Program-made: the position numbers and the translations under genes
Shown: one piece after another, positions 1 to 64,000 of the stretch
Layout of the letters: each line of letters starts with the position of its first letter
How positions within the stretch are numbered: the stretch's first letter is position 1
Notes under the pieces: model-generated
Told to the model about the DNA's origin: nothing
Databases searched by the model: none
Seen by the model: the letters and a program-made list of their open reading frames with translations, nothing else
Source: Nanobdellota archaeon
GTDB taxonomy: Archaea; Nanobdellota; Nanobdellia; Pacearchaeales; GW2011-AR1
Assembly: GCA_038045945.1 (NCBI GenBank)
Contig: JBBSXC010000004.1
Coordinates: 35,077-99,076 of the forward strand
Length of the DNA: 64,000 nucleotides
Direction of reading: 5' to 3'

Positions 1-521
1 GAAAAACTTTGAGCAGATTCGCCCTTAGAGAAAGTTAAAGGGCTAACAATAATGAAGTCCATCCTGTTAAGACTAAGATTCATAATTAAATCAGACCTTG
101 AAGAAGAGCTAGTAACAGCATAACCTTTACTTTCCATTTCCGAACGAAGAGAAGTTAAACAATCAAAAACGGCCGGCCTTAGATCATTAACGATTTCTTT
201 AGAAATAAAGTCTTTAAGGAAGGGTTGTTGTAAAACACAAGTCTTATAGTACTCATTAGTGTAACACAAAAACTCAATTTTACGACCGTTATAAAGATAA
301 TAGTTTTTGTTAACGCTGACACCACCACTAAGAAGAATTTTACTAACAGAATTCTTAATAGGATCACTTAAACATGTTTCTAAAAAACTTTGAGGGTTAG
401 TCTCGATAGTAAAAGTTTTAACATCATTCCAAAAATAAGAAAGAAGACCAACCAGAACCACAATAACTAGAGCGATAATAATGAAAATAGTAACCTGACC
501 CCTTTTATCGGCAATATTCAT
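1..521 (-). CDS. Pilin-like protein with class III signal peptide, partial (C-terminus lies beyond the window start)
   Basis: Reverse-strand frame is open from the ATG (complement of 519-521) to the window edge, 173 codons, no stops. N-terminus MNIADKRG|QVTIFIIIALVIVVLVGLL is a short basic leader, a KRG-Q cleavage-type motif, then a hydrophobic helix. Not in the ORF track because it is truncated. Confidence 0.45.
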   Translation of the reverse strand, partial: MNIADKRGQVTIFIIIALVIVVLVGLLSYFWNDVKTFTIETNPQSFLETCLSDPIKNSVSKILLSGGVSVNKNYYLYNGRKIEFLCYTNEYYKTCVLQQPFLKDFISKEIVNDLRPAVFDCLTSLRSEMESKGYAVTSSSSRSDLIMNLSLNRMDFIIVSPLTFSKGESAQSF

Positions 522-672
522 GATAAATAGTAACAAAAATTGTTTATAAATATTCCCCAAACAAGATAAAACAATTTTATTAGACCAAAAGTGAGGAGAG
601 GAGAAGTGTTACCTCCCAAAAATAACAATATATTCGTAACCGGCTAATAGTAACATTTATATACTAATTTAG

Positions 673-1113
673 ATGGAAAATGTCATGGTTAATGGGTTAA
701 AAGATATAGTTAATAAAGGAGTAGCTTCTTTAGGATTACTTGGAGTTTTAGCAGCTTCTGAAGGTTGCGTTGCTGTTACTACGCCTTCCGAGGCTCTTGG
801 AGTTATGTTCAACCCCTTAGGTTATCAAAAGACTGAGATTGTTGCAGTTCAGGGAGGGTATGTTGAGAAGAAACAATACGCCCTTGGCGGAGTTACATCA
901 ACCAAGTATGTTCAAACTACACCTATTGATTATAATGGTGATGGAATAATAAACCTCTGGGATATGGAACACACTGTGAGTAATGATTTTGGACAACCAG
1001 TTTGGACATGGAATCCACAAAGCCAACAATATAATGGCATAGGTTATACCCCCGGAACACTAAAAGGTGGCGCACCAAAACCTAATTCTCCTAACGAATT
1101 CTTAAATAAATAG
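673..1113 (+). CDS. Hypothetical secreted protein or lipoprotein
   Basis: N-terminal hydrophobic stretch VASLGLLGVLAASEGC, then a Gly/Thr-rich soluble part. Lipobox-like Cys, no recognisable domain. Confidence 0.35.
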   Translation: MENVMVNGLKDIVNKGVASLGLLGVLAASEGCVAVTTPSEALGVMFNPLGYQKTEIVAVQGGYVEKKQYALGGVTSTKYVQTTPIDYNGDGIINLWDMEHTVSNDFGQPVWTWNPQSQQYNGIGYTPGTLKGGAPKPNSPNEFLNK

Positions 1114-1125
1114 ACAATCAAAAAA

Positions 1126-1746
1126 ATGAGAGATAAAATTAAAAAACTTAAAAACACAGGACTAATAGGAATGTTAGCTCTTGCTGGATGCACAACTCAA
1201 GGATGGGGCGTTGGTATGAACACTTTTGGGGTAGGTTTAGGGGGAAGAACTGGTGCGATGTATCAAGCAATGGGACAAGGCGCCATTGCCATAGGTAATA
1301 ACGAAAGACTTTCTCAAAGTATAGAAAATGCTGGAGAGAATATTGCCAATAGACAATCTTCACAAAACTCCAATTTAGTTGGAGGTGAAGATGAGTTTTA
1401 CGATACTATCCTAATAATGAAAGACGGTAGAAGAATAAAAGGTTATTATGATGGGGAGAACGAAAATTTGTTAAGCTTAATGACATGGCACGGAGAATGC
1501 GCATATTCAAAAAACAACATTTGGAAAGTAGTCAATGATAACAAAGACTCCTTAGGTAACGATAATGATTATGACACAGTCTTAATAATGAAAGATGGTA
1601 GAAGACAAACAGGATACTTTACCACAGAAGATGAAAAGTTAGTTAATTTAAAAACATGGCACGGAGAATGCTCATACTCTAAAAATCAGATATGGAAGAG
1701 AATAGACACAAACAAAGAAAAACAAAGCACAGATGAAAAAAAGTAA
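1126..1746 (+). CDS. Lipoprotein with two tandem ~60-aa repeats
   Basis: LIGMLALAGC matches the lipobox (L-A-G-C). Two internal repeats YDT[IV]LIMKDGRR..GY...E..L..L.TWHGEC.YSKN.IWK. Confidence 0.5.
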   Translation: MRDKIKKLKNTGLIGMLALAGCTTQGWGVGMNTFGVGLGGRTGAMYQAMGQGAIAIGNNERLSQSIENAGENIANRQSSQNSNLVGGEDEFYDTILIMKDGRRIKGYYDGENENLLSLMTWHGECAYSKNNIWKVVNDNKDSLGNDNDYDTVLIMKDGRRQTGYFTTEDEKLVNLKTWHGECSYSKNQIWKRIDTNKEKQSTDEKK

Positions 1747-1837
1747 AAATACTAACTAAATCCCATCATCTATCCATTTCGTTACAATAAATGATAATTC
1801 TAATAAGTTTTATAAACGCTTCAGGCGTTAATAATCG

Positions 1838-4174
1838 ATGATGAAAAAGAGTGGTAATAAGCATAATAATTTATTCTCTAAAAAAACTGCTGCTATATCA
1901 ATAATTTTTAACTTGTTACTAGCAATTTTTGCTTTTAGCATTACATTATATAACACAAGTATCGTAAGTGCAGATGGAACACCAGGACAAACTGCACCAG
2001 TAAAATTAAACCCCTACTCAGGAGGATCTACGCCTACATCATCAGGTTCGCAATCAACTAACGTAGGAAAGTTTACACAAGATGCAACTATTGATGGAAC
2101 CTCAGTTTCTGCAGGAACAAAGGTCGTTAAGGTCCAGAATGGTGGAGCAACAAATTATTATGCCCAAGGAGCAGGCCCTAATGGTCAAGATTTGGATATA
2201 ACTAATAGCATTAACAAGAATAATGAATTAGAAGTAGGTAACCCAGCAAATGGGGGAGCGACATTAACACTTGACAATGCAGGCACTACTAAATACACCT
2301 CAGACATTTTTGGTAATTTAGGCACCGGAACAGGAGGATATGCTTTAAGTAATATATTATCAGGATTTCAAACAGCTTTATTCATTGTTGGTGGAATACA
2401 ATTATTAGGGGGACTTTTTGGTTTAGACTCAGCACTAACAAGTTCTCTTAGTGTTTCAGCATTTGCGGGAATAATGGGATATGAAGCAGCTAACACATTA
2501 CTTGTTGGAGGGGACGCACTATTCCCAAACACTATTGGCGGGGGAATACTAGGATCCACAGGAATAGGAGTAGCTATAGGAGTAATAGTTTTCTTAGCAA
2601 CATATAGTTCAACGAGCGAAGAAAAAGTAACATTCGAGTGTAACTTGTGGCAGCCACCAAAAGGAGGAGAAGCATGCGAAAAGTGTAACGTTGACGGAAA
2701 AAACTTCCCATGTAACGAATACAGATGTAGAAGTTTAGGAGCAGCATGCGAATTATTAAATAAAGGAACAGGTGAAGAAAAATGCACATGGATTAACGCA
2801 AGAGACGTTGAATCCCCAACAATAACACCAAACTACCAAAACCTAAGCAGCGGATACCAGTACTCAAACGTACACATAAGACCACCAGGATTAGGAATGG
2901 AAATAAAGAACCTAAACAACACTAACAACGAGGACGGATGTATAGAAGCATTCTTCCCAATAACTTTCGGAGTAACAACTAACGAACCAACAAGTTGTAA
3001 AGTAGACTATAACCACACAGCAAACTTTGACGATATGGGATACTACCTTGGCGGAAGTTCAACATTCAAGTACAACCACACACAAACACTATCATTACCA
3101 AGACCAGCATCAAACTCAAGCGACACTGCCGACCCAGGAATAAAGAATGATGGAAACTACAACTTACTGATAAGATGCTCAGACCCTAACGGAAATTACA
3201 ATGAAGACGAATTCGCAATAAAGTTTTGCGTAAATAAAGGCCCGGACACAACACCAGCAAGAATAGAAGCAACAAGCCTGATTAACGAAATGCCAATATC
3301 ATTTGGCACCGACAAACTAAACATGACAGTTTATACTAACGAACCAGCAGATTGCAAGTGGAGTAATGAAGACAAAGATTACAACGTCATGGAAAACACC
3401 CTTACGTGCTCTCAAAGCGTAACAGAATTCAACACTAACATGCTATACGCATGTAAAGGACAATTAACTGGAATAAAAGACAGAGAAGAAAACAAGTTTT
3501 ATTTCAGATGCAAAGACCAACCAGGAAGAGCAGATAATGAAAGAAATATTAACCAAGAAAGTTACGAATTCAAAGTTTTCGGAACACAACAATTAAACAT
3601 AGTACGCCAAGGACCTAACGGAACAATAATGGGAAGTTCATCAATAGTACCTGTAGACTTACAAGTAGAAACAGCTAACGGGTACAGAGACGGAGAAGCA
3701 ACTTGTTATTACAGCACAACAAACCAAGAAAAAGATTACGTAAAATTCTTTGATACAGGATCATTCATTCATAGACAAAGACAAAACCTAAAAGCAGGAA
3801 CATACGACTACTACTTCAAATGCGTAGACTTAGGAGGAAACGCAGATTATAACAAAACAAGAATAAGAGTAGAAATTGATGAAAAAGCACCAATAATTAT
3901 TAGAGCAAAACACGACAGCGGAGAAAGCAGCGTTTGTGGAAACTCAGGATGCTTACAAATAACAACAAACGAAGATTCAACATGCACTTACAGTACAACA
4001 ACTTGCAATTACGAAATAACTAACGGAATTAAAATGTCAGATGATAACACTCGAGTCCACTTCGTAGAATGGAACACTAATTACAACTACTATATAAAAT
4101 GCTCAGACAGAAGCGGAAACCAACCAGCAACAACAAGCTGCTCAATGACTGTTAAAGCTTATAACAACAAATGA
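1838..4174 (+). CDS. Large Cys-rich cell-surface protein (putative adhesin) with repeated ~100-aa modules
   Basis: 778 aa. N-terminal basic leader plus hydrophobic segment. Gly/Thr-rich stretch. Two glycine-zipper hydrophobic segments (GGIQLLGGLFGL; GILGSTGIGVAIGVIVFLA). Then four modules each starting TNE[PD]..C and ending [YF][NYF][LFY][LFY][IF][RK]C[SKV]D..GN. Stop overlaps the next start (ATGA). Confidence 0.6.
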   Translation: MMKKSGNKHNNLFSKKTAAISIIFNLLLAIFAFSITLYNTSIVSADGTPGQTAPVKLNPYSGGSTPTSSGSQSTNVGKFTQDATIDGTSVSAGTKVVKVQNGGATNYYAQGAGPNGQDLDITNSINKNNELEVGNPANGGATLTLDNAGTTKYTSDIFGNLGTGTGGYALSNILSGFQTALFIVGGIQLLGGLFGLDSALTSSLSVSAFAGIMGYEAANTLLVGGDALFPNTIGGGILGSTGIGVAIGVIVFLATYSSTSEEKVTFECNLWQPPKGGEACEKCNVDGKNFPCNEYRCRSLGAACELLNKGTGEEKCTWINARDVESPTITPNYQNLSSGYQYSNVHIRPPGLGMEIKNLNNTNNEDGCIEAFFPITFGVTTNEPTSCKVDYNHTANFDDMGYYLGGSSTFKYNHTQTLSLPRPASNSSDTADPGIKNDGNYNLLIRCSDPNGNYNEDEFAIKFCVNKGPDTTPARIEATSLINEMPISFGTDKLNMTVYTNEPADCKWSNEDKDYNVMENTLTCSQSVTEFNTNMLYACKGQLTGIKDREENKFYFRCKDQPGRADNERNINQESYEFKVFGTQQLNIVRQGPNGTIMGSSSIVPVDLQVETANGYRDGEATCYYSTTNQEKDYVKFFDTGSFIHRQRQNLKAGTYDYYFKCVDLGGNADYNKTRIRVEIDEKAPIIIRAKHDSGESSVCGNSGCLQITTNEDSTCTYSTTTCNYEITNGIKMSDDNTRVHFVEWNTNYNYYIKCSDRSGNQPATTSCSMTVKAYNNK

Positions 4175-4674
4175 TAAGAAATAAACGCGCCCAACAAACA
4201 ATGGGCATGCCATTCTCAGTAATTTTTTCAATAATACTAATAGTAGTATTCATAATAACAGCAGGAATAGTAGTAAGACACTTTCTCGGACTTCAAAAAT
4301 GTTCTGAAATGAGCATATTTCTCAAAGGTTTACAAGATAACGTTGACAAAGTATGGCAATCATCTGCAAGAGAAGAAACATTCACAGTAGGATTACCATC
4401 ATCAATTAAAGAAGTATGCTTCACAAACATGACAGAGCCATTAACAGATAACAAGTATTCTGACGTAAAAGTAAGATACGGATTTTATAACCCGAACTTT
4501 TTCTTCTACCCACCAGAAAAAGCATGCGAAATACCATACCACACGATAAAACACCTAAACATAAGCAGTGTAACAAAAGGAAGAAACCCTTACTGCATCA
4601 CAAACGAAAACAACCCAAAAATGAAAATAAGTAAAGGATTCTACGAAAGCCTAGTAAGAATAGAAAAAGTATAA
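4171..4674 (+). CDS. Pilin-like protein (class III signal peptide)
   Basis: MIRNKRA|QQTMGMPFSVIFSIILIVVFIITAGIVV is a basic leader, A-Q junction and hydrophobic helix. Start overlaps the upstream stop by 4 nt. Confidence 0.5.
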   Translation: MIRNKRAQQTMGMPFSVIFSIILIVVFIITAGIVVRHFLGLQKCSEMSIFLKGLQDNVDKVWQSSAREETFTVGLPSSIKEVCFTNMTEPLTDNKYSDVKVRYGFYNPNFFFYPPEKACEIPYHTIKHLNISSVTKGRNPYCITNENNPKMKISKGFYESLVRIEKV

Positions 4675-4737
4675 GGATTCTAAAACAAAAACATTGCAAT
4701 AAAAGAGTATAAAAAGTGTTTATTGATAGTTATCATA

Positions 4738-5721
4738 ATGGAAAAAAGGGGTTTTGAATTCTCATTCAATTGGATATTCGCACTAATCGCAGGAGCAGCA
4801 ATACTGTTCATAGCAATATACGCATCAGGAAAATTTCTAAACACAGGAGAATTCCAACAAAGTACAGAAACAGCAAAAAAGTTAACGACACTATTCGAAC
4901 CATTAGGAGTCCAAGGATTAGGAGAAGCAAGAACAGGAAAAATAAGTCTACAATCAGACATAAAAATATATTCAGATTGCTTCACGGACGGCAGCCTAGG
5001 AAGACAAAGAATATCAATAGCAGAAAAGAAAAGCTTTAATGATAAAGAATACGGCGACAAAGGTGTAGGAATAGAATTCTCAAACAAGTACATATTCTTT
5101 ACGGAAGAATCAGAAGGAAGAGAATTTGACTATTTCACAAAAAGCTTAAACTTACCATTCAAAACAGCAAACCTTCTGGTAATAACAGACAAAAATTATT
5201 GTTTTGTTAAACCACCAAGATTCGTAGAAGATGAAATAAACGATTTAGGAATGAAAAACATAATAATAAAAGAAACAGTAGGAGACTGTATAAAAAACAT
5301 GACGATGATAAACAAGAGTCAAGTAGTATGCTTTGATACAGGATCAACAAACACTTGCGGCAGCATGGTAACGGACACATCAGGAGCAGGAGAAGAAAAA
5401 TATAGTAGAGGATACGTAAATAGCCCCTCCGGGACAAAATACTTCGTAAAAGAATTATTGTATCCGGCAATATTCTCAAAAAAGACAGATTATGAGTGTA
5501 ATGTAAAAAGAATAATGATGAGAACAAGCAACTTAGCAAAACTTTACACAGAAAAATCAAAATTGTTATCAATAAGAGGAGTATGCGAAAGCGGACAAGA
5601 AACAGCACTACTAACACTAGACACAGCAGCAAGAACTCTAAGAACATCACAAGACCTATCAGGCGTAAAATCAATAGCTGACGGAATAAACCAAAACGGA
5701 ATATGCGAATTATGGAACTAA
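4738..5721 (+). CDS. Pilin-like protein (class III signal peptide); start moved to internal ATG
   Basis: Starting at 4738 gives MEKRG|FEFSFNWIFALIAGAAILFIAIY, a canonical short class III leader. The track ORF starts at 4723. Confidence 0.5.
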   Translation: MEKRGFEFSFNWIFALIAGAAILFIAIYASGKFLNTGEFQQSTETAKKLTTLFEPLGVQGLGEARTGKISLQSDIKIYSDCFTDGSLGRQRISIAEKKSFNDKEYGDKGVGIEFSNKYIFFTEESEGREFDYFTKSLNLPFKTANLLVITDKNYCFVKPPRFVEDEINDLGMKNIIIKETVGDCIKNMTMINKSQVVCFDTGSTNTCGSMVTDTSGAGEEKYSRGYVNSPSGTKYFVKELLYPAIFSKKTDYECNVKRIMMRTSNLAKLYTEKSKLLSIRGVCESGQETALLTLDTAARTLRTSQDLSGVKSIADGINQNGICELWN

Positions 5722-6230
5722 AAAAAATAACAAACAAAAAAGCACAGTTCAAAATACAACAAACAGCATTCATGATACTAGGAACAGTATTATTCTTTGT
5801 ACTAGTAGGATTATTCTGGTTAACACTAAAATCATCAAGCATTAACAAAAGCGCGGCAAACATAAAACAAGAAGAAGCAATAACCTTAGCACTAACAATA
5901 GCAGACTCACCAGAACTAACGTGCGGAACACAATGCATAGACTATGACAAGGCACAAGCACTAAAAAATACAAGACTATTCGAAGCAGTATGGCCAATAA
6001 GAAGCATAGAAATAAGAAAGATATACCCAAAAATAGGGGGAGGAACAATAATTGAGTGTAATAGCGGAAATATAGACAGTTGCAACCTAATAAGAATTGA
6101 AAACAAAGGAATAACATCCAGTAATGGGGGAACGGCATCAAGTTATGTAAAAATATGCAGAAAAGAAAAAAATGCTGAAGGATACACATACGACAAATGC
6201 CAGTTCGGAGAAATAACAATAAAAACATGA
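5712..6230 (+). CDS. Pilin-like protein (class III signal peptide)
   Basis: MELKKITNKKA|QFKIQQTAFMILGTVLFFVLVGLFW. Start overlaps the end of the upstream gene. Confidence 0.5.
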   Translation: MELKKITNKKAQFKIQQTAFMILGTVLFFVLVGLFWLTLKSSSINKSAANIKQEEAITLALTIADSPELTCGTQCIDYDKAQALKNTRLFEAVWPIRSIEIRKIYPKIGGGTIIECNSGNIDSCNLIRIENKGITSSNGGTASSYVKICRKEKNAEGYTYDKCQFGEITIKT

Positions 6231-6745
6231 AGAACAAGCGAGGACAGGATGAAATAGTAGGATTCATAATAATAGTTCTGCTAGTAAGCGTGGTAGCATT
6301 AGTGTTCTTTGGGATAACCCTAAGAAAAACAGCGCCAATAGAAAGCTCAGTAAGACTAGAAAACTTTGCAGGGGCGGCACTCGGAGTAACAACAGATTGT
6401 AGCATAAAAAAAGTGCCAAGCTACTTAGACTTAGAAGACCTAATAAAAGAGTGCAGAAAAGGAACAAGTTGTTATGATGGGAAGAAAACGTGTGAATTAT
6501 TAAACAAAACAGTAGGAGAATTATTAGATTCAACATTCCCAATAAACGGCCAAGCACCAACAAACTATTACAGTTTTAAAGCATACTACCAACAAAACAC
6601 AAGCCAAGGAAGCAGCGGAGGAGTAGAATTCTACACTACAGAAAAAGGAAAATGTGAAGGAACAAAGAGCGGAAACACTCAAAGCATAAGCAGCCTGCCA
6701 GGGGTAATAAGAGTAGAAACACAAATATGCAGCAGTAGTGCCTAA
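6227..6745 (+). CDS. Pilin-like protein (class III signal peptide)
   Basis: MKNKRG|QDEIVGFIIIVLLVSVVALVFF. ATG at 6227 overlaps the upstream TGA (ATGA coupling). Confidence 0.5.
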   Translation: MKNKRGQDEIVGFIIIVLLVSVVALVFFGITLRKTAPIESSVRLENFAGAALGVTTDCSIKKVPSYLDLEDLIKECRKGTSCYDGKKTCELLNKTVGELLDSTFPINGQAPTNYYSFKAYYQQNTSQGSSGGVEFYTTEKGKCEGTKSGNTQSISSLPGVIRVETQICSSSA

Positions 6746-7101
6746 AAGTTAAGATTAATAGAAAGCTGAGAAACTTCAACTTCCGGCCTAACAGTCTTAC
6801 GGTTACCCTTACGCTCAGAAATAAGCTTAACAAAACCGAAACGTTCAAGGATTTTAAGATCCTTAGTAACAGCCTTAAAGTCACGACTTAACATTTTAGA
6901 AAGAGAATAAATAGATAAAGGTTTTTGGTTCTTAATAACATAAAGCATTTTAGCACGCTCATTACTAAGAAGCTTACGCAGGTCAGTAATACCAGAAAAG
7001 TCGTAATCCTCAGCCTTTTTACCACTAATTTTCTTAAATAAGAAACTAAAGGACGTGGGAGTAATGTATAAATCAATAATACGCTTCTTCTTCGACGCCA
7101 T
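6742..7101 (-). CDS. Winged-helix transcriptional regulator (small archaeal wHTH family)
   Basis: 119 aa with a helix-turn-helix-like segment LSIYSLSKMLSRDFKAVTKDLKILERFGFV. Convergent with the pilin-like operon. Confidence 0.45.
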   Translation of the reverse strand: MASKKKRIIDLYITPTSFSFLFKKISGKKAEDYDFSGITDLRKLLSNERAKMLYVIKNQKPLSIYSLSKMLSRDFKAVTKDLKILERFGFVKLISERKGNRKTVRPEVEVSQLSINLNF

Positions 7102-7331
7102 TTTAAATAATTAAAAGCATACTTTGCTCATAGTGGTTTAGTAAAGCCATATATGTACATTTAGAACCCCCATACTTATAAATCTTTCTATAACAACTGT
7201 TAATAGGACATTAATTTAACCGAAAGCTTTATAAAGAAAAATAGTAAAAAACTCATCAGCGAGGCTGAAATAGGGGGTAAAGGACGAAAGGTTTTTAAAG
7301 GGGTAAGATTTAGTGGTATTACAAATATCGC

Positions 7332-7354
7332 GAATACTGGCTAGATCAGTATTC
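7332..7354 (+). promoter_or_regulatory. Perfect 8-bp inverted repeat GAATACTG-N7-CAGTATTC in the long 5' region of the S-layer gene
   Basis: Read directly. Lies in the 360-nt intergenic/leader region 7102-7462, which also carries TATA-like TTTATAAA motifs. Confidence 0.35.
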
Positions 7355-7462
7355 TAATAGGGACAACAGAGATACAACCAAAATACACATGGCAAATACC
7401 CTATCATGCCAAGTGTTAGGTTTCGAAAATAGATGAAAGGAGGTTTATAAAAAAAATAGAAA

Positions 7463-10051
7463 ATGGTTATGTTTAAAAAAATAGCATCGATTTTGGCGAG
7501 CGCAGTAATGCTTGGAAGCACTATGGGTGCAGCATTCGCAGCTAATTACCCAGCACCTTTCGTGTCGGGTGGAGCAGCAGATGTAGCAATCGTTTATGGT
7601 TCTAACGCAGCTGTTAGCGACTTATCGGCAGCTATAGATATACAAACAAACCTTCAAAGCAAAGTAACAAGTTCCTCAGGTTCATCAGCATCAAGTACAG
7701 GTGGAGATTCTGCAGATTTGGCTTCTTCAAGTCAGAAACTGTACGTAAACTCTACTTTAAGTGCGGCAAGAACAGTTCTTACAAAGGACTACTTACCAAC
7801 ACTACTAGCTGATGGTTCCGCTTACGACAATGCAGGAACAGAGTACAAATATACACAGGTAATTTACCCAGGTATAAACACTAGAAAAATTACTTTCGGA
7901 AAATCTTCTGAAAGTGTCGACCCTGCCCTAATCTTAGATTTGGGTTATTCGGGAACAAGCGCACCAACGTATAACTATACTTTGACATTCTCTAAGATTC
8001 TTAATGTATCAAGTTCTGACGTAGTTGGAACAGCCGACATTATGATTTTAGGAAACAAGTATACTATTGGTTCGAATTCCGATTCTAACACTCTGTACCT
8101 ATACGGAAGCGGTACAACAACCACTGTCGAGGAAGGCAATACTGCAACAGTAACAGTTGGCGCTAAAGACCACACAGTAATGTTGGTTGGAACTTCTGCA
8201 ACAAATACTGCTACTATCGAAGTTGATGGATCATCAAGATCCGTTACTAAGGGTAACAGCTACAAGTTCGCAGACGGTTTCGAAGTTTACGTCAAAGATT
8301 TATTCCACGCAACAAAGACTGGAACACTTTCCAGAGCTGAACTTTTAATAGGTTCAACTAGTCTACACTTCGAAGACGGACAATCCGTCAGAGTTGGTGC
8401 AGATGACACTTCGTTGTTAGGAACTAATGCTGAAATAACAGGAACTGCTGGTGCTGGAATCAGTGCAATAATGGTTTCACAATCAGCAGAATCAAGTATA
8501 GGAGACTACCTTAAAGCTGGTCAATCCTACACTGACAGAGTTTTCAAGAACTTAGTTCTTGATCACGTTGGTCCTGTTCCATCATTAGATGCTGAAAGCA
8601 GAGATATGCTAAGATTCGACACGGACAACTCCGTAGCTGCAAGAGCAACCTTTACAACAGATTTATCTGATAAAGAGTACACTCTAAACTACGCGAGGGA
8701 CTCAGACCAAACCGCAGATTCAGCTCTTGCTAGAGTTGACTTCTCTTACGACAACAACCTTAATATGACAAATATTGAGGGTGGTAATGCTAAGATGCAA
8801 GAATACCTTATCGTTAATGATAACGATTATGGTGTGATTCTTCGTGTTGACTCAATCCCAGCGGGAACGAGCACAAACGATCAATTAACGTTTTCGGATG
8901 CCATAACAGGAGAACAATATAAGTTCACTGTAGGTAACCTTAACACAACAACAGCAGTTGCAAACATCCGCGGCGGAGAATACTATGTTAACACAAACCC
9001 TTCAAACGCTGACAGCGCCTTATGGACTGTTAACGTAACTTGGGGTGCGGGTTCTGCTGCCGGTAATCCTGGTACGCAAACAACATTGTATCCTAGAATA
9101 AAGTTGCAAAACGGTGAGTGGATTTCATTCTTAACACAAGCAACAGTTAATAATGCTACCACTTATTCACTTCCAGGATTATATACACTATCTGATTACA
9201 AATCAGGTAGCATATTAACTGGTGGTAACGCTACAAACGCATACAACAGAAACTCAACGAGTTTCGGTAACGTAGCATTTAATGTAACATGGACTACTAA
9301 CAGCACGGCTAATCCTGCTGCAGGTACCCTAGATTCATTGAATCTTGGCGGAAGTAGTTGCATCTTTAACTCTACTATGGGTCCAGCTGTACTTTTACAG
9401 GAAGAGAAGACTGTTGATACAACAAACGGTCACGCTATCTGTATTCCATTGACAACGTCAAGCGGAAGTAACAGAATGCCTGCAATAGGCACTCCACTAT
9501 TCTCTGACACTTTAGGAAGCTTCGCAACACTGCAAAGCAATTCTTACAAGAGTCAGGCAATGGACAAGTTTGGTACATGGGTTGAGAGGGACACTACTAC
9601 AAACACCAACGGTGCTGTAGCTATAAGTTATCCAAGTGAACAGATGTATGTTGATGTATTCTTCCGTGGGAAGGAAACAACACTAACTCCAGGTTCCGAG
9701 GGCTCACAAGGCACTGGGAATGTTCTTATATTTAAGGACTCTGAGAGTGAATCGTTCATGAACAAGAACTTAGTAGTTATAGGTGGAAGCTGTGTTAATA
9801 CGGTAGCAAGGAAACTTGTTGACGCTAGCGCAAATTCACCAATCTGTGGTGCTGACTTTACAGCTAAGACAAACGTAGGTGCTGGTCAATACATGTTAAA
9901 GGCAATGGAATCTCCATATAATGTGGGTAAGGTTGCAATGCTTGTAGCAGGTTACGAAGCAGCAAATACTGCAACTGCAGCTGCAAAGTTGAAGGAAGGT
10001 CACGCAACGGACAAGGGAACGTCAAACGTTTACCCTGTTCAATCTGCTTAA
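7463..10051 (+). CDS. Putative S-layer / major cell-surface protein
   Basis: 862 aa. Signal peptide MVMFKKIASILASAVMLGSTMGAAFA. Ser/Thr/Gly/Asn-rich with no Cys-rich domains. Codon usage is less A-rich than neighbours, suggesting high expression. Long 5' leader and strong hairpin stack downstream. Confidence 0.55.
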   Translation: MVMFKKIASILASAVMLGSTMGAAFAANYPAPFVSGGAADVAIVYGSNAAVSDLSAAIDIQTNLQSKVTSSSGSSASSTGGDSADLASSSQKLYVNSTLSAARTVLTKDYLPTLLADGSAYDNAGTEYKYTQVIYPGINTRKITFGKSSESVDPALILDLGYSGTSAPTYNYTLTFSKILNVSSSDVVGTADIMILGNKYTIGSNSDSNTLYLYGSGTTTTVEEGNTATVTVGAKDHTVMLVGTSATNTATIEVDGSSRSVTKGNSYKFADGFEVYVKDLFHATKTGTLSRAELLIGSTSLHFEDGQSVRVGADDTSLLGTNAEITGTAGAGISAIMVSQSAESSIGDYLKAGQSYTDRVFKNLVLDHVGPVPSLDAESRDMLRFDTDNSVAARATFTTDLSDKEYTLNYARDSDQTADSALARVDFSYDNNLNMTNIEGGNAKMQEYLIVNDNDYGVILRVDSIPAGTSTNDQLTFSDAITGEQYKFTVGNLNTTTAVANIRGGEYYVNTNPSNADSALWTVNVTWGAGSAAGNPGTQTTLYPRIKLQNGEWISFLTQATVNNATTYSLPGLYTLSDYKSGSILTGGNATNAYNRNSTSFGNVAFNVTWTTNSTANPAAGTLDSLNLGGSSCIFNSTMGPAVLLQEEKTVDTTNGHAICIPLTTSSGSNRMPAIGTPLFSDTLGSFATLQSNSYKSQAMDKFGTWVERDTTTNTNGAVAISYPSEQMYVDVFFRGKETTLTPGSEGSQGTGNVLIFKDSESESFMNKNLVVIGGSCVNTVARKLVDASANSPICGADFTAKTNVGAGQYMLKAMESPYNVGKVAMLVAGYEAANTATAAAKLKEGHATDKGTSNVYPVQSA

Positions 10052-10091
10052 AAACAGAAAAAGTAAATTTTTATTTTTATTTTTTTGCTTT

Positions 10092-10195
10092 TTGAGGACT
10101 TTAAAGTCCTCAAAGCCCTGAAAATCGAAAGCCAAGATTTTCAGAGTTTTGAAGAATCCTTTAGGATTCGAAGGAATCAGCAAATTGCTGATTCC
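10092..10195 (+). terminator. Stack of four different perfect hairpins directly downstream of the S-layer gene
   Basis: 10092-10113 TTGAGGACT/TTAA/AGTCCTCAA; 10118-10144 CTGAAAATC/9-nt loop/GATTTTCAG; 10154-10169 GAATCCT/TT/AGGATTC; 10173-10195 GGAATCAGCA/AAT/TGCTGATTCC. T-tracts upstream at 10065-10091. Confidence 0.5.
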
Positions 10196-10287
10196 TTAAT
10201 TTTTTGTCATTAAGCGTTAGCTCTCGTCGATAAACTACACCATATCAGTTCATAAAGTTTAAAAGGCTTAGTCAGTAATAACTAATT

Positions 10288-10920
10288 ATGAGAGAATTAA
10301 CAAGCAGAGAAGAAATAGAAAAGAAAGAAAAAAGAAACAAGACAACCCTGGGAATAATAATGGTCCTACTAATGCTTCTAAGCACAGCAGGATACGCATT
10401 ACTAAACTACCAATCAACAAGCACAGACACATCATCAGGAACACCAATAGCCAGTAATCCTAGCGGACAAATAGTTGAATACAACAAAATAAAGTTTGTA
10501 GGACAAGAAAGCGGACTGTGGCTATTTGAAGTACAAGGAAACACATTTTATTCATCGTACACACCGGAAGAAGTAAAACACATTAACGTACCATTCATAA
10601 ACATACAAGCATTCTCAGGACAAACAGTCTATTACTCAGGAAACATACTAGCAGCAAGAGAAATACTAACAAACATTAACCCATACATAATTAGATCGCA
10701 AGAAGCATGCTTACAAGAATCAAACATAAGCAACCAAAAATGCGAAGATAACCTGCCAATAAAAGACTGCACAAATACGTTCCTAGTAATAACAGAAGTA
10801 GGAGAAAATGAAACATCAAGAGTAACAACAGATAATAAGTGTATAATAATAAAGAGTAAAGATACAGAACTTTTAAAAACCGCTGACGCATTACTTTTCA
10901 GAATATTAGGAGTACAATGA
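10288..10920 (+). CDS. Membrane-anchored secreted protein (paralog of the next gene)
   Basis: One N-terminal TM (LGIIMVLLMLLSTAGYALL). Cys-containing C-terminal part shares a ...ETSRVTTDNKCII motif with 10925-11602. Confidence 0.4.
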   Translation: MRELTSREEIEKKEKRNKTTLGIIMVLLMLLSTAGYALLNYQSTSTDTSSGTPIASNPSGQIVEYNKIKFVGQESGLWLFEVQGNTFYSSYTPEEVKHINVPFINIQAFSGQTVYYSGNILAAREILTNINPYIIRSQEACLQESNISNQKCEDNLPIKDCTNTFLVITEVGENETSRVTTDNKCIIIKSKDTELLKTADALLFRILGVQ

Positions 10921-10924
10921 AAAC

Positions 10925-11602
10925 ATGACTAAAAAAAATATTAAGAAAGAAAAAGAAGAAGTGAACATTAATAGTGAAGCCTTCAGAAACAAACAATTAA
11001 GAAACATAACACTAATAATGGGAGTAGTAATACTAGTAACAATTATAGCATACTTAGTAACTAACAATTTATCAAACCCCAGCTATAGAGGTTTACAATT
11101 TACAAAAAATACTCAAGGTGGAGTAGACTTCTACATTGTTAAAGTGCCCGCAATTGATCCACTAACAGGAAAAACGCAAGGATACTACGACATGATCCTA
11201 AGAACAAACCCAAAAGAATTAGACAAAATAGAATATGATGGTAGAACAAAAATCTTAAGAAACGTGATAATGTCATTTGATAGAGCAATCGAAGGATGCG
11301 AAGACAACGTAATAGCAGTAGCAAACATGGCAAGATTCTTAACCGATGCAGGATTCCAGGTTAAAGGAGCATCACACGAGTACGAATACGCACAAGAAAC
11401 AAACATGACATACGCAACATGCGCGGACGCAGAAAACTCAACAGTCATAGTGTTACAAAAAGCTTTAAACGGAGAAACAACAAGCGTTAGAGAAACAGTG
11501 AATAATTGTTACATCGTTAATATTGCAGAGTGCCAAACACTACCAGCCCTTGAAAGAATGATGACTGAGATAGCTATTGAAGCATCAAAACAAGGACAAT
11601 AA
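10925..11602 (+). CDS. Membrane-anchored secreted protein (paralog of the previous gene)
   Basis: One N-terminal TM (ITLIMGVVILVTIIAYLV). C-terminal ...TTSVRETVNNCYIV resembles the upstream gene. Confidence 0.4.
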   Translation: MTKKNIKKEKEEVNINSEAFRNKQLRNITLIMGVVILVTIIAYLVTNNLSNPSYRGLQFTKNTQGGVDFYIVKVPAIDPLTGKTQGYYDMILRTNPKELDKIEYDGRTKILRNVIMSFDRAIEGCEDNVIAVANMARFLTDAGFQVKGASHEYEYAQETNMTYATCADAENSTVIVLQKALNGETTSVRETVNNCYIVNIAECQTLPALERMMTEIAIEASKQGQ

Positions 11603-11613
11603 AAAAAGATAAA

Positions 11614-12261
11614 ATGGTGTCAATAATTGATTTATTATTACACATTGATAAGTATATAGGAATATTCTTACAACAAAGCGGGCCACTAACATACTGGATA
11701 CTATTCCTAATAATATTTATAGAAACAGGAGTAGTATTCTTCCCATTCCTACCAGGAGACTCACTATTATTCGTCGCCGGAACATTCTCAAGCCAGGGAT
11801 TACTAAACCCAATAATATTATTCATAACTTTATCAACAGCAGCAATACTAGGAGATGGACTAAACTACTACTTAGGAAAATTCTTCGGAGAAAAAATAAT
11901 AAGAAAATTCCGATTCCTAAAAGAAGAATACTTAGAAAAAACTAAAGAATTCTACAAGCTGCACGGAGGAAAAACAATAATTTACGCAAGGTTCATACCT
12001 ATCGTGCGAACATTCGCACCGTTCGTAGCAGGAATTGGGGGAATGGAATACAAAAAATTCTTATCATACAACGTCATAGGAGCAGTATTATGGGTAGGAT
12101 TATTAGTATTCTCAGGATACTTCTTCGGAAACATAACACTAGTCAAAGAAAACTTACACATAATAATATACCTAATAATATTCGTTTCATTAATACCACC
12201 AATAATAGAGTGGTTAAGACACAAAATAAGAAAGAAAAAACAGCCTAAAAGCCATAAGTAA
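11614..12261 (+). CDS. dedA: DedA-family membrane protein
   Basis: Hallmark FIETGVVFFPFLPGDSLLFVAGTF and multiple TM helices. Confidence 0.75.
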   Translation: MVSIIDLLLHIDKYIGIFLQQSGPLTYWILFLIIFIETGVVFFPFLPGDSLLFVAGTFSSQGLLNPIILFITLSTAAILGDGLNYYLGKFFGEKIIRKFRFLKEEYLEKTKEFYKLHGGKTIIYARFIPIVRTFAPFVAGIGGMEYKKFLSYNVIGAVLWVGLLVFSGYFFGNITLVKENLHIIIYLIIFVSLIPPIIEWLRHKIRKKKQPKSHK

Positions 12262-12798
12262 TCATTTTTTGAGATATCTTAATAAAAACTTGAAGTCATC
12301 ATAAACAGGAATACCACTTATAACAAAAACTTTTGTTGTAGTAAACCAAACCCCTAAAACTATTATAATACTAAGAAAATACCAAGAAAACAAGTGTAAA
12401 GTATCAAAATAGTTACTACCTCCTTCGGAAACAGCAATAAGAGAAAAAATCGTTATTCTAATAACATTAATAATTAGGAATAAAGAAAGAGAAAAAACCA
12501 CGGCCTTGACCCTCTTATGAAGGATCATAGGCGTCGTTAAACAAAGAGCTAACAGTAAATAATAAGCTGCTCCAGCAACACAAGCATCTACTAATCCTAT
12601 TGTTAAACCATTAAAAACTATTAATTTTTCTAAGAAAAATCCTTGAGTAGAACCCACCAACCCCAACATAAACAAGGATAAGAAGTAAGTTATCGGGCTC
12701 ATAAAATAATAAATAATGAATAAGCCATTAATAGAAATAAGAAATAAAGAAAGATACCTACTTATTAAAGCAACAAAAAAACTATTAGAGTAATTCAT
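12262..12798 (-). CDS. Exosortase/archaeosortase-family membrane protein (short form)
   Basis: 178 aa polytopic membrane protein with VDAC-V-AG (Cys in a CxG context), an N-V-I-R-I motif and a downstream His (DTLHLF), in the order of the exosortase/archaeosortase Cys-Arg core. Sits in an operon with a surface protein carrying a C-terminal sorting-type tail. Confidence 0.45.
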   Translation of the reverse strand: MNYSNSFFVALISRYLSLFLISINGLFIIYYFMSPITYFLSLFMLGLVGSTQGFFLEKLIVFNGLTIGLVDACVAGAAYYLLLALCLTTPMILHKRVKAVVFSLSLFLIINVIRITIFSLIAVSEGGSNYFDTLHLFSWYFLSIIIVLGVWFTTTKVFVISGIPVYDDFKFLLRYLKK

Positions 12799-12832
12799 AA
12801 TACTAATATAAAGACTTGATTAATAAATAAAA

Positions 12833-13261
12833 CTATTTGTCATTAAGATTAGCCCAAATCCATCTTTGACGGAAAGATCTTGAATGGTCCTCTTGAGCAT
12901 CCCACAAAACACTCATCTCAATCTTACTAGAATCAACCTTTTCCCCTTCAGGCAAATTGTCATTATAACCAAGCTCTTTAGCAAGCCTACTCTCAGTTAA
13001 TTGTTCTTCTCTTGATTCACTTCGCTCATATTTATGAACATCGTGCCTTATGCCCCTACGAACATAATCAACAAGTCTTTCTTTAATAATAGGAGAATCA
13101 CCAACTAAAGAATTATAAGAAGTTCTCATTAGGTCAATAGGACCATGAGTAAAAGAACCTATTAATTCAGCTAAAAAAACTCCCGCAGTAACACCACCAA
13201 ATACAACACATGCTGTTAAACCAAGACAAGAAGAGCAACCGTCATTATTTTCATTAGCCAT
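12833..13261 (-). CDS. Hypothetical small membrane-anchored protein
   Basis: 142 aa. N-terminal CSSCLGLTACVVFGGVTAGVFLAELIG is hydrophobic, the remainder charged. Lies between the surface protein and the sortase-like gene. Confidence 0.35.
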   Translation of the reverse strand: MANENNDGCSSCLGLTACVVFGGVTAGVFLAELIGSFTHGPIDLMRTSYNSLVGDSPIIKERLVDYVRRGIRHDVHKYERSESREEQLTESRLAKELGYNDNLPEGEKVDSSKIEMSVLWDAQEDHSRSFRQRWIWANLNDK

Positions 13262-13278
13262 AGAATTAATAGAAATTT

Positions 13279-15213
13279 TTATTCTCTTCTTGAAAGTCTT
13301 ACAGCTGCAATTATTATTGCTGCTATTAAAATAATATTAGCTAATACTATAACCCAAATAACCCAGTTTTCCTTAATGCTGTCAATTATTGCTGAACCTG
13401 AAGGTGCAGATGAACCCTTAATGAATACAACTGCTTCTTGATCAGTAATAACACTACCTTTTGATGCTCTAATAGTGAATTTTTGTTCTCCAGAAGTGCC
13501 GCTCTTAGGAGTTAAAGTTATTGTAACGTCTCTGCTTTCTCCTTTAGCTAAAACTACTGATGAAGGCTCAACACCATCAAGAACAGCCCATGATTCGTAA
13601 CTGAAAGGAATTATTGAGAAAGTACCAGCATCAGAGTTAACATTTCTAATACTAGCTCTAATAACTAATTCTTTACCAGCAACAGCCTCAGACTCTAAAG
13701 TTGGGGAAATTGTTAATAAACCATCGGAAGATGATCCATCATCTACACAGTTACCTTCAACTCTGAAAGATCTTAAGACACGATCATTAACAGACTCATA
13801 GTTATCATTTCTTGAGTTGTATTCGTGTCTTGCTTCAATACCTAACTGGAATAATTTTTCATCAGCATCTTGGGGTATGTCAATATTGAATATTACTCTC
13901 TTGCTTTCACCAGCGTCAAGGTTACTTAATAATACTTCTTGGTCTATTCCTAATTCATCATTAGTTACACTTACAAGAACTCTCTTCTGATCTTTGTCGC
14001 CAATGTTGTGAACTTGTGCTTCAAGACTAGCGCTTGAACCACACATTAAAGGACTTTCAATCTCTAAATCAGTTATTCCAACTTCGTAATCATCACGATC
14101 ATTAATGCTTATACTTTCAAAAGCCCTAGAGTCCCAACGGTTATCGCATTGTTCGTCTTGGTCACCGTCAAAGTAAGCTTTAACGTATAATCTTGCATTG
14201 TCAGGAGTGTCAGCTGGAAGAGTGAAGTTGAAAAGGAATGTTTCCTCATCATCATCATTTATTGAGATTGTTTGTTCGTCTTCGAATAAGTTGTCGCCGT
14301 TTTCTGGGTCGTAAAGAGTGATAGCAACAGTTACGTCTTGTTCATCATTATCATTGTTTCTAGCTTCTATTTCAAGTTCTATTTCTTCAAGAAGATCCCA
14401 ATCGAAGTTACCATTGCTTGATGTTTCATCTTGAACTGAGACTATCTCAACATCGTTACCTATTTCACCAGACTCACAGAAGTCTTGGTTGAATGTTAAA
14501 ACAGTTGAAGTGCTGAATAATGTTGAAGCAGCTCTAATAGTAGTGCTTGCTGAACCAAGAAGTAAATCAATGTCTTCAGGATCTTGGGAGTAAGTAACAT
14601 TAATTATTTTAGTCTCTTGAGGGTTAAGATTGAAAGACTCAGTTGGAGTAAAGCTTAATGATAATTCTTCATCATCAGAATCTCTAACAGCGTTATTCTC
14701 AATGGAAACAACAATATTAGTTATAGGTTGATTACCATCATTCTTTATAGTTACAGAAGCATTATTACTGCTCTTGTTAAGAATAACAGGGCTTTTTAAG
14801 AATTTTAATGAAGCAAAAGAATTAACAGCAACTGATACAGGAATAGAAGCTATTGGAACACCACTACTGTAATTAACAAAAATTGTTCCAGATGTAGGAT
14901 TAGTTGAATACTTAGGAACAGTCAATTGTAAAGAGTAAGAATTAGTACCACTTGGTACAATAATATCACTAGTCTTGCTTAAAACAGGATTCCATGAGGA
15001 AAACCCAGAAGTTCTTATTATTACATTAGCATCAGCTACATCAGAACTTGCAAGAGTGAAATCAAAGGAAATTGTTCTAGTAGTACTATCATCACTAGGA
15101 TTAGTAGAGTTTGAAAAGCTTGTTTGCGAAGCAGTTATTGTAGCACTAACGGAAACTACAGCTAAAAGCAATATTAAACTTGCAAAAATTATACTAAATA
15201 ATCTCGATTTCAT
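13279..15213 (-). CDS. Cell-surface protein with N-terminal signal peptide and C-terminal TM plus basic sorting-signal-like tail
   Basis: 644 aa. MKSRLFSIIFASLILLLAVVSVSA signal. Ser/Thr/Asn-rich N-terminal part and an Asp/Glu-rich middle. C-terminus KENWVIWVIVLANIILIAAIIIAAVRLSRRE is a short motif, hydrophobic helix, then basic cluster, like exosortase/archaeosortase substrates. Confidence 0.6.
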   Translation of the reverse strand: MKSRLFSIIFASLILLLAVVSVSATITASQTSFSNSTNPSDDSTTRTISFDFTLASSDVADANVIIRTSGFSSWNPVLSKTSDIIVPSGTNSYSLQLTVPKYSTNPTSGTIFVNYSSGVPIASIPVSVAVNSFASLKFLKSPVILNKSSNNASVTIKNDGNQPITNIVVSIENNAVRDSDDEELSLSFTPTESFNLNPQETKIINVTYSQDPEDIDLLLGSASTTIRAASTLFSTSTVLTFNQDFCESGEIGNDVEIVSVQDETSSNGNFDWDLLEEIELEIEARNNDNDEQDVTVAITLYDPENGDNLFEDEQTISINDDDEETFLFNFTLPADTPDNARLYVKAYFDGDQDEQCDNRWDSRAFESISINDRDDYEVGITDLEIESPLMCGSSASLEAQVHNIGDKDQKRVLVSVTNDELGIDQEVLLSNLDAGESKRVIFNIDIPQDADEKLFQLGIEARHEYNSRNDNYESVNDRVLRSFRVEGNCVDDGSSSDGLLTISPTLESEAVAGKELVIRASIRNVNSDAGTFSIIPFSYESWAVLDGVEPSSVVLAKGESRDVTITLTPKSGTSGEQKFTIRASKGSVITDQEAVVFIKGSSAPSGSAIIDSIKENWVIWVIVLANIILIAAIIIAAVRLSRRE

Positions 15214-15377
15214 TTTGTGTTGTAATTGTGGAGTTATAACCTTTTATAAACTTTTCGGTAATTTGAAACAGAGCATTATAGGACTTATTAGTAAGAGGTA
15301 TTATTCTAGACTAATGGATTAGGACAATGTTTATAAACGGATTATACGTCTATAAATCATCTAAAAGGAGGTAAAAT

Positions 15378-15728
15378 ATGGCAGCAAAAAATAGCAGGTC
15401 GAACGCTATAGGCGCTTGGGCTTTCCTTATTGGTGTGGTTTTAGCAATCGTTTTAGGACTATTCCAATCAAGCCTTGGCAACGTTACTTGGATCCCAATA
15501 GTCTTAGTACTTATTGGTTTAGTGGTAGGATTGTTAAATGTTGGAGCAGCTGAAAATAGTAATTTCTTACTGGCTTCAGTTTCTCTAGTTATCGTATCCT
15601 TCATGGGTAGCGCAGTCTTAGCAGTTGTTCCTCAAGTTTCACTAATACTCTCTGCTCTAATGATTCTTTTCGTTCCAGCAGCAGTTATAGTAGCTTTAAG
15701 AACAATTTTCGTTATAGCTAGAGACTAA
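15378..15728 (+). CDS. Small polytopic membrane protein
   Basis: 116 aa, about four hydrophobic helices. Strong SD AGGAGGT 8 nt upstream. Divergent from the surface-protein operon. Confidence 0.5.
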   Translation: MAAKNSRSNAIGAWAFLIGVVLAIVLGLFQSSLGNVTWIPIVLVLIGLVVGLLNVGAAENSNFLLASVSLVIVSFMGSAVLAVVPQVSLILSALMILFVPAAVIVALRTIFVIARD

Positions 15729-15798
15729 AGTCTCTATAATTTTTATTTTAAAATTTTTTAAATTTTTGAAGAAAGGGGATTGAGAAGTACCTCTAGTT

Positions 15799-16344
15799 TT
15801 ATGATGAGTAAAAAGCATGCATCCCAAGTGTTATACCAGAAAGGGTTGTAACTTCTCCAATAACTCTTCCACCCCGGGCAGCACTAAATCTTATCGCTCG
15901 TTCATTCTTCCACGGCCCATGACTAATTGCACCAATCACAACCCTGCCATCAACAGAAGAGCGTAAAGCTCTTACAAGTCCATGAACAGTACGCATTCCA
16001 ACGAGTTTATCACGACCCTTAACCGCCAATTGATCTATATAAACGAAATCTCCAGACAGGTCTGAAAGAAAATTAAAAACAGGGTCATCGCTCAGAGTAG
16101 TTTCTTTTCCTCTTAATCGATTTGTGAATGCTCGATCATAGGCTAAGCAAAAACCACCAAGCACACTTGGTTGGCTAGAAACAAGAAAAAGAGGACTTTC
16201 TAATCTTCTCTTATATTGATCTAACGATAGGGAATAACAATAAAAGCCCGCGTCTTGATCAGAAGATGGCGAATCAACTAAAAGAGAATCAGCGAGTAAC
16301 TTTACTTCAGATAAATCTGTCTCAGCAGCTTTCTTAATCACCAT
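15799..16344 (-). CDS. Hypothetical protein with atypical (higher) GC and GC-rich codons
   Basis: 181 aa. DNA is visibly GC-richer than its flanks (by-eye estimate ~43% vs ~33%) and uses GCG/GCC/CGG codons that are rare elsewhere. ATG overlaps the upstream stop (TAAAATG). No confident domain. Confidence 0.4.
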   Translation of the reverse strand: MVIKKAAETDLSEVKLLADSLLVDSPSSDQDAGFYCYSLSLDQYKRRLESPLFLVSSQPSVLGGFCLAYDRAFTNRLRGKETTLSDDPVFNFLSDLSGDFVYIDQLAVKGRDKLVGMRTVHGLVRALRSSVDGRVVIGAISHGPWKNERAIRFSAARGGRVIGEVTTLSGITLGMHAFYSS

Positions 16345-16345
16345 T

Positions 16346-16984
16346 TTACTCCAAATCCTTCATCTTTGTTATTCTGTCTAAGCTTATTATTCTTGAGTCA
16401 TCTTCTTCTATTCTTGGGCATGCAGTGTTTACCCAGAAGTCTATGGGGAAATTTTCGAATTCTCTTACATTAATGTTGTTTGTTAAGAACAAATACATGT
16501 TTTTGTCCGTGTTTTCTGGTAGTTTAACGAAGTCTATGGCCTTACCCAAGTCTTGCTGACCATACTTGTTCGATACTAATAACCCTAAGCTGTTAGCCGA
16601 ATAATACTTTGATAGTTTAGCTTTCCTTGTCTTTTCTGCTTCTAACATATAATTAGGATCTACCTTCGTTATTGAGTAACCATCAAATAATGTGATGTTT
16701 TTTGATATTCTGAAAAGGTTAGGGTTTGTTGCGTGAAACTTGCCTGAACCTACGTGTAAGATAGGCATTTCGCTTATTCCTAACTGGCGACAACCTATTA
16801 TTTGTAAAAATTTGCCTACCTTTACCCCCCCTTTCTCTAATTCTTCTTTTACGTGCTTTGCAAGGTTATAATACTGTATAGAATAGGTTATGTGTGTCTC
16901 TTTTGGTGACTGCTTGACTAAACTTTGCAGTTTTGCTTCATCAAAATCAAGTTTCTTAACAGCACGAACAAATATAGTCTTCAT
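16346..16984 (-). CDS. Dph2-like (diphthamide synthase family) protein; apparently only the second and third domains
   Basis: C-terminal FWVNTACPRIEEDD matches the conserved V-x-x-ACPR-x-x-x-DD Cys motif of Dph1/Dph2. IIGCRQLG...HVGSGKFH resembles the middle-domain Cys region. Only 212 aa against ~340 for archaeal Dph2. Confidence 0.45.
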   Translation of the reverse strand: MKTIFVRAVKKLDFDEAKLQSLVKQSPKETHITYSIQYYNLAKHVKEELEKGGVKVGKFLQIIGCRQLGISEMPILHVGSGKFHATNPNLFRISKNITLFDGYSITKVDPNYMLEAEKTRKAKLSKYYSANSLGLLVSNKYGQQDLGKAIDFVKLPENTDKNMYLFLTNNINVREFENFPIDFWVNTACPRIEEDDSRIISLDRITKMKDLE

Positions 16985-17022
16985 AAGAATGTGAGATAAA
17001 GAGGAGATTATAAAGTTAACCT

Positions 17023-17430
17023 TTATTCTTCAAACATTGGGTCTTTCTGTGCTTGTGGTTGTTGGAACTGCATTCCAGGCTTGTATATCTCTGCGAATGA
17101 TGGTGTTGCTATGATAGTGTTTTCTCCAAATCCTGCTACACTACCATCTAAAGCTTCAACCGTCTTCTTAATTTTAGAAATTGCCCTCTTAAGTTCGACA
17201 ATGTCTCTTGATTTGATTTGTCTAATATCAATAACTGCTATTGTGTATCCTTCTCTTAAAGCAGCTAGTATGTCATTTATGTCTTCAAACTTCTTTATTA
17301 CGAAAGGTCTGATAATGATTTTTGATTTTTTCTCTTTTTGTTCAACGTCTATTTCAACATAATCTTCGTCGAATGATGAGTCTCTACCGAACAAGTTTGA
17401 AAAACCCTTTTTTAATGTGTCCATTGCCAT
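17023..17430 (-). CDS. sepF: Cell division protein SepF
   Basis: 135 aa. The core IIIRPFVIKKFEDINDILAALREGYTIAVIDIRQI...DGSVAGFGENTIIATP fits the SepF/DUF552 fold. FtsZ is encoded in the window. Confidence 0.65.
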   Translation of the reverse strand: MAMDTLKKGFSNLFGRDSSFDEDYVEIDVEQKEKKSKIIIRPFVIKKFEDINDILAALREGYTIAVIDIRQIKSRDIVELKRAISKIKKTVEALDGSVAGFGENTIIATPSFAEIYKPGMQFQQPQAQKDPMFEE

Positions 17431-17496
17431 GGATAGTTTAATAATTCAATGGTATTTAAAGATTTCTATAAAATTTTAGTATATTATTCCTCGTCG

Positions 17497-17829
17497 TTAC
17501 TTCGACGGCTTCTTCTTTGTGAATTCTTCACGAATTTTTTCTGCTCTTTCTGATAATTGTTTTTCTTGTGAATCCATTGCTTTAAGTCTTAAATTCAATA
17601 ATTTAACTTTTTTTTCTATTTCTGTCTTTATTGAGTCTTTATCTGACTTAATCATTACAGAACCTATAATTTTGAATACTTCCCCATCAGAGTTTTCTAA
17701 TTCTTCTAATGCGTGCTCACTCTCACTTAACTCAAAATCAAATGCTTGTTTCTGCATGCTTATGGAATGAAGATTTTGCTCAAGCATTTGTATTTCAGCT
17801 AGACTTTCAGAATCTATTTTCTCAGACAT
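17497..17829 (-). CDS. pfdB: Prefoldin beta subunit
   Basis: 110 aa coiled-coil protein with the central EVFKIIGSVMIKSDK beta-hairpin signature. In the conserved L37Ae-RpoP-prefoldin neighbourhood. Confidence 0.65.
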   Translation of the reverse strand: MSEKIDSESLAEIQMLEQNLHSISMQKQAFDFELSESEHALEELENSDGEVFKIIGSVMIKSDKDSIKTEIEKKVKLLNLRLKAMDSQEKQLSERAEKIREEFTKKKPSK

Positions 17830-17834
17830 TTTTG

Positions 17835-17972
17835 TTATATTGCCTTAATTTTCTTAACCGCTGTTCTTGGCTTGAAGAATATTTTTGACCCACAGTTAGG
17901 ACAAACAAACCTTGCTTCCAAGATTTTGTGTGTTGTTTTCTTATCGCACTTAAAACATTTATATGCTGCCAT
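17835..17972 (-). CDS. rpoP: DNA-directed RNA polymerase subunit P (RpoP/Rpc10)
   Basis: 45-aa ORF MAAYKCFKCDKKTTHKILEARFVCPNCGSKIFFKPRTAVKKIKAI with a CxxC...CxxC zinc ribbon. Below the ORF-track length cutoff, found by manual translation. Confidence 0.6.
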   Translation of the reverse strand: MAAYKCFKCDKKTTHKILEARFVCPNCGSKIFFKPRTAVKKIKAI

Positions 17973-18012
17973 TGATTATTTGTTGATTAACTTCCCTTTT
18001 AAATTTATTGAT

Positions 18013-18228
18013 TTATTTTAGGTAGTAAGCACTTGATGCGAATTCTTTACCACACTTCTTACAGTTCCATATTCCAGCTGATCTTCTCTTAGCTGTTGGT
18101 GACTTGCAGAATGGGCATACTTGTTTTCTTCTTTGTTTGCTTTCAACATTAACAAAGTTATCTCTAACCTTTCTACCGTAACCTACGGCGAATTTTCCCG
18201 CATGCTTTACTCTCTTTGTGTGTGCCAT
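18013..18228 (-). CDS. rpl37ae: Ribosomal protein L37Ae (eL43)
   Basis: 71 aa, KFAVGYGRKVRD...CPFCKS...AGIWNCKKCGKEFASSAYY is the typical eL43 zinc ribbon. Confidence 0.85.
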   Translation of the reverse strand: MAHTKRVKHAGKFAVGYGRKVRDNFVNVESKQRRKQVCPFCKSPTAKRRSAGIWNCKKCGKEFASSAYYLK

Positions 18229-18337
18229 GATTAAATAGTTGTAATCTCTCTAGAAAAAGAGGGTTTTTAAACCATTTGCTTTTACTTCTCTAAAATAGTC
18301 TCGAAGAGATTATATACTTTCTGACCTTTATTTATTA

Positions 18338-19219
18338 ATGGTAAAATTATACTATTCTAGGCTCTCTAATGAAGAAAAGTCGACGATTAAACAATTAACA
18401 GAGGATGGTAAAAGTTTGAGAGAAATAGCAAAAATAATGAGTCTTGGGATAACCACTATTTATTATTATACTAGAAAATTTAAACCAAAAGTAAAAGAAC
18501 CATTTGTTAATAAACTAAAAGATTTTGAAGTAGGCGAGCTTATTGGAGCTTTTGCTGGGGATGGGAGCTTTATTCATCGCTTTAAGACTAATGGTGGTAG
18601 AAACTCTCAATACACAGTCAGATACCATCTTTCTTTAATAACTGATAAAGAATATGCTTCATATCTAAGCTCATTACTAGAGAAAATTAATTTAAACCCG
18701 ATGACATCATTTGTAGAAAAGTCGCATAGGCTAGATGTTACAATAAACTCAAAAGATTTCTATAATCTTGTTAAAGAGTACTTAACCTGGAAGGAGGATA
18801 AAACACTTAGCATAGAATTATCAAAACCAATCAATGAATATTATGATGATTTCTTAAGAGGTTTTGCTAGAGGGATTATGGACACTGACGGTTTTTTAAA
18901 TGATGCTAACGCTGGATGCGCATGTATTTCTGAAAGATTGATTGATAACCTAGCAGAAATATTTATGAAGTTTAATCTAAATATCTCAAGAAGTTGCATT
19001 CAAAGATCTGGAAATAGAAGACAAATATTTTATATCAGAGTTTTAAGAAAGAGTCTTGAGGATTATATCAGGGATATAGGTTTCTCTAATTTGCACAAAT
19101 CAAAAAAATTAGAATTCTTGATAAATAAAAATGGGGCTGCCCAGATTCGAACTGGGATCATGAAGTCCCAAACCTCAGATACTAACCAAGTTGTACTACA
19201 GCCCCATCTGAATAGTTGA
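18338..19219 (+). CDS. Free-standing HTH plus double-motif LAGLIDADG endonuclease-like protein
   Basis: N-terminal HTH (LTEDGKSLREIAKIMSLGITTIYYY). First LAGLIDADG motif LIGAFAGDGSF, second FLRGFARGIMDTDGFL. The open frame runs ~88 nt antisense through the tRNA-Pro gene, so the true C-terminus is uncertain. Confidence 0.55.
   Translation: MVKLYYSRLSNEEKSTIKQLTEDGKSLREIAKIMSLGITTIYYYTRKFKPKVKEPFVNKLKDFEVGELIGAFAGDGSFIHRFKTNGGRNSQYTVRYHLSLITDKEYASYLSSLLEKINLNPMTSFVEKSHRLDVTINSKDFYNLVKEYLTWKEDKTLSIELSKPINEYYDDFLRGFARGIMDTDGFLNDANAGCACISERLIDNLAEIFMKFNLNISRSCIQRSGNRRQIFYIRVLRKSLEDYIRDIGFSNLHKSKKLEFLINKNGAAQIRTGIMKSQTSDTNQVVLQPHLNS
19132..19205 (-). tRNA. tRNA-Pro (anticodon TGG)
   Basis: Manual fold: acceptor GGGGCTG/CAGCCCC, D stem GTAC/GTAT, anticodon stem TGAGG/CTTCA with loop TTTGGGA, T arm CCCAG-TTCGAAT-CTGGG, discriminator A. 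74 nt, CCA not encoded. Confidence 0.8.
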
Positions 19220-19269
19220 ATTTAGAAGCGTTTTTAATCCTTTTGTATAACAAACTCAGAAAATAAAAA

Positions 19270-20028
19270 TTACTTCTTAGCTGCCGGTTTCTTAGCAGCT
19301 GCTGCTGGTGTTGCCACTGCCCCTGCTGCCGGCTTTCCTGCAGCTGCTGGTGTTGCTGCTGCCTCTCCAGGTTTAGCTGCTCCAGTACCGACTGTGCCTG
19401 CTGTTTTTCCAGCTGCGGCTGTTGCTGCAGCCTTTGCTGCTTCTTCTTCAGCCTTCTTCTCTTGCTCTTTCTTGAGCTCTAGTTCTTGTTTAGTCTTTAA
19501 TTCACTAAAGTATTTGTCTAAAGCTTTTCTTTTTTCTTCATCTACTTCTGTTTTTTCCAGCTTTATTTCCTTATCATAAATTCCCTTATCTATTTCTTTC
19601 ATTACTTCTTTAGGGTTTTTACTCTCTATAAGTATCCCAGCACTTACGCATGACCCTACGACTATTTTTACTGCTGATTTGAATCCCGATACCATCATTC
19701 CTTGCTGCTTAATCTTTGCTACACCAATTATTTGTTCTATTGCTAAGTTTCCCACTTTTTGCGTTTTTGCGCTTCCTGATGCACTCTCTATTCCTAACTC
19801 TTTCTTAAGTAAAGCCGAAGTTGGAGGTGTTGATACTTTTACGTCGAATGCTTTTGTTTTTGTGTTAACGTCTAATGCTACTGGTACTTTCATTCCTTTG
19901 AATTCTTTTGTTGATGCATTAACTTTTGCTATTACTTGGCCTATGTTTACTCCAACAGGCCCTAGTTGCTGAGCTATTGTTGGTCCTGGCTTCATGTCCC
20001 CACCATCTACAAGCAATTTAATTATCAT
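19270..20028 (-). CDS. rpl11: Ribosomal protein L11 (uL11) with a ~90-aa Ala/Lys/Pro-rich C-terminal extension
   Basis: The N-terminal 160 aa (KPGPTIAQQLGPVGVNIGQV...KVPVALDV) is canonical uL11. The C-terminal tail ...AAKAAATAAAGKTAGTVGTGAAKPGEAAATPAAAGKPAAGAVATPAAAAKKPAAKK is low-complexity and histone-H1-like. Confidence 0.8.
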   Translation of the reverse strand: MIIKLLVDGGDMKPGPTIAQQLGPVGVNIGQVIAKVNASTKEFKGMKVPVALDVNTKTKAFDVKVSTPPTSALLKKELGIESASGSAKTQKVGNLAIEQIIGVAKIKQQGMMVSGFKSAVKIVVGSCVSAGILIESKNPKEVMKEIDKGIYDKEIKLEKTEVDEEKRKALDKYFSELKTKQELELKKEQEKKAEEEAAKAAATAAAGKTAGTVGTGAAKPGEAAATPAAAGKPAAGAVATPAAAAKKPAAKK

Positions 20029-20528
20029 GTGAATAAGTCCTCATCATCTGTGTCGTTTTCTTCGCTTTTTAATTCTTCCGCTTCATCTCTTCTTATGATT
20101 CTTAAGTTGTCTAACTTTACTGTTACTGGTATTGGTATCGCTGCTGACAGTATCGTTACTACTACTTCTCCCTTTTGTTTGTCTACTCTTACTACCTTTG
20201 CTTTTTCTTTCTTGAATGGTTCCGCAATCATTTCAACAATGTCATTCTTCTCAATATTTATGTCTTCAACAGTTGGTTCTAACATAGTCTTTATTTCTTC
20301 ATAAGTTACTGTTTTTCCGATTATTCCTTTCACGTATTGTAAGTTGAATGCTGCTTCTTCTGCATTAGCTCGATCAAGTGCTTCTAGAAGTACGTATCCT
20401 CGTAAACCATGAGGTCTTGACATTGCATAAACTGCTAATCCTTTCTTTCTAACTCTGTCAGCTATCGATTCTAATGCTCGATCTTCCTTGTTTGTTGTTA
20501 CTTTTATTACGAATATTGATGATGCCAT
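20025..20528 (-). CDS. spt5: Transcription elongation factor Spt5 (NusG homolog)
   Basis: 167 aa with NGN plus KOW architecture. In the conserved SecE-Spt5-L11 arrangement. Confidence 0.75.
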   Translation of the reverse strand: MASSIFVIKVTTNKEDRALESIADRVRKKGLAVYAMSRPHGLRGYVLLEALDRANAEEAAFNLQYVKGIIGKTVTYEEIKTMLEPTVEDINIEKNDIVEMIAEPFKKEKAKVVRVDKQKGEVVVTILSAAIPIPVTVKLDNLRIIRRDEAEELKSEENDTDDEDLFT

Positions 20529-20623
20529 ATTATTTGTTTTTTAATCCCAGATAAGTGTTTAATTTATCTAGAATAAAGATTAAAGTGAAATTAGGGTATT
20601 TATAGGTTTCTATAAAAAAATTG

Positions 20624-20815
20624 TTATTTGAACAAGCTCAGAATTATTGATATTAGGAATCCTAATAGTCCTAAAGCTAATATTCCTAAACCAGAAATTT
20701 TTGCTATTGACTTAAACTCATTCATGCTTGGTTTTCTAAGTAGAGACCAAACTCTTGCACATTGAACGAAGAAAGACTTCAAATCAACAATTTTATCCTT
20801 AACAGTCATAAACAA
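20624..20815 (-). CDS. secE: Preprotein translocase SecE (Sec61 gamma)
   Basis: 63 aa with a single C-terminal TM (ISGLGILALGLLGFLISIILSLF). Conserved position upstream of spt5. Confidence 0.6.
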   Translation of the reverse strand: MFMTVKDKIVDLKSFFVQCARVWSLLRKPSMNEFKSIAKISGLGILALGLLGFLISIILSLFK

Positions 20816-20862
20816 ATATGAGAAAAGAATGTTTTTAAACTTTGAGATTAAGAGATGACTAT

Positions 20863-22671
20863 ATGAACGAAGAGATTAATATGTCAAAAACAGAATGGGA
20901 TTTAGAAATACTAAAAACTAAAGGGGATGAACAGTTCGATAATTATTGGAACAAACTTGAAAGAAGCTATCAAGAGTTCATAAAAAAATGGAAAGAAAGA
21001 AAAGACTACTTAGAAAAACCAGAAGTACTAAAAGAAGCGTTAGATGAATACGAATTATTATTACAAGAATACGCTTCAGGTGGAAGAATAACTTATTATT
21101 ATGCTCTAAGAAACCAACAAGACCAAAACGATATAGAAATAAAAGCAAAACTAGCAAAAATCGAGGATAAAGCAACAAAACTAGGTAATGAAATACAATT
21201 CTTCTCACTAAACATAGCAAAAATACCGATAGAATCACAAAAATCTTTCTTAACAAGCAAAAGTTTAACAGATTACAAACACTTTTTAGAAAAATCTTTT
21301 TCTGAAAGCGCGCACTTATTAACAGAACCTGAAGAAAAAATAATGAACCTAAAAGCTAGCACTTCACACTCAAAATGGGTTGAAATGGTAGAGAGACTGA
21401 TATCAAAAGAAGTAAGAAAAATAATCATTGATAAAGAAGAAGTAGAAAAAAACTTTTGGGAATTAGTAAGCTTAACAAGCGACACAAAAAAAGAAGTTCG
21501 AGACCAAGCAGCAAAATATGTTAATGAAATAATAGTGAAAGTTTATGATGTCGCAGAAGAAGAAATTAACGCCATCTTAACAGATAAAAAGGTAGATGAC
21601 GAATTAAGAAAGTTTTCTCGACCAGACCAAGCAAGACACTTAGGTGATGACTTAGATACTAGAGTTGTTGATTCCTTAGTCAGAGCAGTAACTAAAAACT
21701 TTGATATCCCAAAAAAGTTTTATGAACTAAAAGCAAAACTCCTGGGGCAAAAGAAGCTTGCTTATCACGAAAGGAATGTCCCTTATGGAAAAATTGAAAA
21801 AAAGTATTCTTATGAAGAATCAGTAAGACTAGTACACGAAGTGCTTAATAATTTAGACCAAGAATTTGGAGAAATATTTAAAGGATTCGTCCAAGGAGGA
21901 AACATTGACGTTAAACCAAGAAAGGGTAAGAGTGGAGGAGCCTTCTGCATCCACTTCGGAAAAAACTTACCAACATACATACTACTAAACCACACAGAAA
22001 GACTGCAAGATGTATTAACAATAGCCCATGAAACAGGCCATGGAATTAATAATGAACTTATTAAGAGGAAACAAAACTCTATAAATTTCGGGACACCAGT
22101 ATCAACAGCTGAGTGCGCTAGCACATTCATGGAAGACTTCGTACTACAAAAACTAATGAATGATGCTGACGATGAACTTAAGCTAACACTTATGATAATG
22201 AAGCTAGGTGATGACGTAAGCACAATATTCAGACAGATTGCTTGTTATAATTTTGAATCAGAGCTTCATAAAGAAGTAAGAGATAAGGGCTTCTTGTCAA
22301 AAGAAGACATCGGCAAAATTTTTCAGAAGCATATGTCCGCGTACATGGGACCTGCAGTTGAACAAGACCCGGGCAGCGAAAACTGGTGGGTTTATTGGAG
22401 CCATATTAGAAGAATGTTCTACGTTTATTCTTATTCCTCTGGGCTTCTAATCTCTAAATCAATGCAGAACAAGGTTAAAAACGATAAAAAATTTGTTGAG
22501 AAAGTTAAAGAATTCTTAAGCGCAGGAGAAGCCGACTCTCCTAAAAACATCTTCTTAAAAATGGGCATAGACATCAGCGACGAAAATTTTTGGGAAGAAG
22601 GAATAAAAGAAGTAAGAACACTCTTAGTTGAAACTGAAGAATTAGCAAAGAAACTAGGAAAAACAAAGTAA
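20863..22671 (+). CDS. pepF: M3-family oligoendopeptidase F-like metallopeptidase
   Basis: About 600 aa with the HExxH zinc motif IAHETGHGI. The track ORF starts at TTG 20842; the first ATG is 20863. Confidence 0.75.
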   Translation: MNEEINMSKTEWDLEILKTKGDEQFDNYWNKLERSYQEFIKKWKERKDYLEKPEVLKEALDEYELLLQEYASGGRITYYYALRNQQDQNDIEIKAKLAKIEDKATKLGNEIQFFSLNIAKIPIESQKSFLTSKSLTDYKHFLEKSFSESAHLLTEPEEKIMNLKASTSHSKWVEMVERLISKEVRKIIIDKEEVEKNFWELVSLTSDTKKEVRDQAAKYVNEIIVKVYDVAEEEINAILTDKKVDDELRKFSRPDQARHLGDDLDTRVVDSLVRAVTKNFDIPKKFYELKAKLLGQKKLAYHERNVPYGKIEKKYSYEESVRLVHEVLNNLDQEFGEIFKGFVQGGNIDVKPRKGKSGGAFCIHFGKNLPTYILLNHTERLQDVLTIAHETGHGINNELIKRKQNSINFGTPVSTAECASTFMEDFVLQKLMNDADDELKLTLMIMKLGDDVSTIFRQIACYNFESELHKEVRDKGFLSKEDIGKIFQKHMSAYMGPAVEQDPGSENWWVYWSHIRRMFYVYSYSSGLLISKSMQNKVKNDKKFVEKVKEFLSAGEADSPKNIFLKMGIDISDENFWEEGIKEVRTLLVETEELAKKLGKTK

Positions 22672-22711
22672 TCACAACTATTCTTTTAAACTAATAAAAT
22701 ATTAAGTTTTT

Positions 22712-23461
22712 ATGCCAGAACTAAGAAGACTTGAGGAATATGGACCATTCTTTACCAATAACGATAAACCTTTAGACATTGAGAGGTTGAGAAAACTTCA
22801 TGAACTCGTAGGAGAATTTAGAGAACAATTTCTAACAAATAAAGACTTACAAGATTTACTCATGAATAGAGGGTACGAATTAGAGGAGGAAGACAGACCA
22901 AGTTCATGGTATGAACTAACTGGCGGACCGCCAACATTAAGAGTTCAAAACGCTAGGCATCTAACAGCAGTTGAGGTAATGATGGATTTAGCAACAAGAC
23001 CAAGACTTGTAGCACTGGAAAAAACTAGGATACTAATTCCTGGAAAAAAAGACGAAACTAGAGTAATTACTCCTGAAGGTTATGACGCAGGAAAAGTTGA
23101 AATTCTTCAAAGAGAATGGATGGAAAACAGCGATATAACACCAACAATTAGGGAATATAGAGATTTGTTAACTGCTTCTTTAGACGAATTCAATTTACAA
23201 TTAGTTCTAAGTATGACCTTTAATGCAAGTAGAAGCGCATTCATCGATGAAAAATGGGAATCAGGAAGACTTCAAAGACGAACGCAAGAAATAGTTTTTC
23301 CGAATGGATATTCCGCCCTTGACAACGGATATTACAATTTTGCTAGAAGAAAATTCTTCCATTGTGCGGCAACATACGAAAAACTTCAGGAATCAGGATT
23401 TGCTAGAAGATTCACTTTAACACAAAAAGAAGCAATAACTGGAAAAATCGAGAATAGATAA
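22712..23461 (+). CDS. Hypothetical protein
   Basis: 249 aa, soluble, no motif recognised. Confidence 0.4.
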   Translation: MPELRRLEEYGPFFTNNDKPLDIERLRKLHELVGEFREQFLTNKDLQDLLMNRGYELEEEDRPSSWYELTGGPPTLRVQNARHLTAVEVMMDLATRPRLVALEKTRILIPGKKDETRVITPEGYDAGKVEILQREWMENSDITPTIREYRDLLTASLDEFNLQLVLSMTFNASRSAFIDEKWESGRLQRRTQEIVFPNGYSALDNGYYNFARRKFFHCAATYEKLQESGFARRFTLTQKEAITGKIENR

Positions 23462-23556
23462 TAAATTTAATAACAGAAACGGAGGAATTAGCAAAGAGGT
23501 TAAGGAAGATAAAATAGACTTATAGCCTAAACTAAGCTCTTAACTTTTTAATGATC

Positions 23557-24312
23557 TTATTTATTTTTGAAATATTCTCTTAATACCGGTTCTTGCATTA
23601 CTGCGTGTAATGATCCCATAACTGCTAAAACTCTCTTTTCTTTCTCTAGTTCCATCGGTATAATCTCCACACAATGAAGATCTCTCAAGACACTTGAGCG
23701 ACGCGCTACACTATTAAAAACTGAAGGTTTGCTCGAGCCATATGGGCGAAACATTGCTCCGTTGAGCGAGGTTATATCAAAGTCTTCTCCAAATATCTCT
23801 TTGTATGTTCCTTTTATGTTTTCGAACGAGTAATCAAATTCTTTCCAGGGACTCTTATCCTTGAAACTTCTTATTATGCGTTCTATATCTGCAGTTTCTG
23901 GACGAAACTTAAGAGCTTGTCGTAAATTTCGTAAGACAAAAAAAGCAAATAACGTCTTTTGAGAGTATTCACTTTCTAACGCAGATAGTTCTTCTCTTCT
24001 CGTTAGGTCCCATCCTCTCACCTGGAGGTTATCCTTTTTTGCTAGAAATCCCGCATAAGCGTTTTCTCCTTTGTGTATTGCTTCTTTCTCTGTTTTACTC
24101 TCATCTGTTTGCCAGTTTCCTTCTAATAATACTACTTTTGGCTTGAAACTCTCAAGCTCTCTTTCTAGGATTGATAATTGAGGATCTCGAGGATTATTAG
24201 TATGACTCGTTCCAAAGACACAAAGATCAAAAGCATTAGCCCTTAGTCTGTATGTGTATGGTAGATCATACTTTATTGCGATACATTCTTCATGTGTAAG
24301 AAGTTTGGCCAT
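23557..24312 (-). CDS. TraB/GumN-family protein
   Basis: N-terminal CVFGTSHTNNP...KPKVVLLE and C-terminal RVLAVMGSLHAVMQ resemble the conserved GTxH...E and GxxH blocks of the TraB (PrgY-like) family. Confidence 0.45.
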   Translation of the reverse strand: MAKLLTHEECIAIKYDLPYTYRLRANAFDLCVFGTSHTNNPRDPQLSILERELESFKPKVVLLEGNWQTDESKTEKEAIHKGENAYAGFLAKKDNLQVRGWDLTRREELSALESEYSQKTLFAFFVLRNLRQALKFRPETADIERIIRSFKDKSPWKEFDYSFENIKGTYKEIFGEDFDITSLNGAMFRPYGSSKPSVFNSVARRSSVLRDLHCVEIIPMELEKEKRVLAVMGSLHAVMQEPVLREYFKNK

Positions 24313-24336
24313 CTATTTAGACCCTGCCTGGATTTT

Positions 24337-25437
24337 TCATTCAACGAATTCTATTCCTAATTCGTCGCTCATCTCCATTTGTTTTCTTTCTTCAGGAGTT
24401 GATGATGAACTACCAACTATTTGTGATGATTTAACACCAGTAACAATTACTAAAACCCTTATTGATTTATCCATGTCCTCAGATATTTGTGCTCCACCAA
24501 TCATTCTAGCATCAGGGTTAAGTCTAGTACCAACGTATTCCAAAACCGTTTTGTACTCATCAAGACTTAAATCGTTACCACCGATAACATTAACTAAAGC
24601 TCCTTCAGCGTTACTAATATCAACATCTAATAGAGGATTCTGAATTGCTTTCTCAACAGCTTCAGTCGCTCTCTGAGCAGAATCAGATTCTCCCATACCA
24701 ATCATTGAAACGCCACCATTAGACATAACAGCCCTAACATCAGCAAAATCCAAATTAACAAGACCTGTTTTTGTAACTAATTCAGTAATACCTTTAACGG
24801 CATTGGTTAATATTTCATCAGCAATTTTGAAAGCAGTAGGTAAAGGTAATTCTGGGGCTAATTCTAAAAGTTTATCATTAGGAATAACTATCAAGGTATC
24901 AACAATTCCCTCAAGTCTTTCAAGACCATAATAAGCATTCTCGATTCTCTTATTACCTTCAATAGTGAATGGTAGGGTAACAACACCTATTGTTAGCGCT
25001 CCTTGTTTCTTAGCCAAGTCAGCTACAACTGGCGCTGCACCAGTACCTGTTCCACCACCAAGACCACAAGTAATGAATATCATATCAGCACCACTCAACT
25101 TCTTCTTAATTTCTGATTCTTGCTCTCTAGCTGCTTCCTCACCGATTTTAGGATTAGAACCAGCACCTAAACCCTTAGTTAGTTCTCTACCAATGAGTAT
25201 TTTGTGATCAGCATTAGTGTATAATAAGTCCTGAGCATCTGTATTAATAGCGATGAAGTCTCCGCCTTTAATTCCGACCTCTTTCATACGACTAAGAGTG
25301 TTATTACCACCACCACCTATACCAACAACTTTAACCTTAGCTGACTGTTTCTTAATAAGCTCCTCTAATTCCTTATCAACCTCTAAAAGTTCAGCGCTAG
25401 AACTATCATCTCCCCTTTTAGAAAAAATCTCTGCCAT
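24337..25437 (-). CDS. ftsZ: Cell division GTPase FtsZ
   Basis: VVGIGGGGNNTLSRM, the tubulin signature GLGGGTGTGAAPVVA, and NTDAQDL. Start set to ATG 25437; the track uses TTG 25455. Confidence 0.95.
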   Translation of the reverse strand: MAEIFSKRGDDSSSAELLEVDKELEELIKKQSAKVKVVGIGGGGNNTLSRMKEVGIKGGDFIAINTDAQDLLYTNADHKILIGRELTKGLGAGSNPKIGEEAAREQESEIKKKLSGADMIFITCGLGGGTGTGAAPVVADLAKKQGALTIGVVTLPFTIEGNKRIENAYYGLERLEGIVDTLIVIPNDKLLELAPELPLPTAFKIADEILTNAVKGITELVTKTGLVNLDFADVRAVMSNGGVSMIGMGESDSAQRATEAVEKAIQNPLLDVDISNAEGALVNVIGGNDLSLDEYKTVLEYVGTRLNPDARMIGGAQISEDMDKSIRVLVIVTGVKSSQIVGSSSSTPEERKQMEMSDELGIEFVE

Positions 25438-25482
25438 GAAATTAAAAATTGTCAAATAACTATATAAAGATTTATGTGATAT

Positions 25483-26121
25483 TTATCCAAAACTTCCGTC
25501 AGGAAATAATCGACTTATGTCAGAAGAAACTTTAGGAATTTTCTGCCCAGCATCCACAACACGAACTAAACCCTTTCCCAAGTAATGTTTAACAACAGGC
25601 TCGGTTTCCTTAGAGTAAAGGTTTAGTCTTTTCCTAATAGCTTGCGGCTTATCATCATCCCTAACAACTAGTTCTGAATGGCAAGCATCACACTTACCCT
25701 TCTTACTACTAGGTTTTGCAGGACCATAAATAGCCCTACAATTTGAACATTGTTCTCTGCCAGAAAGCCTCTTAATAGCAGAATTTTCGTTTAAGTCTAA
25801 AAGAATAACCCCACCAAGAGAAAAATCTTGATCAAACATTCTTGCCTGATTAAGAGTTCTAGGAAAACCATCCAATAAAACATTTTTATCATCACCAATA
25901 CTTAACAGTTTTCCCTTAATCATAGAATAAGTTAAATCATCAGAGGCAAGCTCCCCTCTAGCCATTGCTGACTCTATACTTCTGCCAATCTTTGTTTTAC
26001 GACTTATCTCATCACGAATCATTTCACCAGTGCTTAAAACAGTATAACCATAACTTTTCGCAATATAATCAGCTTGAGTGCCCTTACCAGAACCCTGAAT
26101 ACCCATAATTGTAAGAATCAT
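25483..26121 (-). CDS. adk: Adenylate kinase (long form with zinc-binding lid)
   Basis: P-loop GIQGSGKGTQ plus a CSNC...CDAC lid motif. Confidence 0.9.
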   Translation of the reverse strand: MILTIMGIQGSGKGTQADYIAKSYGYTVLSTGEMIRDEISRKTKIGRSIESAMARGELASDDLTYSMIKGKLLSIGDDKNVLLDGFPRTLNQARMFDQDFSLGGVILLDLNENSAIKRLSGREQCSNCRAIYGPAKPSSKKGKCDACHSELVVRDDDKPQAIRKRLNLYSKETEPVVKHYLGKGLVRVVDAGQKIPKVSSDISRLFPDGSFG

Positions 26122-26149
26122 AAAAAAATTATAGAAACAAGACTTTTTA

Positions 26150-26821
26150 TTACTTATTATTAGAAACTTCTGCTTTCTTCACTTCTTCTTTCTTTTCTTT
26201 TACGTCTAAAGTCATTCCTAATATCTCTTTGAATTTTCCGCTGAATGCTTCAAGGAAAGGCTTTATTTTAGGATCAATATCCAAAACAACGACTTTTTCT
26301 TTTATTTCAAAAGCAATATTATTCCTAAAATAAAAAAGTATTAGTGACTTAACTTGTTCTTTCAAATCATCAACTTTTTTCACAACTTTTAGATCATAAA
26401 CTAAGTCCTTACCAGCTAATGGATTATTGAAGTCTACAGTTACTCTTCCACCAGAATAAGCCGTGATTTTTGCTGGCATATCATCAAAAGAAAACACTGC
26501 TCCAACAACAGGCCTTAAATTTTGTTTGACGAATACTTCAATAGGCAAAACCTTCATCATCTCTCTCTTTCTTTCACCAAAACCTTCTTTTGGCGTAACA
26601 TTAACATTATAATCCTTATATAATTCCTTACCTATTAAAAATTCGTCAAGCTTAGGTAAAATCATTTGGTGACCAACACATATCACTACTGGTTTGCTTT
26701 CCATCTCTAGTCCCATAAGTTTAGCACTCTCGGGGATATTAGTATCAAAGATTTCTCCATCCTTAACTTTACCAGTGAATCGGAACTCTACAAAATCATT
26801 CTTAGCGATAACATTAGTCAT
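26150..26821 (-). CDS. FKBP-type peptidyl-prolyl cis-trans isomerase (SlyD-like)
   Basis: FKBP core VEFRFTGKVKDGEIFDTN...VVICVGHQMILPKLDEFLIG with a long C-terminal extension. Confidence 0.75.
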   Translation of the reverse strand: MTNVIAKNDFVEFRFTGKVKDGEIFDTNIPESAKLMGLEMESKPVVICVGHQMILPKLDEFLIGKELYKDYNVNVTPKEGFGERKREMMKVLPIEVFVKQNLRPVVGAVFSFDDMPAKITAYSGGRVTVDFNNPLAGKDLVYDLKVVKKVDDLKEQVKSLILFYFRNNIAFEIKEKVVVLDIDPKIKPFLEAFSGKFKEILGMTLDVKEKKEEVKKAEVSNNK

Positions 26822-26903
26822 AAAAACTAAAGAAAACAGCGGTTTAAAAATTAATCTGTTGGTAAACCCAATAGTCCAGCCAGTCCATAAGCACCAGAAC
26901 GAG

Positions 26904-27155
26904 TTACTTACTCTTATCTGCTGTTTGCGTTTCCACTTTTATACCTAAATCTTTTAGTGCTTTTAGGTGCGCTTGCATTAAGCTCTCTGTTATTTGAACG
27001 ATTTTTAGTAATTCGTTACGTTCAGAAACTAAAGTGTTAAGACAACCCTTATGGTAACCAACAACTTCATCACGACTAACAGAAGGATTAACAGAAGAAT
27101 CTTTCTTAACAGCCATAAATAATTGGTATGCGAAAAGGTTTATAAACGCTTTCAA
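26904..27155 (-). CDS. Hypothetical small protein (real start may be an internal Met near 27113)
   Basis: ORF only. Divergent from aIF5A. Confidence 0.3.
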   Translation of the reverse strand: MKAFINLFAYQLFMAVKKDSSVNPSVSRDEVVGYHKGCLNTLVSERNELLKIVQITESLMQAHLKALKDLGIKVETQTADKSK

Positions 27156-27156
27156 T

Positions 27157-27561
27157 TTGAATCATTTAATGGCACGAGGATTAATTAACGCAACAGCAGC
27201 AAGAAGCGGAACAGGAATAATAGTTGATGGAAACGCATGTATCGTAAGAAGTAATGACATATCAAAATCAGGAAAACACGGAGCAAGTAAGTGTAGAATA
27301 GAAGCAATTGGAGTAATTGATGGAAAAAAGAGAGTATTAGCAGTTCCTGGAAGCGTAAGGTTTGAAGTACCAACAATTGAAAAACTTAAAGGACAAGTAT
27401 TATCAGTAAATAACGGAATGGTAAACATGATGGATTTAGAAACATTCGAAAATTTTGATGTACCATTAACAGAAGATGCTAAAGAACTAGGAGTAAAAGA
27501 CGGAGACAGCATAGAATACTGGAATGTTGAAGGAATAAAAATGATAAAGAGAGTAATGTAA
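27157..27561 (+). CDS. eif5a: Translation initiation factor 5A (aIF5A)
   Basis: Hypusination-site signature SKSGKHGASKCR (consensus KtGKHGhAK) plus a C-terminal OB-fold region. Start may be at MARGL (27169). Confidence 0.8.
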   Translation: MNHLMARGLINATAARSGTGIIVDGNACIVRSNDISKSGKHGASKCRIEAIGVIDGKKRVLAVPGSVRFEVPTIEKLKGQVLSVNNGMVNMMDLETFENFDVPLTEDAKELGVKDGDSIEYWNVEGIKMIKRVM

Positions 27562-27565
27562 TAAT

Positions 27566-27730
27566 ATGGCAACAAAAATACCAGAAGCAATGAACAGGCT
27601 ATACAAGAACGTTTTTGTATGCAAGAATTGCTCATCAAAAATAAGAGTAGACCCAAAAAAAATATTAACTAAAGTAGTTAAGTGTCGAAAATGCGGAAAA
27701 AGAGCATTTCGAGCAGTAAAGAAGAAGTAA
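27566..27730 (+). CDS. rpl40e: Ribosomal protein L40e
   Basis: 54-aa ORF MATKIPEAMNRLYKNVFVCKNCSSKIRVDPKKILTKVVKCRKCGKRAFRAVKKK. C4 zinc ribbon and size match L40e. Below the ORF-track cutoff. Confidence 0.55.
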   Translation: MATKIPEAMNRLYKNVFVCKNCSSKIRVDPKKILTKVVKCRKCGKRAFRAVKKK

Positions 27731-27750
27731 ATGTTAAGGAATAAAAGAGG

Positions 27751-29109
27751 ATGAGCATTCTAATAATATCAGACTTAAGTTTTTTAGTATTATTCACACT
27801 AGGGGTAGTATTGTTCTTATATGCTAATAGAAAAAACATTCATAGAGAAGGGATAATGTACCTTTACAAAACACAATTAGGAGTAAAACTAATTGACATA
27901 ATAGGAAAAAAGTTCGGCAAAACTATAAGATCATTACACTACACAGTCATAGCGTTAGGATACTTATTATTCGCAGGAATGATGTTCATAATAGGTCAAA
28001 CAATATACATTTATTTAGCAATACCACAAATAACAGAAACAATAAAAACACCACCATTACTACCACTAATACCATACTTCCCACAATTATTCGGAGCAGA
28101 AAGCCTATTCCCACCATTCTACTTCATATACTTCTTACTAGCACTAATAGTAGTAGCATTCAGTCACGAATTCTCACACGGAATATTCGCTAGAGCAAAC
28201 AACGTAAGAATAAAATCAACAGGAGTAGCATTCTTAGGACCAATACTAGGAGCATTTGTAGAACAGGACGATAAACAAATGACAAAAAAAGACAAAGTAC
28301 CACAAATGGCAATCCTAGGAGCAGGAGTATTCGCAAACACAATAATGGCAATAATATTCTTCCTACTACTAGTATTAACATTCAACACAATGTTCCAACC
28401 AAGTGGAGTAATATTCTCATCATACAGCTATGGAATAGTAAACATGAGCCAAGTAACAAACATCACAAATAACACTGACGGAGTAATGTACATACAAACA
28501 ACAACACAAAAATACATCACAGATAACTCAACATTTAACAAACAAATGAGCAGCAATGAGCAACTAATAATAGCATTCTTAGACGCACCAGCAGTAAGAA
28601 ACAACATTAGCGGAGCGATAAAAGAGATAAACGGAATAAAAACAACCAGTTTTGAATCATTCTTAGAAGAATTCTCAAAATACAAACCATCAGATACAGT
28701 AACAATAAAAACAACAGTTGGCCAGTACGAGATAGTACTAGATAAACACCCACTAAACAACTCAAACCCGTTCTTAGGAGTAGGATTTCGAAACACAGAT
28801 AACCAAAAAATAATAAGTAAAATATTCTCATTCAAAAAAGCGAACGTGTATTACGAAGCAAAATTCATGGGAGCAAACTTCACTTACAACTTATTCTGGT
28901 GGATAGCAATAATCAACATAATGGTAGGAATGTTCAACATGTTACCATTCGGATTCCTTGACGGAGGAAGATTCTTCTATTTAACAGTATTAGGAATAAC
29001 AAAATCGGAAAAGAAAGCAGAAAAAGCTTTCAAAATAGCAACAAAAATAATTTTAGGATTATTCATAATACTAATGCTAGTATGGTTATTAGCATTTAAA
29101 ATAAGATAA
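27751..29109 (+). CDS. Site-2 protease, M50-family intramembrane metalloprotease
   Basis: HEFSHGIF (HExxH) and NMLPFGFLDGG (M50 LDG motif) in a polytopic membrane protein with a central soluble, PDZ-like segment. Confidence 0.8.
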   Translation: MSILIISDLSFLVLFTLGVVLFLYANRKNIHREGIMYLYKTQLGVKLIDIIGKKFGKTIRSLHYTVIALGYLLFAGMMFIIGQTIYIYLAIPQITETIKTPPLLPLIPYFPQLFGAESLFPPFYFIYFLLALIVVAFSHEFSHGIFARANNVRIKSTGVAFLGPILGAFVEQDDKQMTKKDKVPQMAILGAGVFANTIMAIIFFLLLVLTFNTMFQPSGVIFSSYSYGIVNMSQVTNITNNTDGVMYIQTTTQKYITDNSTFNKQMSSNEQLIIAFLDAPAVRNNISGAIKEINGIKTTSFESFLEEFSKYKPSDTVTIKTTVGQYEIVLDKHPLNNSNPFLGVGFRNTDNQKIISKIFSFKKANVYYEAKFMGANFTYNLFWWIAIINIMVGMFNMLPFGFLDGGRFFYLTVLGITKSEKKAEKAFKIATKIILGLFIILMLVWLLAFKIR

Positions 29110-29282
29110 AAAATATTTGCAAAAAACACAAAAAATATTTCTCGACGATAAAAAAAACTTAAAAAAATGATTTTTTAGAAATTTTTCAAAAAAAGAAGAA
29201 AGTATTTAAAGAAAAAAATACTAATAATTATAATAAATTTCACAAGCAGTTGTGATAACCAAACAAAAAAAGAGGTAAAAAT

Positions 29283-29330
29283 ATGGCAGCAAAGAAAAAA
29301 GCAGCAACTAAGAAAAAAAAGAGAAGATAA
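29283..29330 (+). CDS. Candidate 15-aa poly-basic micro-ORF (MAAKKKAATKKKKRR)
   Basis: ATG is preceded by AAGAGGT at ~7 nt. Sits in the 480-nt A-rich region 29110-29592. Highly speculative. Confidence 0.2.
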   Translation: MAAKKKAATKKKKRR

Positions 29331-29438
29331 TCTCTTTTTTCACTGATTTAAATTATTTTATTTAAGCCGCGAACTTTTTTTAATAATTTTTCAGAAAAAA
29401 TTATTTCGTTAAACTTCTAAAACAAAAAGAGGGAAAAA

Positions 29439-29513
29439 ATGGCACAAAACAAAAAAAGAACAACAAACAAGAGACCACCAAGAGCTTACGTTAAGAAAAA
29501 GAAGAACAGATAA
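29439..29513 (+). CDS. Candidate 24-aa poly-basic micro-ORF (MAQNKKRTTNKRPPRAYVKKKKNR)
   Basis: ATG is preceded by AGAGGG at ~7 nt. Similar upstream context and N-terminus (MA..KK) to the first micro-ORF. Composition recalls very small basic r-proteins such as L41e, but this is unverified. Confidence 0.25.
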   Translation: MAQNKKRTTNKRPPRAYVKKKKNR

Positions 29514-29592
29514 AATTTCTTAAAAAAACTAATTATTTTTTTATTTAATCCTAGAAATTTTTATAAAAATTAGCTTTTTACAAGTAGACCGT

Positions 29593-30024
29593 CTACAAGT
29601 AGACTATTCCTTCTTGAGTTAATACGGAGAACCTTATACCAACAGGCAAAGACAATAAAGCCGAGATTAATGCCATGTGCTCTTTCCCAGTACCAGAAGC
29701 TATTGACAACGCTACTTCTATTCCACCAATTTTTCCTTTAAGTTTACTCATTAGTGTTTCTTTCATCTCAACAAGCTTTTGCTCAGTATCTAGCCTTATG
29801 AACTCGTGAGGCGTCTCTGAACCCGTAGTCAATTCTTCAGCTGAAGAGTCACCTATAAGTATTACTTTATCCCACTCACCTTTCTTTATTAGACCTGAGA
29901 CTTGAGCCCAAGTACCTTTACCAGAGGATAATAGCGCTACTAATTCCATGACTGACTTACACCAAAACCTCTTATAAGCTTTGAGATTCTCCAGTATACA
30001 GAATCTCAAGGCCCAAAAATCCAC
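29593..30024 (-). CDS. Hypothetical protein
   Basis: 143 aa (or ~118 aa from the internal MELVALL start). No confident motif. Confidence 0.4.
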   Translation of the reverse strand: MDFWALRFCILENLKAYKRFWCKSVMELVALLSSGKGTWAQVSGLIKKGEWDKVILIGDSSAEELTTGSETPHEFIRLDTEQKLVEMKETLMSKLKGKIGGIEVALSIASGTGKEHMALISALLSLPVGIRFSVLTQEGIVYL

Positions 30025-30079
30025 AGGATTATGAAGCTTTTATATAGTATAATCATGATTATAATTTAGGTGATAAAAA

Positions 30080-30523
30080 ATGGCTCGTGACATCCCACTT
30101 AATGAAGTTATTCTTAGAAAGTACGAAAAGCCTTACTCCGCCGATAAAAGAGAGATTGTTAAGAAGGTTTGTTTAAGCTTAGGATTATTACAACCAGGCG
30201 ACTCTAGAGACATAATCATTGATATTCTTTGGGTTCTCATTGATTCTCAAAAAGTTAAAGAAATGATTTCTAGTGATGAAATAAGGCTTCGCGTAGAAAA
30301 AATAAGAAAAGAGGGCGGTTTTGAGATGAAAGGTATTGCTGAGAGTAATATTCGCCGTCAACTTAAACGCCTTGCTGATTTAATGATTATTGACAAGTTA
30401 GAAAACACTTATCGCCTTAGCGAATTCGAAACTTTAGAAACAATCTTTAACGACAAATTCGAAAAGTTCATAATTCCACAAACAATAGAGCGAATAAAAG
30501 AATACCTAAGAGCAGTAAACTAA
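30080..30523 (+). CDS. Hypothetical protein, possible winged-helix regulator
   Basis: 147 aa. HTH-like SNIRRQLKRLADLMIIDKLENTYRL. Confidence 0.4.
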   Translation: MARDIPLNEVILRKYEKPYSADKREIVKKVCLSLGLLQPGDSRDIIIDILWVLIDSQKVKEMISSDEIRLRVEKIRKEGGFEMKGIAESNIRRQLKRLADLMIIDKLENTYRLSEFETLETIFNDKFEKFIIPQTIERIKEYLRAVN

Positions 30524-31029
30524 TTAATCTTGTAATGATTCTGCACTACACCATCACCAATAACTTCTGAACTCAAAAGTTTCATATTAACCACTTTTTT
30601 ACAACCAGAAAATAATTTTATACCATCACCAAGTATTAACGGATGAAATGTTAAGAAAGCCTCATTAAGCAATCCACCATTAACGAAAGAGCCGCTTACA
30701 AGACCCCCACCAGCTAATAAAACGCTCTTAAAACCCTTACCATTTGCTATAGCTAAAGCCCCTTTAGGCGTATGAGCAATCAAAACGTTTGCTTCATCAT
30801 AAGAAACAGGCTTACTGGTTAAAACAATATTAATCACACCCTTTACTGGATAAATCTCTCCTCTATACTGATCAAAAGTTTTTCTTCCAACAATCACACA
30901 ACCCGCATCTTTACACCTCTGAACAAAGGATTTCTCAGTAATAGGTGAAACCCAATTAGAATCACCATCAACTTTAGCAACAAAACCGTCAGAAGAAACA
31001 GCCATGTCAAGAATAACCTTCATAAACAA
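30520..31029 (-). CDS. Dihydrofolate reductase-family / RibD C-terminal-like reductase
   Basis: MKVILDMAVSSDGFVA...NWVS...IVGRKTF...LLAGGGLV matches the RibD_C / DHFR-like fold signature. Confidence 0.65.
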   Translation of the reverse strand: MFMKVILDMAVSSDGFVAKVDGDSNWVSPITEKSFVQRCKDAGCVIVGRKTFDQYRGEIYPVKGVINIVLTSKPVSYDEANVLIAHTPKGALAIANGKGFKSVLLAGGGLVSGSFVNGGLLNEAFLTFHPLILGDGIKLFSGCKKVVNMKLLSSEVIGDGVVQNHYKIN

Positions 31030-31053
31030 TTAATTTTTCAGAACTATAAAAAC

Positions 31054-32142
31054 TTATTCAAACTTTACTCTTTTTCCGTATTCAGGGTTTAAATCAACAG
31101 CTCTCTTGAAAGCGAGTCCTGCTTCTGCTTTTCTATTAGAAGAATTAAGAGCTAAACCTAGATTAAAACAAAAATCGGCGTTTTTAGGATTAATCCTTAT
31201 AGCTTTTCTCAAATAATCAATAGCTGCATCATAATCACCCATTCTAGCATAAACAATGCCTAAATGACCATAAACCATTTCGTGCTGACCTAAGCTTGAA
31301 GCCTCCAAAAGACACTTCTTAGCCTCATCAAAATTTTCTTTCTCTAAAAAAATAGTTCCTTTCTCAAGCCAGGCTAAAAGAAAGTTTTTGTTCATAACCA
31401 AGCATTGATCAAGCCAATCTAAGGCTTCATCACTCTTACCTAAACTATGAAGCTGGGAAGCTATTTGGTAACGTTGAAAAAAGTCTTTGGCGCGAAGATT
31501 ATTCCTCTCCATATCAACATACATTCTAGTTCTTTCATCATTATTCCTGGTAAGAGGACCGTAATGGTGAATAGGAATAGACGTTTCTTCAACTATACGA
31601 CTCCTAAGTATGGATTTTTCAACACTATCATGAACTGTTCCTTCAAAAAAGATTTTTTCCTCATTACGAAAAATTCTAACTATTCTTCTAGGAACAAAAC
31701 CAGAAGCAACACTAGATTCAGAGTAAGAATCATCTTTTGTTGAAACAAGACCAAACTTACCAATATCGTTAGTATAGTTTCTCTGAATTAAAGAAAAACC
31801 ACCAATATCTAAAGAAGCGTTATTTATCATGTCTAGAATTATTTTATGATCAGATTTTGATAAACTCTCATCAGCATCTAGATTAATCACCCATTTTCCC
31901 GCCGCCCACTTAAGAGCATAATTCTTAGCTTCAGAAAAGTTATCATTCCATTTATAATCAAAAACTTTGTAAGTATACTTATCAGCGATTTCCTTAGTCT
32001 TATCAGTAGAACCAGTATCAACAACCACTATTTCATCAACAAGACCCGTAACGCTTGACAAACACTTATCTAAGTCTTTATCATTATTCTTAGTAATAAC
32101 TATCAGTGAAAGCAATAAGTCTTTTTTATCATCCTTAACCAT
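31054..32142 (-). CDS. Family-2 glycosyltransferase fused to C-terminal TPR repeats
   Basis: LSLIVITKNNDKDLDKCLSSV...DEIVVVDTGSTDKTKEIA...NLDADE (GT2 DxD region), then TPR-like repeats. Paralog at 43187-44254. Confidence 0.75.
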   Translation of the reverse strand: MVKDDKKDLLLSLIVITKNNDKDLDKCLSSVTGLVDEIVVVDTGSTDKTKEIADKYTYKVFDYKWNDNFSEAKNYALKWAAGKWVINLDADESLSKSDHKIILDMINNASLDIGGFSLIQRNYTNDIGKFGLVSTKDDSYSESSVASGFVPRRIVRIFRNEEKIFFEGTVHDSVEKSILRSRIVEETSIPIHHYGPLTRNNDERTRMYVDMERNNLRAKDFFQRYQIASQLHSLGKSDEALDWLDQCLVMNKNFLLAWLEKGTIFLEKENFDEAKKCLLEASSLGQHEMVYGHLGIVYARMGDYDAAIDYLRKAIRINPKNADFCFNLGLALNSSNRKAEAGLAFKRAVDLNPEYGKRVKFE

Positions 32143-32325
32143 TAATAATCTTTCATAGTAAGGTTTAAAGATATTTTCATATCTTGAGACTTTTTGTTAA
32201 GAAACACAACCAAAGGTTTATAAATAGTTTTTCTTTCGCTAAAATAAGAAACATACTACATAGTTGTGAGGCATTAGTTCTTGCCTTTAGCAGCTTCCTG
32301 TAGAAGTTTTACAAGGAAAAACACA

Positions 32326-32955
32326 ATGGAAATAAAAGAAGAAATACTCAAATCACTGAAAAGTTTAAGGTCACAAGAGAAGAGAGGATTTGACCAAACA
32401 GTAGACCTAATTATTAATCTAAAAAAGTTCGACGTCAAAAAAGAAAACGTTAATCTTAACATATCACTACCACACAAATTTAAGGATTACAAAATTGGAG
32501 CATTCTTAGAAAACAAAAGCGGAGTAATAGACACAATCAAGAGAGACGAACTAAAAAAGATGACAGATAAGAAAATTATAAAAAACACTCTGAAAAAGTA
32601 TGATTATTTCATATCACAAGCAAGCATAATGCCAGAGTTAGCTAAAACATTAGGTAAGTACTTAGGACCATCAGGAAAAATGCCAGTACCAGGAAGAGGA
32701 GTAGTGCTTCAAGATGATGAAAACAGCATTAAGAAAGAACTTGCAAAATTCCAAGGATCATTAAGAATTAAGACTAAAGAACCAAGCATCAAAGTAACAG
32801 TAGGTAAAGAAAGCATGAATGATGAACAACTAGCTGAAAACATCGAAGTAGTATACAAAGCAGTATTCGCAGCATTAACTAAAGGTAAAGAAAACCTTAG
32901 AAGCGTGCTAATAAAATTCAGTATGAGTAAACCGGTAAAAGCACTAATAATATAA
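32326..32955 (+). CDS. rpl1: Ribosomal protein L1 (uL1)
   Basis: FDQTVDLIINLK...LGPSGKMPVPGRGVV is typical uL1. Start set to ATG 32326; the track uses TTG 32281. Confidence 0.85.
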   Translation: MEIKEEILKSLKSLRSQEKRGFDQTVDLIINLKKFDVKKENVNLNISLPHKFKDYKIGAFLENKSGVIDTIKRDELKKMTDKKIIKNTLKKYDYFISQASIMPELAKTLGKYLGPSGKMPVPGRGVVLQDDENSIKKELAKFQGSLRIKTKEPSIKVTVGKESMNDEQLAENIEVVYKAVFAALTKGKENLRSVLIKFSMSKPVKALII

Positions 32956-32960
32956 AAAAA

Positions 32961-33752
32961 ATGGCAACTAAGAGAGAAACACCAATACCTGAAATAAAGA
33001 AAAGAACAGTTAAAGAATTAGTAAAAACTTTCAAAGAAAGCCCAACATTTCTAATAGCATCAATAAGAAATTTGCCAGGAGGACAATTCCAAGCAATAAA
33101 ACAAAAACTTAGAGGAACAGCAACAGTTAAAGTTTTGAAGAAAAGCCTAGTAATAAGAGCTATTGAAGAATTTGGAGGAAACCTTAAAGAAATAGCACCA
33201 TTCGTTAAAGAAGACTGCGCACTTCTAATGTCAGACGTTGACCCTTTCGAATTATCATTATTCTTATCTAAAAACCAAAGTGCTGCTAAAGCAAAGATAG
33301 GACAAGCTGTACCTGAAGACATAAGAATAGAACCAGGACCAACAGATCTAGTACCAGGACCTGTAATCAGCGAACTAGGAGCATTAGGAATACCAATACA
33401 AATAAAAGAAGGTAAGATAGAAATCAAAGAAGCAAAGGTCATTCTTAAAACAGGAGATAAAGTAACAGCAGCAGCTGACGCAATAATGGGAAAACTAGGA
33501 ATAATGCCATTTAGAGTCGGCTTCGAACCCTTAGCTGCTTACGACTCAAAAACAGGAAAAGTTTACTCAAGCATAAGAATAAACAGCGAAGAAGCATTAG
33601 AACAACTTAAAGATGCTAACTCAAGAGCACTAGCAATAGCAGTAAAATTCGCATACCCTACAAAAGAAACAATACCTTTCATACTAGCAAAAGCAAACAG
33701 TCAAGAAAAAGCTTTAGCTAAACTAATTAAATCAGACAATCAACAAAATTAA
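32961..33752 (+). CDS. rpl10: Ribosomal protein L10 / P0 (uL10)
   Basis: TFLIASIRNLPGGQFQAIKQKLRG is the P0 signature. Follows L1. Confidence 0.85.
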   Translation: MATKRETPIPEIKKRTVKELVKTFKESPTFLIASIRNLPGGQFQAIKQKLRGTATVKVLKKSLVIRAIEEFGGNLKEIAPFVKEDCALLMSDVDPFELSLFLSKNQSAAKAKIGQAVPEDIRIEPGPTDLVPGPVISELGALGIPIQIKEGKIEIKEAKVILKTGDKVTAAADAIMGKLGIMPFRVGFEPLAAYDSKTGKVYSSIRINSEEALEQLKDANSRALAIAVKFAYPTKETIPFILAKANSQEKALAKLIKSDNQQN

Positions 33753-33772
33753 TACAGGAGGATAAAAAAAAT

Positions 33773-34063
33773 ATGGAGTACGTTTACGGAGCATTATTAT
33801 TGCATAAGCTAGGTAAACCAGTTGACGCAGAACACCTAACAAAAGTTGTTCACGCAACAGGAGTAAGTGTTGACGACGCTAAAGTTAAAACTTTAGTTGC
33901 AAGCCTTAAAGAAGTTAACATCGAACAAGAACTAGCAAACGCAAGCTTAGCAGTGGCAGCACCAGCAAACGCAGGAGCAGCACACGCACCAAAGGCAGAA
34001 GAGAAGAAGGAAGAGAAGAAGAAGGAAGAAGCTGCCGAAGGATTAAGCGCATTATTTGGATAA
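33773..34063 (+). CDS. rpl12: Ribosomal stalk protein L12 / P1
   Basis: 96 aa. MEYVYGALLLHKLGKP... with an acidic C-terminal tail ending GLSALFG. Confidence 0.85.
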   Translation: MEYVYGALLLHKLGKPVDAEHLTKVVHATGVSVDDAKVKTLVASLKEVNIEQELANASLAVAAPANAGAAHAPKAEEKKEEKKKEEAAEGLSALFG

Positions 34064-34197
34064 TTTTTTATTTTAATTTTTCATTTGTGTTTTGATTAGC
34101 ATTAATGAAAAGCGCTTAACCTTAGATAATCATAGAAAGAAACCTTTAAGGAAAAACAATAGTAAGAACGAGAAAGAATAATTCTAAAAAAAAGTTT

Positions 34198-34668
34198 TTA
34201 AGGAACAATAAGTCTTTTACCTGATTCAACTATCTTTTCATAAACTAATTGATTAACATCCATTTCCCAGAGTAACCTTTTTTCACAAAGAAATTTTTCC
34301 CTATCAACACCAAGCCCAAAAACATCATTCATCCCAAGAAGAAGACCACTAGACCTGTTTTTACCCCTCATACAATGAACAAGTAGCGCCTGAACAGTTT
34401 TATGATAAGGAATAAAATCGGAAACAACTCTATTAGCAGTTTCTTCATCAATAGCCTTACCCTCACCAGGCCTTAGACCAGTAAAGACACCTTTATCAAT
34501 ATCATCAAAAACGTACTCATTAACAGCAACCCATAATCCAGACTCTTGAAGTTTAAACTTTTCATAATCCCAGTTCATACGACCATAACCGTTAATCCTA
34601 ATAGCATAAGTTGGAACTGTAGGAACAAAATCCATAGCGTCATCAAGACTAAGCATATGGATATCCAT
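34198..34668 (-). CDS. Protein tyrosine / dual-specificity phosphatase
   Basis: Active-site P-loop HCMRGKNRSSG (HCx5R[ST]). Confidence 0.65.
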   Translation of the reverse strand: MDIHMLSLDDAMDFVPTVPTYAIRINGYGRMNWDYEKFKLQESGLWVAVNEYVFDDIDKGVFTGLRPGEGKAIDEETANRVVSDFIPYHKTVQALLVHCMRGKNRSSGLLLGMNDVFGLGVDREKFLCEKRLLWEMDVNQLVYEKIVESGKRLIVP

Positions 34669-34723
34669 AAAATATTAAATGACAGTATTCTTTAAAAAGA
34701 AAGTTATGATCAGATAGATATAA

Positions 34724-34804
34724 GCCTTCGTGGCGCAATGGTACCGCGACGGTCTCGAAAACCGTGCCCGCAAGGGCTTCCAGGTTCGATTCCTGGCGAA
34801 GGCG
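34724..34804 (+). tRNA. tRNA-Ser (anticodon CGA), type II with long variable arm
   Basis: Acceptor GCCTTCG/CGAAGGC. Anticodon stem ACGGT/ACCGT with loop CTCGAAA. Variable-arm hairpin GCCCGCAAGGGC. T arm CCAGG-TTCGATT-CCTGG. Discriminator G. 81 nt. Confidence 0.8.
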
Positions 34805-34815
34805 TAAAATTAATC

Positions 34816-35226
34816 ATGAAAATAAAACTTTATCATGTAGCAGCATTGTTTGTGATAATAATCATACTGCAGGTATCAGGGGAATATGCGGGATTATTAG
34901 ACCCATCAAGAAACATAATATGGTATGATAATGTAATGCACGCATTAGCAGGGGTGCTTAGCGGAATATTTGTGATGTGGGCTGTAGAGAAAGAATCAAT
35001 AAAAATAAGCAAGAAAAGATTAGGAATATACATAGTAATAGTAGCATTTCTAATGGCTGTGTTCTGGGAATTATTTGAACTAGCAATATTCAAAATGCTA
35101 AAAGATTACGCTATAAGTTATAACTACTCAACAACCCTAGCAGAAGCAATACTTGATTCATTATCAAACACTATTGGAGCAAGCATACTAGCAATAATAA
35201 ACTATTATATTTTTAAGAAGAATTAG
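34816..35226 (+). CDS. Small polytopic membrane protein
   Basis: The track ORF (34738) begins inside the tRNA; the first ATG downstream of the tRNA is 34816. Four hydrophobic helices. Confidence 0.45.
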   Translation: MKIKLYHVAALFVIIIILQVSGEYAGLLDPSRNIIWYDNVMHALAGVLSGIFVMWAVEKESIKISKKRLGIYIVIVAFLMAVFWELFELAIFKMLKDYAISYNYSTTLAEAILDSLSNTIGASILAIINYYIFKKN

Positions 35227-35252
35227 GTTAACTTATAAAAGTACTTAAAGTA

Positions 35253-36080
35253 TTGATAAATAATACGATGATGAATTCTAGAAAACTCGTACATTTCTTT
35301 GGGCTTAAAAGGAGTGGAAACCATGCAATAACAAACTGGATTATTAAAAATGTAGAAGCCGATAACTCTGGTGTTTCTTACTTTAATAATGTTATAGACC
35401 CGTTTTCTAATGATGGGAAAATTCTAAAACGACCCTTTAAAAAAATTAAAGATATAATTGACAACCAAAAAGGCGGACCAAAACAATTAACAATAATAAC
35501 TTATGAAGATTACAGCCTTAAAAATATCAAAACCGCAATTACGATAAAAAATCAAAGAAAAATAATGAAAAAAGGAGTCATTTCAAACATTCTCCTCATA
35601 AGAGACCCCTTTAACACATTTGCAAGTCGTATGAAAAGGATTGAAAATCTAGATAAAGAAGGATTAAAAAGACCTATTCAAAACGTAGAATGGCCAAAAG
35701 TAATAAGTTTATGGAAACAGTATGCTAAAGAATACTTAGGAATAACTAATTATTTAGAAAGAAAAATAATTGTTAATTACAATAATTGGACTAGTGATAA
35801 ATCTTACAGAGATAAAAAATTGAAGGAGATAGGGCATAAAAACATGGATTTAGGAATAGAAACAGTACCAAACCAAGGCCATGGAAGCTCATTTGACCTA
35901 TTGAGTAAAGATGGAAATGCATCATCAATGAAAGTTTTAGAAAGGTGGGAAGAATTCAAGAATATAAAAAAATATAGAGACTTGTTTAGAGATAAAGAAA
36001 TAAAAACTTTATCAGAAAAGATATTTGGGCAGATTAAAGGAACAGAAGAAATTTTTAGTTCAAACCGAAAGAATCAGTAA
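35253..36080 (+). CDS. Sulfotransferase-family-like protein
   Basis: GLKRSGNHA resembles the 5'-PSB loop and LLIRDPFNTFASR the 3'-PB motif (RDPxxxxxS) of PAPS-dependent sulfotransferases. Tentative. Confidence 0.4.
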   Translation: MINNTMMNSRKLVHFFGLKRSGNHAITNWIIKNVEADNSGVSYFNNVIDPFSNDGKILKRPFKKIKDIIDNQKGGPKQLTIITYEDYSLKNIKTAITIKNQRKIMKKGVISNILLIRDPFNTFASRMKRIENLDKEGLKRPIQNVEWPKVISLWKQYAKEYLGITNYLERKIIVNYNNWTSDKSYRDKKLKEIGHKNMDLGIETVPNQGHGSSFDLLSKDGNASSMKVLERWEEFKNIKKYRDLFRDKEIKTLSEKIFGQIKGTEEIFSSNRKNQ

Positions 36081-36097
36081 AAGAAGCTTAACTAGCG

Positions 36098-36379
36098 TTA
36101 GTTCAGTCCAAAACTATCAGTAAACTCCATTACTAGCTTATACTTAGACAAATACTCATCACCCTTACGAGTTATCTCATAAGTACGAGTCTTACCATCA
36201 GGAAGATTAATTTGCTTAATGAAACCCTTACTAATAAGCTCCTCTAAATAATCAGACATCATACTATAAGAAAGATTAGACTTATACAAGATATGAGTAG
36301 GTTTAATACGACCACTCTTAAGTTTGATTAATTGCAAAATGTCACGAATAATTTCCAGCTTACTTCTTTTCTTGGCCAC
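36098..36379 (-). CDS. Small winged-helix DNA-binding protein
   Basis: 93 aa, typical archaeal wHTH pattern (MMSDYLEELISKGFIKQINLPDGKTRTYEITRKG). Overlaps the upstream membrane protein gene by 20 nt. Confidence 0.5.
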   Translation of the reverse strand: MAKKRSKLEIIRDILQLIKLKSGRIKPTHILYKSNLSYSMMSDYLEELISKGFIKQINLPDGKTRTYEITRKGDEYLSKYKLVMEFTDSFGLN

Positions 36380-37037
36380 TTTTCAACACCGTTAAAAGAT
36401 TTATTAGGAGAACACCATAACCTAAAAGTTCTACACTATGACCAATCATATAATGTAAATAACTATCAGCACTGAAGAATAATTCTAATCTGCCAATAAG
36501 AATTAGAAGGAAAGAAATGAATGTTAATAACCTTCTAACATTCCTTCTTCTGAAGTATTCTAAGTAGTAATGAACAAGCATCATAAAGACTAAAAATATT
36601 GAAACATAATAAAAAGCCACGGCTTTATTAGCACTCAAATAAACCGTTAGCAAGCTTAAACCGATAAGTAAAACATAATTTCTTAAGCCCTTAGACTTAA
36701 AGGTAGCATAATTAAGAGTGACCCAACCAATGATTAACAAAACAAAGTAAGAAACAAGAAGAGTGGCACCAAGAGTTTGAATACGAGAAACCTTCAAAGC
36801 AGAAATACCACCACCAGCCCCTGTAAGCATAACTAAATTAAGAATGGACCATAAAAGGTAAGAAATAGCAATAGATAAGAAACCAAGACTGAAAAACTTA
36901 ACTTCTCTCTCATTACTAATTTTGTAAACCTTCCAAGAGATGAAAGCGATACCAAAAGAAACAAGAGTAATGATAAGCTCCATAAGAATTGAGATATTAA
37001 TAAACCACTCCGGGATAAGGTACAGTTGAACCATCAA
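36360..37037 (-). CDS. Polytopic membrane protein of unknown function
   Basis: 225 aa, about seven hydrophobic helices. Confidence 0.5.
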   Translation of the reverse strand: MMVQLYLIPEWFINISILMELIITLVSFGIAFISWKVYKISNEREVKFFSLGFLSIAISYLLWSILNLVMLTGAGGGISALKVSRIQTLGATLLVSYFVLLIIGWVTLNYATFKSKGLRNYVLLIGLSLLTVYLSANKAVAFYYVSIFLVFMMLVHYYLEYFRRRNVRRLLTFISFLLILIGRLELFFSADSYLHYMIGHSVELLGYGVLLINLLTVLKSGQEKK

Positions 37038-37208
37038 ATAAGAGTTAAGAACTAATATTTAAGCATTATGTAAGAACCATCTAGAAATAGAATCACTATT
37101 ATTCTTTAATAATCGCTTTAAAAAGGAAAACCTTAACCATTTTAGGAAAAAGAACAAGAGGCGAACAATATGCACAAACAAACAACATAAAAAAAAGATT
37201 GTGAGAAA

Positions 37209-37227
37209 GAAAACATCACAAATCATA
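37209..37227 (+). repeat. 19-nt direct repeat copy 1 (GAAAACATCACAAATCATA)
   Basis: Identical 18-19-mer recurs at 37295-37313. Confidence 0.5.
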
Positions 37228-37252
37228 CTCAACATAACCCTTTTCACAGATC

Positions 37253-37393
37253 ACGCTCAGGGGGGCAGAATATCGCCCCCTTCGTGTTTTGTAGGAAAAC
37301 ATCACAAATCATAATAAATCCAGGATTACCCGGATTTAAAAAATCAACACCACCTTTTCCCCACCAAACCCCTCGAAAGAGGGGAGGACGGGG
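37253..37393. other. GC-rich structured intergenic element (candidate small RNA or regulatory structure)
   Basis: Nested or tandem perfect hairpins: CACG-CTCA-GGGGGGC/AGAATATC/GCCCCC-TT-CGTG (37253-37287), AAATCC/.../GGATTT (37317-37338), CCCCTC/GAAA/GAGGGG nested in AAACCCC...GGGGTTT (37367-37396). This stands out in an otherwise A-rich 400-nt divergent intergenic region. The two reverse ORFs listed here are probably not coding. Confidence 0.3.
37295..37313 (+). repeat. 19-nt direct repeat copy 2
   Basis: Identical to 37209-37227. 67-nt GC-rich hairpin in between. Confidence 0.5.
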
Positions 37394-37443
37394 TTTTACA
37401 GCAGAAAAAATAGGCTTAAAAACTTCTAACAACTAACACTTTA

Positions 37444-38166
37444 ATGAGTAAAGAATGGCACGAATTAGGACAACACGAACTAAAAAACCCTAGTTTATTC
37501 CAGCCTTACTTGGATAATAATGATGAAGTATTAGAAATAGGGGCAGGAAGAGGAGGAATAACAACAATTCTAGCAAAAAATTGCAAGAAAGTCTTATCAT
37601 TCGAAATAGACAAGGCTTATGAGGAAGAATTAGCGAAAATTTCTGGTAAGAACACAAAAATTATTTTAGGAGACTGTTTAGACTACGATTGGATAGGAGT
37701 CAAAAAAATTGTTTCAAACCTACCATTCCACTTAGCAGAACCAGTAATAAAAAAAGCGATAAGATCAGAAATACCAGAATTATTACTGTTATTATCAGAA
37801 AAATCAAGATACAAACTATTATCAGATGAAGATTTTGGATTCATAATAAGAAAATATTATGATACAGAAGTATTAGAAGAAGTAACGCCAGGGAATTATG
37901 AACCAGAACCAAGCACAACAACATGGCTAATAAGAATGAAAAAAAGAGAGAATACAGGAGAAAACGATAAAATAATCCTAAATGTCTATTTAGGAAAGGG
38001 AAAAATAAAGAATTCAATAATAAAATCATTAGTTAGTATTGGGATGACAAAGAATCAGGCTAGAGAAAAGATAACAAGCATGAAAATGAGTGAAGTTACA
38101 CTGGACAAACAGTGCAACAAAGCAACAATAAAACTCCTAAAAATTATTAATAAAAAGTTAGAGTAA
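37444..38166 (+). CDS. ksgA: 16S rRNA (adenine1518/1519-N6)-dimethyltransferase KsgA/Dim1
   Basis: GQHELKN (GQHFL), SAM-binding VLEIGAGRGGITTIL, and SNLPFHLAEPVI (NLPY motif). Confidence 0.8.
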   Translation: MSKEWHELGQHELKNPSLFQPYLDNNDEVLEIGAGRGGITTILAKNCKKVLSFEIDKAYEEELAKISGKNTKIILGDCLDYDWIGVKKIVSNLPFHLAEPVIKKAIRSEIPELLLLLSEKSRYKLLSDEDFGFIIRKYYDTEVLEEVTPGNYEPEPSTTTWLIRMKKRENTGENDKIILNVYLGKGKIKNSIIKSLVSIGMTKNQAREKITSMKMSEVTLDKQCNKATIKLLKIINKKLE

Positions 38167-38197
38167 AAAAAGAAAAGAAAAAAATAAAAATTCTTAT

Positions 38198-38380
38198 TTA
38201 CTCAGCGTCTTCTACAGATTCGCCATCTTCTAACTGCGAAATTCTTTCAGCGATACCCTTAGACTCTTGGTCAAGACTTTTCTTGTACTCTCTAAGCATC
38301 TCAATCTTTTCATCACGAGTCAAGAAGTTTCTACCAATAGGGAAACTACCGCAAGAACTTCCATAACAAGATCCATTCAT
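38198..38380 (-). CDS. Small Cys-containing coiled-coil protein
   Basis: 60 aa. Strong SD GGAGGT 8 nt upstream. N-terminal CYGSSCGS. Divergent from the PadR gene. Confidence 0.4.
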   Translation of the reverse strand: MNGSCYGSSCGSFPIGRNFLTRDEKIEMLREYKKSLDQESKGIAERISQLEDGESVEDAE

Positions 38381-38463
38381 ATTTTTTTAACCTCCTGTAC
38401 ATATCGTACATACGATAATAGAAATTAGTTATATTTAAATATATCGGTCATCCAATAAGAAGG

Positions 38464-38766
38464 ATGGATAAAAGAGACAAAAATAATTGTTGCGACATGA
38501 GAGGATTCTTATCTTTCCTCATACTCTTTATCCTATCAAAGGATAATTTGAGCGGCCAAGAAATTGCAAAAGAGCTTGAAAAGAGAAGAGGAGACAAACC
38601 AAGCCCAGGAACGATTTATCCCGCCCTTAAGTCGTTAAAGGATTGCGGATGGATTAGCGAAAAGAAGAGCGGCAAATCTATTATTTATACATTAACCACT
38701 AAAGGTAAGTCTGTTCTCAAAGAAGCTAAGGCTCAGTTTTGTAGAACATTTACAGACATATTCTAA
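38464..38766 (+). CDS. PadR-family transcriptional regulator
   Basis: GFLSFLILFILSKDNLSGQEIAKELEKRRGDKPSPGTIYPALKSLKDCGWI is the PadR wHTH signature. Confidence 0.7.
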   Translation: MDKRDKNNCCDMRGFLSFLILFILSKDNLSGQEIAKELEKRRGDKPSPGTIYPALKSLKDCGWISEKKSGKSIIYTLTTKGKSVLKEAKAQFCRTFTDIF

Positions 38767-38772
38767 AAATTA

Positions 38773-39120
38773 TTATAAGTTACTGCAACCGTCCGCTTGT
38801 CGATCCGTGTGACCACACTTAGCACACTTGAACAAGTACACGTTTGATTCATCTCCTAAGAATGCTCCCAAGTCTTTTACGTATCCTTCTCCGTGACCAC
38901 ACTTACTACAAACATGAGGGAATACTCCTTCTGCCGGAGCAGAGTTAGAATCAGCCACTTCCTTACTTACATGAGGCTTAGCTTCTGTTTTATTTTTTGC
39001 TATTACTCCCGATAATAATAGTTTTGCCTTTCCGCAAGTGCAGCTAGCTGTTGCGAAACCACCATTCTTTAAAACAGTCATTATTTTTCCACATTCATCA
39101 CAAAAATGCATTGCTGACAT
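38773..39120 (-). CDS. tfs: Transcription factor S / RpoM-like (TFIIS-type zinc ribbon)
   Basis: N-terminal CDECGKIM...CTCGK ribbon. C-terminal CSKCGHGEGY...DES..YLFKCAKCGH matches the TFIIS C-terminal ribbon with its acidic loop. Confidence 0.6.
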   Translation of the reverse strand: MSAMHFCDECGKIMTVLKNGGFATASCTCGKAKLLLSGVIAKNKTEAKPHVSKEVADSNSAPAEGVFPHVCSKCGHGEGYVKDLGAFLGDESNVYLFKCAKCGHTDRQADGCSNL

Positions 39121-39230
39121 CTTGTGAATTACAAAAACAAGGTTTAAAGATTCTCCGAATCTTGAGACCTAAAAATTGCAAATGATGAGCAATATTAAGG
39201 TTTAAATATCTCTCTTGCGATTTTCTCGTA

Positions 39231-39614
39231 ATGGTACTTGATACTTTCAGAAACTTTGCTATTGCTATACTAATATTTATTATGCTTGATGGAGTATGGC
39301 TTGGTCTGATAATTAAACCGACTTATAGCAAGCTCCTTAATAAATTCAAACTAAAGAAGATTAATCTCTTATCAGCCCTTATTGCTTACTCATTCTTAGC
39401 TTTAGGTATTGCATTGTTTGTTATTCCTAGAGTTATTACTCCCCTTCCAGCTTTCTTTTTCGGTGTTATTTTCGGGCTAATAATTTATGGGTTTTACAAC
39501 TTTACTAACTTCGCCATTTTTGATGGTTACGAGTTTTCATTCTTAGCTATTGATGTTTTGTGGGGCGCTATTGCTAGCGGTATAACAAGCATACTCGTGT
39601 TTTTATCAATTTAA
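39231..39614 (+). CDS. Small membrane protein of unknown function
   Basis: 127 aa, four hydrophobic helices. Confidence 0.45.
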   Translation: MVLDTFRNFAIAILIFIMLDGVWLGLIIKPTYSKLLNKFKLKKINLLSALIAYSFLALGIALFVIPRVITPLPAFFFGVIFGLIIYGFYNFTNFAIFDGYEFSFLAIDVLWGAIASGITSILVFLSI

Positions 39615-39674
39615 AACTATTAATTCTTAAGTAATAACGTCGATTATTTATACTTTCTACCTAATTATTATATA

Positions 39675-40253
39675 ATGGAAGCAAGTAAAGACTTAGCATT
39701 ATTTTTAGGAATGTTATGCGGAGATGGATGGCTGTCACTTGTTACAAGAGGGGATGGTTATCATAATCACAAAGTATGCTTTTGCAATACAGATGTAGTC
39801 GTTATTAATAACTTTAAAGACTTATTTTTTAAAATATTTGGTGCTAAGATCAACACATATATCAGAAAAAGGCCCCTTAGAAAAAAGATTTTTGAGCTCT
39901 CCTCATATTCAAGAGAAGTTTTCAGTAAGATTAAGGAAATGGGCTTTCCTATTGGGGTTAAGCGGGATGTTCTAAGAATTCCCGAGATAGTAAGAAATGG
40001 TTCCAATCAGGAGAAGCTAACTTTTATTTTTGGCCTCTATTTAACTGATGGTTGTCTGAAGAAAGATAACTTTATTCATTTTCACTCTGGGAGTAAGTTA
40101 CTATTAGAAGATGTTTCTGAAATTGTGAACGAGTTATTCAAGGACAAAAGAGTAGTAAAATCTTACATACAACAACAGAAATATACCTCTTATCAATTAG
40201 GTTTAAATAAGGAAGAAACTCGAATGATATTATCGTGTGCCCACATCGCGTAA
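39675..40253 (+). CDS. Free-standing double-motif LAGLIDADG endonuclease-like protein
   Basis: First motif LALFLGMLCGDGWL, second FIFGLYLTDGCL. ~190 aa, the size of single-chain LAGLIDADG enzymes. The last 15 nt including the stop lie inside the 5' end of tRNA-Ser(TGA) on the same strand. Confidence 0.6.
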   Translation: MEASKDLALFLGMLCGDGWLSLVTRGDGYHNHKVCFCNTDVVVINNFKDLFFKIFGAKINTYIRKRPLRKKIFELSSYSREVFSKIKEMGFPIGVKRDVLRIPEIVRNGSNQEKLTFIFGLYLTDGCLKKDNFIHFHSGSKLLLEDVSEIVNELFKDKRVVKSYIQQQKYTSYQLGLNKEETRMILSCAHIA

Positions 40254-40319
40254 TGGTATCGCACTAGTCTTGAGAACTAGGCCAGAAATGGCATCCCCGT
40301 TCAATTCGGGGTGTGGGCG
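40239..40319 (+). tRNA. tRNA-Ser (anticodon TGA), type II
   Basis: Acceptor GCCCACA/TGTGGGC. Anticodon stem CTAGT/ACTAG with loop CTTGAGA. Variable-arm hairpin GCCAGAAATGGC. T arm CCCCG-TTCAATT-CGGGG. Discriminator G. 81 nt. Confidence 0.8.
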
Positions 40320-40359
40320 TTCCCAATCATTTATAAAATAACTTTCTTAACAACAATTT

Positions 40360-40749
40360 ATGAGCTTCTTAAAATTTGGTGATGACGGAAAACTATTATT
40401 GACAGGAAGTATGAAAAGAGAGAAAGATGAAGAAGAATCAAGTATTATCTTAACAAAATTGCAAGTTAGTGAAAGTAGTCCAGCAATAGCACAACTAAAA
40501 ATAAGGTTAGGAAGGAAAATTTCTGGAGACAGGAAACTTTTCACTTCACTAAGAGAACAATGCGAAAAATATGTACAATACAAACAAGCATCATCACAAA
40601 CAAATATCACCACAACAGAGGAGGAAATAACTGTAGAGTCTAAGTCATCATGGGACATGTACACATACCTAAAAGAATTAATGATGAACATAAAAAATAA
40701 TAATTACGGGAACAAAGTAGTAGTCAGAGGAAGCTGGGCCAAGGAATAA
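40360..40749 (+). CDS. Hypothetical protein
   Basis: 129 aa, no motif recognised. Confidence 0.35.
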   Translation: MSFLKFGDDGKLLLTGSMKREKDEEESSIILTKLQVSESSPAIAQLKIRLGRKISGDRKLFTSLREQCEKYVQYKQASSQTNITTTEEEITVESKSSWDMYTYLKELMMNIKNNNYGNKVVVRGSWAKE

Positions 40750-40752
40750 TTT

Positions 40753-41172
40753 TTACAAGGACCCAGACTTATCAAACCATTCTATTGGAGTTATAAAACC
40801 AGTATCTCTCCTAAACCCCTCTATTTTATCTAAAAGTTCTTTAGCGCTATAAACTCTACCAGGAACTAAATCATACTTCTCAATGCATAATCTGTCCTTA
40901 AAACCGTCCTTTAGACAAAATGCTTCCCTTAAAGGACAGGGAGAAGATGACTCCTCACATAAAGAATCTAAACCCTTAACTATCCTAACCTCTAATTCTG
41001 GGCTACTAATAACCTTTTTGTAAGATGATTCTACAACACGACTAAATTCTTTACCATATTCTTCATTCTCTTGGAAAAAATCAGCAAAAGAGTTAAAATA
41101 ATTCCAAGCCAAATTTGCAACATGATGACCCCTCAAAGTTAAGACTTCTACCATGAAACACTGCTCAAACAA
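40753..41172 (-). CDS. Hypothetical protein
   Basis: 139 aa, soluble, His/Cys-containing. No confident family. Confidence 0.4.
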   Translation of the reverse strand: MFEQCFMVEVLTLRGHHVANLAWNYFNSFADFFQENEEYGKEFSRVVESSYKKVISSPELEVRIVKGLDSLCEESSSPCPLREAFCLKDGFKDRLCIEKYDLVPGRVYSAKELLDKIEGFRRDTGFITPIEWFDKSGSL

Positions 41173-41243
41173 TATTTAATAAACATATAGATGATTACCA
41201 AGTCACGCGACTAATTTATAAATACTAAAATAATAATCATAAA

Positions 41244-41828
41244 ATGAAAGAGATGATAAAAAGTCATAAGGGAAAGTTTATAATGGGAGTAATTATTGGG
41301 ATAATAATAATTGGGATAATAATCATGGTAAAAACAAACGAATCAGGCGTTAAAGTAAGTGAAGGAAACAAACTAGCAGTTCTAGAAACAAATTATGGAA
41401 TAATAAAGATTGAGCTTTACTCTAAAGAAATGCCGATAACAGCAGGAAATTTTGAAAGTTTAGTAAATAAAGGGTTTTATAACAACGTAATTTTCCATAG
41501 AATAATTGATGGATTCATGATACAGGGAGGAGACCCTACAGGAACAGGAATGGGAGGACCAGGATACGAAATTAAAGATGAATTCACAAGAAAAGCTTTA
41601 GATCAGAATAATAGGGGAACAATAAGTATGGCTAACGCAGGACCAAACACCGGAGGAAGCCAATTCTTCATAAACCTAGTCAATAACAACTTCCTTGATG
41701 GAAAACACCCAGTTTTCGGAAAAGTAGTAGAGGGAATGGAAGTGATAGACAAGATAGCTAAAGTACCAACAAACCAAAACGATAAGCCACTAAAAGACGT
41801 CAAGATAGAAAAAGCTTACATACAATAA
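41244..41828 (+). CDS. ppiB: Cyclophilin-type peptidyl-prolyl cis-trans isomerase, membrane-anchored
   Basis: FHRIIDGFMIQGGDPTGTGMGGPGY and SMANAGPNTGGSQFFI are the cyclophilin signatures. N-terminal TM. Confidence 0.9.
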   Translation: MKEMIKSHKGKFIMGVIIGIIIIGIIIMVKTNESGVKVSEGNKLAVLETNYGIIKIELYSKEMPITAGNFESLVNKGFYNNVIFHRIIDGFMIQGGDPTGTGMGGPGYEIKDEFTRKALDQNNRGTISMANAGPNTGGSQFFINLVNNNFLDGKHPVFGKVVEGMEVIDKIAKVPTNQNDKPLKDVKIEKAYIQ

Positions 41829-41905
41829 AAAAATTCTTTTTATAAAATTTTACAACTAGAGAAGTTTTTACAAATACAGCTCCTCTTTAAGAATAAGAAA
41901 ACTTT

Positions 41906-42256
41906 TTGTCAATAATGGCAAATAAAAACAACAGAGTAAGAGACAATGAAGGATTAGAAAGGTCTCAAGGAAGTTTTGAAAGCTCTGCTAGAGGAAGTAA
42001 CCAAGCCAGAGGACTGCAAGCAGTGGAAGTAGAGAGAGATAGTGCTATGAGCTCAGAATCAGGCACTAACAACTCAGCAGACAGACTTTACGACAATTGG
42101 CCAATGGACAAGTTGAAGCAGAAAGCTGAAAAGCTTGGAATAGTAGACATTGGAGAGATGGGAAGAAAAGAGATAATATCGGCTATTAGTGAGCTCGAGT
42201 CAGAAGATGTAGAAGTAGAAGAAGGAACATCAGACGACGATGAAGAGATGAATTAA
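41906..42256 (+). CDS. Acidic hypothetical protein
   Basis: 116 aa, disordered and acidic. Segment MDKLKQKAEKLGIVDIGEMGRKEIISAI resembles a SAP/Rho-N-like helix pair. Confidence 0.35.
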   Translation: MSIMANKNNRVRDNEGLERSQGSFESSARGSNQARGLQAVEVERDSAMSSESGTNNSADRLYDNWPMDKLKQKAEKLGIVDIGEMGRKEIISAISELESEDVEVEEGTSDDDEEMN

Positions 42257-42426
42257 GAAGAAAGCATCTATTGACACCAATAAGTCGCCCTTGATAAACC
42301 AAAAAATCTTTTTTTATTTAAATTTATTTTTAAACATACAGAAAAAGTAAAAATTTGACACCTAAACAATAAGAAGTCTTTTATTATACTAATCTCCTTT
42401 AATAAGCGAAAAACGTTAATTAACAT

Positions 42427-42591
42427 ATGGGTCTATTAGGATGGGCATTAATATTTTTGGTAGTAGCATTAATTGCTGCAGTTTTCGGATTTGGAATGGT
42501 AGCAGGAGTTGCTGGATCGATTGCTAAAGTAATATTCTTCGTGTTCTTAATATTACTAATAATATCACTTGTGAAACACCTAGCAAAATAA
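42427..42591 (+). CDS. UPF0391 (YtjA/DUF1328-like) small membrane protein
   Basis: 54 aa: [54 protein letters not shown]. Pattern WALIFL.VAL.AAV.GF matches the family. Below the ORF-track cutoff. Confidence 0.5.
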
Positions 42592-42598
42592 AAAAACT

Positions 42599-43132
42599 TT
42601 AGAATTTTTTTGATATCCAGCCAACTAAAAATCCGATTGAGGCAGATACTAAGCCGATTAACATTAACCTAGAACCTTTACTAAACCATTTGCCACTATG
42701 AGTAACTTTTGATTCTAAAGCACCAGTAAGGAATAATGCTAAAGCGGTGATTATTGAAGAAACAACCATCGCATTATTAATACTAATGAAGAAGAACGGT
42801 AATAAAGGTATTAATGAACCAATTATTGATGCTATTAGAACTACCCAGGCACTCCTAAGAGGATGAATGAGCTTTTTTGACAAACTGGCGCTTACATTCA
42901 TATTTTTATAATAATCTCTTTCTGCTTCACTAGAGGTATAAGCAACAGCACTCATGGATATGCTTTCAGAAAATGTTGATGCTAAACCGGCAATAATAAC
43001 GATTCTAGAGTCACCAGTGGCTATACCTAAACCTAATGAAAGACCGAGAACCTCAACAAGCCCGTCTTGACCTCCAAGAATTAAGTCTTTAAAGAAAGCA
43101 CCAGAATCATCACCCTTAACCCTTTTATTCAT
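42599..43132 (-). CDS. VIT1/CCC1-family (vacuolar iron transporter-like) membrane protein
   Basis: LILGGQDGLVEVLGLSLGLGIA is the VIT-family signature, followed by TM helices. Confidence 0.7.
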   Translation of the reverse strand: MNKRVKGDDSGAFFKDLILGGQDGLVEVLGLSLGLGIATGDSRIVIIAGLASTFSESISMSAVAYTSSEAERDYYKNMNVSASLSKKLIHPLRSAWVVLIASIIGSLIPLLPFFFISINNAMVVSSIITALALFLTGALESKVTHSGKWFSKGSRLMLIGLVSASIGFLVGWISKKF

Positions 43133-43186
43133 GATTCTAGTAAAGAATAGAGGTATATAAAAAGGTAGCTTAACAACAAAAGGTTT

Positions 43187-44254
43187 ATGACAATAAGCGC
43201 AAGCATGATAGTTAAGAATGAATCACTATTCTTAGAAGAATGCTTAGAATCAATAAAAGACGTAGTTGATGAAATAATAATTGTTGATACTGGCTCTACT
43301 GACAACACCAAGGAAATAGCAAAAAAGTACACACAAAAGGTTTATGATTTTGAATGGTCAGGAGACTTTAGTAAAGCAAGGAATTATGCCTTAAGCAAAG
43401 CAACAAGTGATTGGGTTTTATCAATTGATGCTGATGAAAAAATATCAGTTGTTGACAAAAAAAAGTTGTTAGAATTAACAAATAATAATGAGGTTGATGC
43501 TTATTACTTAAAATGGAGAGATTACAGTAACAGTGAAGGAACTCAAGGTTGGAAGTCGAATAAAAATGATAATTATAAAGAAAACAAAGGTTTTTTAGGG
43601 TTTACAGAAACACCAGTATTAAGATTATTCAAAAATAATAGGTCTTACAAATTTGTCGGAACAATACACGAAACTATCGCAGAATCAATAAAGAACAATA
43701 ATGGAATAATTTATGATTGCGACTTGGTAATACACCACTACGGACACTTAAGAACTAAGGAAGAGCAAGACTACGCTAAGATGCTTAAGGAGAGAATTAC
43801 AAAAAAAGACTTTAATGATGAAGAAGAATACTTCATCCTTTACGAAATTGGGAGAGAATTAACAATTAAGAATAATTTAGAAGAAGCAAAAAAGTATTTC
43901 GAGTTATCAATAGAAAAAAATCCTGATTATGCACCGAGCCTATCATCACTTGGAGCAATACACATAAATTTTGGCGACATTAACAAAGCAGAATCACTAA
44001 TAAAAAAGTCCTTAATAATTAACGGTAATGACGACTCAGCACACGCAAACCTAGGGGTTATTTACTCAAAAAAAGGAGAGTATAACAAATCATTAAGAAA
44101 GTTTGAAAGAGCAATAGAGATTAACGATCAATCAGCAGACCATTACTATAATCTTGGAGTTATTTATGAGAAAATGAAAAAATCTTCTAAAGCTAAAGAT
44201 TTTTATGATAAAGCAATAGAACTTAACCCTAACTACAAAAAAATAATTGTTTAA
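43187..44254 (+). CDS. Family-2 glycosyltransferase fused to TPR repeats (paralog of 31054-32142)
   Basis: SASMIVKNESLFLEECL...DEIIIVDTGSTDNTKEIA...SIDADE, then C-terminal TPR-like repeats. Confidence 0.75.
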   Translation: MTISASMIVKNESLFLEECLESIKDVVDEIIIVDTGSTDNTKEIAKKYTQKVYDFEWSGDFSKARNYALSKATSDWVLSIDADEKISVVDKKKLLELTNNNEVDAYYLKWRDYSNSEGTQGWKSNKNDNYKENKGFLGFTETPVLRLFKNNRSYKFVGTIHETIAESIKNNNGIIYDCDLVIHHYGHLRTKEEQDYAKMLKERITKKDFNDEEEYFILYEIGRELTIKNNLEEAKKYFELSIEKNPDYAPSLSSLGAIHINFGDINKAESLIKKSLIINGNDDSAHANLGVIYSKKGEYNKSLRKFERAIEINDQSADHYYNLGVIYEKMKKSSKAKDFYDKAIELNPNYKKIIV

Positions 44255-45735
44255 GCTATAGGATTAACACGAACAAAAAAATTCACTGCCTCTTTTAATT
44301 CAGCTGCAGATTGAGAGTAAATAGTCGTTATTTTTTCTCCCTTAATGACTTTATCACCTAAGTGCTTGTAAAGGTATAATCCTGAAGCTTTTCTTGAAGG
44401 GCAACCAGCAATTATTGCTGTTTGGTTTATTCTTTTAATATCAATATTTTTTATAGTAAAGTTTTTTTCTGCTATTATATCCTTTGAAAACTTTCCGGGT
44501 TTGAGTGAAGAAAACTTTTTTGGGTCTCCCCCTTGAGCTTTAACTATTTCTTTAAACTTCTCATAAGCTTTACCAGAGGATAATATTTCCTGCGCTAAAA
44601 ACTTACCTTTACCCTTTTTACACTTCCCTATTAACTCAAAAATGTCAGCTGACATTTCTATAGCCAGTCTCCTCATGTGATGACCCTCTGATCGTCCGCT
44701 TAATACTTCAATTACTTCTTTAGCTTCTAGTAACGGTCCAACACCACTACCCCTAGGCTCTCTTTCGTGGAATAAGAAGCATTTTAGTTTAATCCCGACC
44801 TTTTTCCCTACTGACTCAAACTTTTTTTCTAATTTTAAAGCATCAGACTTATCCTTAACTTTCGCTGTTACACCATAAGGTATATCGATAATTGCGTATT
44901 TGGCTCCAACTGACAACTTCTTTGATATTATACTAGCTAAAAGTTGTGGTTCTGGGTCTAAATGTAACATTTTTTCAACTTTTATTAGTTTATCATCAGC
45001 TGGTGCGAATCCTAATGTTCCACCCCAGACTATGCAGGCATTAGTTTTATGAATTATTCTTCTAAGCTGAGCAGGACTGAATGATACGTTACACAATACT
45101 TCCATACAGTCAGCAGTCCCTGAAGGACTAGTTATGGCTCTGGAGGAAGTCTTAGGCATCGTTACTCCAGCAGCAGAACAAATAGATATTACTATAGGCG
45201 TTATCCTACCAGAAACTCCGCCAATACTGTGTTTGTCAACGATTAACTTCTTTTTTAGGTTTAATTTAACTCCCGTATCAACCATTGCACGAGTTAAATC
45301 AACTGTTTCTCGCAAAGACATACCACAACGATAAATTGCTGCAACAAAATAAGCTATTTCAGCACCAACTAAAACATTATTTGTTATGTCTTTCATAACC
45401 TTCTCTAATTCTTCATAACTTAGAGGCGCACATGACAACTTTTTATGTATTAATTCAACACTTTCTTCATGAGTTGTTAAATCAACTTTTATCATGTCAC
45501 CAGCTTTAACATTTAATGCTAATACTGCTTCAGTTGATAAAATAATCTCATCTTTTTTTACGAATCCATCAGCAATATCAACCATAGCTACAGTTTTACG
45601 AGAATTTTTTGATATTAGCACTCTTCCATCAATCTCCACACCTATGCTTTTTGACAATGATTCGTTCAGCATTACTACAGCACCACCTGCTGACCAATTT
45701 AGAATTTTTACTCTTAATAACAAATTATTTTTCAC
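44251..45735 (-). CDS. AMP phosphorylase / thymidine phosphorylase-family (DeoA-like, long archaeal form)
   Basis: DKHSIGGVSGRITPIVISI (DKHSTGG pyrimidine-nucleoside phosphorylase motif). ~100-aa N-terminal extension and ~494 aa overall, as in archaeal AMP phosphorylases. Confidence 0.75.
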   Translation of the reverse strand: MKNNLLLRVKILNWSAGGAVVMLNESLSKSIGVEIDGRVLISKNSRKTVAMVDIADGFVKKDEIILSTEAVLALNVKAGDMIKVDLTTHEESVELIHKKLSCAPLSYEELEKVMKDITNNVLVGAEIAYFVAAIYRCGMSLRETVDLTRAMVDTGVKLNLKKKLIVDKHSIGGVSGRITPIVISICSAAGVTMPKTSSRAITSPSGTADCMEVLCNVSFSPAQLRRIIHKTNACIVWGGTLGFAPADDKLIKVEKMLHLDPEPQLLASIISKKLSVGAKYAIIDIPYGVTAKVKDKSDALKLEKKFESVGKKVGIKLKCFLFHEREPRGSGVGPLLEAKEVIEVLSGRSEGHHMRRLAIEMSADIFELIGKCKKGKGKFLAQEILSSGKAYEKFKEIVKAQGGDPKKFSSLKPGKFSKDIIAEKNFTIKNIDIKRINQTAIIAGCPSRKASGLYLYKHLGDKVIKGEKITTIYSQSAAELKEAVNFFVRVNPIA

Positions 45736-45788
45736 CTCTCAAGGTGATAAACAGTAAAGCGTTTTTATACCTTTGTGATAAACCCTTC

Positions 45789-46919
45789 TTATTCGAATAG
45801 TGATGACAACTCTTTCTTACGGTAAGCTTCGAATAATACTATTAGGTATGATAATATTAGCGGTCCTAGTATGAATCCTAGTATTCCGAAAGCGAATAAT
45901 CCTCCAACCATCCCTATTAGCCCTATTGCTGTGTGCATCTTACCGTTTTTTGATATGTAGTATGTTCTTAGTATTCCTTCAACCACTATTGTGACTACGA
46001 CCGCATAAATTGCTAATGCTACTCCGTAACCCACATGATCATTAGAGATTAAGTAAATTGATGCTGGAACCCAAACCATCCATATCCCTAGTATTGGTAT
46101 TATCCCGAAAAGTATTGCTACGAACGTTAATAGTAGTGCGCTTGGTACTTTGAATGCGAATAATCCTATACCTATAAGTATTCCCATAACCACACTCACG
46201 ATTATTGAACCGTAAATTACTGCGTTAGTAATATTTTTGAATTCTGACATAAGCTTTTGTTCTGTCTTTTCTGTGAATGGCGATATGCTTTTAATGTACT
46301 CACCAAAATTCTTAGAGTCTTTTAGAGAGTAGAATAATGAGAATAACACTATTAATCCCTCAAGTATTAGCGTTGGTAAATCAAAGAGGAAGTTTGAGAA
46401 TGTTCCTGAGAATCCTCCAGCTGCCTTCCCAACTAATGCTGATAGTGCTGCGCTTAGATTAGCATAAAATACTTCGTTAAACACCCCATCTGCGAACAGG
46501 CGCCTCATAAACGATACTAAATCCACCTTCTGTATCATTATGAAAAAGTCAAATACTTGTTGACTTATCACTGGGAACAAAAACCATAACGGTAAAAAGA
46601 TTATTAGAAATACTAAGAAAATGATTATTAATGCAGAAATATTTCTTTCTTTAACGAATGATAAAATCTTGTTATATAAAGGCCTAAAAATGTACCCTAA
46701 TAGAAGACCGGTAATTATTGCTAAAAATATTGGTTTTACTATTATAACTGACAAAACTATCAAACAAAGAATCAGTGCTACCGATATATACTTTCTAAGA
46801 TGTATTTCTGAGGACATAAATGTAGCAGTAGTAACAAACTTATAAACCTTATTATAACTACGATGATAATCAGAGTTATCATGAAAAGAAATAATTTTGT
46901 AGTAACAAATTCTTATCAA
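45789..46919 (-). CDS. AI-2E family (PerM/UPF0118) transporter-like membrane protein
   Basis: Eight or so TM helices with an IPILGIWMVWVPASIY region typical of AI-2E transporters. Start uncertain. Confidence 0.5.
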   Translation of the reverse strand: MIRICYYKIISFHDNSDYHRSYNKVYKFVTTATFMSSEIHLRKYISVALILCLIVLSVIIVKPIFLAIITGLLLGYIFRPLYNKILSFVKERNISALIIIFLVFLIIFLPLWFLFPVISQQVFDFFIMIQKVDLVSFMRRLFADGVFNEVFYANLSAALSALVGKAAGGFSGTFSNFLFDLPTLILEGLIVLFSLFYSLKDSKNFGEYIKSISPFTEKTEQKLMSEFKNITNAVIYGSIIVSVVMGILIGIGLFAFKVPSALLLTFVAILFGIIPILGIWMVWVPASIYLISNDHVGYGVALAIYAVVVTIVVEGILRTYYISKNGKMHTAIGLIGMVGGLFAFGILGFILGPLILSYLIVLFEAYRKKELSSLFE

Positions 46920-46954
46920 TTAGATTTATAAATATAAAATCACGTTTTATTATT

Positions 46955-47674
46955 ATGAATAGTACAATTAACAAAGTTTTTTCTGGAAAAATCGATGATG
47001 AAGCTCATGGCGACTTCGTAAAGTTTAGTAAAGGACTTTTTACTGATAAGTTCTTAGTTGATGCTAAGAAACAGAAGGGCGGAATTTTCTCTTTTAAGAC
47101 TAGTTACGAGTTTGCTAACTACTTGGTTAGGACTTGCGCTAGTGAAGTATCCGATAATTCACCAATTGAGGTTACAGGAGTTGTTGTTTCTACTCGTAAC
47201 TTAAAGAGCGAACTACCTTTCCCAATTAGTAGCGTTAAACAATTCGCTGGCGTTAAACAAGCAATCATTAAAGCTTCTATTAAGCCTTCAGACATATTGG
47301 CAGCTACTGAAAAACTCCCTAAAGCTTTTTTTGCATTATCATTCAAAACTAGTAAGAGTCAACTAAAAATTAAAGCTAAGGCCCCTAAATCAGGAAAGCC
47401 ATCAACTAAGGGAGACGTTAAAGCTGTTCCAGACTTTTGCAGCCTTAAAACCACAAACCACGTTATAGTTCACGACTTATTATTTGACATTAAAGATAAA
47501 GTTTTTGATTCAGCAAGCATCTCTCACAATTTTGAGATTAAGAGGATTAATGTTCCTAAAGGAGTAACTGACCCTGTTGCTATGAGAGAGAAAGCAACAA
47601 GAGAAGGAACAATTAAGAGAAGAATAATTCTTGGAGAAGAAGTATTTGAAGAAAGTAAAGAATTCAACATTTAA
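46955..47674 (+). CDS. Hypothetical protein
   Basis: 239 aa, soluble. No motif recognised. Confidence 0.4.
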   Translation: MNSTINKVFSGKIDDEAHGDFVKFSKGLFTDKFLVDAKKQKGGIFSFKTSYEFANYLVRTCASEVSDNSPIEVTGVVVSTRNLKSELPFPISSVKQFAGVKQAIIKASIKPSDILAATEKLPKAFFALSFKTSKSQLKIKAKAPKSGKPSTKGDVKAVPDFCSLKTTNHVIVHDLLFDIKDKVFDSASISHNFEIKRINVPKGVTDPVAMREKATREGTIKRRIILGEEVFEESKEFNI

Positions 47675-47730
47675 TAATTATATTCTTGAGAATAATTAAT
47701 GTTATAAGCTAACCAATCGCCCACCATAAC

Positions 47731-48141
47731 ATGAGCTACTCTCCACAAACTGGTAAAACAATCCTAGAAAAGCTTAGAGAAAAATCATGGAACCCTTATG
47801 ATTCAACTAATACTAGAAGCATCGGATCTGATGGGGTTATAAGAAACGGCCCTGCCGAGGAATTTGCAATAGGCAATAAGTACGTTTTGTTACCAGTAGC
47901 TAAAAACCCAAGAGATCCAGAACAGGTCATGAGTAAACTTGAGAAATTATCCGTAAAAATCGGTAGAGAAACTCCAACAATTATGGTTAGAGGCGAAAGA
48001 ATGGGGTGGACAGGTTTTAGAATAGGAGCACAAGACATTAAAGTAATTAATGAGATGGGGCAAATTGTTCCATACGAAGAATTCTTAAGATGTTTAGAAA
48101 CAATTGTTGATGCAAGAACAGGCATTTATCCAGCAGACTAA
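47731..48141 (+). CDS. Hypothetical protein
   Basis: 136 aa, soluble. Tandem with the previous gene. Confidence 0.4.
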   Translation: MSYSPQTGKTILEKLREKSWNPYDSTNTRSIGSDGVIRNGPAEEFAIGNKYVLLPVAKNPRDPEQVMSKLEKLSVKIGRETPTIMVRGERMGWTGFRIGAQDIKVINEMGQIVPYEEFLRCLETIVDARTGIYPAD

Positions 48142-48198
48142 TCAGCCCATAACGCTTTAATACTTACTCAATGCTTAATTACTCAAAGGTGATGAAAG

Positions 48199-49629
48199 TT
48201 GAATTCTGAAAAAAATAAGAAAATCTCAGCTCTAAAAACAAGTATTTACGAAGGAGGAGGATTTGAGGTTATGAGCGGTTTTGGAACAAGGTACTTATCA
48301 CCCTTCGCTGTTGCACTAGGAGCAGGCAACACTTTTATGAGCTTGTTTGCAACCTTGCCAACTCTAATAGCAGGGCTTTTCCAAATACTAACACTAAAAT
48401 CCTTTTATGATCACTCAAGAAAAAAAGTTGTTATGTTCAGCGTTGCAGCACAAATAATTTTTTGGCTCCCACTAGTTTTTTGCGCATCATTATTTTATTA
48501 TGATAAAATAAGTGTTAGTTTATCACTAATAATACTCTTCTTGTCATACACACTACTATCAATATTTGGTGCTTTAGCAAGCCCATCTTGGAATTCTTGG
48601 ATGAGGGACCTTGTACCTAAAAAATCCGGGAACTATTTTGGCAAGAGAACAGCAATAATTGGAACTATTGGAATAATATCAATGGTTATTGGTGGAATAA
48701 TTTTAGACTTTTTCAAAAAATCATCCCCTAACAAACTAATGATTGGTTTCTCAGTAATTTTCATAATAGCAATAATTGGAAGATCAGTATCATTATCGTT
48801 TTTTAGGAAACAGTATGAACCAAAACATAAAAGTTATAAGTCATCATACTTCAGCTTTTTTTCATTTATAAAAAACATTGAAAAACATGGTAACAACTTC
48901 GGAAAGTTTTCTGTGTTCATAGGAATTTTTGGTTTAGGAGTGGCTATTGCTTCACCATTCTTCTCAGTTTACATGTTAAAAGACATAGGATTCTCAAACT
49001 CATACTTGTCTTACACAATAATATCAATTGTTTCCTTAGCATCAATAATGGCTTTTTCTCCATCATGGGGAAGAATCATTGATAAGCATGGTAACGTAGC
49101 AGTGATGAAGTTTTGCTCAATAGGGATAGCATTCGTACCATTACTGTGGGCTTTCTCTTTTATGATATACAACAACTTCGGCTTTTCAGTAACTGCTGCT
49201 TACTTATTCTTTATTGAAATATTCACAGGTTTCGTTTGGGGCGGTTATAACCTATCATCAGCAGTTTTTATTTATGAAGCAGTAACTAAAGAAAAAATGG
49301 CTTTGTGCGTTGCTTACAATGGAATTATTGGTGCAGCAGGAGCTGTAATAGGATCGATAATTGGGAGAATAATGATGAACTATAGTGGGCCAATACCAAT
49401 TTTAGGAAATGTAAACTACTTCGTTTTCGTGTTCTTAATCAGTTTTGTTGCTAGACTAACAATAGCAATATTTTTCTCCTCAACCTTTAAAGAAGTAAGA
49501 AAAGTCAAGAAAGCGAGCCTTAACCTTAAAGACGTCCAAGAAGCAGCACTTTACCCACTAACAATAATAAAAAAGTACACTAACAACCACCAATGGTCAT
49601 TATTCCACCCGCCATGGAAAGCAATATAA
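48199..49629 (+). CDS. MFS-type transporter
   Basis: About 12 TM helices in two blocks. Start uncertain. Confidence 0.65.
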   Translation: MNSEKNKKISALKTSIYEGGGFEVMSGFGTRYLSPFAVALGAGNTFMSLFATLPTLIAGLFQILTLKSFYDHSRKKVVMFSVAAQIIFWLPLVFCASLFYYDKISVSLSLIILFLSYTLLSIFGALASPSWNSWMRDLVPKKSGNYFGKRTAIIGTIGIISMVIGGIILDFFKKSSPNKLMIGFSVIFIIAIIGRSVSLSFFRKQYEPKHKSYKSSYFSFFSFIKNIEKHGNNFGKFSVFIGIFGLGVAIASPFFSVYMLKDIGFSNSYLSYTIISIVSLASIMAFSPSWGRIIDKHGNVAVMKFCSIGIAFVPLLWAFSFMIYNNFGFSVTAAYLFFIEIFTGFVWGGYNLSSAVFIYEAVTKEKMALCVAYNGIIGAAGAVIGSIIGRIMMNYSGPIPILGNVNYFVFVFLISFVARLTIAIFFSSTFKEVRKVKKASLNLKDVQEAALYPLTIIKKYTNNHQWSLFHPPWKAI

Positions 49630-49631
49630 TG

Positions 49632-51017
49632 CTATTCTTTCAAAAAACTTAGTCTGTCACAAGCCTTGCATACGATGTTGAATCCGTCATTCTTAGCTAA
49701 ATTACTAGTTGAAGTATGCTTTTTACAAATAATGCATTGTTTAAGACATCTAGTACAACCAGATTTACCATTACTAAAATCTTCCCTAGAATGATTCTTA
49801 CAAACTCCAGATTTGCAGATATTACAATAAGAAAAGCACTTACCACAAAGCTTCTTAGCGCAATAATCACAGTTCTTGGTTGAACACTTCTTACACATTG
49901 GGCTGTAACAATCAGAACAATTCCATGAACAATTAACACAAGAAAGGTGAGAAGAGTTACAAAGACTTAATTCAACAGTTTCTCTCTCGCACGAATCACA
50001 CTTGAAAGGGGGGGAAAGCTTTTGTGTGAAAGGATCATAATTCTTATCAACAAACTTAGTCTTATCCTTAGACTTAATTTGAAGAGTAAAAGTGTAAAGA
50101 GGACAAGCAATCAGTGTTGTGCTTAACAACTTATTATTAACATTAAGTCCGTGCTTTTGAGACTCCTCAAGCAAAAAGAAAGATTCTTCATGCGTTAGAT
50201 TCTTCAAATAATCAGAATTTTTTAGTTCATCAATGCTCTTCTTAACCTTAAGGATTTTTTGAGAAATAGTCAATAAGTCACCAGGCTTAGCCTTAGACTG
50301 CTGTTTTTCTAGATCATTAGCTTGAGCTTGTAGTCTAGTAATAGAAACTTCGTATTCTGCTCTTTGTTTAGAATAATGCTCCTTAATCCGCGCCTCCTCC
50401 TTAGCCAACTTATCAGTTAATAACACACTTGTTTGATCAATTCTAGAACTAACAAGCTCCTTAAGGTGCTTTTTTGCAGAATCATAATTATTCTTAGACA
50501 TGGTAGGATCAGCCGCAATCTCAAAAGGCTCAGACTTATAATTGTCTAACAAAAAATTAACAACTTCACCATTCTTAATGAATAATTGGTTAACAACCTG
50601 CTCCTTCTCATTAAGATACTGTAAGAGTGTTTGAAAAGTGAATCGGTAAACAAAATCATAATTCTCCTTAGTTGTGAAACCAACAATTTCAGCATTCCGC
50701 AAGCGTAAATGCCTCTTAAAAGCGCCTAAGTAGTCATCAGGAAAAATAATTCTAACACAACTAGTACTGCCCTTCTTTTCTAAATAATCAGAAATTTTTT
50801 GCAAAATAAGACTGCCTTTAGTAACAAGTTCTGTGAAAGACTTACCACTAATAATAGAAGGATCATAATTGAAAGAGTAAGGTCCAGCCTTGCCGTAACT
50901 ATTCTCAAAATCCTTAGGAACGCTAGTAATATCACTAGAAACAGAATCAGAATTTACAGTTGCACCTATACCCTTAAAGAATTCTTCAACTAAGGGTCGC
51001 AAATCATTATTATCCAT
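49632..51017 (-). CDS. Coiled-coil protein with a C-terminal array of CxxC zinc ribbons; partner of the SNF2 helicase
   Basis: 461 aa: N-terminal alpha/beta region, central coiled coil (QRAEYEVSITRLQAQANDLEKQQ), C-terminal ~160 aa with nine CxxC pairs. Start overlaps the upstream helicase gene by 8 nt. Confidence 0.55.
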   Translation of the reverse strand: MDNNDLRPLVEEFFKGIGATVNSDSVSSDITSVPKDFENSYGKAGPYSFNYDPSIISGKSFTELVTKGSLILQKISDYLEKKGSTSCVRIIFPDDYLGAFKRHLRLRNAEIVGFTTKENYDFVYRFTFQTLLQYLNEKEQVVNQLFIKNGEVVNFLLDNYKSEPFEIAADPTMSKNNYDSAKKHLKELVSSRIDQTSVLLTDKLAKEEARIKEHYSKQRAEYEVSITRLQAQANDLEKQQSKAKPGDLLTISQKILKVKKSIDELKNSDYLKNLTHEESFFLLEESQKHGLNVNNKLLSTTLIACPLYTFTLQIKSKDKTKFVDKNYDPFTQKLSPPFKCDSCERETVELSLCNSSHLSCVNCSWNCSDCYSPMCKKCSTKNCDYCAKKLCGKCFSYCNICKSGVCKNHSREDFSNGKSGCTRCLKQCIICKKHTSTSNLAKNDGFNIVCKACDRLSFLKE

Positions 51018-52857
51018 TGTTTAATACCTCTAATTTTTCTTCGTCAGGGACTTTTGTTTCATCAAATTTTCCTTTATCAAGTATTTCCTCATTCTTAGTC
51101 TTTGTTTCTTGATAATCCTTAATGCCTTTTTGCACGAGCTCCGAAATCTTTTTTACGTCAGCAGCAAAAACGTCCAGGTTATTCTTAGACTCAATAAAAG
51201 CATCCATTAACATCTCCTCAATCTTATTCCTACCAGACTCCATATCACTATCAAGACCAAGATTAAACAATATGATAGGCAACTCCCCAATAACTAAACC
51301 AATACAACACATCTTATTAATTATTAAGTCAACAACGTGTTCCTCCATAGTCTTCTTAGTTGCTAAACTATAAACGTTCATGTCATGACTTTGACCAATC
51401 CTGTCAAGCCTCCCAATTCTTTGCTCAACAGACATGGGATTCCAAGGCAAATCATAATTTATTAGGTTATGACAAAACTGAAAGTTTAATCCCTCAGCAC
51501 CAGTCTCAGTAGAAATCATTATGTTAGCACCATTACGAAAAGCTAAAACTCTTTTACTTTTCTCTTCTCTATCAAGACCGCCCAAGTATTCAACAATACT
51601 AAGTTTTATTTCACCTAACTGACTAAGCTTCTCAACCATATACCTTAAGGTTGTTGGGTGACGAGTATAAATCAAAACTTGTTCTTTAGGGTTATCTTTA
51701 AATATTCCTCTAATTATTTCTAGCAACTTCTCCATTTTAGAGTCCTTCTGGATAGCTTTATACTTAGCCAGAACTCTTAAAGCAGAAATCTTTGTTTTTG
51801 CATGATACTTATGCTCACTTGCTATAATGTTTTCTAAAGTTTCCATAGCAGACTTTATAGAACTAGTCATTTTTGGAAGCATAGCAAAAATTATTAGACG
51901 ACCATTCATCTCCATGCCATCTAAAGAAAAATATTCTTTCTTAAGTAACTCGCACATGGAGTTGTAAGCGTCCAGTTCCTGAGGTGTTAATTCTACAGCT
52001 ATGATCTTAGCTACTCTTTTTTTGTAATCAACCTTTGTTTCGTCACGCCTCCTACGAATCATTACTTCATCAAGCTTCTTTTTCAGTTCTCTAGGCTTAA
52101 GAGGATGCCTCTTATTCCCGCGATAAAAAAACTCTTTTTTGAATTCGTTAATTGTTCCTAAATGACCTCTCTTTAACAAATGAAGAAGATTATAAAGTTC
52201 TAATAAATCATTTTGGAATGGTGTGGCCGTTAACACCAAAAACCTCTTCTTTTGTATTTTGTCAACAAACTCCCACCTCCTAGTATTCCTATCCTTGAGT
52301 TTGTGTGCTTCATCAACTATTAACAAATCCCAAGCAATTTTGTGTGCTTCGCTGTGTCGAAAATCTCCTTTATCCTTATCAAATACTTTCACTCTATCCA
52401 TTGACGCTACGACCAAGTTCGCTGTCAACCAGTCTTCTTCTTTCTCTATTATTTTAAAGTCTAACTCAAACTTTTCTTTAAGTTCAGCAACCCACTGATC
52501 AACTAAGCTTGGAGGCGTTAGTATCAAAGCCTTCTTTACTATCCCCCTATGCAAACACTCCTTTATCACGATCCCAGCAGTTACTGTCTTTCCGAGTCCC
52601 ACTTCATCAGCAAGCAGCCCAGAACCTTTTAAGTCTCGTAAAATTTTTAGTGCTCCCTCTTTTTGGTGAGGTAACTCATACAAGAGATTTTTTCTTATTG
52701 CTTCATAACTCATTATTTCTTTTATTTCAGAATCATGCATTACTTCTTGAGAGCTAAGATTAAGTTTTGCTAGTGCTGGACTATCATACTTCTTTTCATC
52801 TAATTTTTTTAGCATTTCGCTATCATCATCAAATGATTCATTAATAGTTATCACCAT
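51010..52857 (-). CDS. SNF2/Rad54-family helicase, core only
   Basis: Walker A LADEVGLGKTVTAG, DEAH box LIVDEAHKLKD, LVLTATPFQN, helicase-C TETGAEGLNFQ, and motif VI QRIGRLDRIGQ. Confidence 0.9.
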   Translation of the reverse strand: MVITINESFDDDSEMLKKLDEKKYDSPALAKLNLSSQEVMHDSEIKEIMSYEAIRKNLLYELPHQKEGALKILRDLKGSGLLADEVGLGKTVTAGIVIKECLHRGIVKKALILTPPSLVDQWVAELKEKFELDFKIIEKEEDWLTANLVVASMDRVKVFDKDKGDFRHSEAHKIAWDLLIVDEAHKLKDRNTRRWEFVDKIQKKRFLVLTATPFQNDLLELYNLLHLLKRGHLGTINEFKKEFFYRGNKRHPLKPRELKKKLDEVMIRRRRDETKVDYKKRVAKIIAVELTPQELDAYNSMCELLKKEYFSLDGMEMNGRLIIFAMLPKMTSSIKSAMETLENIIASEHKYHAKTKISALRVLAKYKAIQKDSKMEKLLEIIRGIFKDNPKEQVLIYTRHPTTLRYMVEKLSQLGEIKLSIVEYLGGLDREEKSKRVLAFRNGANIMISTETGAEGLNFQFCHNLINYDLPWNPMSVEQRIGRLDRIGQSHDMNVYSLATKKTMEEHVVDLIINKMCCIGLVIGELPIILFNLGLDSDMESGRNKIEEMLMDAFIESKNNLDVFAADVKKISELVQKGIKDYQETKTKNEEILDKGKFDETKVPDEEKLEVLNNG

Positions 52858-52961
52858 GTTATATGTTTGTTATTACCTCTTACCGTTTTTCCTCTTTTGA
52901 AAGTTATTTATCAAATAATTAGTGGTTTTTAAGAATGATTATAATGAAAAAGTTAAAATAA

Positions 52962-53495
52962 TTACAAGCCAAGAACAAAATCAGCGAATTCTCTTCTCAC
53001 AATAGCAAGTTCTCTCATTCCTTCTTTACCAAGGCCAATTGCAATTGGGGAGTCAGATTGAGGAGATTCAGAAGGATTATCAATAGTTATTAGATAATCC
53101 TTAGACTTTTTATCAATACTAAAAACTTCATAATTAGTACTGTTATAATGTCTAAGTCCGTATAATTCCATAAAACCATTAGAAACAATTACTCTTGGAC
53201 CAAGACTATCAGACCTAAAATTTGCAGAAACACTTGAAGATTTTCCAGCCCCGTCAGAGTTAACCCCAGACCAAGAAAGAACTTCACCAGGGAGAATCAT
53301 GTTCTCCAGAACGTAAGCCCTTACTGAATCCCTACCCGCACTTTTCAAATTGCAGTAAAACAAAGGATCATCTTTTAATTTACGCCCATCATCAGACCTA
53401 TGAAGATCTAAATCAATACCCCTTTTCCTAGACTCCTCAATAACTTTAGCTACTTGCTCAGCACTAAGACTTTTATCTAATAGGAATATACTCAT
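52962..53495 (-). CDS. Hypothetical protein
   Basis: 177 aa. Divergent from the Ntn-hydrolase gene. Confidence 0.4.
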   Translation of the reverse strand: MSIFLLDKSLSAEQVAKVIEESRKRGIDLDLHRSDDGRKLKDDPLFYCNLKSAGRDSVRAYVLENMILPGEVLSWSGVNSDGAGKSSSVSANFRSDSLGPRVIVSNGFMELYGLRHYNSTNYEVFSIDKKSKDYLITIDNPSESPQSDSPIAIGLGKEGMRELAIVRREFADFVLGL

Positions 53496-53588
53496 AATAA
53501 AACTAAAAATAACAGCTATATAAACCTTACCCTTTAGATTAACTTATTAGTAGTAACATTTATATATCCTCCTTCCTCTTATTTTTTT

Positions 53589-54278
53589 ATGACTACTGTT
53601 GTTGGCATATCTCATGAAGACCCTAATGTAGCATTGCTTGCGGCTGACAGGCAGGGAACAATAATGCTTGAGGGCAGAGCTCAGGAAAAGAGCATGGGGC
53701 ATAGAAAACTATTCTTAGATAAGGATGGAAATTATGCTCTTGGACACTCCGGCGCTTATGACGAAAAAACTGCTGAGCTTATAGAAAAAATTCAATCAGG
53801 AAAAATTGATATGAAAGCAGTTGTTGAAAGCGGCAAATTTGAAGAATTAAGAGAACTGAATCTTGGTAGATTGGGGAGAAAGACTCCAGATCTTGAAAGA
53901 ATGAGCTCATTCTTATTAATCAGCAGGTATGACGGAAAGACCAGACTTCAAACCTGTTGGCCCTTAGGAGATGTCGAGAATAGAGGCCTTACTTATATCG
54001 GCTCTGGAAGTCAAAGGGCCGCAGAATACTTCAACGCAAGAAAAACATTGTCGCAAACAAGAGATTACAGAAGGTTGAAGAATGATAAAACAGAGATAGC
54101 AGACATAATTGTTGCGGGTCTTGAAGCCGTGAGATATGCTCAAATGATTGACATACACTCCTCAGGACTAGACCTAGTTGTTGCAACCCCAGAGGGTTTG
54201 AAAGACCATGAGACATCTCTTAGTGATGACTTCTTTGCAAGAAAACTAAAGACTATATGCAGAGACTATAAGAAATAA
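53589..54278 (+). CDS. Stand-alone proteasome-beta/HslV-like Ntn hydrolase
   Basis: Thr directly follows the initiator Met (MTTVVGIS...VALLAADRQGT), with a later YIGSGSQRA (GSGS motif). No propeptide and no proteasome alpha or HslU gene nearby. Confidence 0.5.
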   Translation: MTTVVGISHEDPNVALLAADRQGTIMLEGRAQEKSMGHRKLFLDKDGNYALGHSGAYDEKTAELIEKIQSGKIDMKAVVESGKFEELRELNLGRLGRKTPDLERMSSFLLISRYDGKTRLQTCWPLGDVENRGLTYIGSGSQRAAEYFNARKTLSQTRDYRRLKNDKTEIADIIVAGLEAVRYAQMIDIHSSGLDLVVATPEGLKDHETSLSDDFFARKLKTICRDYKK

Positions 54279-54297
54279 CCAACTGGTAAACCACTAA

Positions 54298-54609
54298 CTA
54301 TTTCGGGCATTCTCCATCAGTCCAGTATGACACGTCAAGGTTATGACAGGCAAAGCAAGAATTACTGTACGTTTGTGCGCAAGGATACTTTATACACTGT
54401 ATCTTTTCTGGATCACTCCATCCACAAACTGGTTTGTAGAGCTCTACACAAAAATCTCCCAGCCTTGATTCATTATCACAATAATTATTTATTAGTACTG
54501 GTGGCTCTTTAACGGAGTAATAATAGTAAGCTACCCATAAACCAGATAATAATAAGATTATTATCACCCCTACAGCTATTATCAAAAAGTTTATCTTTTT
54601 CATCTTCAT
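54298..54609 (-). CDS. Membrane-anchored Kazal-like Cys-rich small protein
   Basis: N-terminal TM. Eight Cys with ...CVELYKPVCGWSDPEKIQCIKYPCAQTYSNSCFAC..., matching the Kazal spacing C-x-PVCG-...-TYsNsC-x-x-C. Confidence 0.45.
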   Translation of the reverse strand: MKMKKINFLIIAVGVIIILLLSGLWVAYYYYSVKEPPVLINNYCDNESRLGDFCVELYKPVCGWSDPEKIQCIKYPCAQTYSNSCFACHNLDVSYWTDGECPK

Positions 54610-54685
54610 TGTTAAGGTTTTTAGAGTTTATTAAAATAACTTTTCTTTCCATAACGCTTTTATATCGTGAAAATGAACAATTTGT

Positions 54686-55597
54686 ATGATCAAGATACTA
54701 CTATACTACAAGTACGTAAATATTAATGATATTGAATCGTTCAAGAATAAGCACTTAGCTGATTGCGAATCACTAGGCTTAAAAGGAAGAATTCTACTGT
54801 CAGCCGAGGGAATTAACGGATCTGTTAGCGGTACTGCCCAGCAAACAGAGTCGTACAAAAAACTCCTTACTTCTGACTCGCGATTTAGCGATATTAAATT
54901 CAAAGAAGATGACGGCGTTTCTCACCCTTTCAAAAGAATGATTATTAAGGTTAAGAAAGAGATTGTTCGTTTCGAACATGACGTTAACCTAAAAAACACC
55001 GGTAAGCATATCTCTCCTAAACAATTCTTAGAAGTTTACGAATTAGATGATAATGATAAACCTTTGATTATTGATGCTCGTAATAATTATGAGGCCAGGG
55101 TTGGACGCTTCAAAGATGCTGTTATTCTCCCCATTAAGACTTTCTCTGAATTCCCTAAAGCTATTAATGACCTTAATATTCCTAAAAATAAACCTGTTGT
55201 TATGTACTGTACTGGTGGTGTTCGCTGCGAAAAAGCCAGCGCTTTCATGAAAGAGCAAGGTTACAACGATGTAAGCCAGCTTTCTGGCGGTATTCTTACT
55301 TTTGGTAAAGAATTTCCTGATACGGTTTGGGAGGGTAAGTGTTTCGTTTTTGATAAACGCCTTCTTTCTCCGATTAATAAAAAGGACGTTAATAACATCC
55401 CCCTTACTTCTTGCGAGTCTTGCAGCATTCCTTGTGACTTGTATAAGAATTGTCGTAATGTTACGTGTGACAAGTACACTATCATGTGCATATCATGCGA
55501 TGATAAGTTAGCAGGTAACTGCAGCGAAAAATGCAAAAAAGAATACTTAGCTTCTAGAGAAGAAAGAATGGAAGATGAAATAGAGATAAAAAATTGA
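54686..55597 (+). CDS. trhO: Rhodanese-domain tRNA uridine(34) hydroxylase TrhO (UPF0176/YceA family) with Cys-rich C-terminal extension
   Basis: LLYYKY...ESLGLKGRILLSAEGINGS and rhodanese active site MYCTGGVRCEK. Confidence 0.7.
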   Translation: MIKILLYYKYVNINDIESFKNKHLADCESLGLKGRILLSAEGINGSVSGTAQQTESYKKLLTSDSRFSDIKFKEDDGVSHPFKRMIIKVKKEIVRFEHDVNLKNTGKHISPKQFLEVYELDDNDKPLIIDARNNYEARVGRFKDAVILPIKTFSEFPKAINDLNIPKNKPVVMYCTGGVRCEKASAFMKEQGYNDVSQLSGGILTFGKEFPDTVWEGKCFVFDKRLLSPINKKDVNNIPLTSCESCSIPCDLYKNCRNVTCDKYTIMCISCDDKLAGNCSEKCKKEYLASREERMEDEIEIKN

Positions 55598-55732
55598 TCA
55601 TTATTTATTCGTGATTGTGCGTGTCTAAACCTAACTCTAACTTAGCTACATCAAGCTTTAACTTTGCTATTTCTTTCTTTAACTGTCCTATTTCTTCTTT
55701 AGTTTCTTTATCCATGATTTGCGTTAGGATAT

Positions 55733-55789
55733 GGCTATATAAAAAGTAATCAGTTACAAAGCCATTCTTCCCGTAACCTTTATATAGCC
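55733..55789. promoter_or_regulatory. 11-bp perfect inverted repeat pair GGCTATATAAA-N35-TTTATATAGCC (TATA-containing, candidate divergent promoters)
   Basis: Read directly. Lies between a possible 36-aa reverse ORF (55605-55715) and the r-protein operon. Confidence 0.3.
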
Positions 55790-55970
55790 TCTTTTTTATA
55801 GTATTTGAGGTTGTAGAAAGCCTAGTTGAAGAAGTATCAGAATCGCGGACAATTCAGCCGTATAAGATACAAAAATAATCGTTATTAGTTATAGCGAATA
55901 ATTCTAAGGTTGAAAGAAATAACTAAAAAAACGAAACAAAAAATAATCAAATAATAAAAGGATAAAAATA

Positions 55971-56948
55971 ATGGCAAAAATACATAGACCAAGACACGGA
56001 ACATTACAGTTCTGGCCAAAGAAAAGAGCAGACAAAATGCTCCCAGGAGTAAACTGGACACCAATCATAGAAAGAAATCCAACAGGAAAACTATTAGGAT
56101 TCATAGCATACAAAGTAGGAATGAAAACAGCATTCGTAAAAGACATCACACCAAACTCTATGACAAAAGACAAAAAAATGGTAATGCCAGCAACAATAAT
56201 AGAAGTACCAGGAATGAAAGTATTCAGCATAAGACTACACAAAAACGGTAAGACAGTAACAGAAGTATTAGCACAACACTTAGACAAAGAACTACAAAAA
56301 AAGGTAAAACTACCAAAAACTCACGAAAGCAGAATAGAAGAAGTAGAAAAAGACTTGAGCAAGTACGATAGAGTAACAATAATAGCATACTCACTAGTAA
56401 AAAAGACAGGAATAAAGAAAACACCAGACATAGCAGAAATAGGAATAGGATTAGCACAAAACGTAAGCGAACAATTCCAATTCGCAAAAAGCCTACTAGA
56501 AAAAGAAATCAAAGCAAGCGAATACTTCAAAGATAACAAAATGGTAGATTTACGAGGAGTAACAACAGGAAGAGGACTGACAGGACCAATAAAAAGATAC
56601 GGACTTGAACTAAAACAACACAAATCAGAAAAAGGAAGAAGAAGACCAGGAAGCCTAGCACCATGGCACCCAGCAAGAACAACATACATGAGCCCAAACG
56701 CAGGACAACACGGACTATTCACAAGACCAATATACAACAACCAAGTAATAACAATGAACGACGCAACAAAGAATCCAGCAATAAACCCAAATGGAGGATT
56801 CAAAAATTACGGAGTGGTAAGAAACGAATACATGGTAATAAGAGGAAGCGTACAAGGACCAAGCAAGAGATCAATAATAATAACAACACCACTGAGAAGA
56901 ACAAAGTCACAAGAAAAGAAAAAATACGAATTCATAGACCTAAGATAA
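55971..56948 (+). CDS. rpl3: Ribosomal protein L3 (uL3)
   Basis: MAKIHRPRHGTLQFWPKKRA... is canonical archaeal uL3. Confidence 0.9.
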   Translation: MAKIHRPRHGTLQFWPKKRADKMLPGVNWTPIIERNPTGKLLGFIAYKVGMKTAFVKDITPNSMTKDKKMVMPATIIEVPGMKVFSIRLHKNGKTVTEVLAQHLDKELQKKVKLPKTHESRIEEVEKDLSKYDRVTIIAYSLVKKTGIKKTPDIAEIGIGLAQNVSEQFQFAKSLLEKEIKASEYFKDNKMVDLRGVTTGRGLTGPIKRYGLELKQHKSEKGRRRPGSLAPWHPARTTYMSPNAGQHGLFTRPIYNNQVITMNDATKNPAINPNGGFKNYGVVRNEYMVIRGSVQGPSKRSIIITTPLRRTKSQEKKKYEFIDLR

Positions 56949-56956
56949 AAAAAACA

Positions 56957-57751
56957 ATGAAAACAAAAACATTAACATTAACAGGGCAAGGAAAAGAAGT
57001 AGAAGTGCCAAAAATATTCTCAAGTACAGTAAGAGAAGACTTAGCACAAAAATTCCATGAAATAAACAAAGAACAAGCACCATACGCACCAGGAGAATAC
57101 TCAGGAATGAAGTACAGTGCAAGCGGAATAGCAAAACACAGAAGACACTTGTGGAAAACACAATACGGACACGGAATAAGCAGAATACCAAGAAAAATAA
57201 TGTGGAGAAGAGGAACACAATTCTACTGGGTTGGAGCAACAATCAACAGCGCAAGAGGCGGAAGAGCAGCACACCCACCAAGAGTAGAACACTTCCTAGC
57301 AGAAAAAAAGATGAACAAGAAAGAAGCAGAAATGGCAATAAAAAGCGCAATAGCAAGCACAGCACAAGAAAAACTAATAAGAAAAAGGTATAGCAGCATA
57401 AGTAAAGAAACAAAAATGCCACAATTACCAATAATAGTTGATGAAACAGTAATGAAAACAAACACTAAAGAACTAATAAAATTCCTAAAAGAAAATCTAA
57501 AAGGCTTAGAACAAGTAATTTTCAGAAACAGAGCAGTAAGAGCAGGAATAGGAAAAAGAAGAGGAAGAAAATACAAACAAAACGCAGGATTACTAATGAT
57601 CACAGGAAACGAAGAAGAAAAAAAGTTTAGCGGAATAGAAATAAAGAAACTACAAGACCTAGAAATAGCAGACGTATTCCCACTAGGAAGACTAACAATA
57701 TACACAGAAAAAGCAATAAAAGAATTAAACGAAATAAAGGAGAATAAGTAA
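56957..57751 (+). CDS. rpl4: Ribosomal protein L4 (uL4)
   Basis: MKTKTLTLTGQGKEVEVPKIFS...YGHGISRIPRK...ARGGRAAHPP. The track ORF 56663 is an over-extension in the same frame. Confidence 0.9.
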   Translation: MKTKTLTLTGQGKEVEVPKIFSSTVREDLAQKFHEINKEQAPYAPGEYSGMKYSASGIAKHRRHLWKTQYGHGISRIPRKIMWRRGTQFYWVGATINSARGGRAAHPPRVEHFLAEKKMNKKEAEMAIKSAIASTAQEKLIRKRYSSISKETKMPQLPIIVDETVMKTNTKELIKFLKENLKGLEQVIFRNRAVRAGIGKRRGRKYKQNAGLLMITGNEEEKKFSGIEIKKLQDLEIADVFPLGRLTIYTEKAIKELNEIKENK

Positions 57752-57753
57752 AA

Positions 57754-58002
57754 ATGTCAATGTTACTAAAACCAGTCACAAGCGAAAAAGCAGTGAGAAT
57801 GATAGAAGGAGAAAACACACTAGTATTCGCACTAGACAGAAGAGAAACAAAAGAAGAAATAAAGAAAGAAGTAGAAAAAACATTCAACGTAAAAGTAGAA
57901 AGAGTAAACGTAATAAACAAAAAGAACGAAAAACACGCATTAGTAAAACTAAAAAAAGACTTTAAAGCAATAGACGTAGCAACAAAGCTAGGAATGATAT
58001 AA
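57754..58002 (+). CDS. rpl23: Ribosomal protein L23 (uL23)
   Basis: 82 aa: LKPVTSEKAVRMIEGENTLVFALDRRETKEEIKKEVE. Confidence 0.9.
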   Translation: MSMLLKPVTSEKAVRMIEGENTLVFALDRRETKEEIKKEVEKTFNVKVERVNVINKKNEKHALVKLKKDFKAIDVATKLGMI

Positions 58003-58007
58003 ACAAT

Positions 58008-58394
58008 ATGGGAAACATACAATATAACGATCCAGGATTCACTGAAGGCGGACCAGTAGCCAAGTCAAGAAAAGAAGAAAAAATAAGAAGAGTAGCAAAT
58101 GAAGGGGAATTAGAACTAGCAGCATTATCAAGAGAACTAGTAGGAATAATAGCAAGAGATGGATTATACACAGCATTACCATTACCAAGAGGAGAACAAA
58201 GAATAAGAGAATACGTGATGAGAGATGAAGATAACATGATAATGATACTAGACGAAACAGCAGGAGCAGAAAAGTATAAGTCAGGATATGTAGAGTTAAG
58301 CGCACAATCAGGATCAAGACTAATAGGACCAAGAACAACAGGGTACTCACAAATAATGGAGATATTACAAGAAGCAGGAGGATGGAATAACTAA
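58008..58394 (+). CDS. Hypothetical 128-aa protein inserted between L23 and L2
   Basis: Native A-rich codon usage, tight spacing (5 nt after L23, 6 nt before L2). No recognisable family. Segment ELVGIIARDGLYTALPL faintly resembles Roadblock/LC7 folds. Confidence 0.5.
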   Translation: MGNIQYNDPGFTEGGPVAKSRKEEKIRRVANEGELELAALSRELVGIIARDGLYTALPLPRGEQRIREYVMRDEDNMIMILDETAGAEKYKSGYVELSAQSGSRLIGPRTTGYSQIMEILQEAGGWNN

Positions 58395-58400
58395 TTTACC

Positions 58401-59123
58401 ATGGGAAAAAGAATAATACAACGAGCACGAGGTCACGGAGGACCAGTATACAGAGTAAGAAAGAAAGCATTCGTATACGAAATAGGATTCCCAAGCATGA
58501 TGAACGGAAACGAAGCAGAAATAATAGAACTAGTACATTCAAGAGCACACACAGCACCACTAGCAAGACTAAGAATACACAACAAAAACGGAGTAACACA
58601 AACATTTTACGCACCAGCATTCGAAGGAGCATACACAGGACAAAAAATAGCATTCGACATGGAAGGAAGAAAAGCAATGGGAGACATAGTAAAAGTAGGA
58701 ATACTACAACCAGGAGACAAATTATACAACGTAGAAAGAAACCCAGGAGACAGAGGAAAACTACTTAGAGCAGCAGGAGCACACGCAGTAGTAGTAAGAA
58801 CAAGCAAAGGAAAAGTATACATAAGAACACCATCAAAAAAAGAAGTCATACTAAGCGAAAACTGCCTAGCACAAATAGGAATACCAGCAGGAGCAGGAAG
58901 ACTAGAAAAACCAGTAATGAAAGCAGGAAAAATGCATCATATTAAAAAAGCAAAAAGCAAACTATGGCCAAGAACTTCAGCCGTAAAGATGAACGCCATA
59001 GACCACCCATTCGGAAGTGGAAGAGGAAAGAGAATAAAGAGCAAGATAGCAAAGAGAAACGCACCAGCAGGAGCAAGAGTAGGACATCTACGTCCAAGAA
59101 GAACAGGAAGGACAAAAAGGTAA
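58401..59123 (+). CDS. rpl2: Ribosomal protein L2 (uL2)
   Basis: MGKRIIQRARGHGGPVYR...GRNAPAGARVGHLRPRRTGR. Confidence 0.95.
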   Translation: MGKRIIQRARGHGGPVYRVRKKAFVYEIGFPSMMNGNEAEIIELVHSRAHTAPLARLRIHNKNGVTQTFYAPAFEGAYTGQKIAFDMEGRKAMGDIVKVGILQPGDKLYNVERNPGDRGKLLRAAGAHAVVVRTSKGKVYIRTPSKKEVILSENCLAQIGIPAGAGRLEKPVMKAGKMHHIKKAKSKLWPRTSAVKMNAIDHPFGSGRGKRIKSKIAKRNAPAGARVGHLRPRRTGRTKR

Positions 59124-59130
59124 ATAAAAA

Positions 59131-59553
59131 ATGGCAGAAAACAAACAACACTCAAACTTAGACTTAACAAAGAAAGAATTCCTATACAGAGGAAAAACAC
59201 TAGCAGAGCTAAAAAAGTTAGACGTAAGAGAATTCGCAAAGTATTTACCATCAAGAGAAAGAAGAAGCGTGCTAAGACACTTCGAAGTAATAGAACAATT
59301 CGTGAAAAAGTTCGAAGTAGTAGGTGGAAAAGACAAACAAGTAAAAACACACTTGAGAGACTTAGTAATAGTCCCAGGAATGATAGGACAAACAATCAAA
59401 GTACACAACGGAAAAGAATTCGTAGCAACAAAAATAACAATGGAGATGTTAAGCCACAGATTAGGAGAATTCGCAGCAACAAGAAAGAGAGTAACACACG
59501 GAGCAGCAGGAATAGGAGCAACAAGAAGTAGCGCTTCAAGATCAGTAAAATAA
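59131..59553 (+). CDS. rps19: Ribosomal protein S19 (uS19)
   Basis: ...LVIVPGMIGQTIKVHNGKEFV... Confidence 0.9.
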   Translation: MAENKQHSNLDLTKKEFLYRGKTLAELKKLDVREFAKYLPSRERRSVLRHFEVIEQFVKKFEVVGGKDKQVKTHLRDLVIVPGMIGQTIKVHNGKEFVATKITMEMLSHRLGEFAATRKRVTHGAAGIGATRSSASRSVK

Positions 59554-59572
59554 AGGTAATAAAATAACAAAA

Positions 59573-60253
59573 ATGGAAGACTTAAAAAAACAAGGCGGAG
59601 AAAAAGCAAGAAAAATGGAAAGCAAAATAGATAGCAAGAGCCCTACACACACAAAACCAGTAGACAAAATCAAAGAAAAAGTAGAAGAACAAATAGTGAA
59701 AGAAATGGCAAAAGAAATAAAAGCAGAAGCAACAACAGACGAAACAAAACCTGCAACTGAAACAAAAGTAACTGAGAAGAAAGAAGCAAAGAAACCAGCA
59801 GTTAAGAAAGAAATGGCATTCGTAAGAATGAACGGGTTATCAATGTCAACAAAACAATCAAGAGAAATATGCAGATTCCTAATGGGAAAAACAGTAGACA
59901 AAGCAATAGAAGATATGACAAAAGTAACAAAGATGAAAATAGCAGTACCAATGAGAGGAGAAATACCACATAGAAAGGGAGACATAATGGCAGGAAGATA
60001 CCCAATAAACACTGCAAGAGTATTCATAAACGTACTAAAGTCGCTAGCAGGAAACGCAAACGTTAACGGAATAGCAAACCCAGTAATAACAATAGCAAGC
60101 GCAAGTTGGGCAGCAAGACCACAAAGAAAAGGCGGAAGGAGATTTAAAAGGACACATTTGTATATGGAAGTAAGAGAAGCAAAAAATTACGTAAAAGAAA
60201 ACAATAACAAAAAAATGCACAATAAAACAAAAACAATGGACGGTAAAAAGTAA
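59573..60253 (+). CDS. rpl22: Ribosomal protein L22 (uL22) with ~80-aa Lys/Glu-rich N-terminal extension
   Basis: Core from MAFVRMNGLSMSTKQSREICRFLMGKTVDKA. A low-complexity extension precedes it; an alternative internal start at 59813 cannot be excluded. Confidence 0.8.
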   Translation: MEDLKKQGGEKARKMESKIDSKSPTHTKPVDKIKEKVEEQIVKEMAKEIKAEATTDETKPATETKVTEKKEAKKPAVKKEMAFVRMNGLSMSTKQSREICRFLMGKTVDKAIEDMTKVTKMKIAVPMRGEIPHRKGDIMAGRYPINTARVFINVLKSLAGNANVNGIANPVITIASASWAARPQRKGGRRFKRTHLYMEVREAKNYVKENNNKKMHNKTKTMDGKK

Positions 60254-60996
60254 TGGAAGAAAGAAAATTTGTAGACTTCAAGAAAAGAGAATTCAGAGTT
60301 AAAGAATTCATAAAAAACAATTTAGGAATGGGAAAAGTAAGCAGAGTAAAACTAGAATACACTCCCGTTGGAGAAAAAGTAGTAGTATTAACAGACAAAC
60401 CAGGATACATAATAGGAAAACAAGGAGCAAAAATAAACGAGTTAACAATAAAACTGAAAAAAATGTTTAAGTTAGAAAACCCGCACATAGAAATAGCAGA
60501 CATAGGAAACCCAGATTTAGACGCACAAACAGTAGCTGACGAAATAGCACTAGGACTAGAAAGATTCGGAAACATAAGATTCAAAGCAATAACATACAAA
60601 TACTTAGTGAAAATAATGGCAGCAAAAGCATTAGGAGTAGAAATAAGAGTAAGTGGAAAATTACCAGGAGAAAGAGCAAAAAGTTGGAGGTTCGCACAAG
60701 GATACTTAAAGAAAACAGGAGAACCAGCAAACCAAGTAGACAAAGCAAAAGCAGTAGCCAAAACAAAAACAGGAATAATAGGAATAAAAGTAAGCATACT
60801 GCCACCAACAGCATTCATAGAAGATAGAATAACAATAGATGAAGAGATGAAAAGCAAAATGAGAACAAACTTAGCAAACATGGAAACAGAAGAAAAAGCA
60901 CAAGTAGAAGCTAAAGAAGTAGCAAAAGAAAAAAGAAAAGCAGCAAAAACTAAAAGTAAAAAAACAGAAGAAGTAGCAGTGGAGGAAGAACAATAA
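60253..60996 (+). CDS. rps3: Ribosomal protein S3 (uS3) with Lys/Glu-rich C-terminal tail
   Basis: KH domain (GYIIGKQGAKINELT) and S3 C-domain. Tail ...EEKAQVEAKEVAKEKRKAAKTKSKKTEEVAVEEEQ. Confidence 0.9.
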   Translation: MEERKFVDFKKREFRVKEFIKNNLGMGKVSRVKLEYTPVGEKVVVLTDKPGYIIGKQGAKINELTIKLKKMFKLENPHIEIADIGNPDLDAQTVADEIALGLERFGNIRFKAITYKYLVKIMAAKALGVEIRVSGKLPGERAKSWRFAQGYLKKTGEPANQVDKAKAVAKTKTGIIGIKVSILPPTAFIEDRITIDEEMKSKMRTNLANMETEEKAQVEAKEVAKEKRKAAKTKSKKTEEVAVEEEQ

Positions 60997-61000
60997 AAAA

Positions 61001-61174
61001 ATGGCAGTAATAAAAAACAGCGAAGTGAAAAAGATGAATGCTGAAGAAAAAAAATCAAAATTAGAATCATTAAGAATGGAGCTAATAAAGAAACACGTAC
61101 AAGCAAACAAGGCAGGAAAAGTTAAGACCAAAGAGATTAAAAAGGCAATAGCCAGAATACTCACAAGTACTTAA
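61001..61174 (+). CDS. rpl29: Ribosomal protein L29 (uL29)
   Basis: 57-aa ORF MAVIKNSEVKKMNAEEKKSKLESLRMELIKKHVQANKAGKVKTKEIKKAIARILTST. Position between S3 and SUI1 is conserved. Below the ORF-track cutoff. Confidence 0.7.
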   Translation: MAVIKNSEVKKMNAEEKKSKLESLRMELIKKHVQANKAGKVKTKEIKKAIARILTST

Positions 61175-61175
61175 C

Positions 61176-61475
61176 ATGGATATATGCCCAAAATGTGGCC
61201 TGCCCAAACAGGCGTGTGTTTGCAACGAGATTGCAAGAAGTGAACAGCGAATAACCGTTGAGTCGGTTAAGCGCAGATTTGGCAAGTATGCGACACTTGT
61301 CAAAGGGTTAGAGAATGTTGACCTAAGAGAAATAGCAAGAGAGCTTAAAGAAGAGCTAGCTTGTGGGGGAACAGTGAAGGACAACATAATAGAATTACAA
61401 GGAAACCATTTATCAAAAGTAAAACAAACATTGATAAGACTAGGATTCCCGGAAAGTTCAATAACAGGAGAATAA
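61176..61475 (+). CDS. sui1: Translation initiation factor SUI1 (aSUI1/eIF1) with N-terminal zinc ribbon
   Basis: CPKCGLPKQACVC ribbon, then ...LACGGTVKDNIIELQGNH... Confidence 0.85.
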   Translation: MDICPKCGLPKQACVCNEIARSEQRITVESVKRRFGKYATLVKGLENVDLREIARELKEELACGGTVKDNIIELQGNHLSKVKQTLIRLGFPESSITGE

Positions 61476-61488
61476 GGAAAGAAAAAAC

Positions 61489-61911
61489 ATGAAAACAGAA
61501 AAAAAACAAGAAGGAAAAAAAGTAAGCAAAGAAAGCAAAAACTTAGCAGGAGCTACAAATAACCACGTAGCAGGAGAAAGAGAAGTATCAACAAGAGGAA
61601 GAATATTCGAAGGAAACGTAACAAAAAAGTTCCCTAGAAGAGTAGTAATAGAGTTCGAAAGACCAATATACGTAAGAAAATATGAAAGATACCTAAAACT
61701 AAAAACAAAATTACACGCAAGATTACCAATAGAATTAGAAGACAAAGTAGTGATAGGAGACTACATACAAATAAGAGAATGCCGACCATTGAGCAAAATA
61801 ATACACTTCATAGTAACCAAAAAAATAAGAAGCGCAAGCGAAGAACACAAAAACCAAAGTGAGGAACACAAAAACAAAATGAAAACAGAAAAAATGGAGA
61901 AAGAAAAATGA
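61489..61911 (+). CDS. rps17: Ribosomal protein S17 (uS17) with N- and C-terminal extensions
   Basis: GRIFEGNVTKKFPRRVVIEFERPIYVRKYERY...IGDYIQIRECRPLSKIIHFIV (ECRPLSK signature). Confidence 0.8.
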   Translation: MKTEKKQEGKKVSKESKNLAGATNNHVAGEREVSTRGRIFEGNVTKKFPRRVVIEFERPIYVRKYERYLKLKTKLHARLPIELEDKVVIGDYIQIRECRPLSKIIHFIVTKKIRSASEEHKNQSEEHKNKMKTEKMEKEK

Positions 61912-62309
61912 AAGCAATATCAGCAAAAGTAACAAGAGGAATGAACATAGGTTCCGTAGTAGTAGCAAGTGATAATAGCGGAGCAAGAATAGTAAGAATA
62001 GTATCAGTAAAACACGGAAAAACAAGAAAAGGAAGACAACAATACGTAAAAGTAGGAGACTTCGTAAAAGTATCAGTAAGAGAAGGAGACCCAAAAATGA
62101 AAGGGGAAGTATTCGAAGCAGTAGTAATAAGACAAAGAAAACCATACAGAAGAAGAACAGGAGAAAGAGTATGCTTCACAGACAACGCAGTAGCATTAGT
62201 AAAAGATGAAAAAGGAAACCCAAAAGGAACGCAAATAAAGGGGCCTGTAGCAAGAGAAATTCAAGAACGATGGAAGGAGGTTAGCAAAATAGCACAATTC
62301 GTATTCTAA
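61908..62309 (+). CDS. rpl14: Ribosomal protein L14 (uL14)
   Basis: ...VASDNSGARIVRIVSV... Confidence 0.9.
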   Translation: MKAISAKVTRGMNIGSVVVASDNSGARIVRIVSVKHGKTRKGRQQYVKVGDFVKVSVREGDPKMKGEVFEAVVIRQRKPYRRRTGERVCFTDNAVALVKDEKGNPKGTQIKGPVAREIQERWKEVSKIAQFVF

Positions 62310-62321
62310 AAAATACGAATT
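62296..62321 (+). promoter_or_regulatory. Perfect 10-bp hairpin AATTCGTATT/CTAAAA/AATACGAATT between L14 and L24 inside the r-protein operon
   Basis: Read directly. Overlaps the L14 stop region. Confidence 0.3.
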
Positions 62322-62339
62322 ATTTTGCGATTAATAATC

Positions 62340-62759
62340 ATGAAAGAATACTCAGCAAGCTGGAATTCAAGCAGAAGCAAAAGAAAACAAAGAAAGTTCA
62401 GATTCAATGCACCTTTACACACAAGACACAAACTAATGAGCAGTCAAGTAAGCAAAGAAATAGAAAAGAAAGAATCAATAAAAACAATACCAGTAAGAAA
62501 AGGAGACGAAGTAAGAATAATGATAGGAAAATTCAGAGGACAGATAGGAAAAGTAAAAAGCGTAGACACAAAAAAACTAAGAGTAACAATAGACAAAATG
62601 CAAAGGCAAAAGAAAGACGGAACAAAAATAGACGTATACTTCCACCCATCAAACTTACAAATAAAAACATTAGTAATGGATGACAAAAAAAGAATAAAAA
62701 ATAAGAAAGAAACACCTAAAGAAGCAAAAACAGAAAACAAAACAGGAGAAAAAAAATAA
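62340..62759 (+). CDS. rpl24: Ribosomal protein L24 (uL24)
   Basis: SKRKQRKFRFNAPLHTRHKL...IPVRKGDEVRIMIGKFRGQIGKV (KOW). Start set to ATG 62340; the track uses TTG 62325. Confidence 0.8.
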   Translation: MKEYSASWNSSRSKRKQRKFRFNAPLHTRHKLMSSQVSKEIEKKESIKTIPVRKGDEVRIMIGKFRGQIGKVKSVDTKKLRVTIDKMQRQKKDGTKIDVYFHPSNLQIKTLVMDDKKRIKNKKETPKEAKTENKTGEKK

Positions 62760-62760
62760 A

Positions 62761-63405
62761 ATGTACCTAAAACGAGCAAAAACACCAACAACTTGGCCAA
62801 TAGCAAGAAAAGGAACAAAGTACGTAATAGTACCAACACACAACATAGAGAAAGGAGTATCATTAATGCTAATGCTAAGAGACCACTTAGAACTAGGAAA
62901 TACAAGAAGAGAAGTAAGAAAAGCAACACTATCAGGAAACGTACTAGTAAACGGTAAAGAAGTAAAAGACGTAAAGTACGGACTAGCATTAAACGACGTA
63001 ATAACACTAAAAGCAGCAGGAGAAAACTACCGTTTAACATATTCAGAAACAAAAAAATTCGTACTAGAAAAAATATCAGCAGGAGAAGCAGTAGAAAAAG
63101 TATCAAAAATAGTAGGAAAAAAGATACTAAAAGGAAACATAATACAAATATCACTACTTGACGGAAGAACAATGATAGTGAAAACAGACGCAAAAATAGG
63201 TTCTTCAGCACTAATAGACCTAAAAACAAACACGATAAAAAAAGTAATACCAATGGAAAAAGGAGCAGAAGTAATAGTAATAGCAGGAAAACACTTAGGA
63301 AAGAAAGGAAAAATAGAAGAAATAAAAGACGAAGTAGCAAGAATAACATTCAGCCACGGAAAAAAGATAGGGCTAAAAGTAAACAACTTAATGGTACAAA
63401 AATAA
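62761..63405 (+). CDS. rps4e: Ribosomal protein S4e (eS4)
   Basis: MYLKRAKTPTTWPIARKGTKYV... Confidence 0.9.
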   Translation: MYLKRAKTPTTWPIARKGTKYVIVPTHNIEKGVSLMLMLRDHLELGNTRREVRKATLSGNVLVNGKEVKDVKYGLALNDVITLKAAGENYRLTYSETKKFVLEKISAGEAVEKVSKIVGKKILKGNIIQISLLDGRTMIVKTDAKIGSSALIDLKTNTIKKVIPMEKGAEVIVIAGKHLGKKGKIEEIKDEVARITFSHGKKIGLKVNNLMVQK

Positions 63406-63406
63406 A

Positions 63407-63910
63407 ATGAAAACAAACACTATGAAAAACATAAAGATGGAAAAGATCATATTGTCAGCTGGAGCAGTAGGAGACCAATTAGACAAAGCATACAAACTAC
63501 TAGGAAGAGTATCAGGAGAAAAAATAGTAAAAACGATGACAACAAAGAGAATACCAACATGGGGAGTAAGACCAAAACTAGAAGTAGGATGTAAAGTAAC
63601 AGTAAGAGGGAAAAAAGCAGAAAAATTACTAAAAAGACTACTAGCAGCAGTTGATAACGTAATAAAAGAAAAACAAATAGCGAACAACCACTTCTCATTC
63701 GGAATAAAAGAATACATCGAAATACCAGATATGGAATACCAAAGAGACATAGGAGTAATGGGATTCAACACAACAGTAGACTTCGCAAGACCAGGAGTAA
63801 GAGTTAAAAGAAGAAGAATGAAAAAGAACGGGATACCAAAAAGACAAGAAGTATCAGTAGAAGAAATAAAAACATTCATGCAAGATAAATACGGAGTGAA
63901 AGTAATATGA
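63407..63910 (+). CDS. rpl5: Ribosomal protein L5 (uL5)
   Basis: ...IPTWGVRPKLEVGCKVTVRGKKAEKLL... Confidence 0.9.
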   Translation: MKTNTMKNIKMEKIILSAGAVGDQLDKAYKLLGRVSGEKIVKTMTTKRIPTWGVRPKLEVGCKVTVRGKKAEKLLKRLLAAVDNVIKEKQIANNHFSFGIKEYIEIPDMEYQRDIGVMGFNTTVDFARPGVRVKRRRMKKNGIPKRQEVSVEEIKTFMQDKYGVKVI

Positions 63911-64000
63911 CAGCAAGCGACTGGCAAAAAATACTAAAGCAACTAAAGAATAAGCCAGCAGTAGCAGAAAAATACAAAAGGTTTAACAAGCCAAAAGACA
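63907..64000 (+). CDS. rps14: Ribosomal protein S14 (uS14), partial at window end
   Basis: Position after L5 and basic N-terminus MTASDWQKILKQLKNKPAVAEKYKRFNKPKD. Truncated by the window. Confidence 0.55.
   Translation, partial: MTASDWQKILKQLKNKPAVAEKYKRFNKPKD

Follow-up and report, generated by a model that had tools for sequence, protein, structure and literature searches.

Groundwater and sediments harbour few uncultivated archaea as abundant as Pacearchaeota and Woesearchaeota, which have a minimal metabolism and appear firmly host-attached. The locus described here, a row of small genes with pilin-type N-termini beside the gene of a large Cys-rich protein, raises the question of what such a cell builds from it: a pilus, an adhesion complex or a scaffold of the envelope. 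The cluster probably builds a cell-surface attachment structure, and the favoured reading, given a probability of about one half, is a surface or adhesion complex derived from type IV pilins. The DNA analysed, a stretch of 64 kb termed the window, belongs to a small-genome DPANN archaeon, a Pacearchaeota-type MAG, as the earlier note had supposed in calling it a small-genome archaeon.

All genes listed in that note are present at the positions it gives (Table 1), and its grouping of small pilin-like genes with a large Cys-rich protein holds, the block being conserved across related loci. The actual cluster is larger than described: it consists of five families with pilin-type N-termini (A, D, E, F and G), families B and C, and variable small lipoproteins, with two A + B/C modules. 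In this genome the A + B pair is inverted, and a paralogous A with a 1252-aa B-C fusion also lies off-window. Typically the genes run in the order PCNA, A, BC, A, B, lipoprotein(s), C, D, E, F, G, HTH regulator, S-layer-like gene, pacearchaeosortase, and the block A-B/BC ... C-D-E-F-G is held together in dozens of loci. Relatives of C occur in 516 species-level DPANN genomes; family A has 498 database matches, all 'hypothetical' DPANN proteins, and family G gathers 834 representative clusters (E <= 1e-3). This chromosomal block of cell-surface genes is inherited vertically and has been kept by hundreds of species of the Pacearchaeota/Woesearchaeota type, tiny DPANN archaea that depend on a host; the chromosomal backbone around it, PCNA through S-layer gene, is maintained over deep divergence. 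Families A-G match no Pfam or NCBIfam model, and the remark that the gene set could not be mapped to a described locus stands, as its proteins match no described family.

Table 1. Genes of the cluster and its surroundings (window positions except where L001 is given; a slash marks the predicted junction)
Feature	Position	Strand	Description
Family A	<1-521 (1..521)	-	N-terminus MNIADKRG/QVTIFIIIALV; N-terminal 173 aa in window, full protein 266 aa (L001 7884-8684)
Family B	L001 6353-7891 (off-window)	same as A	512 aa, after A; Sec signal, 44 Cys, secreted
Secreted or lipoprotein-like protein	673..1113	+	146 aa; non-canonical 'SEGC'; lineage-specific
Lipoprotein	1126..1746	+	206 aa; lipobox LAGC; two ~45-aa tandem repeats; lineage-specific
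Family C	1838..4174	+	778 aa; signal/TM helix, hydrophobic helix block, Ig-like repeats
Family D	4171..4674	+	167 aa; pilin-like N-terminus MIRNKRA/QQTMGMPFSVIFSIILIVV; ATGA overlap with C
Family E	4738..5721	+	327 aa; pilin-like N-terminus MEKRG/FEFSFNWIFALIAG; predicted fold
Family F	5712..6230	+	172 aa; pilin-like N-terminus MELKKITNKKA/QFKIQQTAFMILG; 10-nt overlap with E
Family G	6227..6745	+	172 aa; pilin-like N-terminus MKNKRG/QDEIVGFIIIVLL; ATGA overlap with F
HTH regulator (HVO_A0114 / HTH_11 type)	6742..7101	-	conserved, convergent, between G and the S-layer-like gene
S-layer-like protein (S_layer_C)	7463..10051	+	conserved neighbour; context, not shown to be a component
Pacearchaeosortase	12262-12798	-	context gene
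142-aa ORF	within 12262..15213	-	beside pacearchaeosortase and PACE-CTERM gene; context
PACE-CTERM putative S-layer protein	13279-15213	-	context gene

The two genes in front of C are lineage-specific. Two lipoproteins had been described there, one of them with repeats; the second gene has the canonical lipobox and the repeats (YDT[IV]LIMKDGRR...WHGEC.YSKN.IWK), and the first, with a homolog in one locus only, has just the non-canonical cysteine motif. Unrelated small lipoproteins occupy the same position in other genomes. Downstream, ATGA overlaps had been proposed at four junctions, together with one transcript and coupled translation. Such overlaps are found at C/D (4171-4174) and F/G (6227-6230) only: E and F overlap by 10 nt, and D and E are separated by a gap of 63 nt that contains a TATA-like 'gtataaaaag' ~27 nt before the start codon of E. 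A shared transcript with coupled translation may apply at most to C-D and to E-F-G, not to the whole chain. On the far side of G, the pacearchaeosortase and PACE-CTERM neighbours place the cluster in a cell-envelope island, and the S-layer-like neighbour has an N-terminal signal only, without a membrane anchor.

The five small proteins do begin as the earlier note had described, each with a short basic leader, a [KR][GA] junction with Gln or Phe at +1, and a hydrophobic helix. A six-frame scan of the whole window detected no other coding N-terminus with [KR][GA] plus Q/F/Y followed by a hydrophobic stretch. Across 86 related loci, [KR][GAS]/[QFY] plus a hydrophobic stretch is found in 86/102 members of family A (84%), 26/42 of D (62%), 26/41 of E (63%), 35/39 of F (90%) and 36/38 of G (95%), compared with 4/552 (0.7%) of the other ORFs of >=100 aa, none of these four having Gln at +1. 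This enrichment is far beyond chance and, judged from sequence, the class III-like signature is real and specific to these five families. In the alignments of A, F and G the +1 Gln never varies, and in G neither do E+3 and G+6; family E has Phe or Tyr at this position. The predicted junction is kept in relatives at 34-37% identity, and the hydrophobic stretch begins directly after it, without an AxA-type site. Two features are atypical of mature pilin N-termini: D and F often have a Lys at +3 and a polar stretch ahead of the hydrophobic core. None of the curated models (PF07790 Pilin_N, PF04021 Class_IIIsignal, PF01917 and the NCBIfam archaeal flagellin/pilin N-terminal models) matches a protein of the window at E <= 1, and Pilin_N matches two of 50 A-family members at E = 0.12. 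Only A would pass the strict FlaFind pattern, which we take to be [KR][GA][ALIFQMVED][ILMVTAS]x3.

Beyond the N-terminus the families diverge. They resemble one another only over the first ~50 residues, a pattern also seen in pilin families (D versus E, 95.6% probability), and every small protein has an even number of Cys, four to eight each. Searched against the PDB, the D profile matches best, though weakly (E = 0.051), to the N-terminal helix of the type IV pilin PilE1. For E, a confident AlphaFold model (pLDDT 91, pTM 0.85) predicts a 49-residue N-terminal helix (residues 10-58), then beta-sheets and a C-terminal helical bundle; a fold search with this model returned no solved structural relative, the globular part matching no solved pilin.

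The large protein C is indeed Cys-rich (23 Cys, all beyond residue 268), and it is modelled as a tandem Ig-like surface-type protein. Its basic N-terminus carries a signal/TM helix with a VSA site, followed by a variable ectodomain, three Gly-rich hydrophobic helices (164-193, 198-222 and 240-255), a small 7-Cys domain (268-316) and then about four Ig-like domains, each with conserved Cys. The predicted beta-sandwich repeats extend from about residue 340 to 778 and give 486 Foldseek matches in the PDB at E <= 0.001, among them multi-Ig adhesion molecules, S-layer proteins (8cka, 9g93) and GhpA; at the sequence level the Ig-like matches (DUF4625, Big_13, Y_Y_Y) are sub-threshold, and DUF2341 matches neither B, C nor BC. 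The signal peptide, Cys pairs, sequons and B-C fusion point to an extracellular location. Distant relatives and the paralogous copy encode B and C as one chain, in which a 500-aa Cys-rich ectodomain is fused to C. C ends in '...MTVKAYNNK', with neither a PACE-CTERM sorting signal nor a C-terminal hydrophobic segment. The proposal that it is a tip adhesin is not supported by this architecture: because of its internal hydrophobic helices and about four Ig-like domains, C is membrane-embedded and no obvious pilus-tip adhesin, and its own membrane helices make placement at a pilus tip impossible without further processing.

The earlier note had seen no ATPase, platform protein or prepilin peptidase in the window, and Walker A and domain scans agree: the only Walker A hits in the 64 kb are one spurious match and an adenylate-kinase-like GxxGxGKG, and A24, T2SSF and T2SSE have no match among the scanned multi-TM and large ORFs. 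Across the 86 loci, no secretion ATPase, TadC/FlaJ platform or A24 peptidase is encoded within 10 kb, and a T2SSE-type Walker A is absent from all ORFs. Scanning eight of the 20 unassigned multi-TM ORFs in these flanks gave transporters and PAP2, GT4, VTT, SPP and lycopene cyclase-type proteins. The cluster has no small candidate major pilin. A preprint states that type IV pilus components are missing from DPANN genomes (10.1101/2020.05.14.094862); other papers report them in several DPANN lineages.

How could a pilin-derived complex form from such parts? Most probably, the leaders would be cut after [KR][GA] by a class III signal peptidase encoded elsewhere, and the mature proteins may then join via their extended N-terminal helices, giving either a membrane-proximal bundle or a short stalk like that of a pilus or pseudopilus. 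This assembly could dock onto, or display, the B/C ectodomains at or through the S-layer, and the outcome would be an adhesion or contact structure suited to a host-attached lifestyle; Pacearchaeota have been reported as unusually firmly host-attached (PMC7906910). Counted in favour of this reading are the specificity and conservation of the motif, the invariant +1 Q, the helix of the E model, the weak PilE1 match of D, the similarity confined to N-termini, the even Cys counts, synteny, the Ig repeats of C, the envelope neighbours, the reported firm attachment of Pacearchaeota and a gene content that parallels clade-1 (Epd-type) archaeal loci. Counted against it are the lack of linked machinery and of a match to any curated pilin model, Lys+3 in D and F, the membrane helices of C, and the preprint that denies DPANN genomes type IV pilus components.

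The main rival is a non-filamentous envelope complex in which A and D-G are bitopic proteins (N-in, C-out) held by uncleaved signal anchors, with no pilus machinery involved. Together with the helices of C and the lipoproteins, they would form a membrane-anchored scaffold of the pseudo-periplasm, with a possible role in anchoring or organising the S-layer, or as a site of docking or contact. This is a real possibility, as machinery lies near none of the 86 loci, C is itself membrane-embedded, fold searches find nothing pilin-like in the globular domains, the curated class III and pilin models find no match, and Lys is common at +3 in D and F. The cluster also consistently adjoins the anchor-less S-layer-like gene and the pacearchaeosortase/PACE-CTERM system; however, synteny with PCNA on the opposite flank is just as strong, and the S-layer gene may be adjacent only because the genome backbone is conserved. 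A plain anchor, moreover, requires positive charge but not [KR]-[GA] and an invariant Gln in three unrelated families, and the N-anchored neighbours x210 and x225 mostly do without the motif (present in just 3/44).

A true extended pilus is a sub-case of the pilin-derived reading: the cluster would supply accessory minor pilins and adhesins to a canonical Epd-like (system 1) archaeal type IV pilus, with the ATPase, two TadC, EppA and the major pilin encoded elsewhere. The +1 Gln is reportedly a hallmark of EppA substrates in Methanococcus, and would fit such a role. Clade-1 (Epd-type) loci are described as combining an S-layer-like protein and two large adhesin-like proteins with at least five minor pilins (Makarova, Koonin & Albers 2016; PMC4858521), and system 1 occurs in some DPANN archaea with many pilins and accessory proteins (10.64898/2026.04.22.720090). 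Yet no homology at family level to Epd pilins or DUF2341/PilY-like adhesins was detected, machinery genes are linked to the cluster in 0/86 loci and a small candidate major pilin is missing from it, which makes this version unlikely. Equally doubtful is a new envelope machine specific to Pacearchaeota/Woesearchaeota, in which pilin-derived subunits would assemble, with no canonical type IV pilus motor, around the membrane-embedded B/C protein as an S-layer-spanning host-contact or docking apparatus; comparable in role would be a barrel-shaped complex of unassigned identity that cryo-ET revealed beneath the S-layer in another DPANN archaeon (PMC11329633).

A reading of the N-termini as ordinary Sec signals or chance hits, or of the cluster as part of a virus or mobile element, is highly improbable and contradicted by the motif frequencies (62-95% in the five families against 0.7% elsewhere), by the hydrophobic stretch lying right at the junction where no AxA-type site is present, by the synteny of the deeply conserved PCNA-to-S-layer-gene backbone, and by a search of 2.9 million viral contigs that returned no relative. 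Nothing was found in its support, though C and B do carry ordinary Sec-type signals.

As a probable attachment structure, and about evenly likely a pilin-derived one, the cluster is a concrete, nearly clade-wide candidate for the molecules of attachment. It comprises eight or more co-conserved surface proteins without family assignment, at least one with a confidently modelled fold that has no solved relative; they are targets for metaproteomics, cryo-ET and heterologous expression. The cluster is relevant, too, to the extent to which archaea have redeployed pilin-type N-termini beyond classical pili.

Four known systems invite comparison. Like the Epd-type, or system 1, loci of Methanococcales and Thermococcales (PMC4858521, 10.64898/2026.04.22.720090), the cluster has five or more class III-type small proteins per locus, a +1 Gln at the junction, conserved Cys in its components, and large secreted adhesin-like proteins and S-layer-like genes alongside. 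Unlike them, it lacks an ATPase, a TadC pair, EppA and FleN, inside or nearby (86 loci), its proteins match no model of Epd pilins, Pilin_N, Class_IIIsignal or DUF2341, its large protein is membrane-embedded via a Gly-rich helix block, and it offers no candidate for a short major pilin.

With the bacterial minor-pilin/PilY1 priming complex (FimU-PilVWX-PilY1) and the pseudopilus tip of the T2SS (GspH-I-J-K), the cluster shares four different small pilin-like proteins, one of which (E) is about twice the size of the others and comparable to GspK or PilW. The genes likewise stand in a row beside that of a protein of ~1000 aa or more, and subunit similarity is confined to the N-terminal helix. 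The likeness is one of analogy only, homology being undetectable: the junction is of the archaeal type, [KR][GA]/Q rather than G/F...E5, and the large partner is an Ig-repeat membrane protein in place of a beta-propeller.

C resembles archaeal S-layer membrane anchors (such as SlaB of Sulfolobales) and PACE-CTERM/pacearchaeosortase surface proteins in combining an Ig-like repeat ectodomain with a membrane anchor and in being encoded beside S-layer-type genes. Homology to these proteins was not detected; in contrast with them, C has an N-terminal signal and an internal helix block in place of a C-terminal TM or PACE-CTERM signal, and it is accompanied by five pilin-like families. The Sulfolobus bindosome, assembled by BasEF, likewise carries class III-type N-termini on sizeable ectodomains that are not those of classical pilins (here A, 266 aa, and E, 327 aa), and its genes are located away from the assembly machinery. 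The cluster differs in having neither substrate-binding-protein domains nor an ABC transporter context, and its five co-conserved families together with the B/C proteins suggest a structural complex rather than solute capture.

The small proteins A, D, E, F and G begin like type IV pilins, a reading of the earlier note that holds up when all 64 kb are scanned in six frames. The pattern sought was [KR][GA] with a strongly hydrophobic segment no more than a few residues on, close to an N-terminus; apart from these five, no coding N-terminus that matches has Q, F or Y at +1, the residue after the predicted junction. Across 86 related loci, 62-95% of the members of the five families carry the motif; elsewhere in the same loci it occurs in 4 of 552 ORFs of at least 100 aa, none with Gln at +1, and it is mostly absent from x210 and x225, the N-anchored neighbours beyond the S-layer-like gene. 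In the alignments the +1 Gln is invariant in A, F and G, and in G so are E+3 and G+6. Clean profile-profile comparison confines the similarity between families to the first ∼50-55 residues (D against E scoring 95.6%, the remaining pairs 35-87%), which is the pattern of pilin families. An apparent full-length match between D and E arose because alignments were cross-contaminated, and full-length homology is rejected: the clean alignments match in the N-terminal ∼55 residues only.

The AlphaFold2 model of E, built with a 68-sequence alignment (pLDDT 91, pTM 0.85), has a single helix over residues 10-58, then β-sheets and, at the C-terminal end, a bundle of helices. Neither Pfam nor NCBIfam has a model that recognises A, B, D, E, F or G; run on all cluster proteins and 50 A-family members, both collections return TM noise and sub-threshold Ig-like matches, the latter being all that C obtains. 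Against PDB sequences, profile searches with A, D, E, F and G and a single-sequence search with B give nothing significant, the best match being a weak one between D and the helix at the N-terminus of PilE1, a type IV pilin (E = 0.051).

Features of the cluster, its surroundings and selected related loci (slash, predicted junction; positions are those of the window unless a locus is named)
Feature	Position	Strand	Detail	Family consensus
Paralogous pair	farther upstream than B		262-aa A-like protein (NKRG/QVTMFIIIA) and 1252-aa protein
B	upstream of window, after A	minus (as A)	512 aa, Sec signal, 44 Cys
A	cut by window start	minus	266 aa in full; begins MNIADKRG/QVTIFIIIALV	K[KR]G/QVTIFIIIA
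Small exported protein	before C	plus	146 aa; only non-canonical SEGC
Small exported protein	before C	plus	206 aa; canonical lipobox LAGC, two ~45-aa repeats
C	1838-4174	plus	778 aa
D	start 4171	plus	KRA/QQ...	K[KR][GA]/Q..LSFGMIFSIILI
E	start 4738	plus	KRG/FEF...	K[KR]G/[FY]L[QE]ISF[AG]WLFAII
F	start 5712	plus	KKA/QFK...	KK[AG]/QLKIQQMAFMLIAVTLFF
G	start 6227	plus	KRG/QDE...	K[KR][GAS]/QEE[IM]VGFVLI
S-layer-like protein	7463-10051		S_layer_C
N-anchored pair	10288-10920, 10925-11602	plus	paralogous, hhalign probability 100%
Pacearchaeosortase	12262-12798	minus	NF033505, 153 bits
PACE-CTERM putative S-layer protein	13279-15213	minus	NF033506, 464 bits
SepF	17023-17430	minus
ORF	18338-19219	plus	HTH_38 and LAGLIDADG_3
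tRNA-Pro(TGG)	19131-19206	minus
FtsZ	24337-25455	minus
P-loop-like sequence	25483-26121	minus	adenylate-kinase-type GxxGxGKG
AT-skewed region	56000-64000		skew ~0.55
GT4 gene, L025	7771-8775		MraY/AglH-type
ORF, L028	4647-5660		337 aa
Extra A-like gene with large non-Cys-rich protein, L066	13410-15332
The same, L071	12390-14249, 15000-16901
The same, L083	12569-14611

The proposed chain of ATGA overlaps from C to G is half right: C/D and F/G are joined in this way, but E and F overlap by 10 nt, and D and E are separated by a 63-nt gap with a TATA-like element, a predicted internal promoter, ∼27 nt before the first codon of E. Of the two presumed lipoproteins before C, the longer is one, repeats included, and the shorter lacks a canonical lipobox. 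The upstream neighbourhood, read from 8.2 kb of DNA before the window on its contig (locus tags AABW73_02920-02945 for the stretch matched), shows the A-B pair inverted relative to the usual colinear order. The 1252-aa paralogue found there aligns with B over its N-terminal half (32% identity over 472 aa) and with C, from residue 160 on, over its C-terminal half (32% over 675 aa), which marks B and C, on the strength of these alignments, as two halves of one ancestral protein.

All 23 Cys residues of C lie C-terminal to residue 268. Its model (pLDDT 79) comprises an N-terminal helix, a small β domain, helices at 164-193, 198-222 and 240-255, a small domain with 7 Cys and then about four β-sandwich domains, for which Foldseek gives generic matches to multi-Ig adhesion molecules, S-layer proteins from bacteria and GhpA, a grappling-hook protein. 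By hydrophobicity, the first and last helices are clear transmembrane segments and the two middle ones borderline; the charge distribution gives no decision on membrane topology. We infer that the Ig region is extracellular from its Cys pairs, from a conserved NHT that resembles a sequon and from its fusion with the B domain, which is exported. The suggestion that C is a tip adhesin does not yet hold, as C has membrane helices of its own.

A word-indexed database search returned 40 relatives of C, all DPANN-labelled and annotated as hypothetical, and GTDB, scanned with a single genome for each species, gave 516 loci with a C relative; among the 80 of these that were fetched, nearly every title reads Pacearchaeota, Woesearchaeota, Nanoarchaeota or unclassified 'archaeon', with one Candidatus Aenigmarchaeum sp. 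The A family has 498 matches and the G family 834 representative clusters at 50% identity. ORF calling and family HMMs over the 86 loci reveal a recurring order: PCNA, a small ORF, A, a BC fusion, A, B, variable small genes, C, D, E, F, G, an HTH regulator on the opposite strand, the S-layer-like protein, two paralogous N-anchored proteins, VTT/DedA, pacearchaeosortase and the PACE-CTERM protein. Relatives at just 34-37% identity retain A-BC-A-BC-D-E-F-G-S-layer, with both copies fused. A-like genes are also paired with other large secreted proteins (620-680 aa, not Cys-rich), and A may therefore be a general partner of different large surface proteins.

Sequence conservation is lacking in the genes between B and C, which often encode lipobox proteins or inserted toxin-antitoxin modules. 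Toxin-antitoxin-like ORFs occur there in L010, L017, L019, L039, L065, L082 and L086, with N-termini that by eye are nucleotidyltransferase/HEPN-like or RelE-like; their repeated insertion in different genomes suggests a tolerated hotspot within the cluster. In L025 the interval holds a GT4 glycosyltransferase gene, and in L028 an ORF with a similar N-terminus, a hint that the cluster products are glycosylated.

Because pacearchaeosortase, the PACE-CTERM protein and the S_layer_C protein lie together, the region is a conserved cell-envelope gene island. The paralogous N-anchored pair, of unknown family, always follows the S-layer-like gene and mostly lacks the [KR][GA]Q junction. Farther along, the HTH_38 ORF overlaps the tRNA gene on the opposite strand, and the presence of SepF and FtsZ genes implies that this small-genome archaeon divides by FtsZ. 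At the end of the window a very strong AT skew coincides with plus-strand ORFs of A-rich codons and ribosomal-protein-like N-termini (e.g. L2-, L14-like); the mechanical ORFs opposite them are probably not genes.

The window contains neither an A24 prepilin peptidase nor a T2SSF-type platform protein, in agreement with the earlier note, and a search of stop-free frames across the 64 kb for Walker A ([AG]x4GK[ST]) gives a single match, spurious and of low complexity; the one P-loop-like sequence observed is of adenylate-kinase type. Type IV pilus (T4P) ATPase, peptidase and platform genes, thought perhaps to lie off-window, are absent within 10 kb at 86 of 86 loci. A 498-aa gene recurs in these flanks, its N-terminus by eye like lysyl-tRNA synthetase.

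The evidence on A and D-G indicates subunits derived from type IV pilins that act together with a large surface protein. A surface or adhesion complex based on pilins, dependent on a class III peptidase with its gene elsewhere, is favoured (probability about 0.5) because of the signature, an invariance that falls exactly on the predicted mature N-terminus, the restriction of family similarity to the N-terminal part, the long E helix and the gene content. Its form could be that of an extended pilus, of a short pseudopilus or of a bundle close to the membrane; the appendage proposed earlier thus keeps its pilin-like signature and surface role, but 'pilus' does not yet hold. The unlinked or absent machinery, the membrane helices of C, globular folds that are not pilin-like and the neighbourhood of envelope genes favour instead the main rival, held at lower probability, of a non-filamentous envelope or S-layer-associated scaffold with uncleaved signal anchors; S-layer adjacency alone is nevertheless a weak argument, because PCNA is equally syntenic. 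Given the motif frequencies, the conserved syntenic chromosomal backbone and the lack of any relative among 2.9 million viral contigs, ordinary Sec signals are excluded, and so are chance matches and an origin in a virus or mobile element.

The cluster is best classed as a pilin-type surface system absent from the literature searched, with a modest probability of being a separate envelope machine of DPANN archaea; the earlier note could not map it to a described pilus locus. Published statements on T4P in DPANN contradict one another: one preprint has T4P components missing (10.1101/2020.05.14.094862), and FlaIJK-type pili are reported for several lineages, with an Epd-like 'system 1' for some (10.64898/2026.04.22.720090); no statement specific to Pacearchaeota was found in the literature searched. 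The cluster is a worthwhile experimental target, because especially firm host attachment is reported for Pacearchaeota (PMC7906910) and imaging of another DPANN archaeon has shown an envelope complex that is unidentified (PMC11329633). One of the cluster families may overlap 'NEQ255' (cls.004306), the DPANN-specific secreted family of Makarova that adjoins S-layer-like genes (PMC6393860). The gene content parallels the clade-1/Epd T4P model (Makarova et al., PMC4858521) in its five families of pilin-like proteins, its pair of large surface proteins and its S-layer-like neighbour.

Follow-up and report, generated by a model that had tools for sequence, protein, structure and literature searches.

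Within a 64,000-nt window (the whole stretch of DNA analysed) from the genome of a groundwater DPANN archaeon (847 kb, 2358 ORFs, approximately 34% GC), three consecutive minus-strand genes raise the question of whether a small polytopic membrane protein processes the surface protein encoded beside it, and whether such a pair is new. The first-pass annotation had suggested that the locus might hold a hitherto undescribed kind of archaeosortase with its own new sorting signal, and had counted a 142-aa small membrane protein as a component of the system. The three ORFs lie exactly where it had placed them, and a TATA-like box precedes the string:

13279..15213, minus strand: PACE-CTERM substrate gene, 644 aa (NF033506, 464.2 bits; Pfam CARDB, E 1.7e-11)
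12833..13261, minus strand: middle ORF, 142 aa, one N-terminal helix, lineage-specific, no family match
12262..12798, minus strand: pacearchaeosortase, 178 aa, polytopic (NF033505, 153.2 bits; TIGR04178, 25.8 bits)
15243..15250, minus strand: TATA-like box TTTATAAA, read from the sequence, putative promoter

The gaps inside the string are 17 nt (substrate to 142-aa ORF) and 34 nt (142-aa ORF to sortase), and the substrate stop codon is separated from the sortase start by 480 nt on the same strand. Judged from this spacing, the three-gene operon originally proposed is plausible, although an A/T-rich TATA-like stretch stands in front of the sortase gene. TTTATAAA precedes the ATG of the substrate gene by approximately 33 nt, with a purine-rich gaaaag in front, and is a candidate promoter, though at this GC content such a box may also occur by chance.

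Assignment of the 178-aa protein to the exosortase/archaeosortase family, as first suggested, is borne out by two curated models whose cut-offs are both passed. The match to NF033505 (pacearchaeosortase, cut-off 80) spans model positions 2-164 of 167, while the match to TIGR04178, the exosortase/archaeosortase signature (cut-off 23), covers residues 71-152 and passes by a narrow margin. When the genome was scanned with NF033505, the 178-aa protein (152.6 bits) was the one sortase found in the 847 kb. Of the other models that had been named for this protein, Pfam Exosortase_EpsH (PF09721) gave no match, and no ArtA model was found among the NCBIfam matches at E up to 1; PF09721 is recorded on the more distant homologs P0170-P0172. 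The XrtX, XrtR, XrtM and XrtH models, which carry bacterial exosortase names, matched the catalytic core weakly (E 2.5e-4 to 0.024, far below cut-offs). In a sequence-profile search of 1.84 billion representatives the best 150 matches were all pacearchaeosortase-like, with no ArtA among them. The AF2 model of the sortase has a pLDDT of 88.8, and PDB fold and sequence-profile searches with the sortase returned no match. Three residues are candidates for catalysis:

12580..12582, minus strand: Cys73 of the sortase, invariant in homologs
12457..12459, minus strand: Arg114 of the sortase, invariant in homologs
12394..12396, minus strand: His135 of the sortase, invariant in homologs

All three fall within the TIGR04178 match and are invariant across 31 aligned sequences (32-41% identity to the 178-aa protein), and they are of the same residue types as the suspected Cys/Arg/His triad of the exosortase/archaeosortase superfamily (bioRxiv 10.1101/2023.06.07.544157). 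The N-x-x-R-I motif and downstream His of the first-pass annotation correspond to N111-x-x-R114-I115 and His135, likewise invariant in the 31 sequences, while the cysteine context requires correction from C-x-G to C-x-x-G (A-C73-V-A-G76).

The 644-aa protein matches NF033506 (PACE-CTERM-PROT, 'putative S-layer protein'; cut-off 110) over model positions 4-627 of 627. It is acidic (pI 4.2) and carries CARDB/Ig-like domains, and its N-glycosylation sequons (6 observed versus 9 expected) show no enrichment. The two ends of the protein carry the following features:

15139..15213, minus strand: putative Sec-type signal peptide, approximately residues 1-25, from sequence features
13282..13374, minus strand: PACE-CTERM sorting signal, residues 614-644 (tail HMM, 30.3 bits; 26-homolog consensus)

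At the N-terminus a basic start is followed by a hydrophobic core (residues 5-23) and then V-S-A, which agrees with the N-terminal signal reported earlier and would be typed as Sec. The sorting signal consists of K-E-N-W-x-x-W, a helix (residues 618-636) containing the conserved Asn626, and A-V-R-L-S-R-R-E, so that the KENW-helix-RLSRRE tail had been quoted correctly; PGF, PEP and VPXXXP motifs are absent from it. A search of the 2358 ORFs with an HMM of 26 homologous tails from other genomes, the source genome excluded, returned the 644-aa protein at E 2.9e-8, with the runner-up at 7.9 bits. The tail is thus recovered better than chance; the further proteins in which it had been expected to recur were not found among these ORFs. 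Being confined to a single protein, the tail does not refute a sortase reading but marks, as far as sequence can tell, a dedicated one-enzyme, one-substrate system. The HMM was used in place of a regular expression for a hydrophobic run plus basic end, which returned mostly spurious low-complexity ORFs and passed over the true substrate, whose helix is interrupted by an Asn. The genome likewise contains one full NF033506 substrate. A second, 412-aa match on contig C1 (73.9 bits, below cut-off) was rejected as a substrate, since a long acidic stretch follows its terminal helix and the tail HMM does not match it.

The core of the original proposal, a sortase-family enzyme beside its cognate tripartite-tail substrate, therefore agrees with the scores of all three curated models (NF033505, NF033506 and TIGR04178), and the pairing extends across the order. 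Of 151 genomes, 140 have a sortase above the NF033505 cut-off and 146 a substrate-family protein above that of NF033506, compared with 0 of 14 control genomes. By hand count, the substrate gene lies within 2.6 kb upstream of the sortase on the same strand in approximately 105 of the 151; approximately 100 kb separates the two in one of the order's families.

The middle ORF does not share this distribution. It has no Pfam or NCBIfam family, no homolog was found in 30 homologous loci, and of 100 other genomes of the same family two have a homolog, which in one case lies on another contig than the sortase gene; a role as a general component of the system was accordingly dropped. The slot between the sortase and substrate genes is occupied in most relatives by a PAP2 phosphatase and here by the 142-aa ORF. 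A 112-aa ORF beside the 412-aa NF033506 paralog was considered as a relative of the 142-aa ORF, but the similarity (BLASTP E 0.025 over 28 residues) is unconvincing.

On the other side of the sortase, the pair is embedded in a conserved envelope block with PF05124, p210, p225 and DedA-superfamily genes:

7463..10051, plus strand: S-layer-like protein, 862 aa, signal peptide, PF05124 (E 1.7e-13), heading the convergent gene string
10288..10920, plus strand: p210, single-pass membrane protein specific to DPANN, with a homolog in 25 of 30 loci, many of which are cut by the locus end
10925..11602, plus strand: p225, DPANN-specific single-pass membrane protein, homolog in 30 of 30 loci
11614..12261, plus strand: DedA-family membrane protein (PF09335 VTT, E 4e-23; NF008102, 237.5 bits)

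Either this S-layer-like protein or the PACE-CTERM protein, whose family name suggests an S-layer role, may form the lattice. The end of the PF05124 gene is 2.2 kb away from the sortase gene and 3.2 kb away from the PACE-CTERM gene, and its convergent arrangement within approximately 7 kb of the sortase recurs in approximately 85 of 151 genomes (hand count). As had been noted, the 862-aa product has no sorting tail; it lacks a C-terminal helix, as do the PF05124 proteins of mapped relatives (helix in 0 of 10). No Pfam or NCBIfam family was found for p225, whose Atlas matches are unnamed archaeal clusters only; p210 and p225 match the same Atlas structural cluster (212 aa, 183 members), and p210 is probably a structural paralog of p225. 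The DedA gene runs towards the sortase gene, and their stop codons abut; in 21 of 30 homologous loci a DedA-superfamily gene is found next to the sortase. As a control, the housekeeping genes flanking the block were found to be syntenic as well, which weakens any functional coupling drawn from the block.

The locus is very probably a dedicated pacearchaeosortase system, in which the 178-aa enzyme most likely trims and anchors the neighbouring surface protein. The acidic CARDB/Ig-like protein would be exported by Sec, with its C-terminal helix holding it in the membrane. The enzyme, which belongs to the exosortase/archaeosortase superfamily of cysteine peptidases and is a minimal member of it, would read the PACE-CTERM signal through [DE]-N-W..W at the outer helix end, the Asn in the helix and the basic stop-transfer end. 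Cys73 would then cut the helix off with the assistance of Arg114 and His135, and, by analogy with ArtA, either a membrane lipid may be attached to the new C-terminus or the protein may be freed into the envelope. This scheme predicts cleavage, the cut position and an active site lying close to the outer leaflet, and possibly the attachment of a lipid; the conserved residues within the substrate helix would fit an intramembrane enzyme.

The same genes could be read more simply, with the C-terminal helix as a plain permanent anchor, the polytopic protein unrelated to it, and their adjacency a matter of inherited gene order. The preserved order of unrelated housekeeping genes around the block and the unlinked genes in one family of the order would both suit this reading. 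We consider it very improbable, since a mere anchor has no need of a family-specific tail signature that includes a polar residue in the helix, the enzyme passes the exosortase/archaeosortase signature with its triad kept, and nearly every genome searched has both families, including those in which the genes are unlinked. A closer competitor, though still rather unlikely, is that the enzyme is a release or maturation protease only, which removes the helix so that the surface protein is let go into the envelope, for example to bind an S-layer-like lattice, with no transfer to lipid. A genome search recovered neither a PssA-type CDP-alcohol phosphatidyltransferase nor a PS decarboxylase. The PssA/PssD route is thought to supply the ArtA lipid acceptor (PMC7157517), so this acceptor route is not encoded here, which would suit release alone; DPANN genomes are also minimal, and it is not yet settled, even in the case of ArtA, whether an archaeosortase acts as a transpeptidase in one step (bioRxiv 10.1101/2023.06.07.544157). 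Lipid attachment is favoured over release alone by the transpeptidase-type Cys/Arg/His triad and by the recurrence of lipid-carrier genes (PAP2, DedA superfamily) as neighbours, and the acceptor could be a lipid obtained from the host.

As to novelty, the pacearchaeosortase and PACE-CTERM pair is already known from the curated models NF033505 and NF033506. An undescribed subtype carrying a new sorting signal, as the first-pass annotation had it, would be in keeping with a tail free of the familiar motifs, an enzyme without a Pfam match and a family unmentioned in the literature searched, in which we found no experimental work on any pacearchaeosortase-family member. That reading is almost certainly wrong, given that the NCBIfam models for both partners are passed by large margins and that NCBI records name a homolog 'pacearchaeosortase'. 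The dedicated pacearchaeosortase system described here does not differ in any essential from that represented by the two models, with the same full-length passes, an enzyme of approximately 170-200 aa, an invariant Cys/Arg/His, adjacency and one-to-one pairing; locally, the 142-aa ORF replaces the usual PAP2, and the DedA gene, inverted here, runs towards the sortase gene. As an identification little is therefore gained, and PGAP-style annotation would name both genes.

ArtA of Haloferax volcanii is likewise a polytopic cysteine enzyme of the TIGR04178 superfamily whose PGF-CTERM substrates include a major surface protein with a tripartite signal of motif, helix and basic end. Cys173 and Arg214 of ArtA are both essential (PMC9263693), and their spacing of 41 residues is the same as that between Cys73 and Arg114. 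In contrast, ArtA has approximately 300 aa and several substrates versus 178 aa and one substrate here, the third residue is the essential Arg253 in ArtA and the invariant His135 in the pacearchaeosortase, and the PGF of ArtA substrates is replaced by [DE]-N-W..W..L-N. The 644-aa tail without PGF and the enzyme without an ArtA model match (NCBIfam, E up to 1) set the pair outside ArtA/PGF-CTERM, and the PssA/PssD genes needed for lipidation of ArtA substrates were not found in this genome. The pair also resembles dedicated exosortase systems, with their compact enzymes and one-to-one enzyme/target relationship, which Haft describes as having enzyme and target genes consecutive or nearby (bioRxiv 10.1101/2023.06.07.544157). 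At 178 aa, with a single substrate and a fold without a match in the PDB copy searched, the enzyme is among the smallest archaeosortase types, and the pair could offer a handy minimal system for studying how exosortases and archaeosortases recognize and cut a transmembrane sorting signal. The system is also near-universal in a host-dependent DPANN order seemingly unable to make the proposed ArtA lipid acceptor, which raises the question of what, if anything, the surface protein attaches to.

A further reading, which we regard as unlikely, is that the pair forms one arm of a conserved envelope-building block ordered [PF05124][p210][p225][DedA or PF06695][sortase][PAP2][PACE-CTERM]. The processed protein would be anchored in the membrane and would partner the lattice protein, which has no anchor, and the acceptor chemistry would be tied to recycling of a polyprenyl-(pyro)phosphate carrier by the PAP2 phosphatase and the DedA-superfamily flippase rather than to the PssA/PssD ethanolamine-lipid route; its logic would then be nearer to that of sortase A and lipid II. 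The SlaA/SlaB system of Sulfolobales is a two-protein S-layer with a separate membrane stalk. In gene layout, a possible parallel is seen here in the anchorless 862-aa PF05124 protein beside a second surface protein, which carries the only C-terminal membrane anchor of the two.

The 178-aa protein encoded at 12262–12798 matches the NCBIfam model NF033505, 'pacearchaeosortase', at 153.2 bits (curated cut-off 80, E 6.7e-45, model positions 2–164 of 167), and also exceeds the cut-off of 23 for the superfamily signature TIGR04178, 'exosortase/archaeosortase family protein', with 25.8 bits; Pfam returned no match for it. Its assignment to the exosortase/archaeosortase family in the first-pass annotation is therefore upheld. 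Weak sub-threshold NCBIfam matches extend to the dedicated exosortases XrtX, XrtR, XrtM and XrtH and to heimdallarchaeosortase. Encoded upstream, the 644-aa product aligns with model positions 4–627 of 627 of NF033506 ('PACE-CTERM-PROT, putative S-layer protein'), scoring 464.2 bits (cut-off 110). Curated models specific to each partner already exist, so the proposal of an undescribed archaeosortase subtype fails, and the locus is an unremarkable representative of a system that is already curated. The original observation is confirmed and its interpretation partly supported; the residual value of the locus lies in a conserved envelope block and a missing lipid-acceptor pathway. In public records, homologs are named 'MAG: pacearchaeosortase [Nanoarchaeota archaeon]' at NCBI and, at JGI, 'exosortase/archaeosortase family protein'; a literature search found no mention of the pacearchaeosortase family, which suggests that the pair is known from database curation and not from experiment.

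The ORF listing contains the substrate gene (13279–15213, 644 aa), a 142-aa ORF (12833–13261) and the sortase gene (12262–12798, 178 aa), all on the minus strand and exactly at the positions first given. Gaps of 17 nt between the substrate gene and the 142-aa ORF and of 34 nt between this ORF and the sortase gene favour co-transcription, and a three-gene operon is plausible from this layout. Against it, the 34-nt gap is T-rich and TATA-like. A further promoter-like element precedes the substrate gene. The sequencing runs covering the locus consist of groundwater metagenome DNA only.

15243–15250, minus strand: BRE/TATA-like element of the substrate gene, gaaaag-TTTATAAA, about 33 nt before the ATG

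The substrate is acidic (pI 4.16) and carries CARDB-type Ig-like domains (Pfam). Both of its proposed sorting features are present, with an N-terminal hydrophobic segment at residues 5–23 and a tripartite tail in which a hydrophobic segment at residues 618–636 is followed by RLSRRE, as first quoted. Twenty-six homologous tails from the window's own family, with its own genome excluded, give the consensus G-[IL]-T-G ... [DE]-N-W-Y-L-W-G-I-G-x-L-N-[IV]-[IL]-L ... I-I-[IV]-V-A-[VI]-[RK]-V-A-R-K, with which the window tail (K614-E-N-W-V-I-W-V-I-V-L-A-N626 ... A-V-R639-L-S-R-R-E644) agrees. An HMM built from these 26 tails was run with all filters off against the 2358 ORFs of at least 60 aa in the window's genome, where the 644-aa protein was its sole match, at 30.3 bits (E 2.9e-8), with the runner-up reaching 7.9 bits at a non-C-terminal position. 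The expected signal was thus recovered on the 644-aa protein, while no other carrier was found among the 2358 ORFs, and a genome scan likewise gave a single sortase and a single full-length substrate. As the only tail match in the genome, the 644-aa protein forms with the sortase a dedicated one-to-one system; in dedicated sorting systems, enzyme and target are encoded as neighbours (Haft, bioRxiv 10.1101/2023.06.07.544157). A 412-aa paralog of the substrate ectodomain on contig C1 (L003:1222-2460) reaches 73.9 bits against NF033506, below cut-off, and runs on from its C-terminal helix into a long acidic stretch (...KKPAKESEEFGESYY). It was rejected as a second substrate, having no PACE tail; since the tail HMM does not match it, the paralog is apparently a relative with a permanent anchor.

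The signature differs between families (loci L037–L046), with NW..W..LN in the window's family, '...L-S-N-L-S-G-F-D-L-x-T-V-N-I...' in another and '...N-P-x-W...D-A...' in a third, while the sortases of all three pass NF033505, which suggests that enzyme and signal co-evolve as pairs. A polar Asn or Asp within the helix is kept in all three families and fits recognition by the enzyme deep in the membrane.

Alignment of the sortase with 30 homologs (32–41% identity to the window's protein) leaves R14, Y15, T37, C73, A75, G76, A78, R96, N111, R114, I115, H135, W139, Y140, W151, F152, P164 and D168 invariant. The predicted N-x-x-R-I motif (N111-V-I-R114-I115) and the downstream histidine (H135) are present, but the cysteine stands in a C-x-x-G context (A-C73-V-A-G76) rather than the C-x-G first described. 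In exosortases and archaeosortases, the suspected triad is Cys, Arg and His (Haft, bioRxiv 10.1101/2023.06.07.544157), and mutagenesis of ArtA, as cited in PMC9263693, identified Cys173, Arg214 and Arg253 as critical (Abdul Halim 2018). The Cys-to-Arg spacing is 41 residues both in ArtA and in the window's sortase, and we infer the Cys/Arg correspondence from this spacing rather than from direct alignment. The AlphaFold2 model is confident (pLDDT 88.8, pTM 0.80) and consists of a bundle of helices plus a short three-stranded sheet at residues 51–68, immediately ahead of Cys73; no solved structure was matched by Foldseek (best E 1.9) or by a sequence profile. The basic loop H93-K94-R96-K98, read with the positive-inside rule, suggests a position on the outer-leaflet side of the membrane for each of Cys73, Arg114 and His135.

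In the most likely course, the substrate would be exported via Sec and retained by its PACE-CTERM helix, after which intramembrane recognition of the signal by the sortase would be followed by attack of Cys73 near [DE]-N-W, releasing the helix. Attachment to a host lipid, attachment linked to a polyprenyl carrier and plain release are each possible fates after cleavage. For ArtA, the proposed acceptor is archaetidylethanolamine, produced by PssA and PssD (PMC7157517). Neither a CDP-alcohol phosphatidyltransferase nor a PS decarboxylase was found in the window's genome (847 kb in seven contigs, 93% complete, the window lying on contig C4). This genome encodes AglB/STT3, and a polyprenyl-phosphate cycle is therefore present.

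Across the order Pacearchaeales, the sortase exceeds its cut-off in 140 of 151 genomes and the substrate family in 146, compared with none of 14 control genomes for either. A search of 1.84 billion proteins with a profile of 31 sortases matched 565 representative clusters at E ≤0.001; of the 150 that were listed, almost all are 100–260 aa long. By manual coordinate comparison, about 105 of the 151 genomes have the substrate gene no more than 2.6 kb upstream of the sortase gene and in the same orientation; about half of these pairs are directly adjacent (gaps of 50–150 bp), and many others have gaps of 650–800 bp. The two genes are divergent in two genomes of one family and unlinked in one other family, lying about 90–110 kb apart on single contigs (genomes G044 and G046). 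In one genome (G035, 95% complete, four contigs) the substrate and S-layer-like genes face each other about 2 kb apart (C1:378198-384451) and a sortase match is absent genome-wide; the sortase could be lost or highly divergent. In another (G051:C15:8129-8607) an in-frame TAA splits the sortase match in two beside an intact substrate gene, which may reflect pseudogenisation or a misassembly.

The recurring gap gene encodes a PAP2 phosphatase roughly 200 aa long (PF01569, E 1e-18 to 7e-24 in all six proteins scanned); among the 26 loci with the substrate in view, 15 have it on the opposite strand. The window's genome has its PAP2 homolog elsewhere (C3:103456-104142, E 4e-13), and its gap slot holds instead the unrelated, co-directional 142-aa ORF, which matches neither Pfam nor NCBIfam. 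Only 2 of 100 other family genomes carry this ORF, and in one of these (G083) it does not share a contig with the sortase and contains an in-frame TGA; it is therefore a local insertion and not the system component it had been taken for. The C2 motif of PAP2 enzymes is PSGH, with its histidine. Among the gap PAP2 genes (L009, L010, L012 and 12 other loci), most have P-S-F-Q at this position and only a few keep P-S-[GS]-H; given the replacement of the histidine, their phosphatase chemistry may be altered.

On the other side of the sortase gene lie four genes of a wider envelope block:

7463–10051, plus strand: S-layer-like protein of 862 aa (PF05124, E 1.7e-13)
10288–10920, plus strand: p210 family membrane protein, in 25 of 30 loci
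10925–11602, plus strand: p225 family membrane protein, in 30 of 30 loci
11614–12261, plus strand: DedA gene, convergent on the sortase gene, stop codons touching

The S-layer-like protein has no C-terminal helix, as first noted, and its gene converges on the sortase gene within about 7 kb in some 85 of 151 genomes (manual count). The adjacent single-pass proteins p210 and p225 (210 and 225 aa, four Cys each) belong to families confined to unnamed DPANN clusters; both match one 212-aa structural cluster in the Atlas, which makes structural paralogy between the two probable. The DedA TAA (12259–12261, plus) directly abuts the sortase TGA (12262–12264, minus) with 0 nt between, so that the convergent transcripts must overlap or end within each other's coding region. 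Ten genomes from three families share the order S-layer-like >, p210 >, p225 >, PF06695 or DedA, < sortase, PAP2 >, < substrate, with p225, the DedA-type gene or PAP2 missing in a few; here a C-terminal helix is never found in the S-layer-like protein (maximum KD19 ≤0.67) and always in the substrate (≥2.68).

Genes outside the block also hold their position across families, namely a 119-aa gene at 6742–7101 (minus strand; 9 of 10 loci), a short Dph2-like gene beyond the substrate at 16346–16984 (minus strand; 5 of 10) and a gene for a 116-aa membrane protein at 15378–15728 (4 of 10). Local gene order is therefore unusually stable in this archaeal order, which makes static synteny a weak guide to function. 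A stronger argument comes from different DedA-superfamily genes occupying one slot in differing orientations: a DedA gene lies 3' of the sortase gene, co-directional and overlapping, in 9 of 30 loci, and a PF06695 gene, grouped with DedA in DedA-superfamily papers, is convergent and abuts the sortase gene in 12 of 30.

Follow-up and report, generated by a model that had tools for sequence, protein, structure and literature searches.

A LAGLIDADG gene abutting tRNA-Pro in a Nanobdellota archaeon is probably a free-standing homing endonuclease that targets tRNA genes

The window (the whole 64,000-nucleotide stretch of DNA from a Nanobdellota archaeon that we analysed) contains an open reading frame (ORF) of 293 amino acids at 18338–19219 (+ strand) that combines a helix-turn-helix (HTH) with LAGLIDADG motifs. 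ORF listing and neighbourhood comparison place it between the genes for ribosomal proteins L37Ae (18013–18228, − strand), which forms the distal border of the insertion described below, and L11 (19270–20028, − strand), the upstream neighbour of a tRNA-Pro(TGG) gene. This tRNA gene (19132–19205, − strand) lies entirely within the endonuclease ORF, on the opposite strand. ARAGORN placed it at 19131–19206(−), and the Rfam tRNA model matched 19132–19205(−) over its full length with 57.5 bits (gathering score 29) and no intron; in the whole-genome tRNA list, no other gene carries the TGG anticodon. A sequence-only reading of the locus had already described a gene between L37Ae and L11 whose open frame crosses a complete antisense tRNA-Pro(TGG) free of introns, and the flanking ORFs, the span of the frame and the agreement of ARAGORN with Rfam bear this out. 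Neither an intron nor an intein houses the gene: the tRNA is intact, and the conserved endonuclease coding part (residues 1–264; 18338–19129, + strand), delimited by Pfam, 84 homologues, the AF2 model and a fold match, lies outside the tRNA and on the other strand.

The HTH and the two LAGLIDADG motifs that had been proposed from the sequence, and whose standing was made to depend on profile searches, score above the Pfam cut-offs: LAGLIDADG_3 (PF14528) at 28.8 bits (cut-off 22.5; best stretch, residues 171–248) and HTH_38 at 27.7 bits (cut-off 27; residues 6–42). Relatives of the protein score 48–52 bits with LAGLIDADG_3. The N-terminal domain (residues ~6–48; 18353–18481, + strand) is a predicted three-helix HTH of the IS30-transposase/resolvase type, with helices at residues 11–22, 27–34 and 38–48 in the AF2 model, and is also found in relatives associated with tRNA-Gly. 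From the alignment and the model, LAGLIDADG motif 1 is GELIGAFAGDGSF (residues 66–78; 18533–18571, + strand), with the putative catalytic residue D75; from the alignment and Pfam, motif 2 is FLRGFARGIMDTDGFL (residues 172–187; 18851–18898, + strand), with the putative catalytic residue D184. These two aspartates close helices 62–75 and 170–184 of the model. The 30 family members aligned all share G66, E67, G70, F72, G74 and D75 in motif 1, and F172, F176, R178, G179, D182, D184 and G185 in motif 2. The AF2 model (pLDDT 87.7) has the alpha-beta-beta-alpha-beta-beta-alpha double-domain fold, and the best 29 Foldseek matches are all to I-DmoI (E = 4e-10, TM 0.76 on the target, ~192 columns, root-mean-square deviation ~3.1 Å). 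As modelled, the gene product is a monomeric two-domain LAGLIDADG endonuclease of the I-DmoI type with an additional N-terminal HTH. A hallmark of the LAGLIDADG superfamily is site-specific double-strand DNA cleavage that leaves 4-nt 3′ overhangs.

The part of the ORF that crosses the tRNA (19130–19219, + strand) has a different character. These last ~30 codons translate the antisense strand of tRNA-Pro, are unconserved and are probably disordered (AF2 pLDDT 47–51 from about residue 270). The proteins of relatives finish near residue 262–270 (84 homologues, mostly 261–271 amino acids, with conservation ending at ~262), and their tails are likewise antisense tRNA, read in whatever frame happens to apply. 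Their stop codons fall 18–79 nt within the tRNA, and complete read-through is peculiar to the locus studied here. Full antisense read-through is an incidental, unconstrained tail without a functional role. For annotation, this means that the long antisense overlap with the tRNA gene is a harmless run-on, and that the true protein is ~264 amino acids long.

Several promoter- and terminator-like elements are visible around the gene. A T-run, TTTTTATTTATCAA on the tRNA strand (19118–19131, − strand), lies directly past the tRNA 3′ end and inside the last conserved endonuclease codons (…INKN); T-rich runs occur at the equivalent place in other convergent loci, and the run is probably the tRNA-Pro terminator. 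On the basis of the sequence, a repeat search and relatives, we identified a TATA-like box ~25–35 nt upstream of tRNA-Pro (19227–19245, − strand), the complement of which provides a T5 run, a possible termination point for the endonuclease mRNA. A second TATA-like box, ~35–45 nt upstream of L37Ae (18260–18278, − strand), matches the first at 16 of 19 positions (direct repeat D1). The core GTTTTTAAWCC occurs in these two boxes only within the 64 kb, and boxes homologous to that of L37Ae are present in the two nearest loci with the endonuclease gene; the second box is probably a replacement L37Ae promoter brought by the inserted segment. A ATTATATA box (18309–18316, + strand), ~22–29 nt before the endonuclease ATG, is probably the promoter of a leaderless endonuclease mRNA. 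A 12-nt inverted repeat at both ORF borders (I9) is, in our judgement, a coincidence of AT-rich sequence.

Comparison of orthologous loci for presence or absence of the ORF, which the earlier reading had put forward as a check, revealed a compact empty site. Within the same family, 20+ genomes from which the endonuclease gene is absent keep the order SecE–Spt5–L11–tRNA-Pro–L37Ae–pfdB–p135. The tRNA-to-L37Ae gap measures 11–52 nt in these relatives versus 902–924 nt in carriers, and the gene is therefore an insertion of ~0.9 kb. Of 401 genomes from the phylum, 14 (~3%), belonging to many families, have a homologue, and within its own family the gene was found in one of >24 sampled genera. Such sparse presence implies that the endonuclease does not serve a core function. 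Decayed copies also occur (L056/L090, L059 and L184). A candidate empty-site pair in the Gly(TCC) clade (L181 versus L182) was rejected, as its insertion borders are not clean and its flanks are rearranged. Among viral contigs we found only distant, partial matches (29–46%) and no sign of a viral vector. The tRNA-Pro T-stem CCCGG/CCGGG is present in 0 of 12 carriers versus 17 of 22 non-carriers, a difference that would suggest target immunity but is confounded by phylogeny, and we did not count it as evidence.

We collected 84 homologues; at E ≤ 1e-30 the family comprises 123 clusters (50% identity) drawn from a library of ~15 billion public proteins. Whether such HTH–LAGLIDADG relatives also neighbour tRNAs had been raised by the sequence-only reading, and they do: at all 40 non-redundant loci that could be assessed, a tRNA gene adjoins the 3′ end of the ORF. 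The tRNA was recognized directly by ARAGORN or Rfam at 28 loci and after in silico removal of introns at 9, and is represented by pieces only at the other 3. Multi-intron tRNAs were missed by Rfam even at a permissive threshold and were resolved by reference-guided splicing of exons followed by ARAGORN, a procedure that is biased towards the reference. The partners are tRNA-Pro(TGG), tRNA-Gly(GCC/TCC/CCC) and tRNA-Asp(GTC), in one of two arrangements: convergent, with the ORF overlapping the tRNA 3′ end, or tandem, with the stop codon inside the TATA-like box of the tRNA (TTAAAAAG, 24–30 nt ahead of the tRNA). The Pro-associated clade is monophyletic (support 100/99), the tRNA partner has changed within the family between Gly, Pro and Asp, and well-supported branches within the Pro-associated clade require at least 3 switches of side. 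Two host clades each contain both convergent and tandem lineages; within lineages, divergence follows the host.

The association extends to LAGLIDADG genes outside this family. The genome spans 847 kb and has 41 tRNA genes, and each of its three LAGLIDADG_3 genes has its end against one of these; the abutment is therefore not due to chance. Searching the genome with the endonuclease by tblastn matched the query alone, and the other tRNA-abutting copies lie outside its sequence family. One of these, at 39675–40253 of the window, likewise has its 3′ end at a specific tRNA, tRNA-Ser(TGA); by comparison with such copies, the gene studied here belongs to an HTH-fused family and is convergent at the 3′ side of its tRNA. 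Across the class we examined 20 further free-standing ORFs with LAGLIDADG_3, of which 12–13 end at tRNAs and 3 lie in rRNA.

With the tail of every relative against a tRNA gene, the family looks like a selfish homing lineage that occupies tRNA ends and needs no intron. As the probable explanation we favour a homing endonuclease, encoded by a free-standing gene, for which tRNA genes are both target and vehicle, much as for SegB of phage T4; we infer its mobility from its distribution and from the anatomy of the locus. The sequence-only reading had suggested a mobile or domesticated element for which tRNA loci serve as landing sites, an idea to which the profile matches, the tRNA linkage at 40 of 40 loci and the empty sites lend support. 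The gene sits in a cassette of ~0.9 kb that was inserted right behind the 3′ end of the sole tRNA-Pro(TGG), before L37Ae. In genomes free of the cassette, the enzyme would recognize and cut the tRNA gene or its border, and repair from a cassette-bearing genome would copy the cassette in, a form of 'intron-less homing' as in T4 SegB. Co-conversion would be greatest with the gene placed as near to its conserved target as it can be. That only the 3′ end of a gene can press against or into a tRNA gene would account for the uniform polarity and for tails that run on. The insertion may be harmless without splicing: the tRNA would retain its own promoter and have its T-run terminator housed in the last endonuclease codons, and the cassette would provide a new promoter-like box for L37Ae, which in relatives with an empty site lies 11–52 nt past the tRNA, the two probably sharing one transcript. 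The likely contribution of the HTH is additional DNA contacts or autoregulation.

Among characterized enzymes, the nearest in kind are the archaeal monomeric, double-motif LAGLIDADG proteins I-DmoI, I-Tsp061I and the endonuclease domain of PI-PfuI, whose coding sequences reside in BHB introns of rRNA or in inteins and rely on splicing. The protein encoded in the window shares with I-DmoI its fold, two LAGLIDADG helices ending in acidic residues and an archaeal host, at a sequence identity of only 12–14%. It differs from this group in being free-standing in an intergenic spacer and parked at a tRNA, and in having the extra N-terminal HTH. SegB shares the proposed lifestyle: according to its abstract, a free-standing GIY-YIG homing endonuclease gene in a tRNA cluster of phage T4 has demonstrated activity at a 27-bp site containing the T-arm motif conserved among tRNA genes, and spreads without an intron when repair co-converts the gene together with its flanks (PMC2330249). 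The fold of SegB is unrelated and its home is a phage rather than a cellular chromosome, and whereas its activity is demonstrated, that of the window endonuclease is deduced; overlap of the ORF with a tRNA is not described in that abstract (PMC2330249).

The first alternative, which we consider unlikely, is that a former homing element has become immobile and is now inherited only vertically, either as yet undecayed or retained as locus DNA because its final codons house the tRNA terminator and the replacement L37Ae promoter adjoins it. The endonuclease does diverge in parallel with the flanking genes of the host (r ~0.7 for Spt5 and L11), its GC3 equals that of neighbouring genes, and the gene is therefore a long-term resident that is mostly vertical or moves only among close kin. 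The only orthologue at the identical place is in a genome of the same genus, and this is also its nearest homologue (61–62% identical); no near-identical copies in distant hosts were found among the homologues. In the source groundwater metagenomes the locus appears in four runs, as assembler contigs only, and these contigs contain no joint that skips the gene, a result that is uninformative about cassette-free alleles. Immobility fits poorly with the protein itself: besides both catalytic aspartates, ~25 other positions vary little or not at all between clades that share only ~30% identity, which needs selection at the protein level, and a role as terminator or promoter would leave an 800-nt reading frame unprotected. 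The repeated changes of tRNA partner and side within the family also argue against it, and a presence of ~3% across many families would demand very many independent losses.

Domestication as a host protein seems quite unlikely to us. The gene product might in that case be a WhiA-like regulator of tRNA-Pro and L37Ae, or a nuclease that guards tRNA genes from integrating elements. WhiA is a transcription factor derived from LAGLIDADG proteins; Gram-positive bacteria conserve it as a core gene, its HTH is C-terminal and its catalytic residues are lost. The likeness consists of an HTH combined with two LAGLIDADG-like domains, a weak Foldseek match (8dy9_I, E = 2e-6) and a precomputed match to LAGLIDADG_WhiA (PF14527) in one homologue, and the long intact persistence of the gene with a tRNA always adjoining would suit a host function. 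The window protein nevertheless differs from WhiA on each diagnostic feature, with an N-terminal HTH, catalytic aspartates that are invariant and a distribution that is sporadic (14 of 401 genomes, one of >24 genera of its own family) rather than core. Decayed copies speak against domestication as well, and the parking of unrelated LAGLIDADG families at different tRNAs fits selfish elements better than regulators.

Although tRNA 3′ ends are classical attachment sites and variable genes occur near tRNA-Pro in some relatives, it is highly improbable that the gene is cargo of an integrase-type integrative element attached at the tRNA-Pro 3′ end, given a segment of only ~0.9 kb with a single gene, ribosomal protein genes on both sides and no recombinase, relatives on the 5′ side of their tRNA, no direct repeat of the tRNA end at the borders in a repeat search of the locus and, at the far border, a spacer (18229–18345) with a local alignment to tRNA-Pro that does not exceed shuffled controls.

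Three broader proposals go beyond this; we hold them jointly only as a tentative and rather doubtful extension. Parking at tRNA ends may be a general, previously undescribed way of living harmlessly beside a conserved target, a third lifestyle alongside introns and inteins in which the promoter, terminator and end-processing of the tRNA would stand in for splicing. The 7-bp acceptor stem is identical when read from both ends, and one lineage could therefore colonize either end with the same polarity, in keeping with the switches of side at tRNA-Pro. Finally, tRNA-parked endonucleases may be among the pressures behind the unusually fragmented, multi-intron tRNA genes of DPANN archaea.

The persistence of homing endonucleases is usually explained by shelter in self-splicing introns or inteins, and free-standing ones are, to our knowledge, known mainly from phages. 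Here, a LAGLIDADG family of cellular archaea, together with several unrelated ones, sits at the edges of tRNA genes and overlaps them, switching tRNA partner and side and carrying putative compensating promoter elements; our full-text literature search, of incomplete coverage, returned no account of archaeal LAGLIDADG genes that flank tRNAs. It is a long-standing idea that the introns and split tRNA genes of archaea guard against mobile elements. If the enzymes cut tRNA genes, they would offer a concrete selective agent with which to test that idea, new natural meganucleases with tRNA-gene specificities, and an explanation for local rearrangements near tRNA genes in reduced genomes.

In one genome (G042), the gap between L11 and tRNA-Pro is filled by a different LAGLIDADG family, and the region around tRNA-Pro carries further variable genes in some relatives. 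The possibility that introns shield a neighbouring tRNA from the endonuclease was rejected, as no enrichment of introns next to the gene is detectable: in family f20, tRNA-Gly(TCC) has introns in 3 of 3 carriers and ~18 of 23 non-carriers. Directly adjoining endonuclease genes of the family, we also observed tRNA-Gly genes with 2 introns and tRNA-Pro genes with, apparently, 4.

The endonuclease ORF occupies 18338–19219 on the plus strand (293 aa), exactly as in the sequence-only reading, and the rest of that description of the locus was borne out. The ORF runs antisense through a complete tRNA-Pro(TGG) gene, which is placed on the minus strand at 19131–19206 by ARAGORN and at 19132–19205 by the Rfam tRNA model, with a full-length match (57.5 bits) and no intron. 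Pfam profiles identify HTH_38 at the N terminus (27.7 bits; cut-off, 27) and LAGLIDADG_3 (28.8 bits; cut-off, 22.5). L37Ae (18013–18228) and L11 (19270–20028), both on the minus strand in the gene list, flank the ORF and tRNA. The host is a DPANN-type archaeon with an 847-kb genome, in which the endonuclease gene is present in one copy and this tRNA gene is the only one with a TGG anticodon (whole-genome tRNA list).

Family loci were drawn from GTDB genomes, a phylum sample and metagenomes, and we counted the 40 non-redundant loci with DNA downstream of the ORF. All 40 have a tRNA gene at the ORF 3′ end, which upholds the earlier expectation that genes for related proteins would be linked to tRNAs. 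The tRNA was called directly by ARAGORN or Rfam at 28 loci and by ARAGORN after reference-guided removal of 1–4 introns at 9; at the remaining 3 it was seen as exon pieces only. In one layout (A), seen in the window, ORF and tRNA converge and their 3′ ends overlap. In the other (B), the ORF sits in the gap between L11 and the tRNA, in the orientation of the tRNA, and ends 15–38 nt short of it; its TAA usually falls within a TTAAAAAG box 24–30 nt upstream of the tRNA that is presumably the TATA box of the tRNA. The ORF 3′ end faces the tRNA in both layouts. In a maximum-likelihood tree, the tRNA-Pro-associated genes form a single clade (support 100/99) nested among lineages associated with tRNA-Gly(GCC/TCC/CCC) and one tRNA-Asp locus. 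Well-supported branches require at least three switches between A and B within the Pro clade, and identities of Spt5, L11 and L37Ae delimit two host clades, each with A and B lineages. Some copies are decayed, with a stop (L056/L090), a frameshift (L059) or only part of the gene (L184).

The gene is an insertion at a conserved ribosomal-protein string. More than 20 genomes without the ORF, all of the same GTDB family, keep the order SecE–Spt5–L11–tRNAPro(TGG)–L37Ae–prefoldin beta–p135; at this compact site, the distance from tRNA-Pro to the L37Ae start is 11–52 nt (loci L014–L036; corresponding to window 18229–19131). The gap measures 902–924 nt in the carriers (the window, a same-genus relative and one metagenomic relative) and contains the endonuclease gene on the strand opposite to the tRNA and L37Ae. 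Among 24 sampled genera of the family, an orthologue was found only in the same-genus genome (62% identity, identical place), and, across the phylum, a homologue (E ≤ 1e-20) occurs in 14 of 401 good genomes. The L11–tRNAPro–L37Ae junction, which breaks the usual L11–L1–L10–L12 string, is shared by the more than 20 genomes without the gene; the break is therefore old and independent of the element, in contrast to what another sequence-only note on the window had said. Unrelated genes (methyltransferase-like, glycosyltransferase-like, phosphoesterase-like or unknown) have been inserted in the gaps on both sides of tRNA-Pro in some relatives (L012/L015 of genome G010, L018, L022 and L026); gene insertion in this string has a general hot spot at the tRNA-Pro borders.

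In many empty-site genomes the gap is too short for a promoter, and L37Ae is therefore probably co-transcribed with tRNA-Pro. The spacing suggests a tRNA–mRNA co-transcript freed by 3′ end-processing, which would be an uncommon way to express a ribosomal protein gene. The inserted segment of the window has a TATA-like box about 35–45 nt before L37Ae that is identical to the tRNA-Pro box at 16 of 19 positions. Its core, GTTTTTAAWCC, occurs in the 64-kb window at these two boxes alone, and homologous boxes lie upstream of L37Ae in the two nearest carriers. The T-run behind tRNA-Pro falls within the last conserved endonuclease codons (…INKN). Judged from these sequence signals, tRNA-Pro probably retains its own promoter and terminator after the insertion, and the inserted segment appears to provide L37Ae with a new promoter. 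Such an insertion, with the tRNA signals kept and a replacement promoter supplied by the cassette, would be harmless without splicing.

A word-indexed search returned 84 homologues, mostly of 261–271 aa. When 1.84 billion cluster representatives were searched with a profile, 579 clusters matched at E ≤ 1e-10, 123 of them at E ≤ 1e-30. In the window ORF, conservation stops near residue 262, at the tRNA border. AlphaFold models the protein with confidence (pLDDT 87.7) up to about residue 270, from where the tail has a pLDDT of 47–51. The ORF tail of about 30 residues, which is the tRNA read antisense, varies in length and frame among relatives, with stops 18–79 nt inside the tRNA; it is an unconstrained run-on. 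In the PDB, I-DmoI, a monomeric, two-domain archaeal homing endonuclease, accounts for each of the 29 best Foldseek matches (E = 4e-10; TM 0.76 on target); intein endonuclease domains rank after it and the match to WhiA, a bacterial transcription factor, is far weaker. Because D75 and D184, at the ends of the two LAGLIDADG helices, are invariant in 30/30 family members (about 30–100% identity), the protein has the requisites of an active LAGLIDADG nuclease and is predicted to be one.

The host genome has three LAGLIDADG_3 genes, all against a tRNA. The second (window 39675–40253, plus strand; 192 aa, 33.7 bits) stops 16 nt within the 5′ end of tRNA-Ser(TGA) (40238–40320, same strand). The third (243 aa, 54.7 bits) is in tandem with an intron-carrying tRNA-Ile(GAT) and overlaps its 5′ end by 37 nt (locus L103, 1324–2115; contig C3, about 226349–227141, outside the window). 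Since a tRNA edge is no more than 100 nt away at roughly 1% of genome positions (41 tRNAs, 847 kb), abutment in 3/3 cases is far from chance. Twenty other free-standing LAGLIDADG_3 ORFs of the class include 12–13 that abut tRNAs (Ile, Thr, Ser, Phe, Ala, His, Tyr and Met), 3 in rRNA genes and 4 at neither. The LAGLIDADG_3 ORFs of 198–257 aa at L176, L178 and L180, in Nanoarchaeia genomes, look free-standing but are bordered by 16S or 23S rRNA sequence and are therefore rRNA-intron-encoded endonucleases. In genome G042, of the same family as the host (locus L021, 677–1579), L11 and tRNA-Pro(TGG) are separated by a different LAGLIDADG_3 gene (32.6 bits), whose open frame continues through the complete tRNA in the same orientation. 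This gene has no detectable similarity to the studied gene, so the same tRNA-Pro is used by two unrelated endonuclease families.

We consider the gene, with moderate confidence, to be a free-standing homing endonuclease, a selfish element aimed at a tRNA gene or its border; this is the best-supported reading. The endonuclease would cut the tRNA gene or its border and spread as break repair co-converted the adjacent cassette. SegB of phage T4 homes in this way, with the T-arm of tRNA genes (PMC2330249). Close abutment would fit selection for linkage to the cut site, and the constant polarity may arise because a gene can intrude into its neighbour at its 3′ end but not at its promoter end. More speculatively, the 7 bp of the acceptor stem read identically from either tRNA end, and a half-site there would permit colonization of both ends with the same polarity.

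Present-day mobility is disfavoured by the nearest homologue (same genus, 61–62% identity), endonuclease divergence that follows host-gene divergence (r ~0.7), a GC3 equal to that of neighbouring genes and the lack of an empty allele in contigs of the source metagenome; the gene is therefore long resident in the host lineage. For an intact frame with invariant catalytic residues to persist over such residence, either homing must have gone on among related populations or the host must profit from the gene. An old resident that no longer moves is an unlikely explanation, and we rate a domesticated protein of the tRNA locus as slightly less likely again. Carriage as cargo of an integrase-type element is highly improbable; no leftover tRNA fragment was found at the studied locus.

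By fold and motifs the protein belongs to the LAGLIDADG superfamily, with I-DmoI closest; the gene is neither intron- nor intein-encoded, and the protein is not WhiA-like. In life style it resembles SegB, with homing that needs no intron. The literature searched, the coverage of which was incomplete, yielded no account of archaeal LAGLIDADG genes sited at the ends of tRNA genes. The locus contributes three things: a family with a fused HTH, in which changes of both tRNA partner and side are documented; a clean empty site within a ribosomal-protein string; and a promoter that apparently compensates the host gene downstream.

The tRNA-Pro T-stem differs between carriers and non-carriers, a comparison confounded by phylogeny. 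In GTDB family f20 (L181–L210), tRNA-Gly(TCC) has 1–2 introns in most genomes whether the endonuclease gene is present or absent, and within this family tRNA introns were not enriched beside endonuclease genes; one of these introns separates the 5′ strand of the T-stem from the T-loop (around position 53/54). At L056/L090 and L111, the tRNA-Pro(TGG) beside the endonuclease gene forms a normal cloverleaf only when four insertions of about 15–29 nt are removed, with provisional exon boundaries set by reference-guided alignment. Should these insertions prove to be introns, the genes would rank as extreme multi-intron tRNAs.
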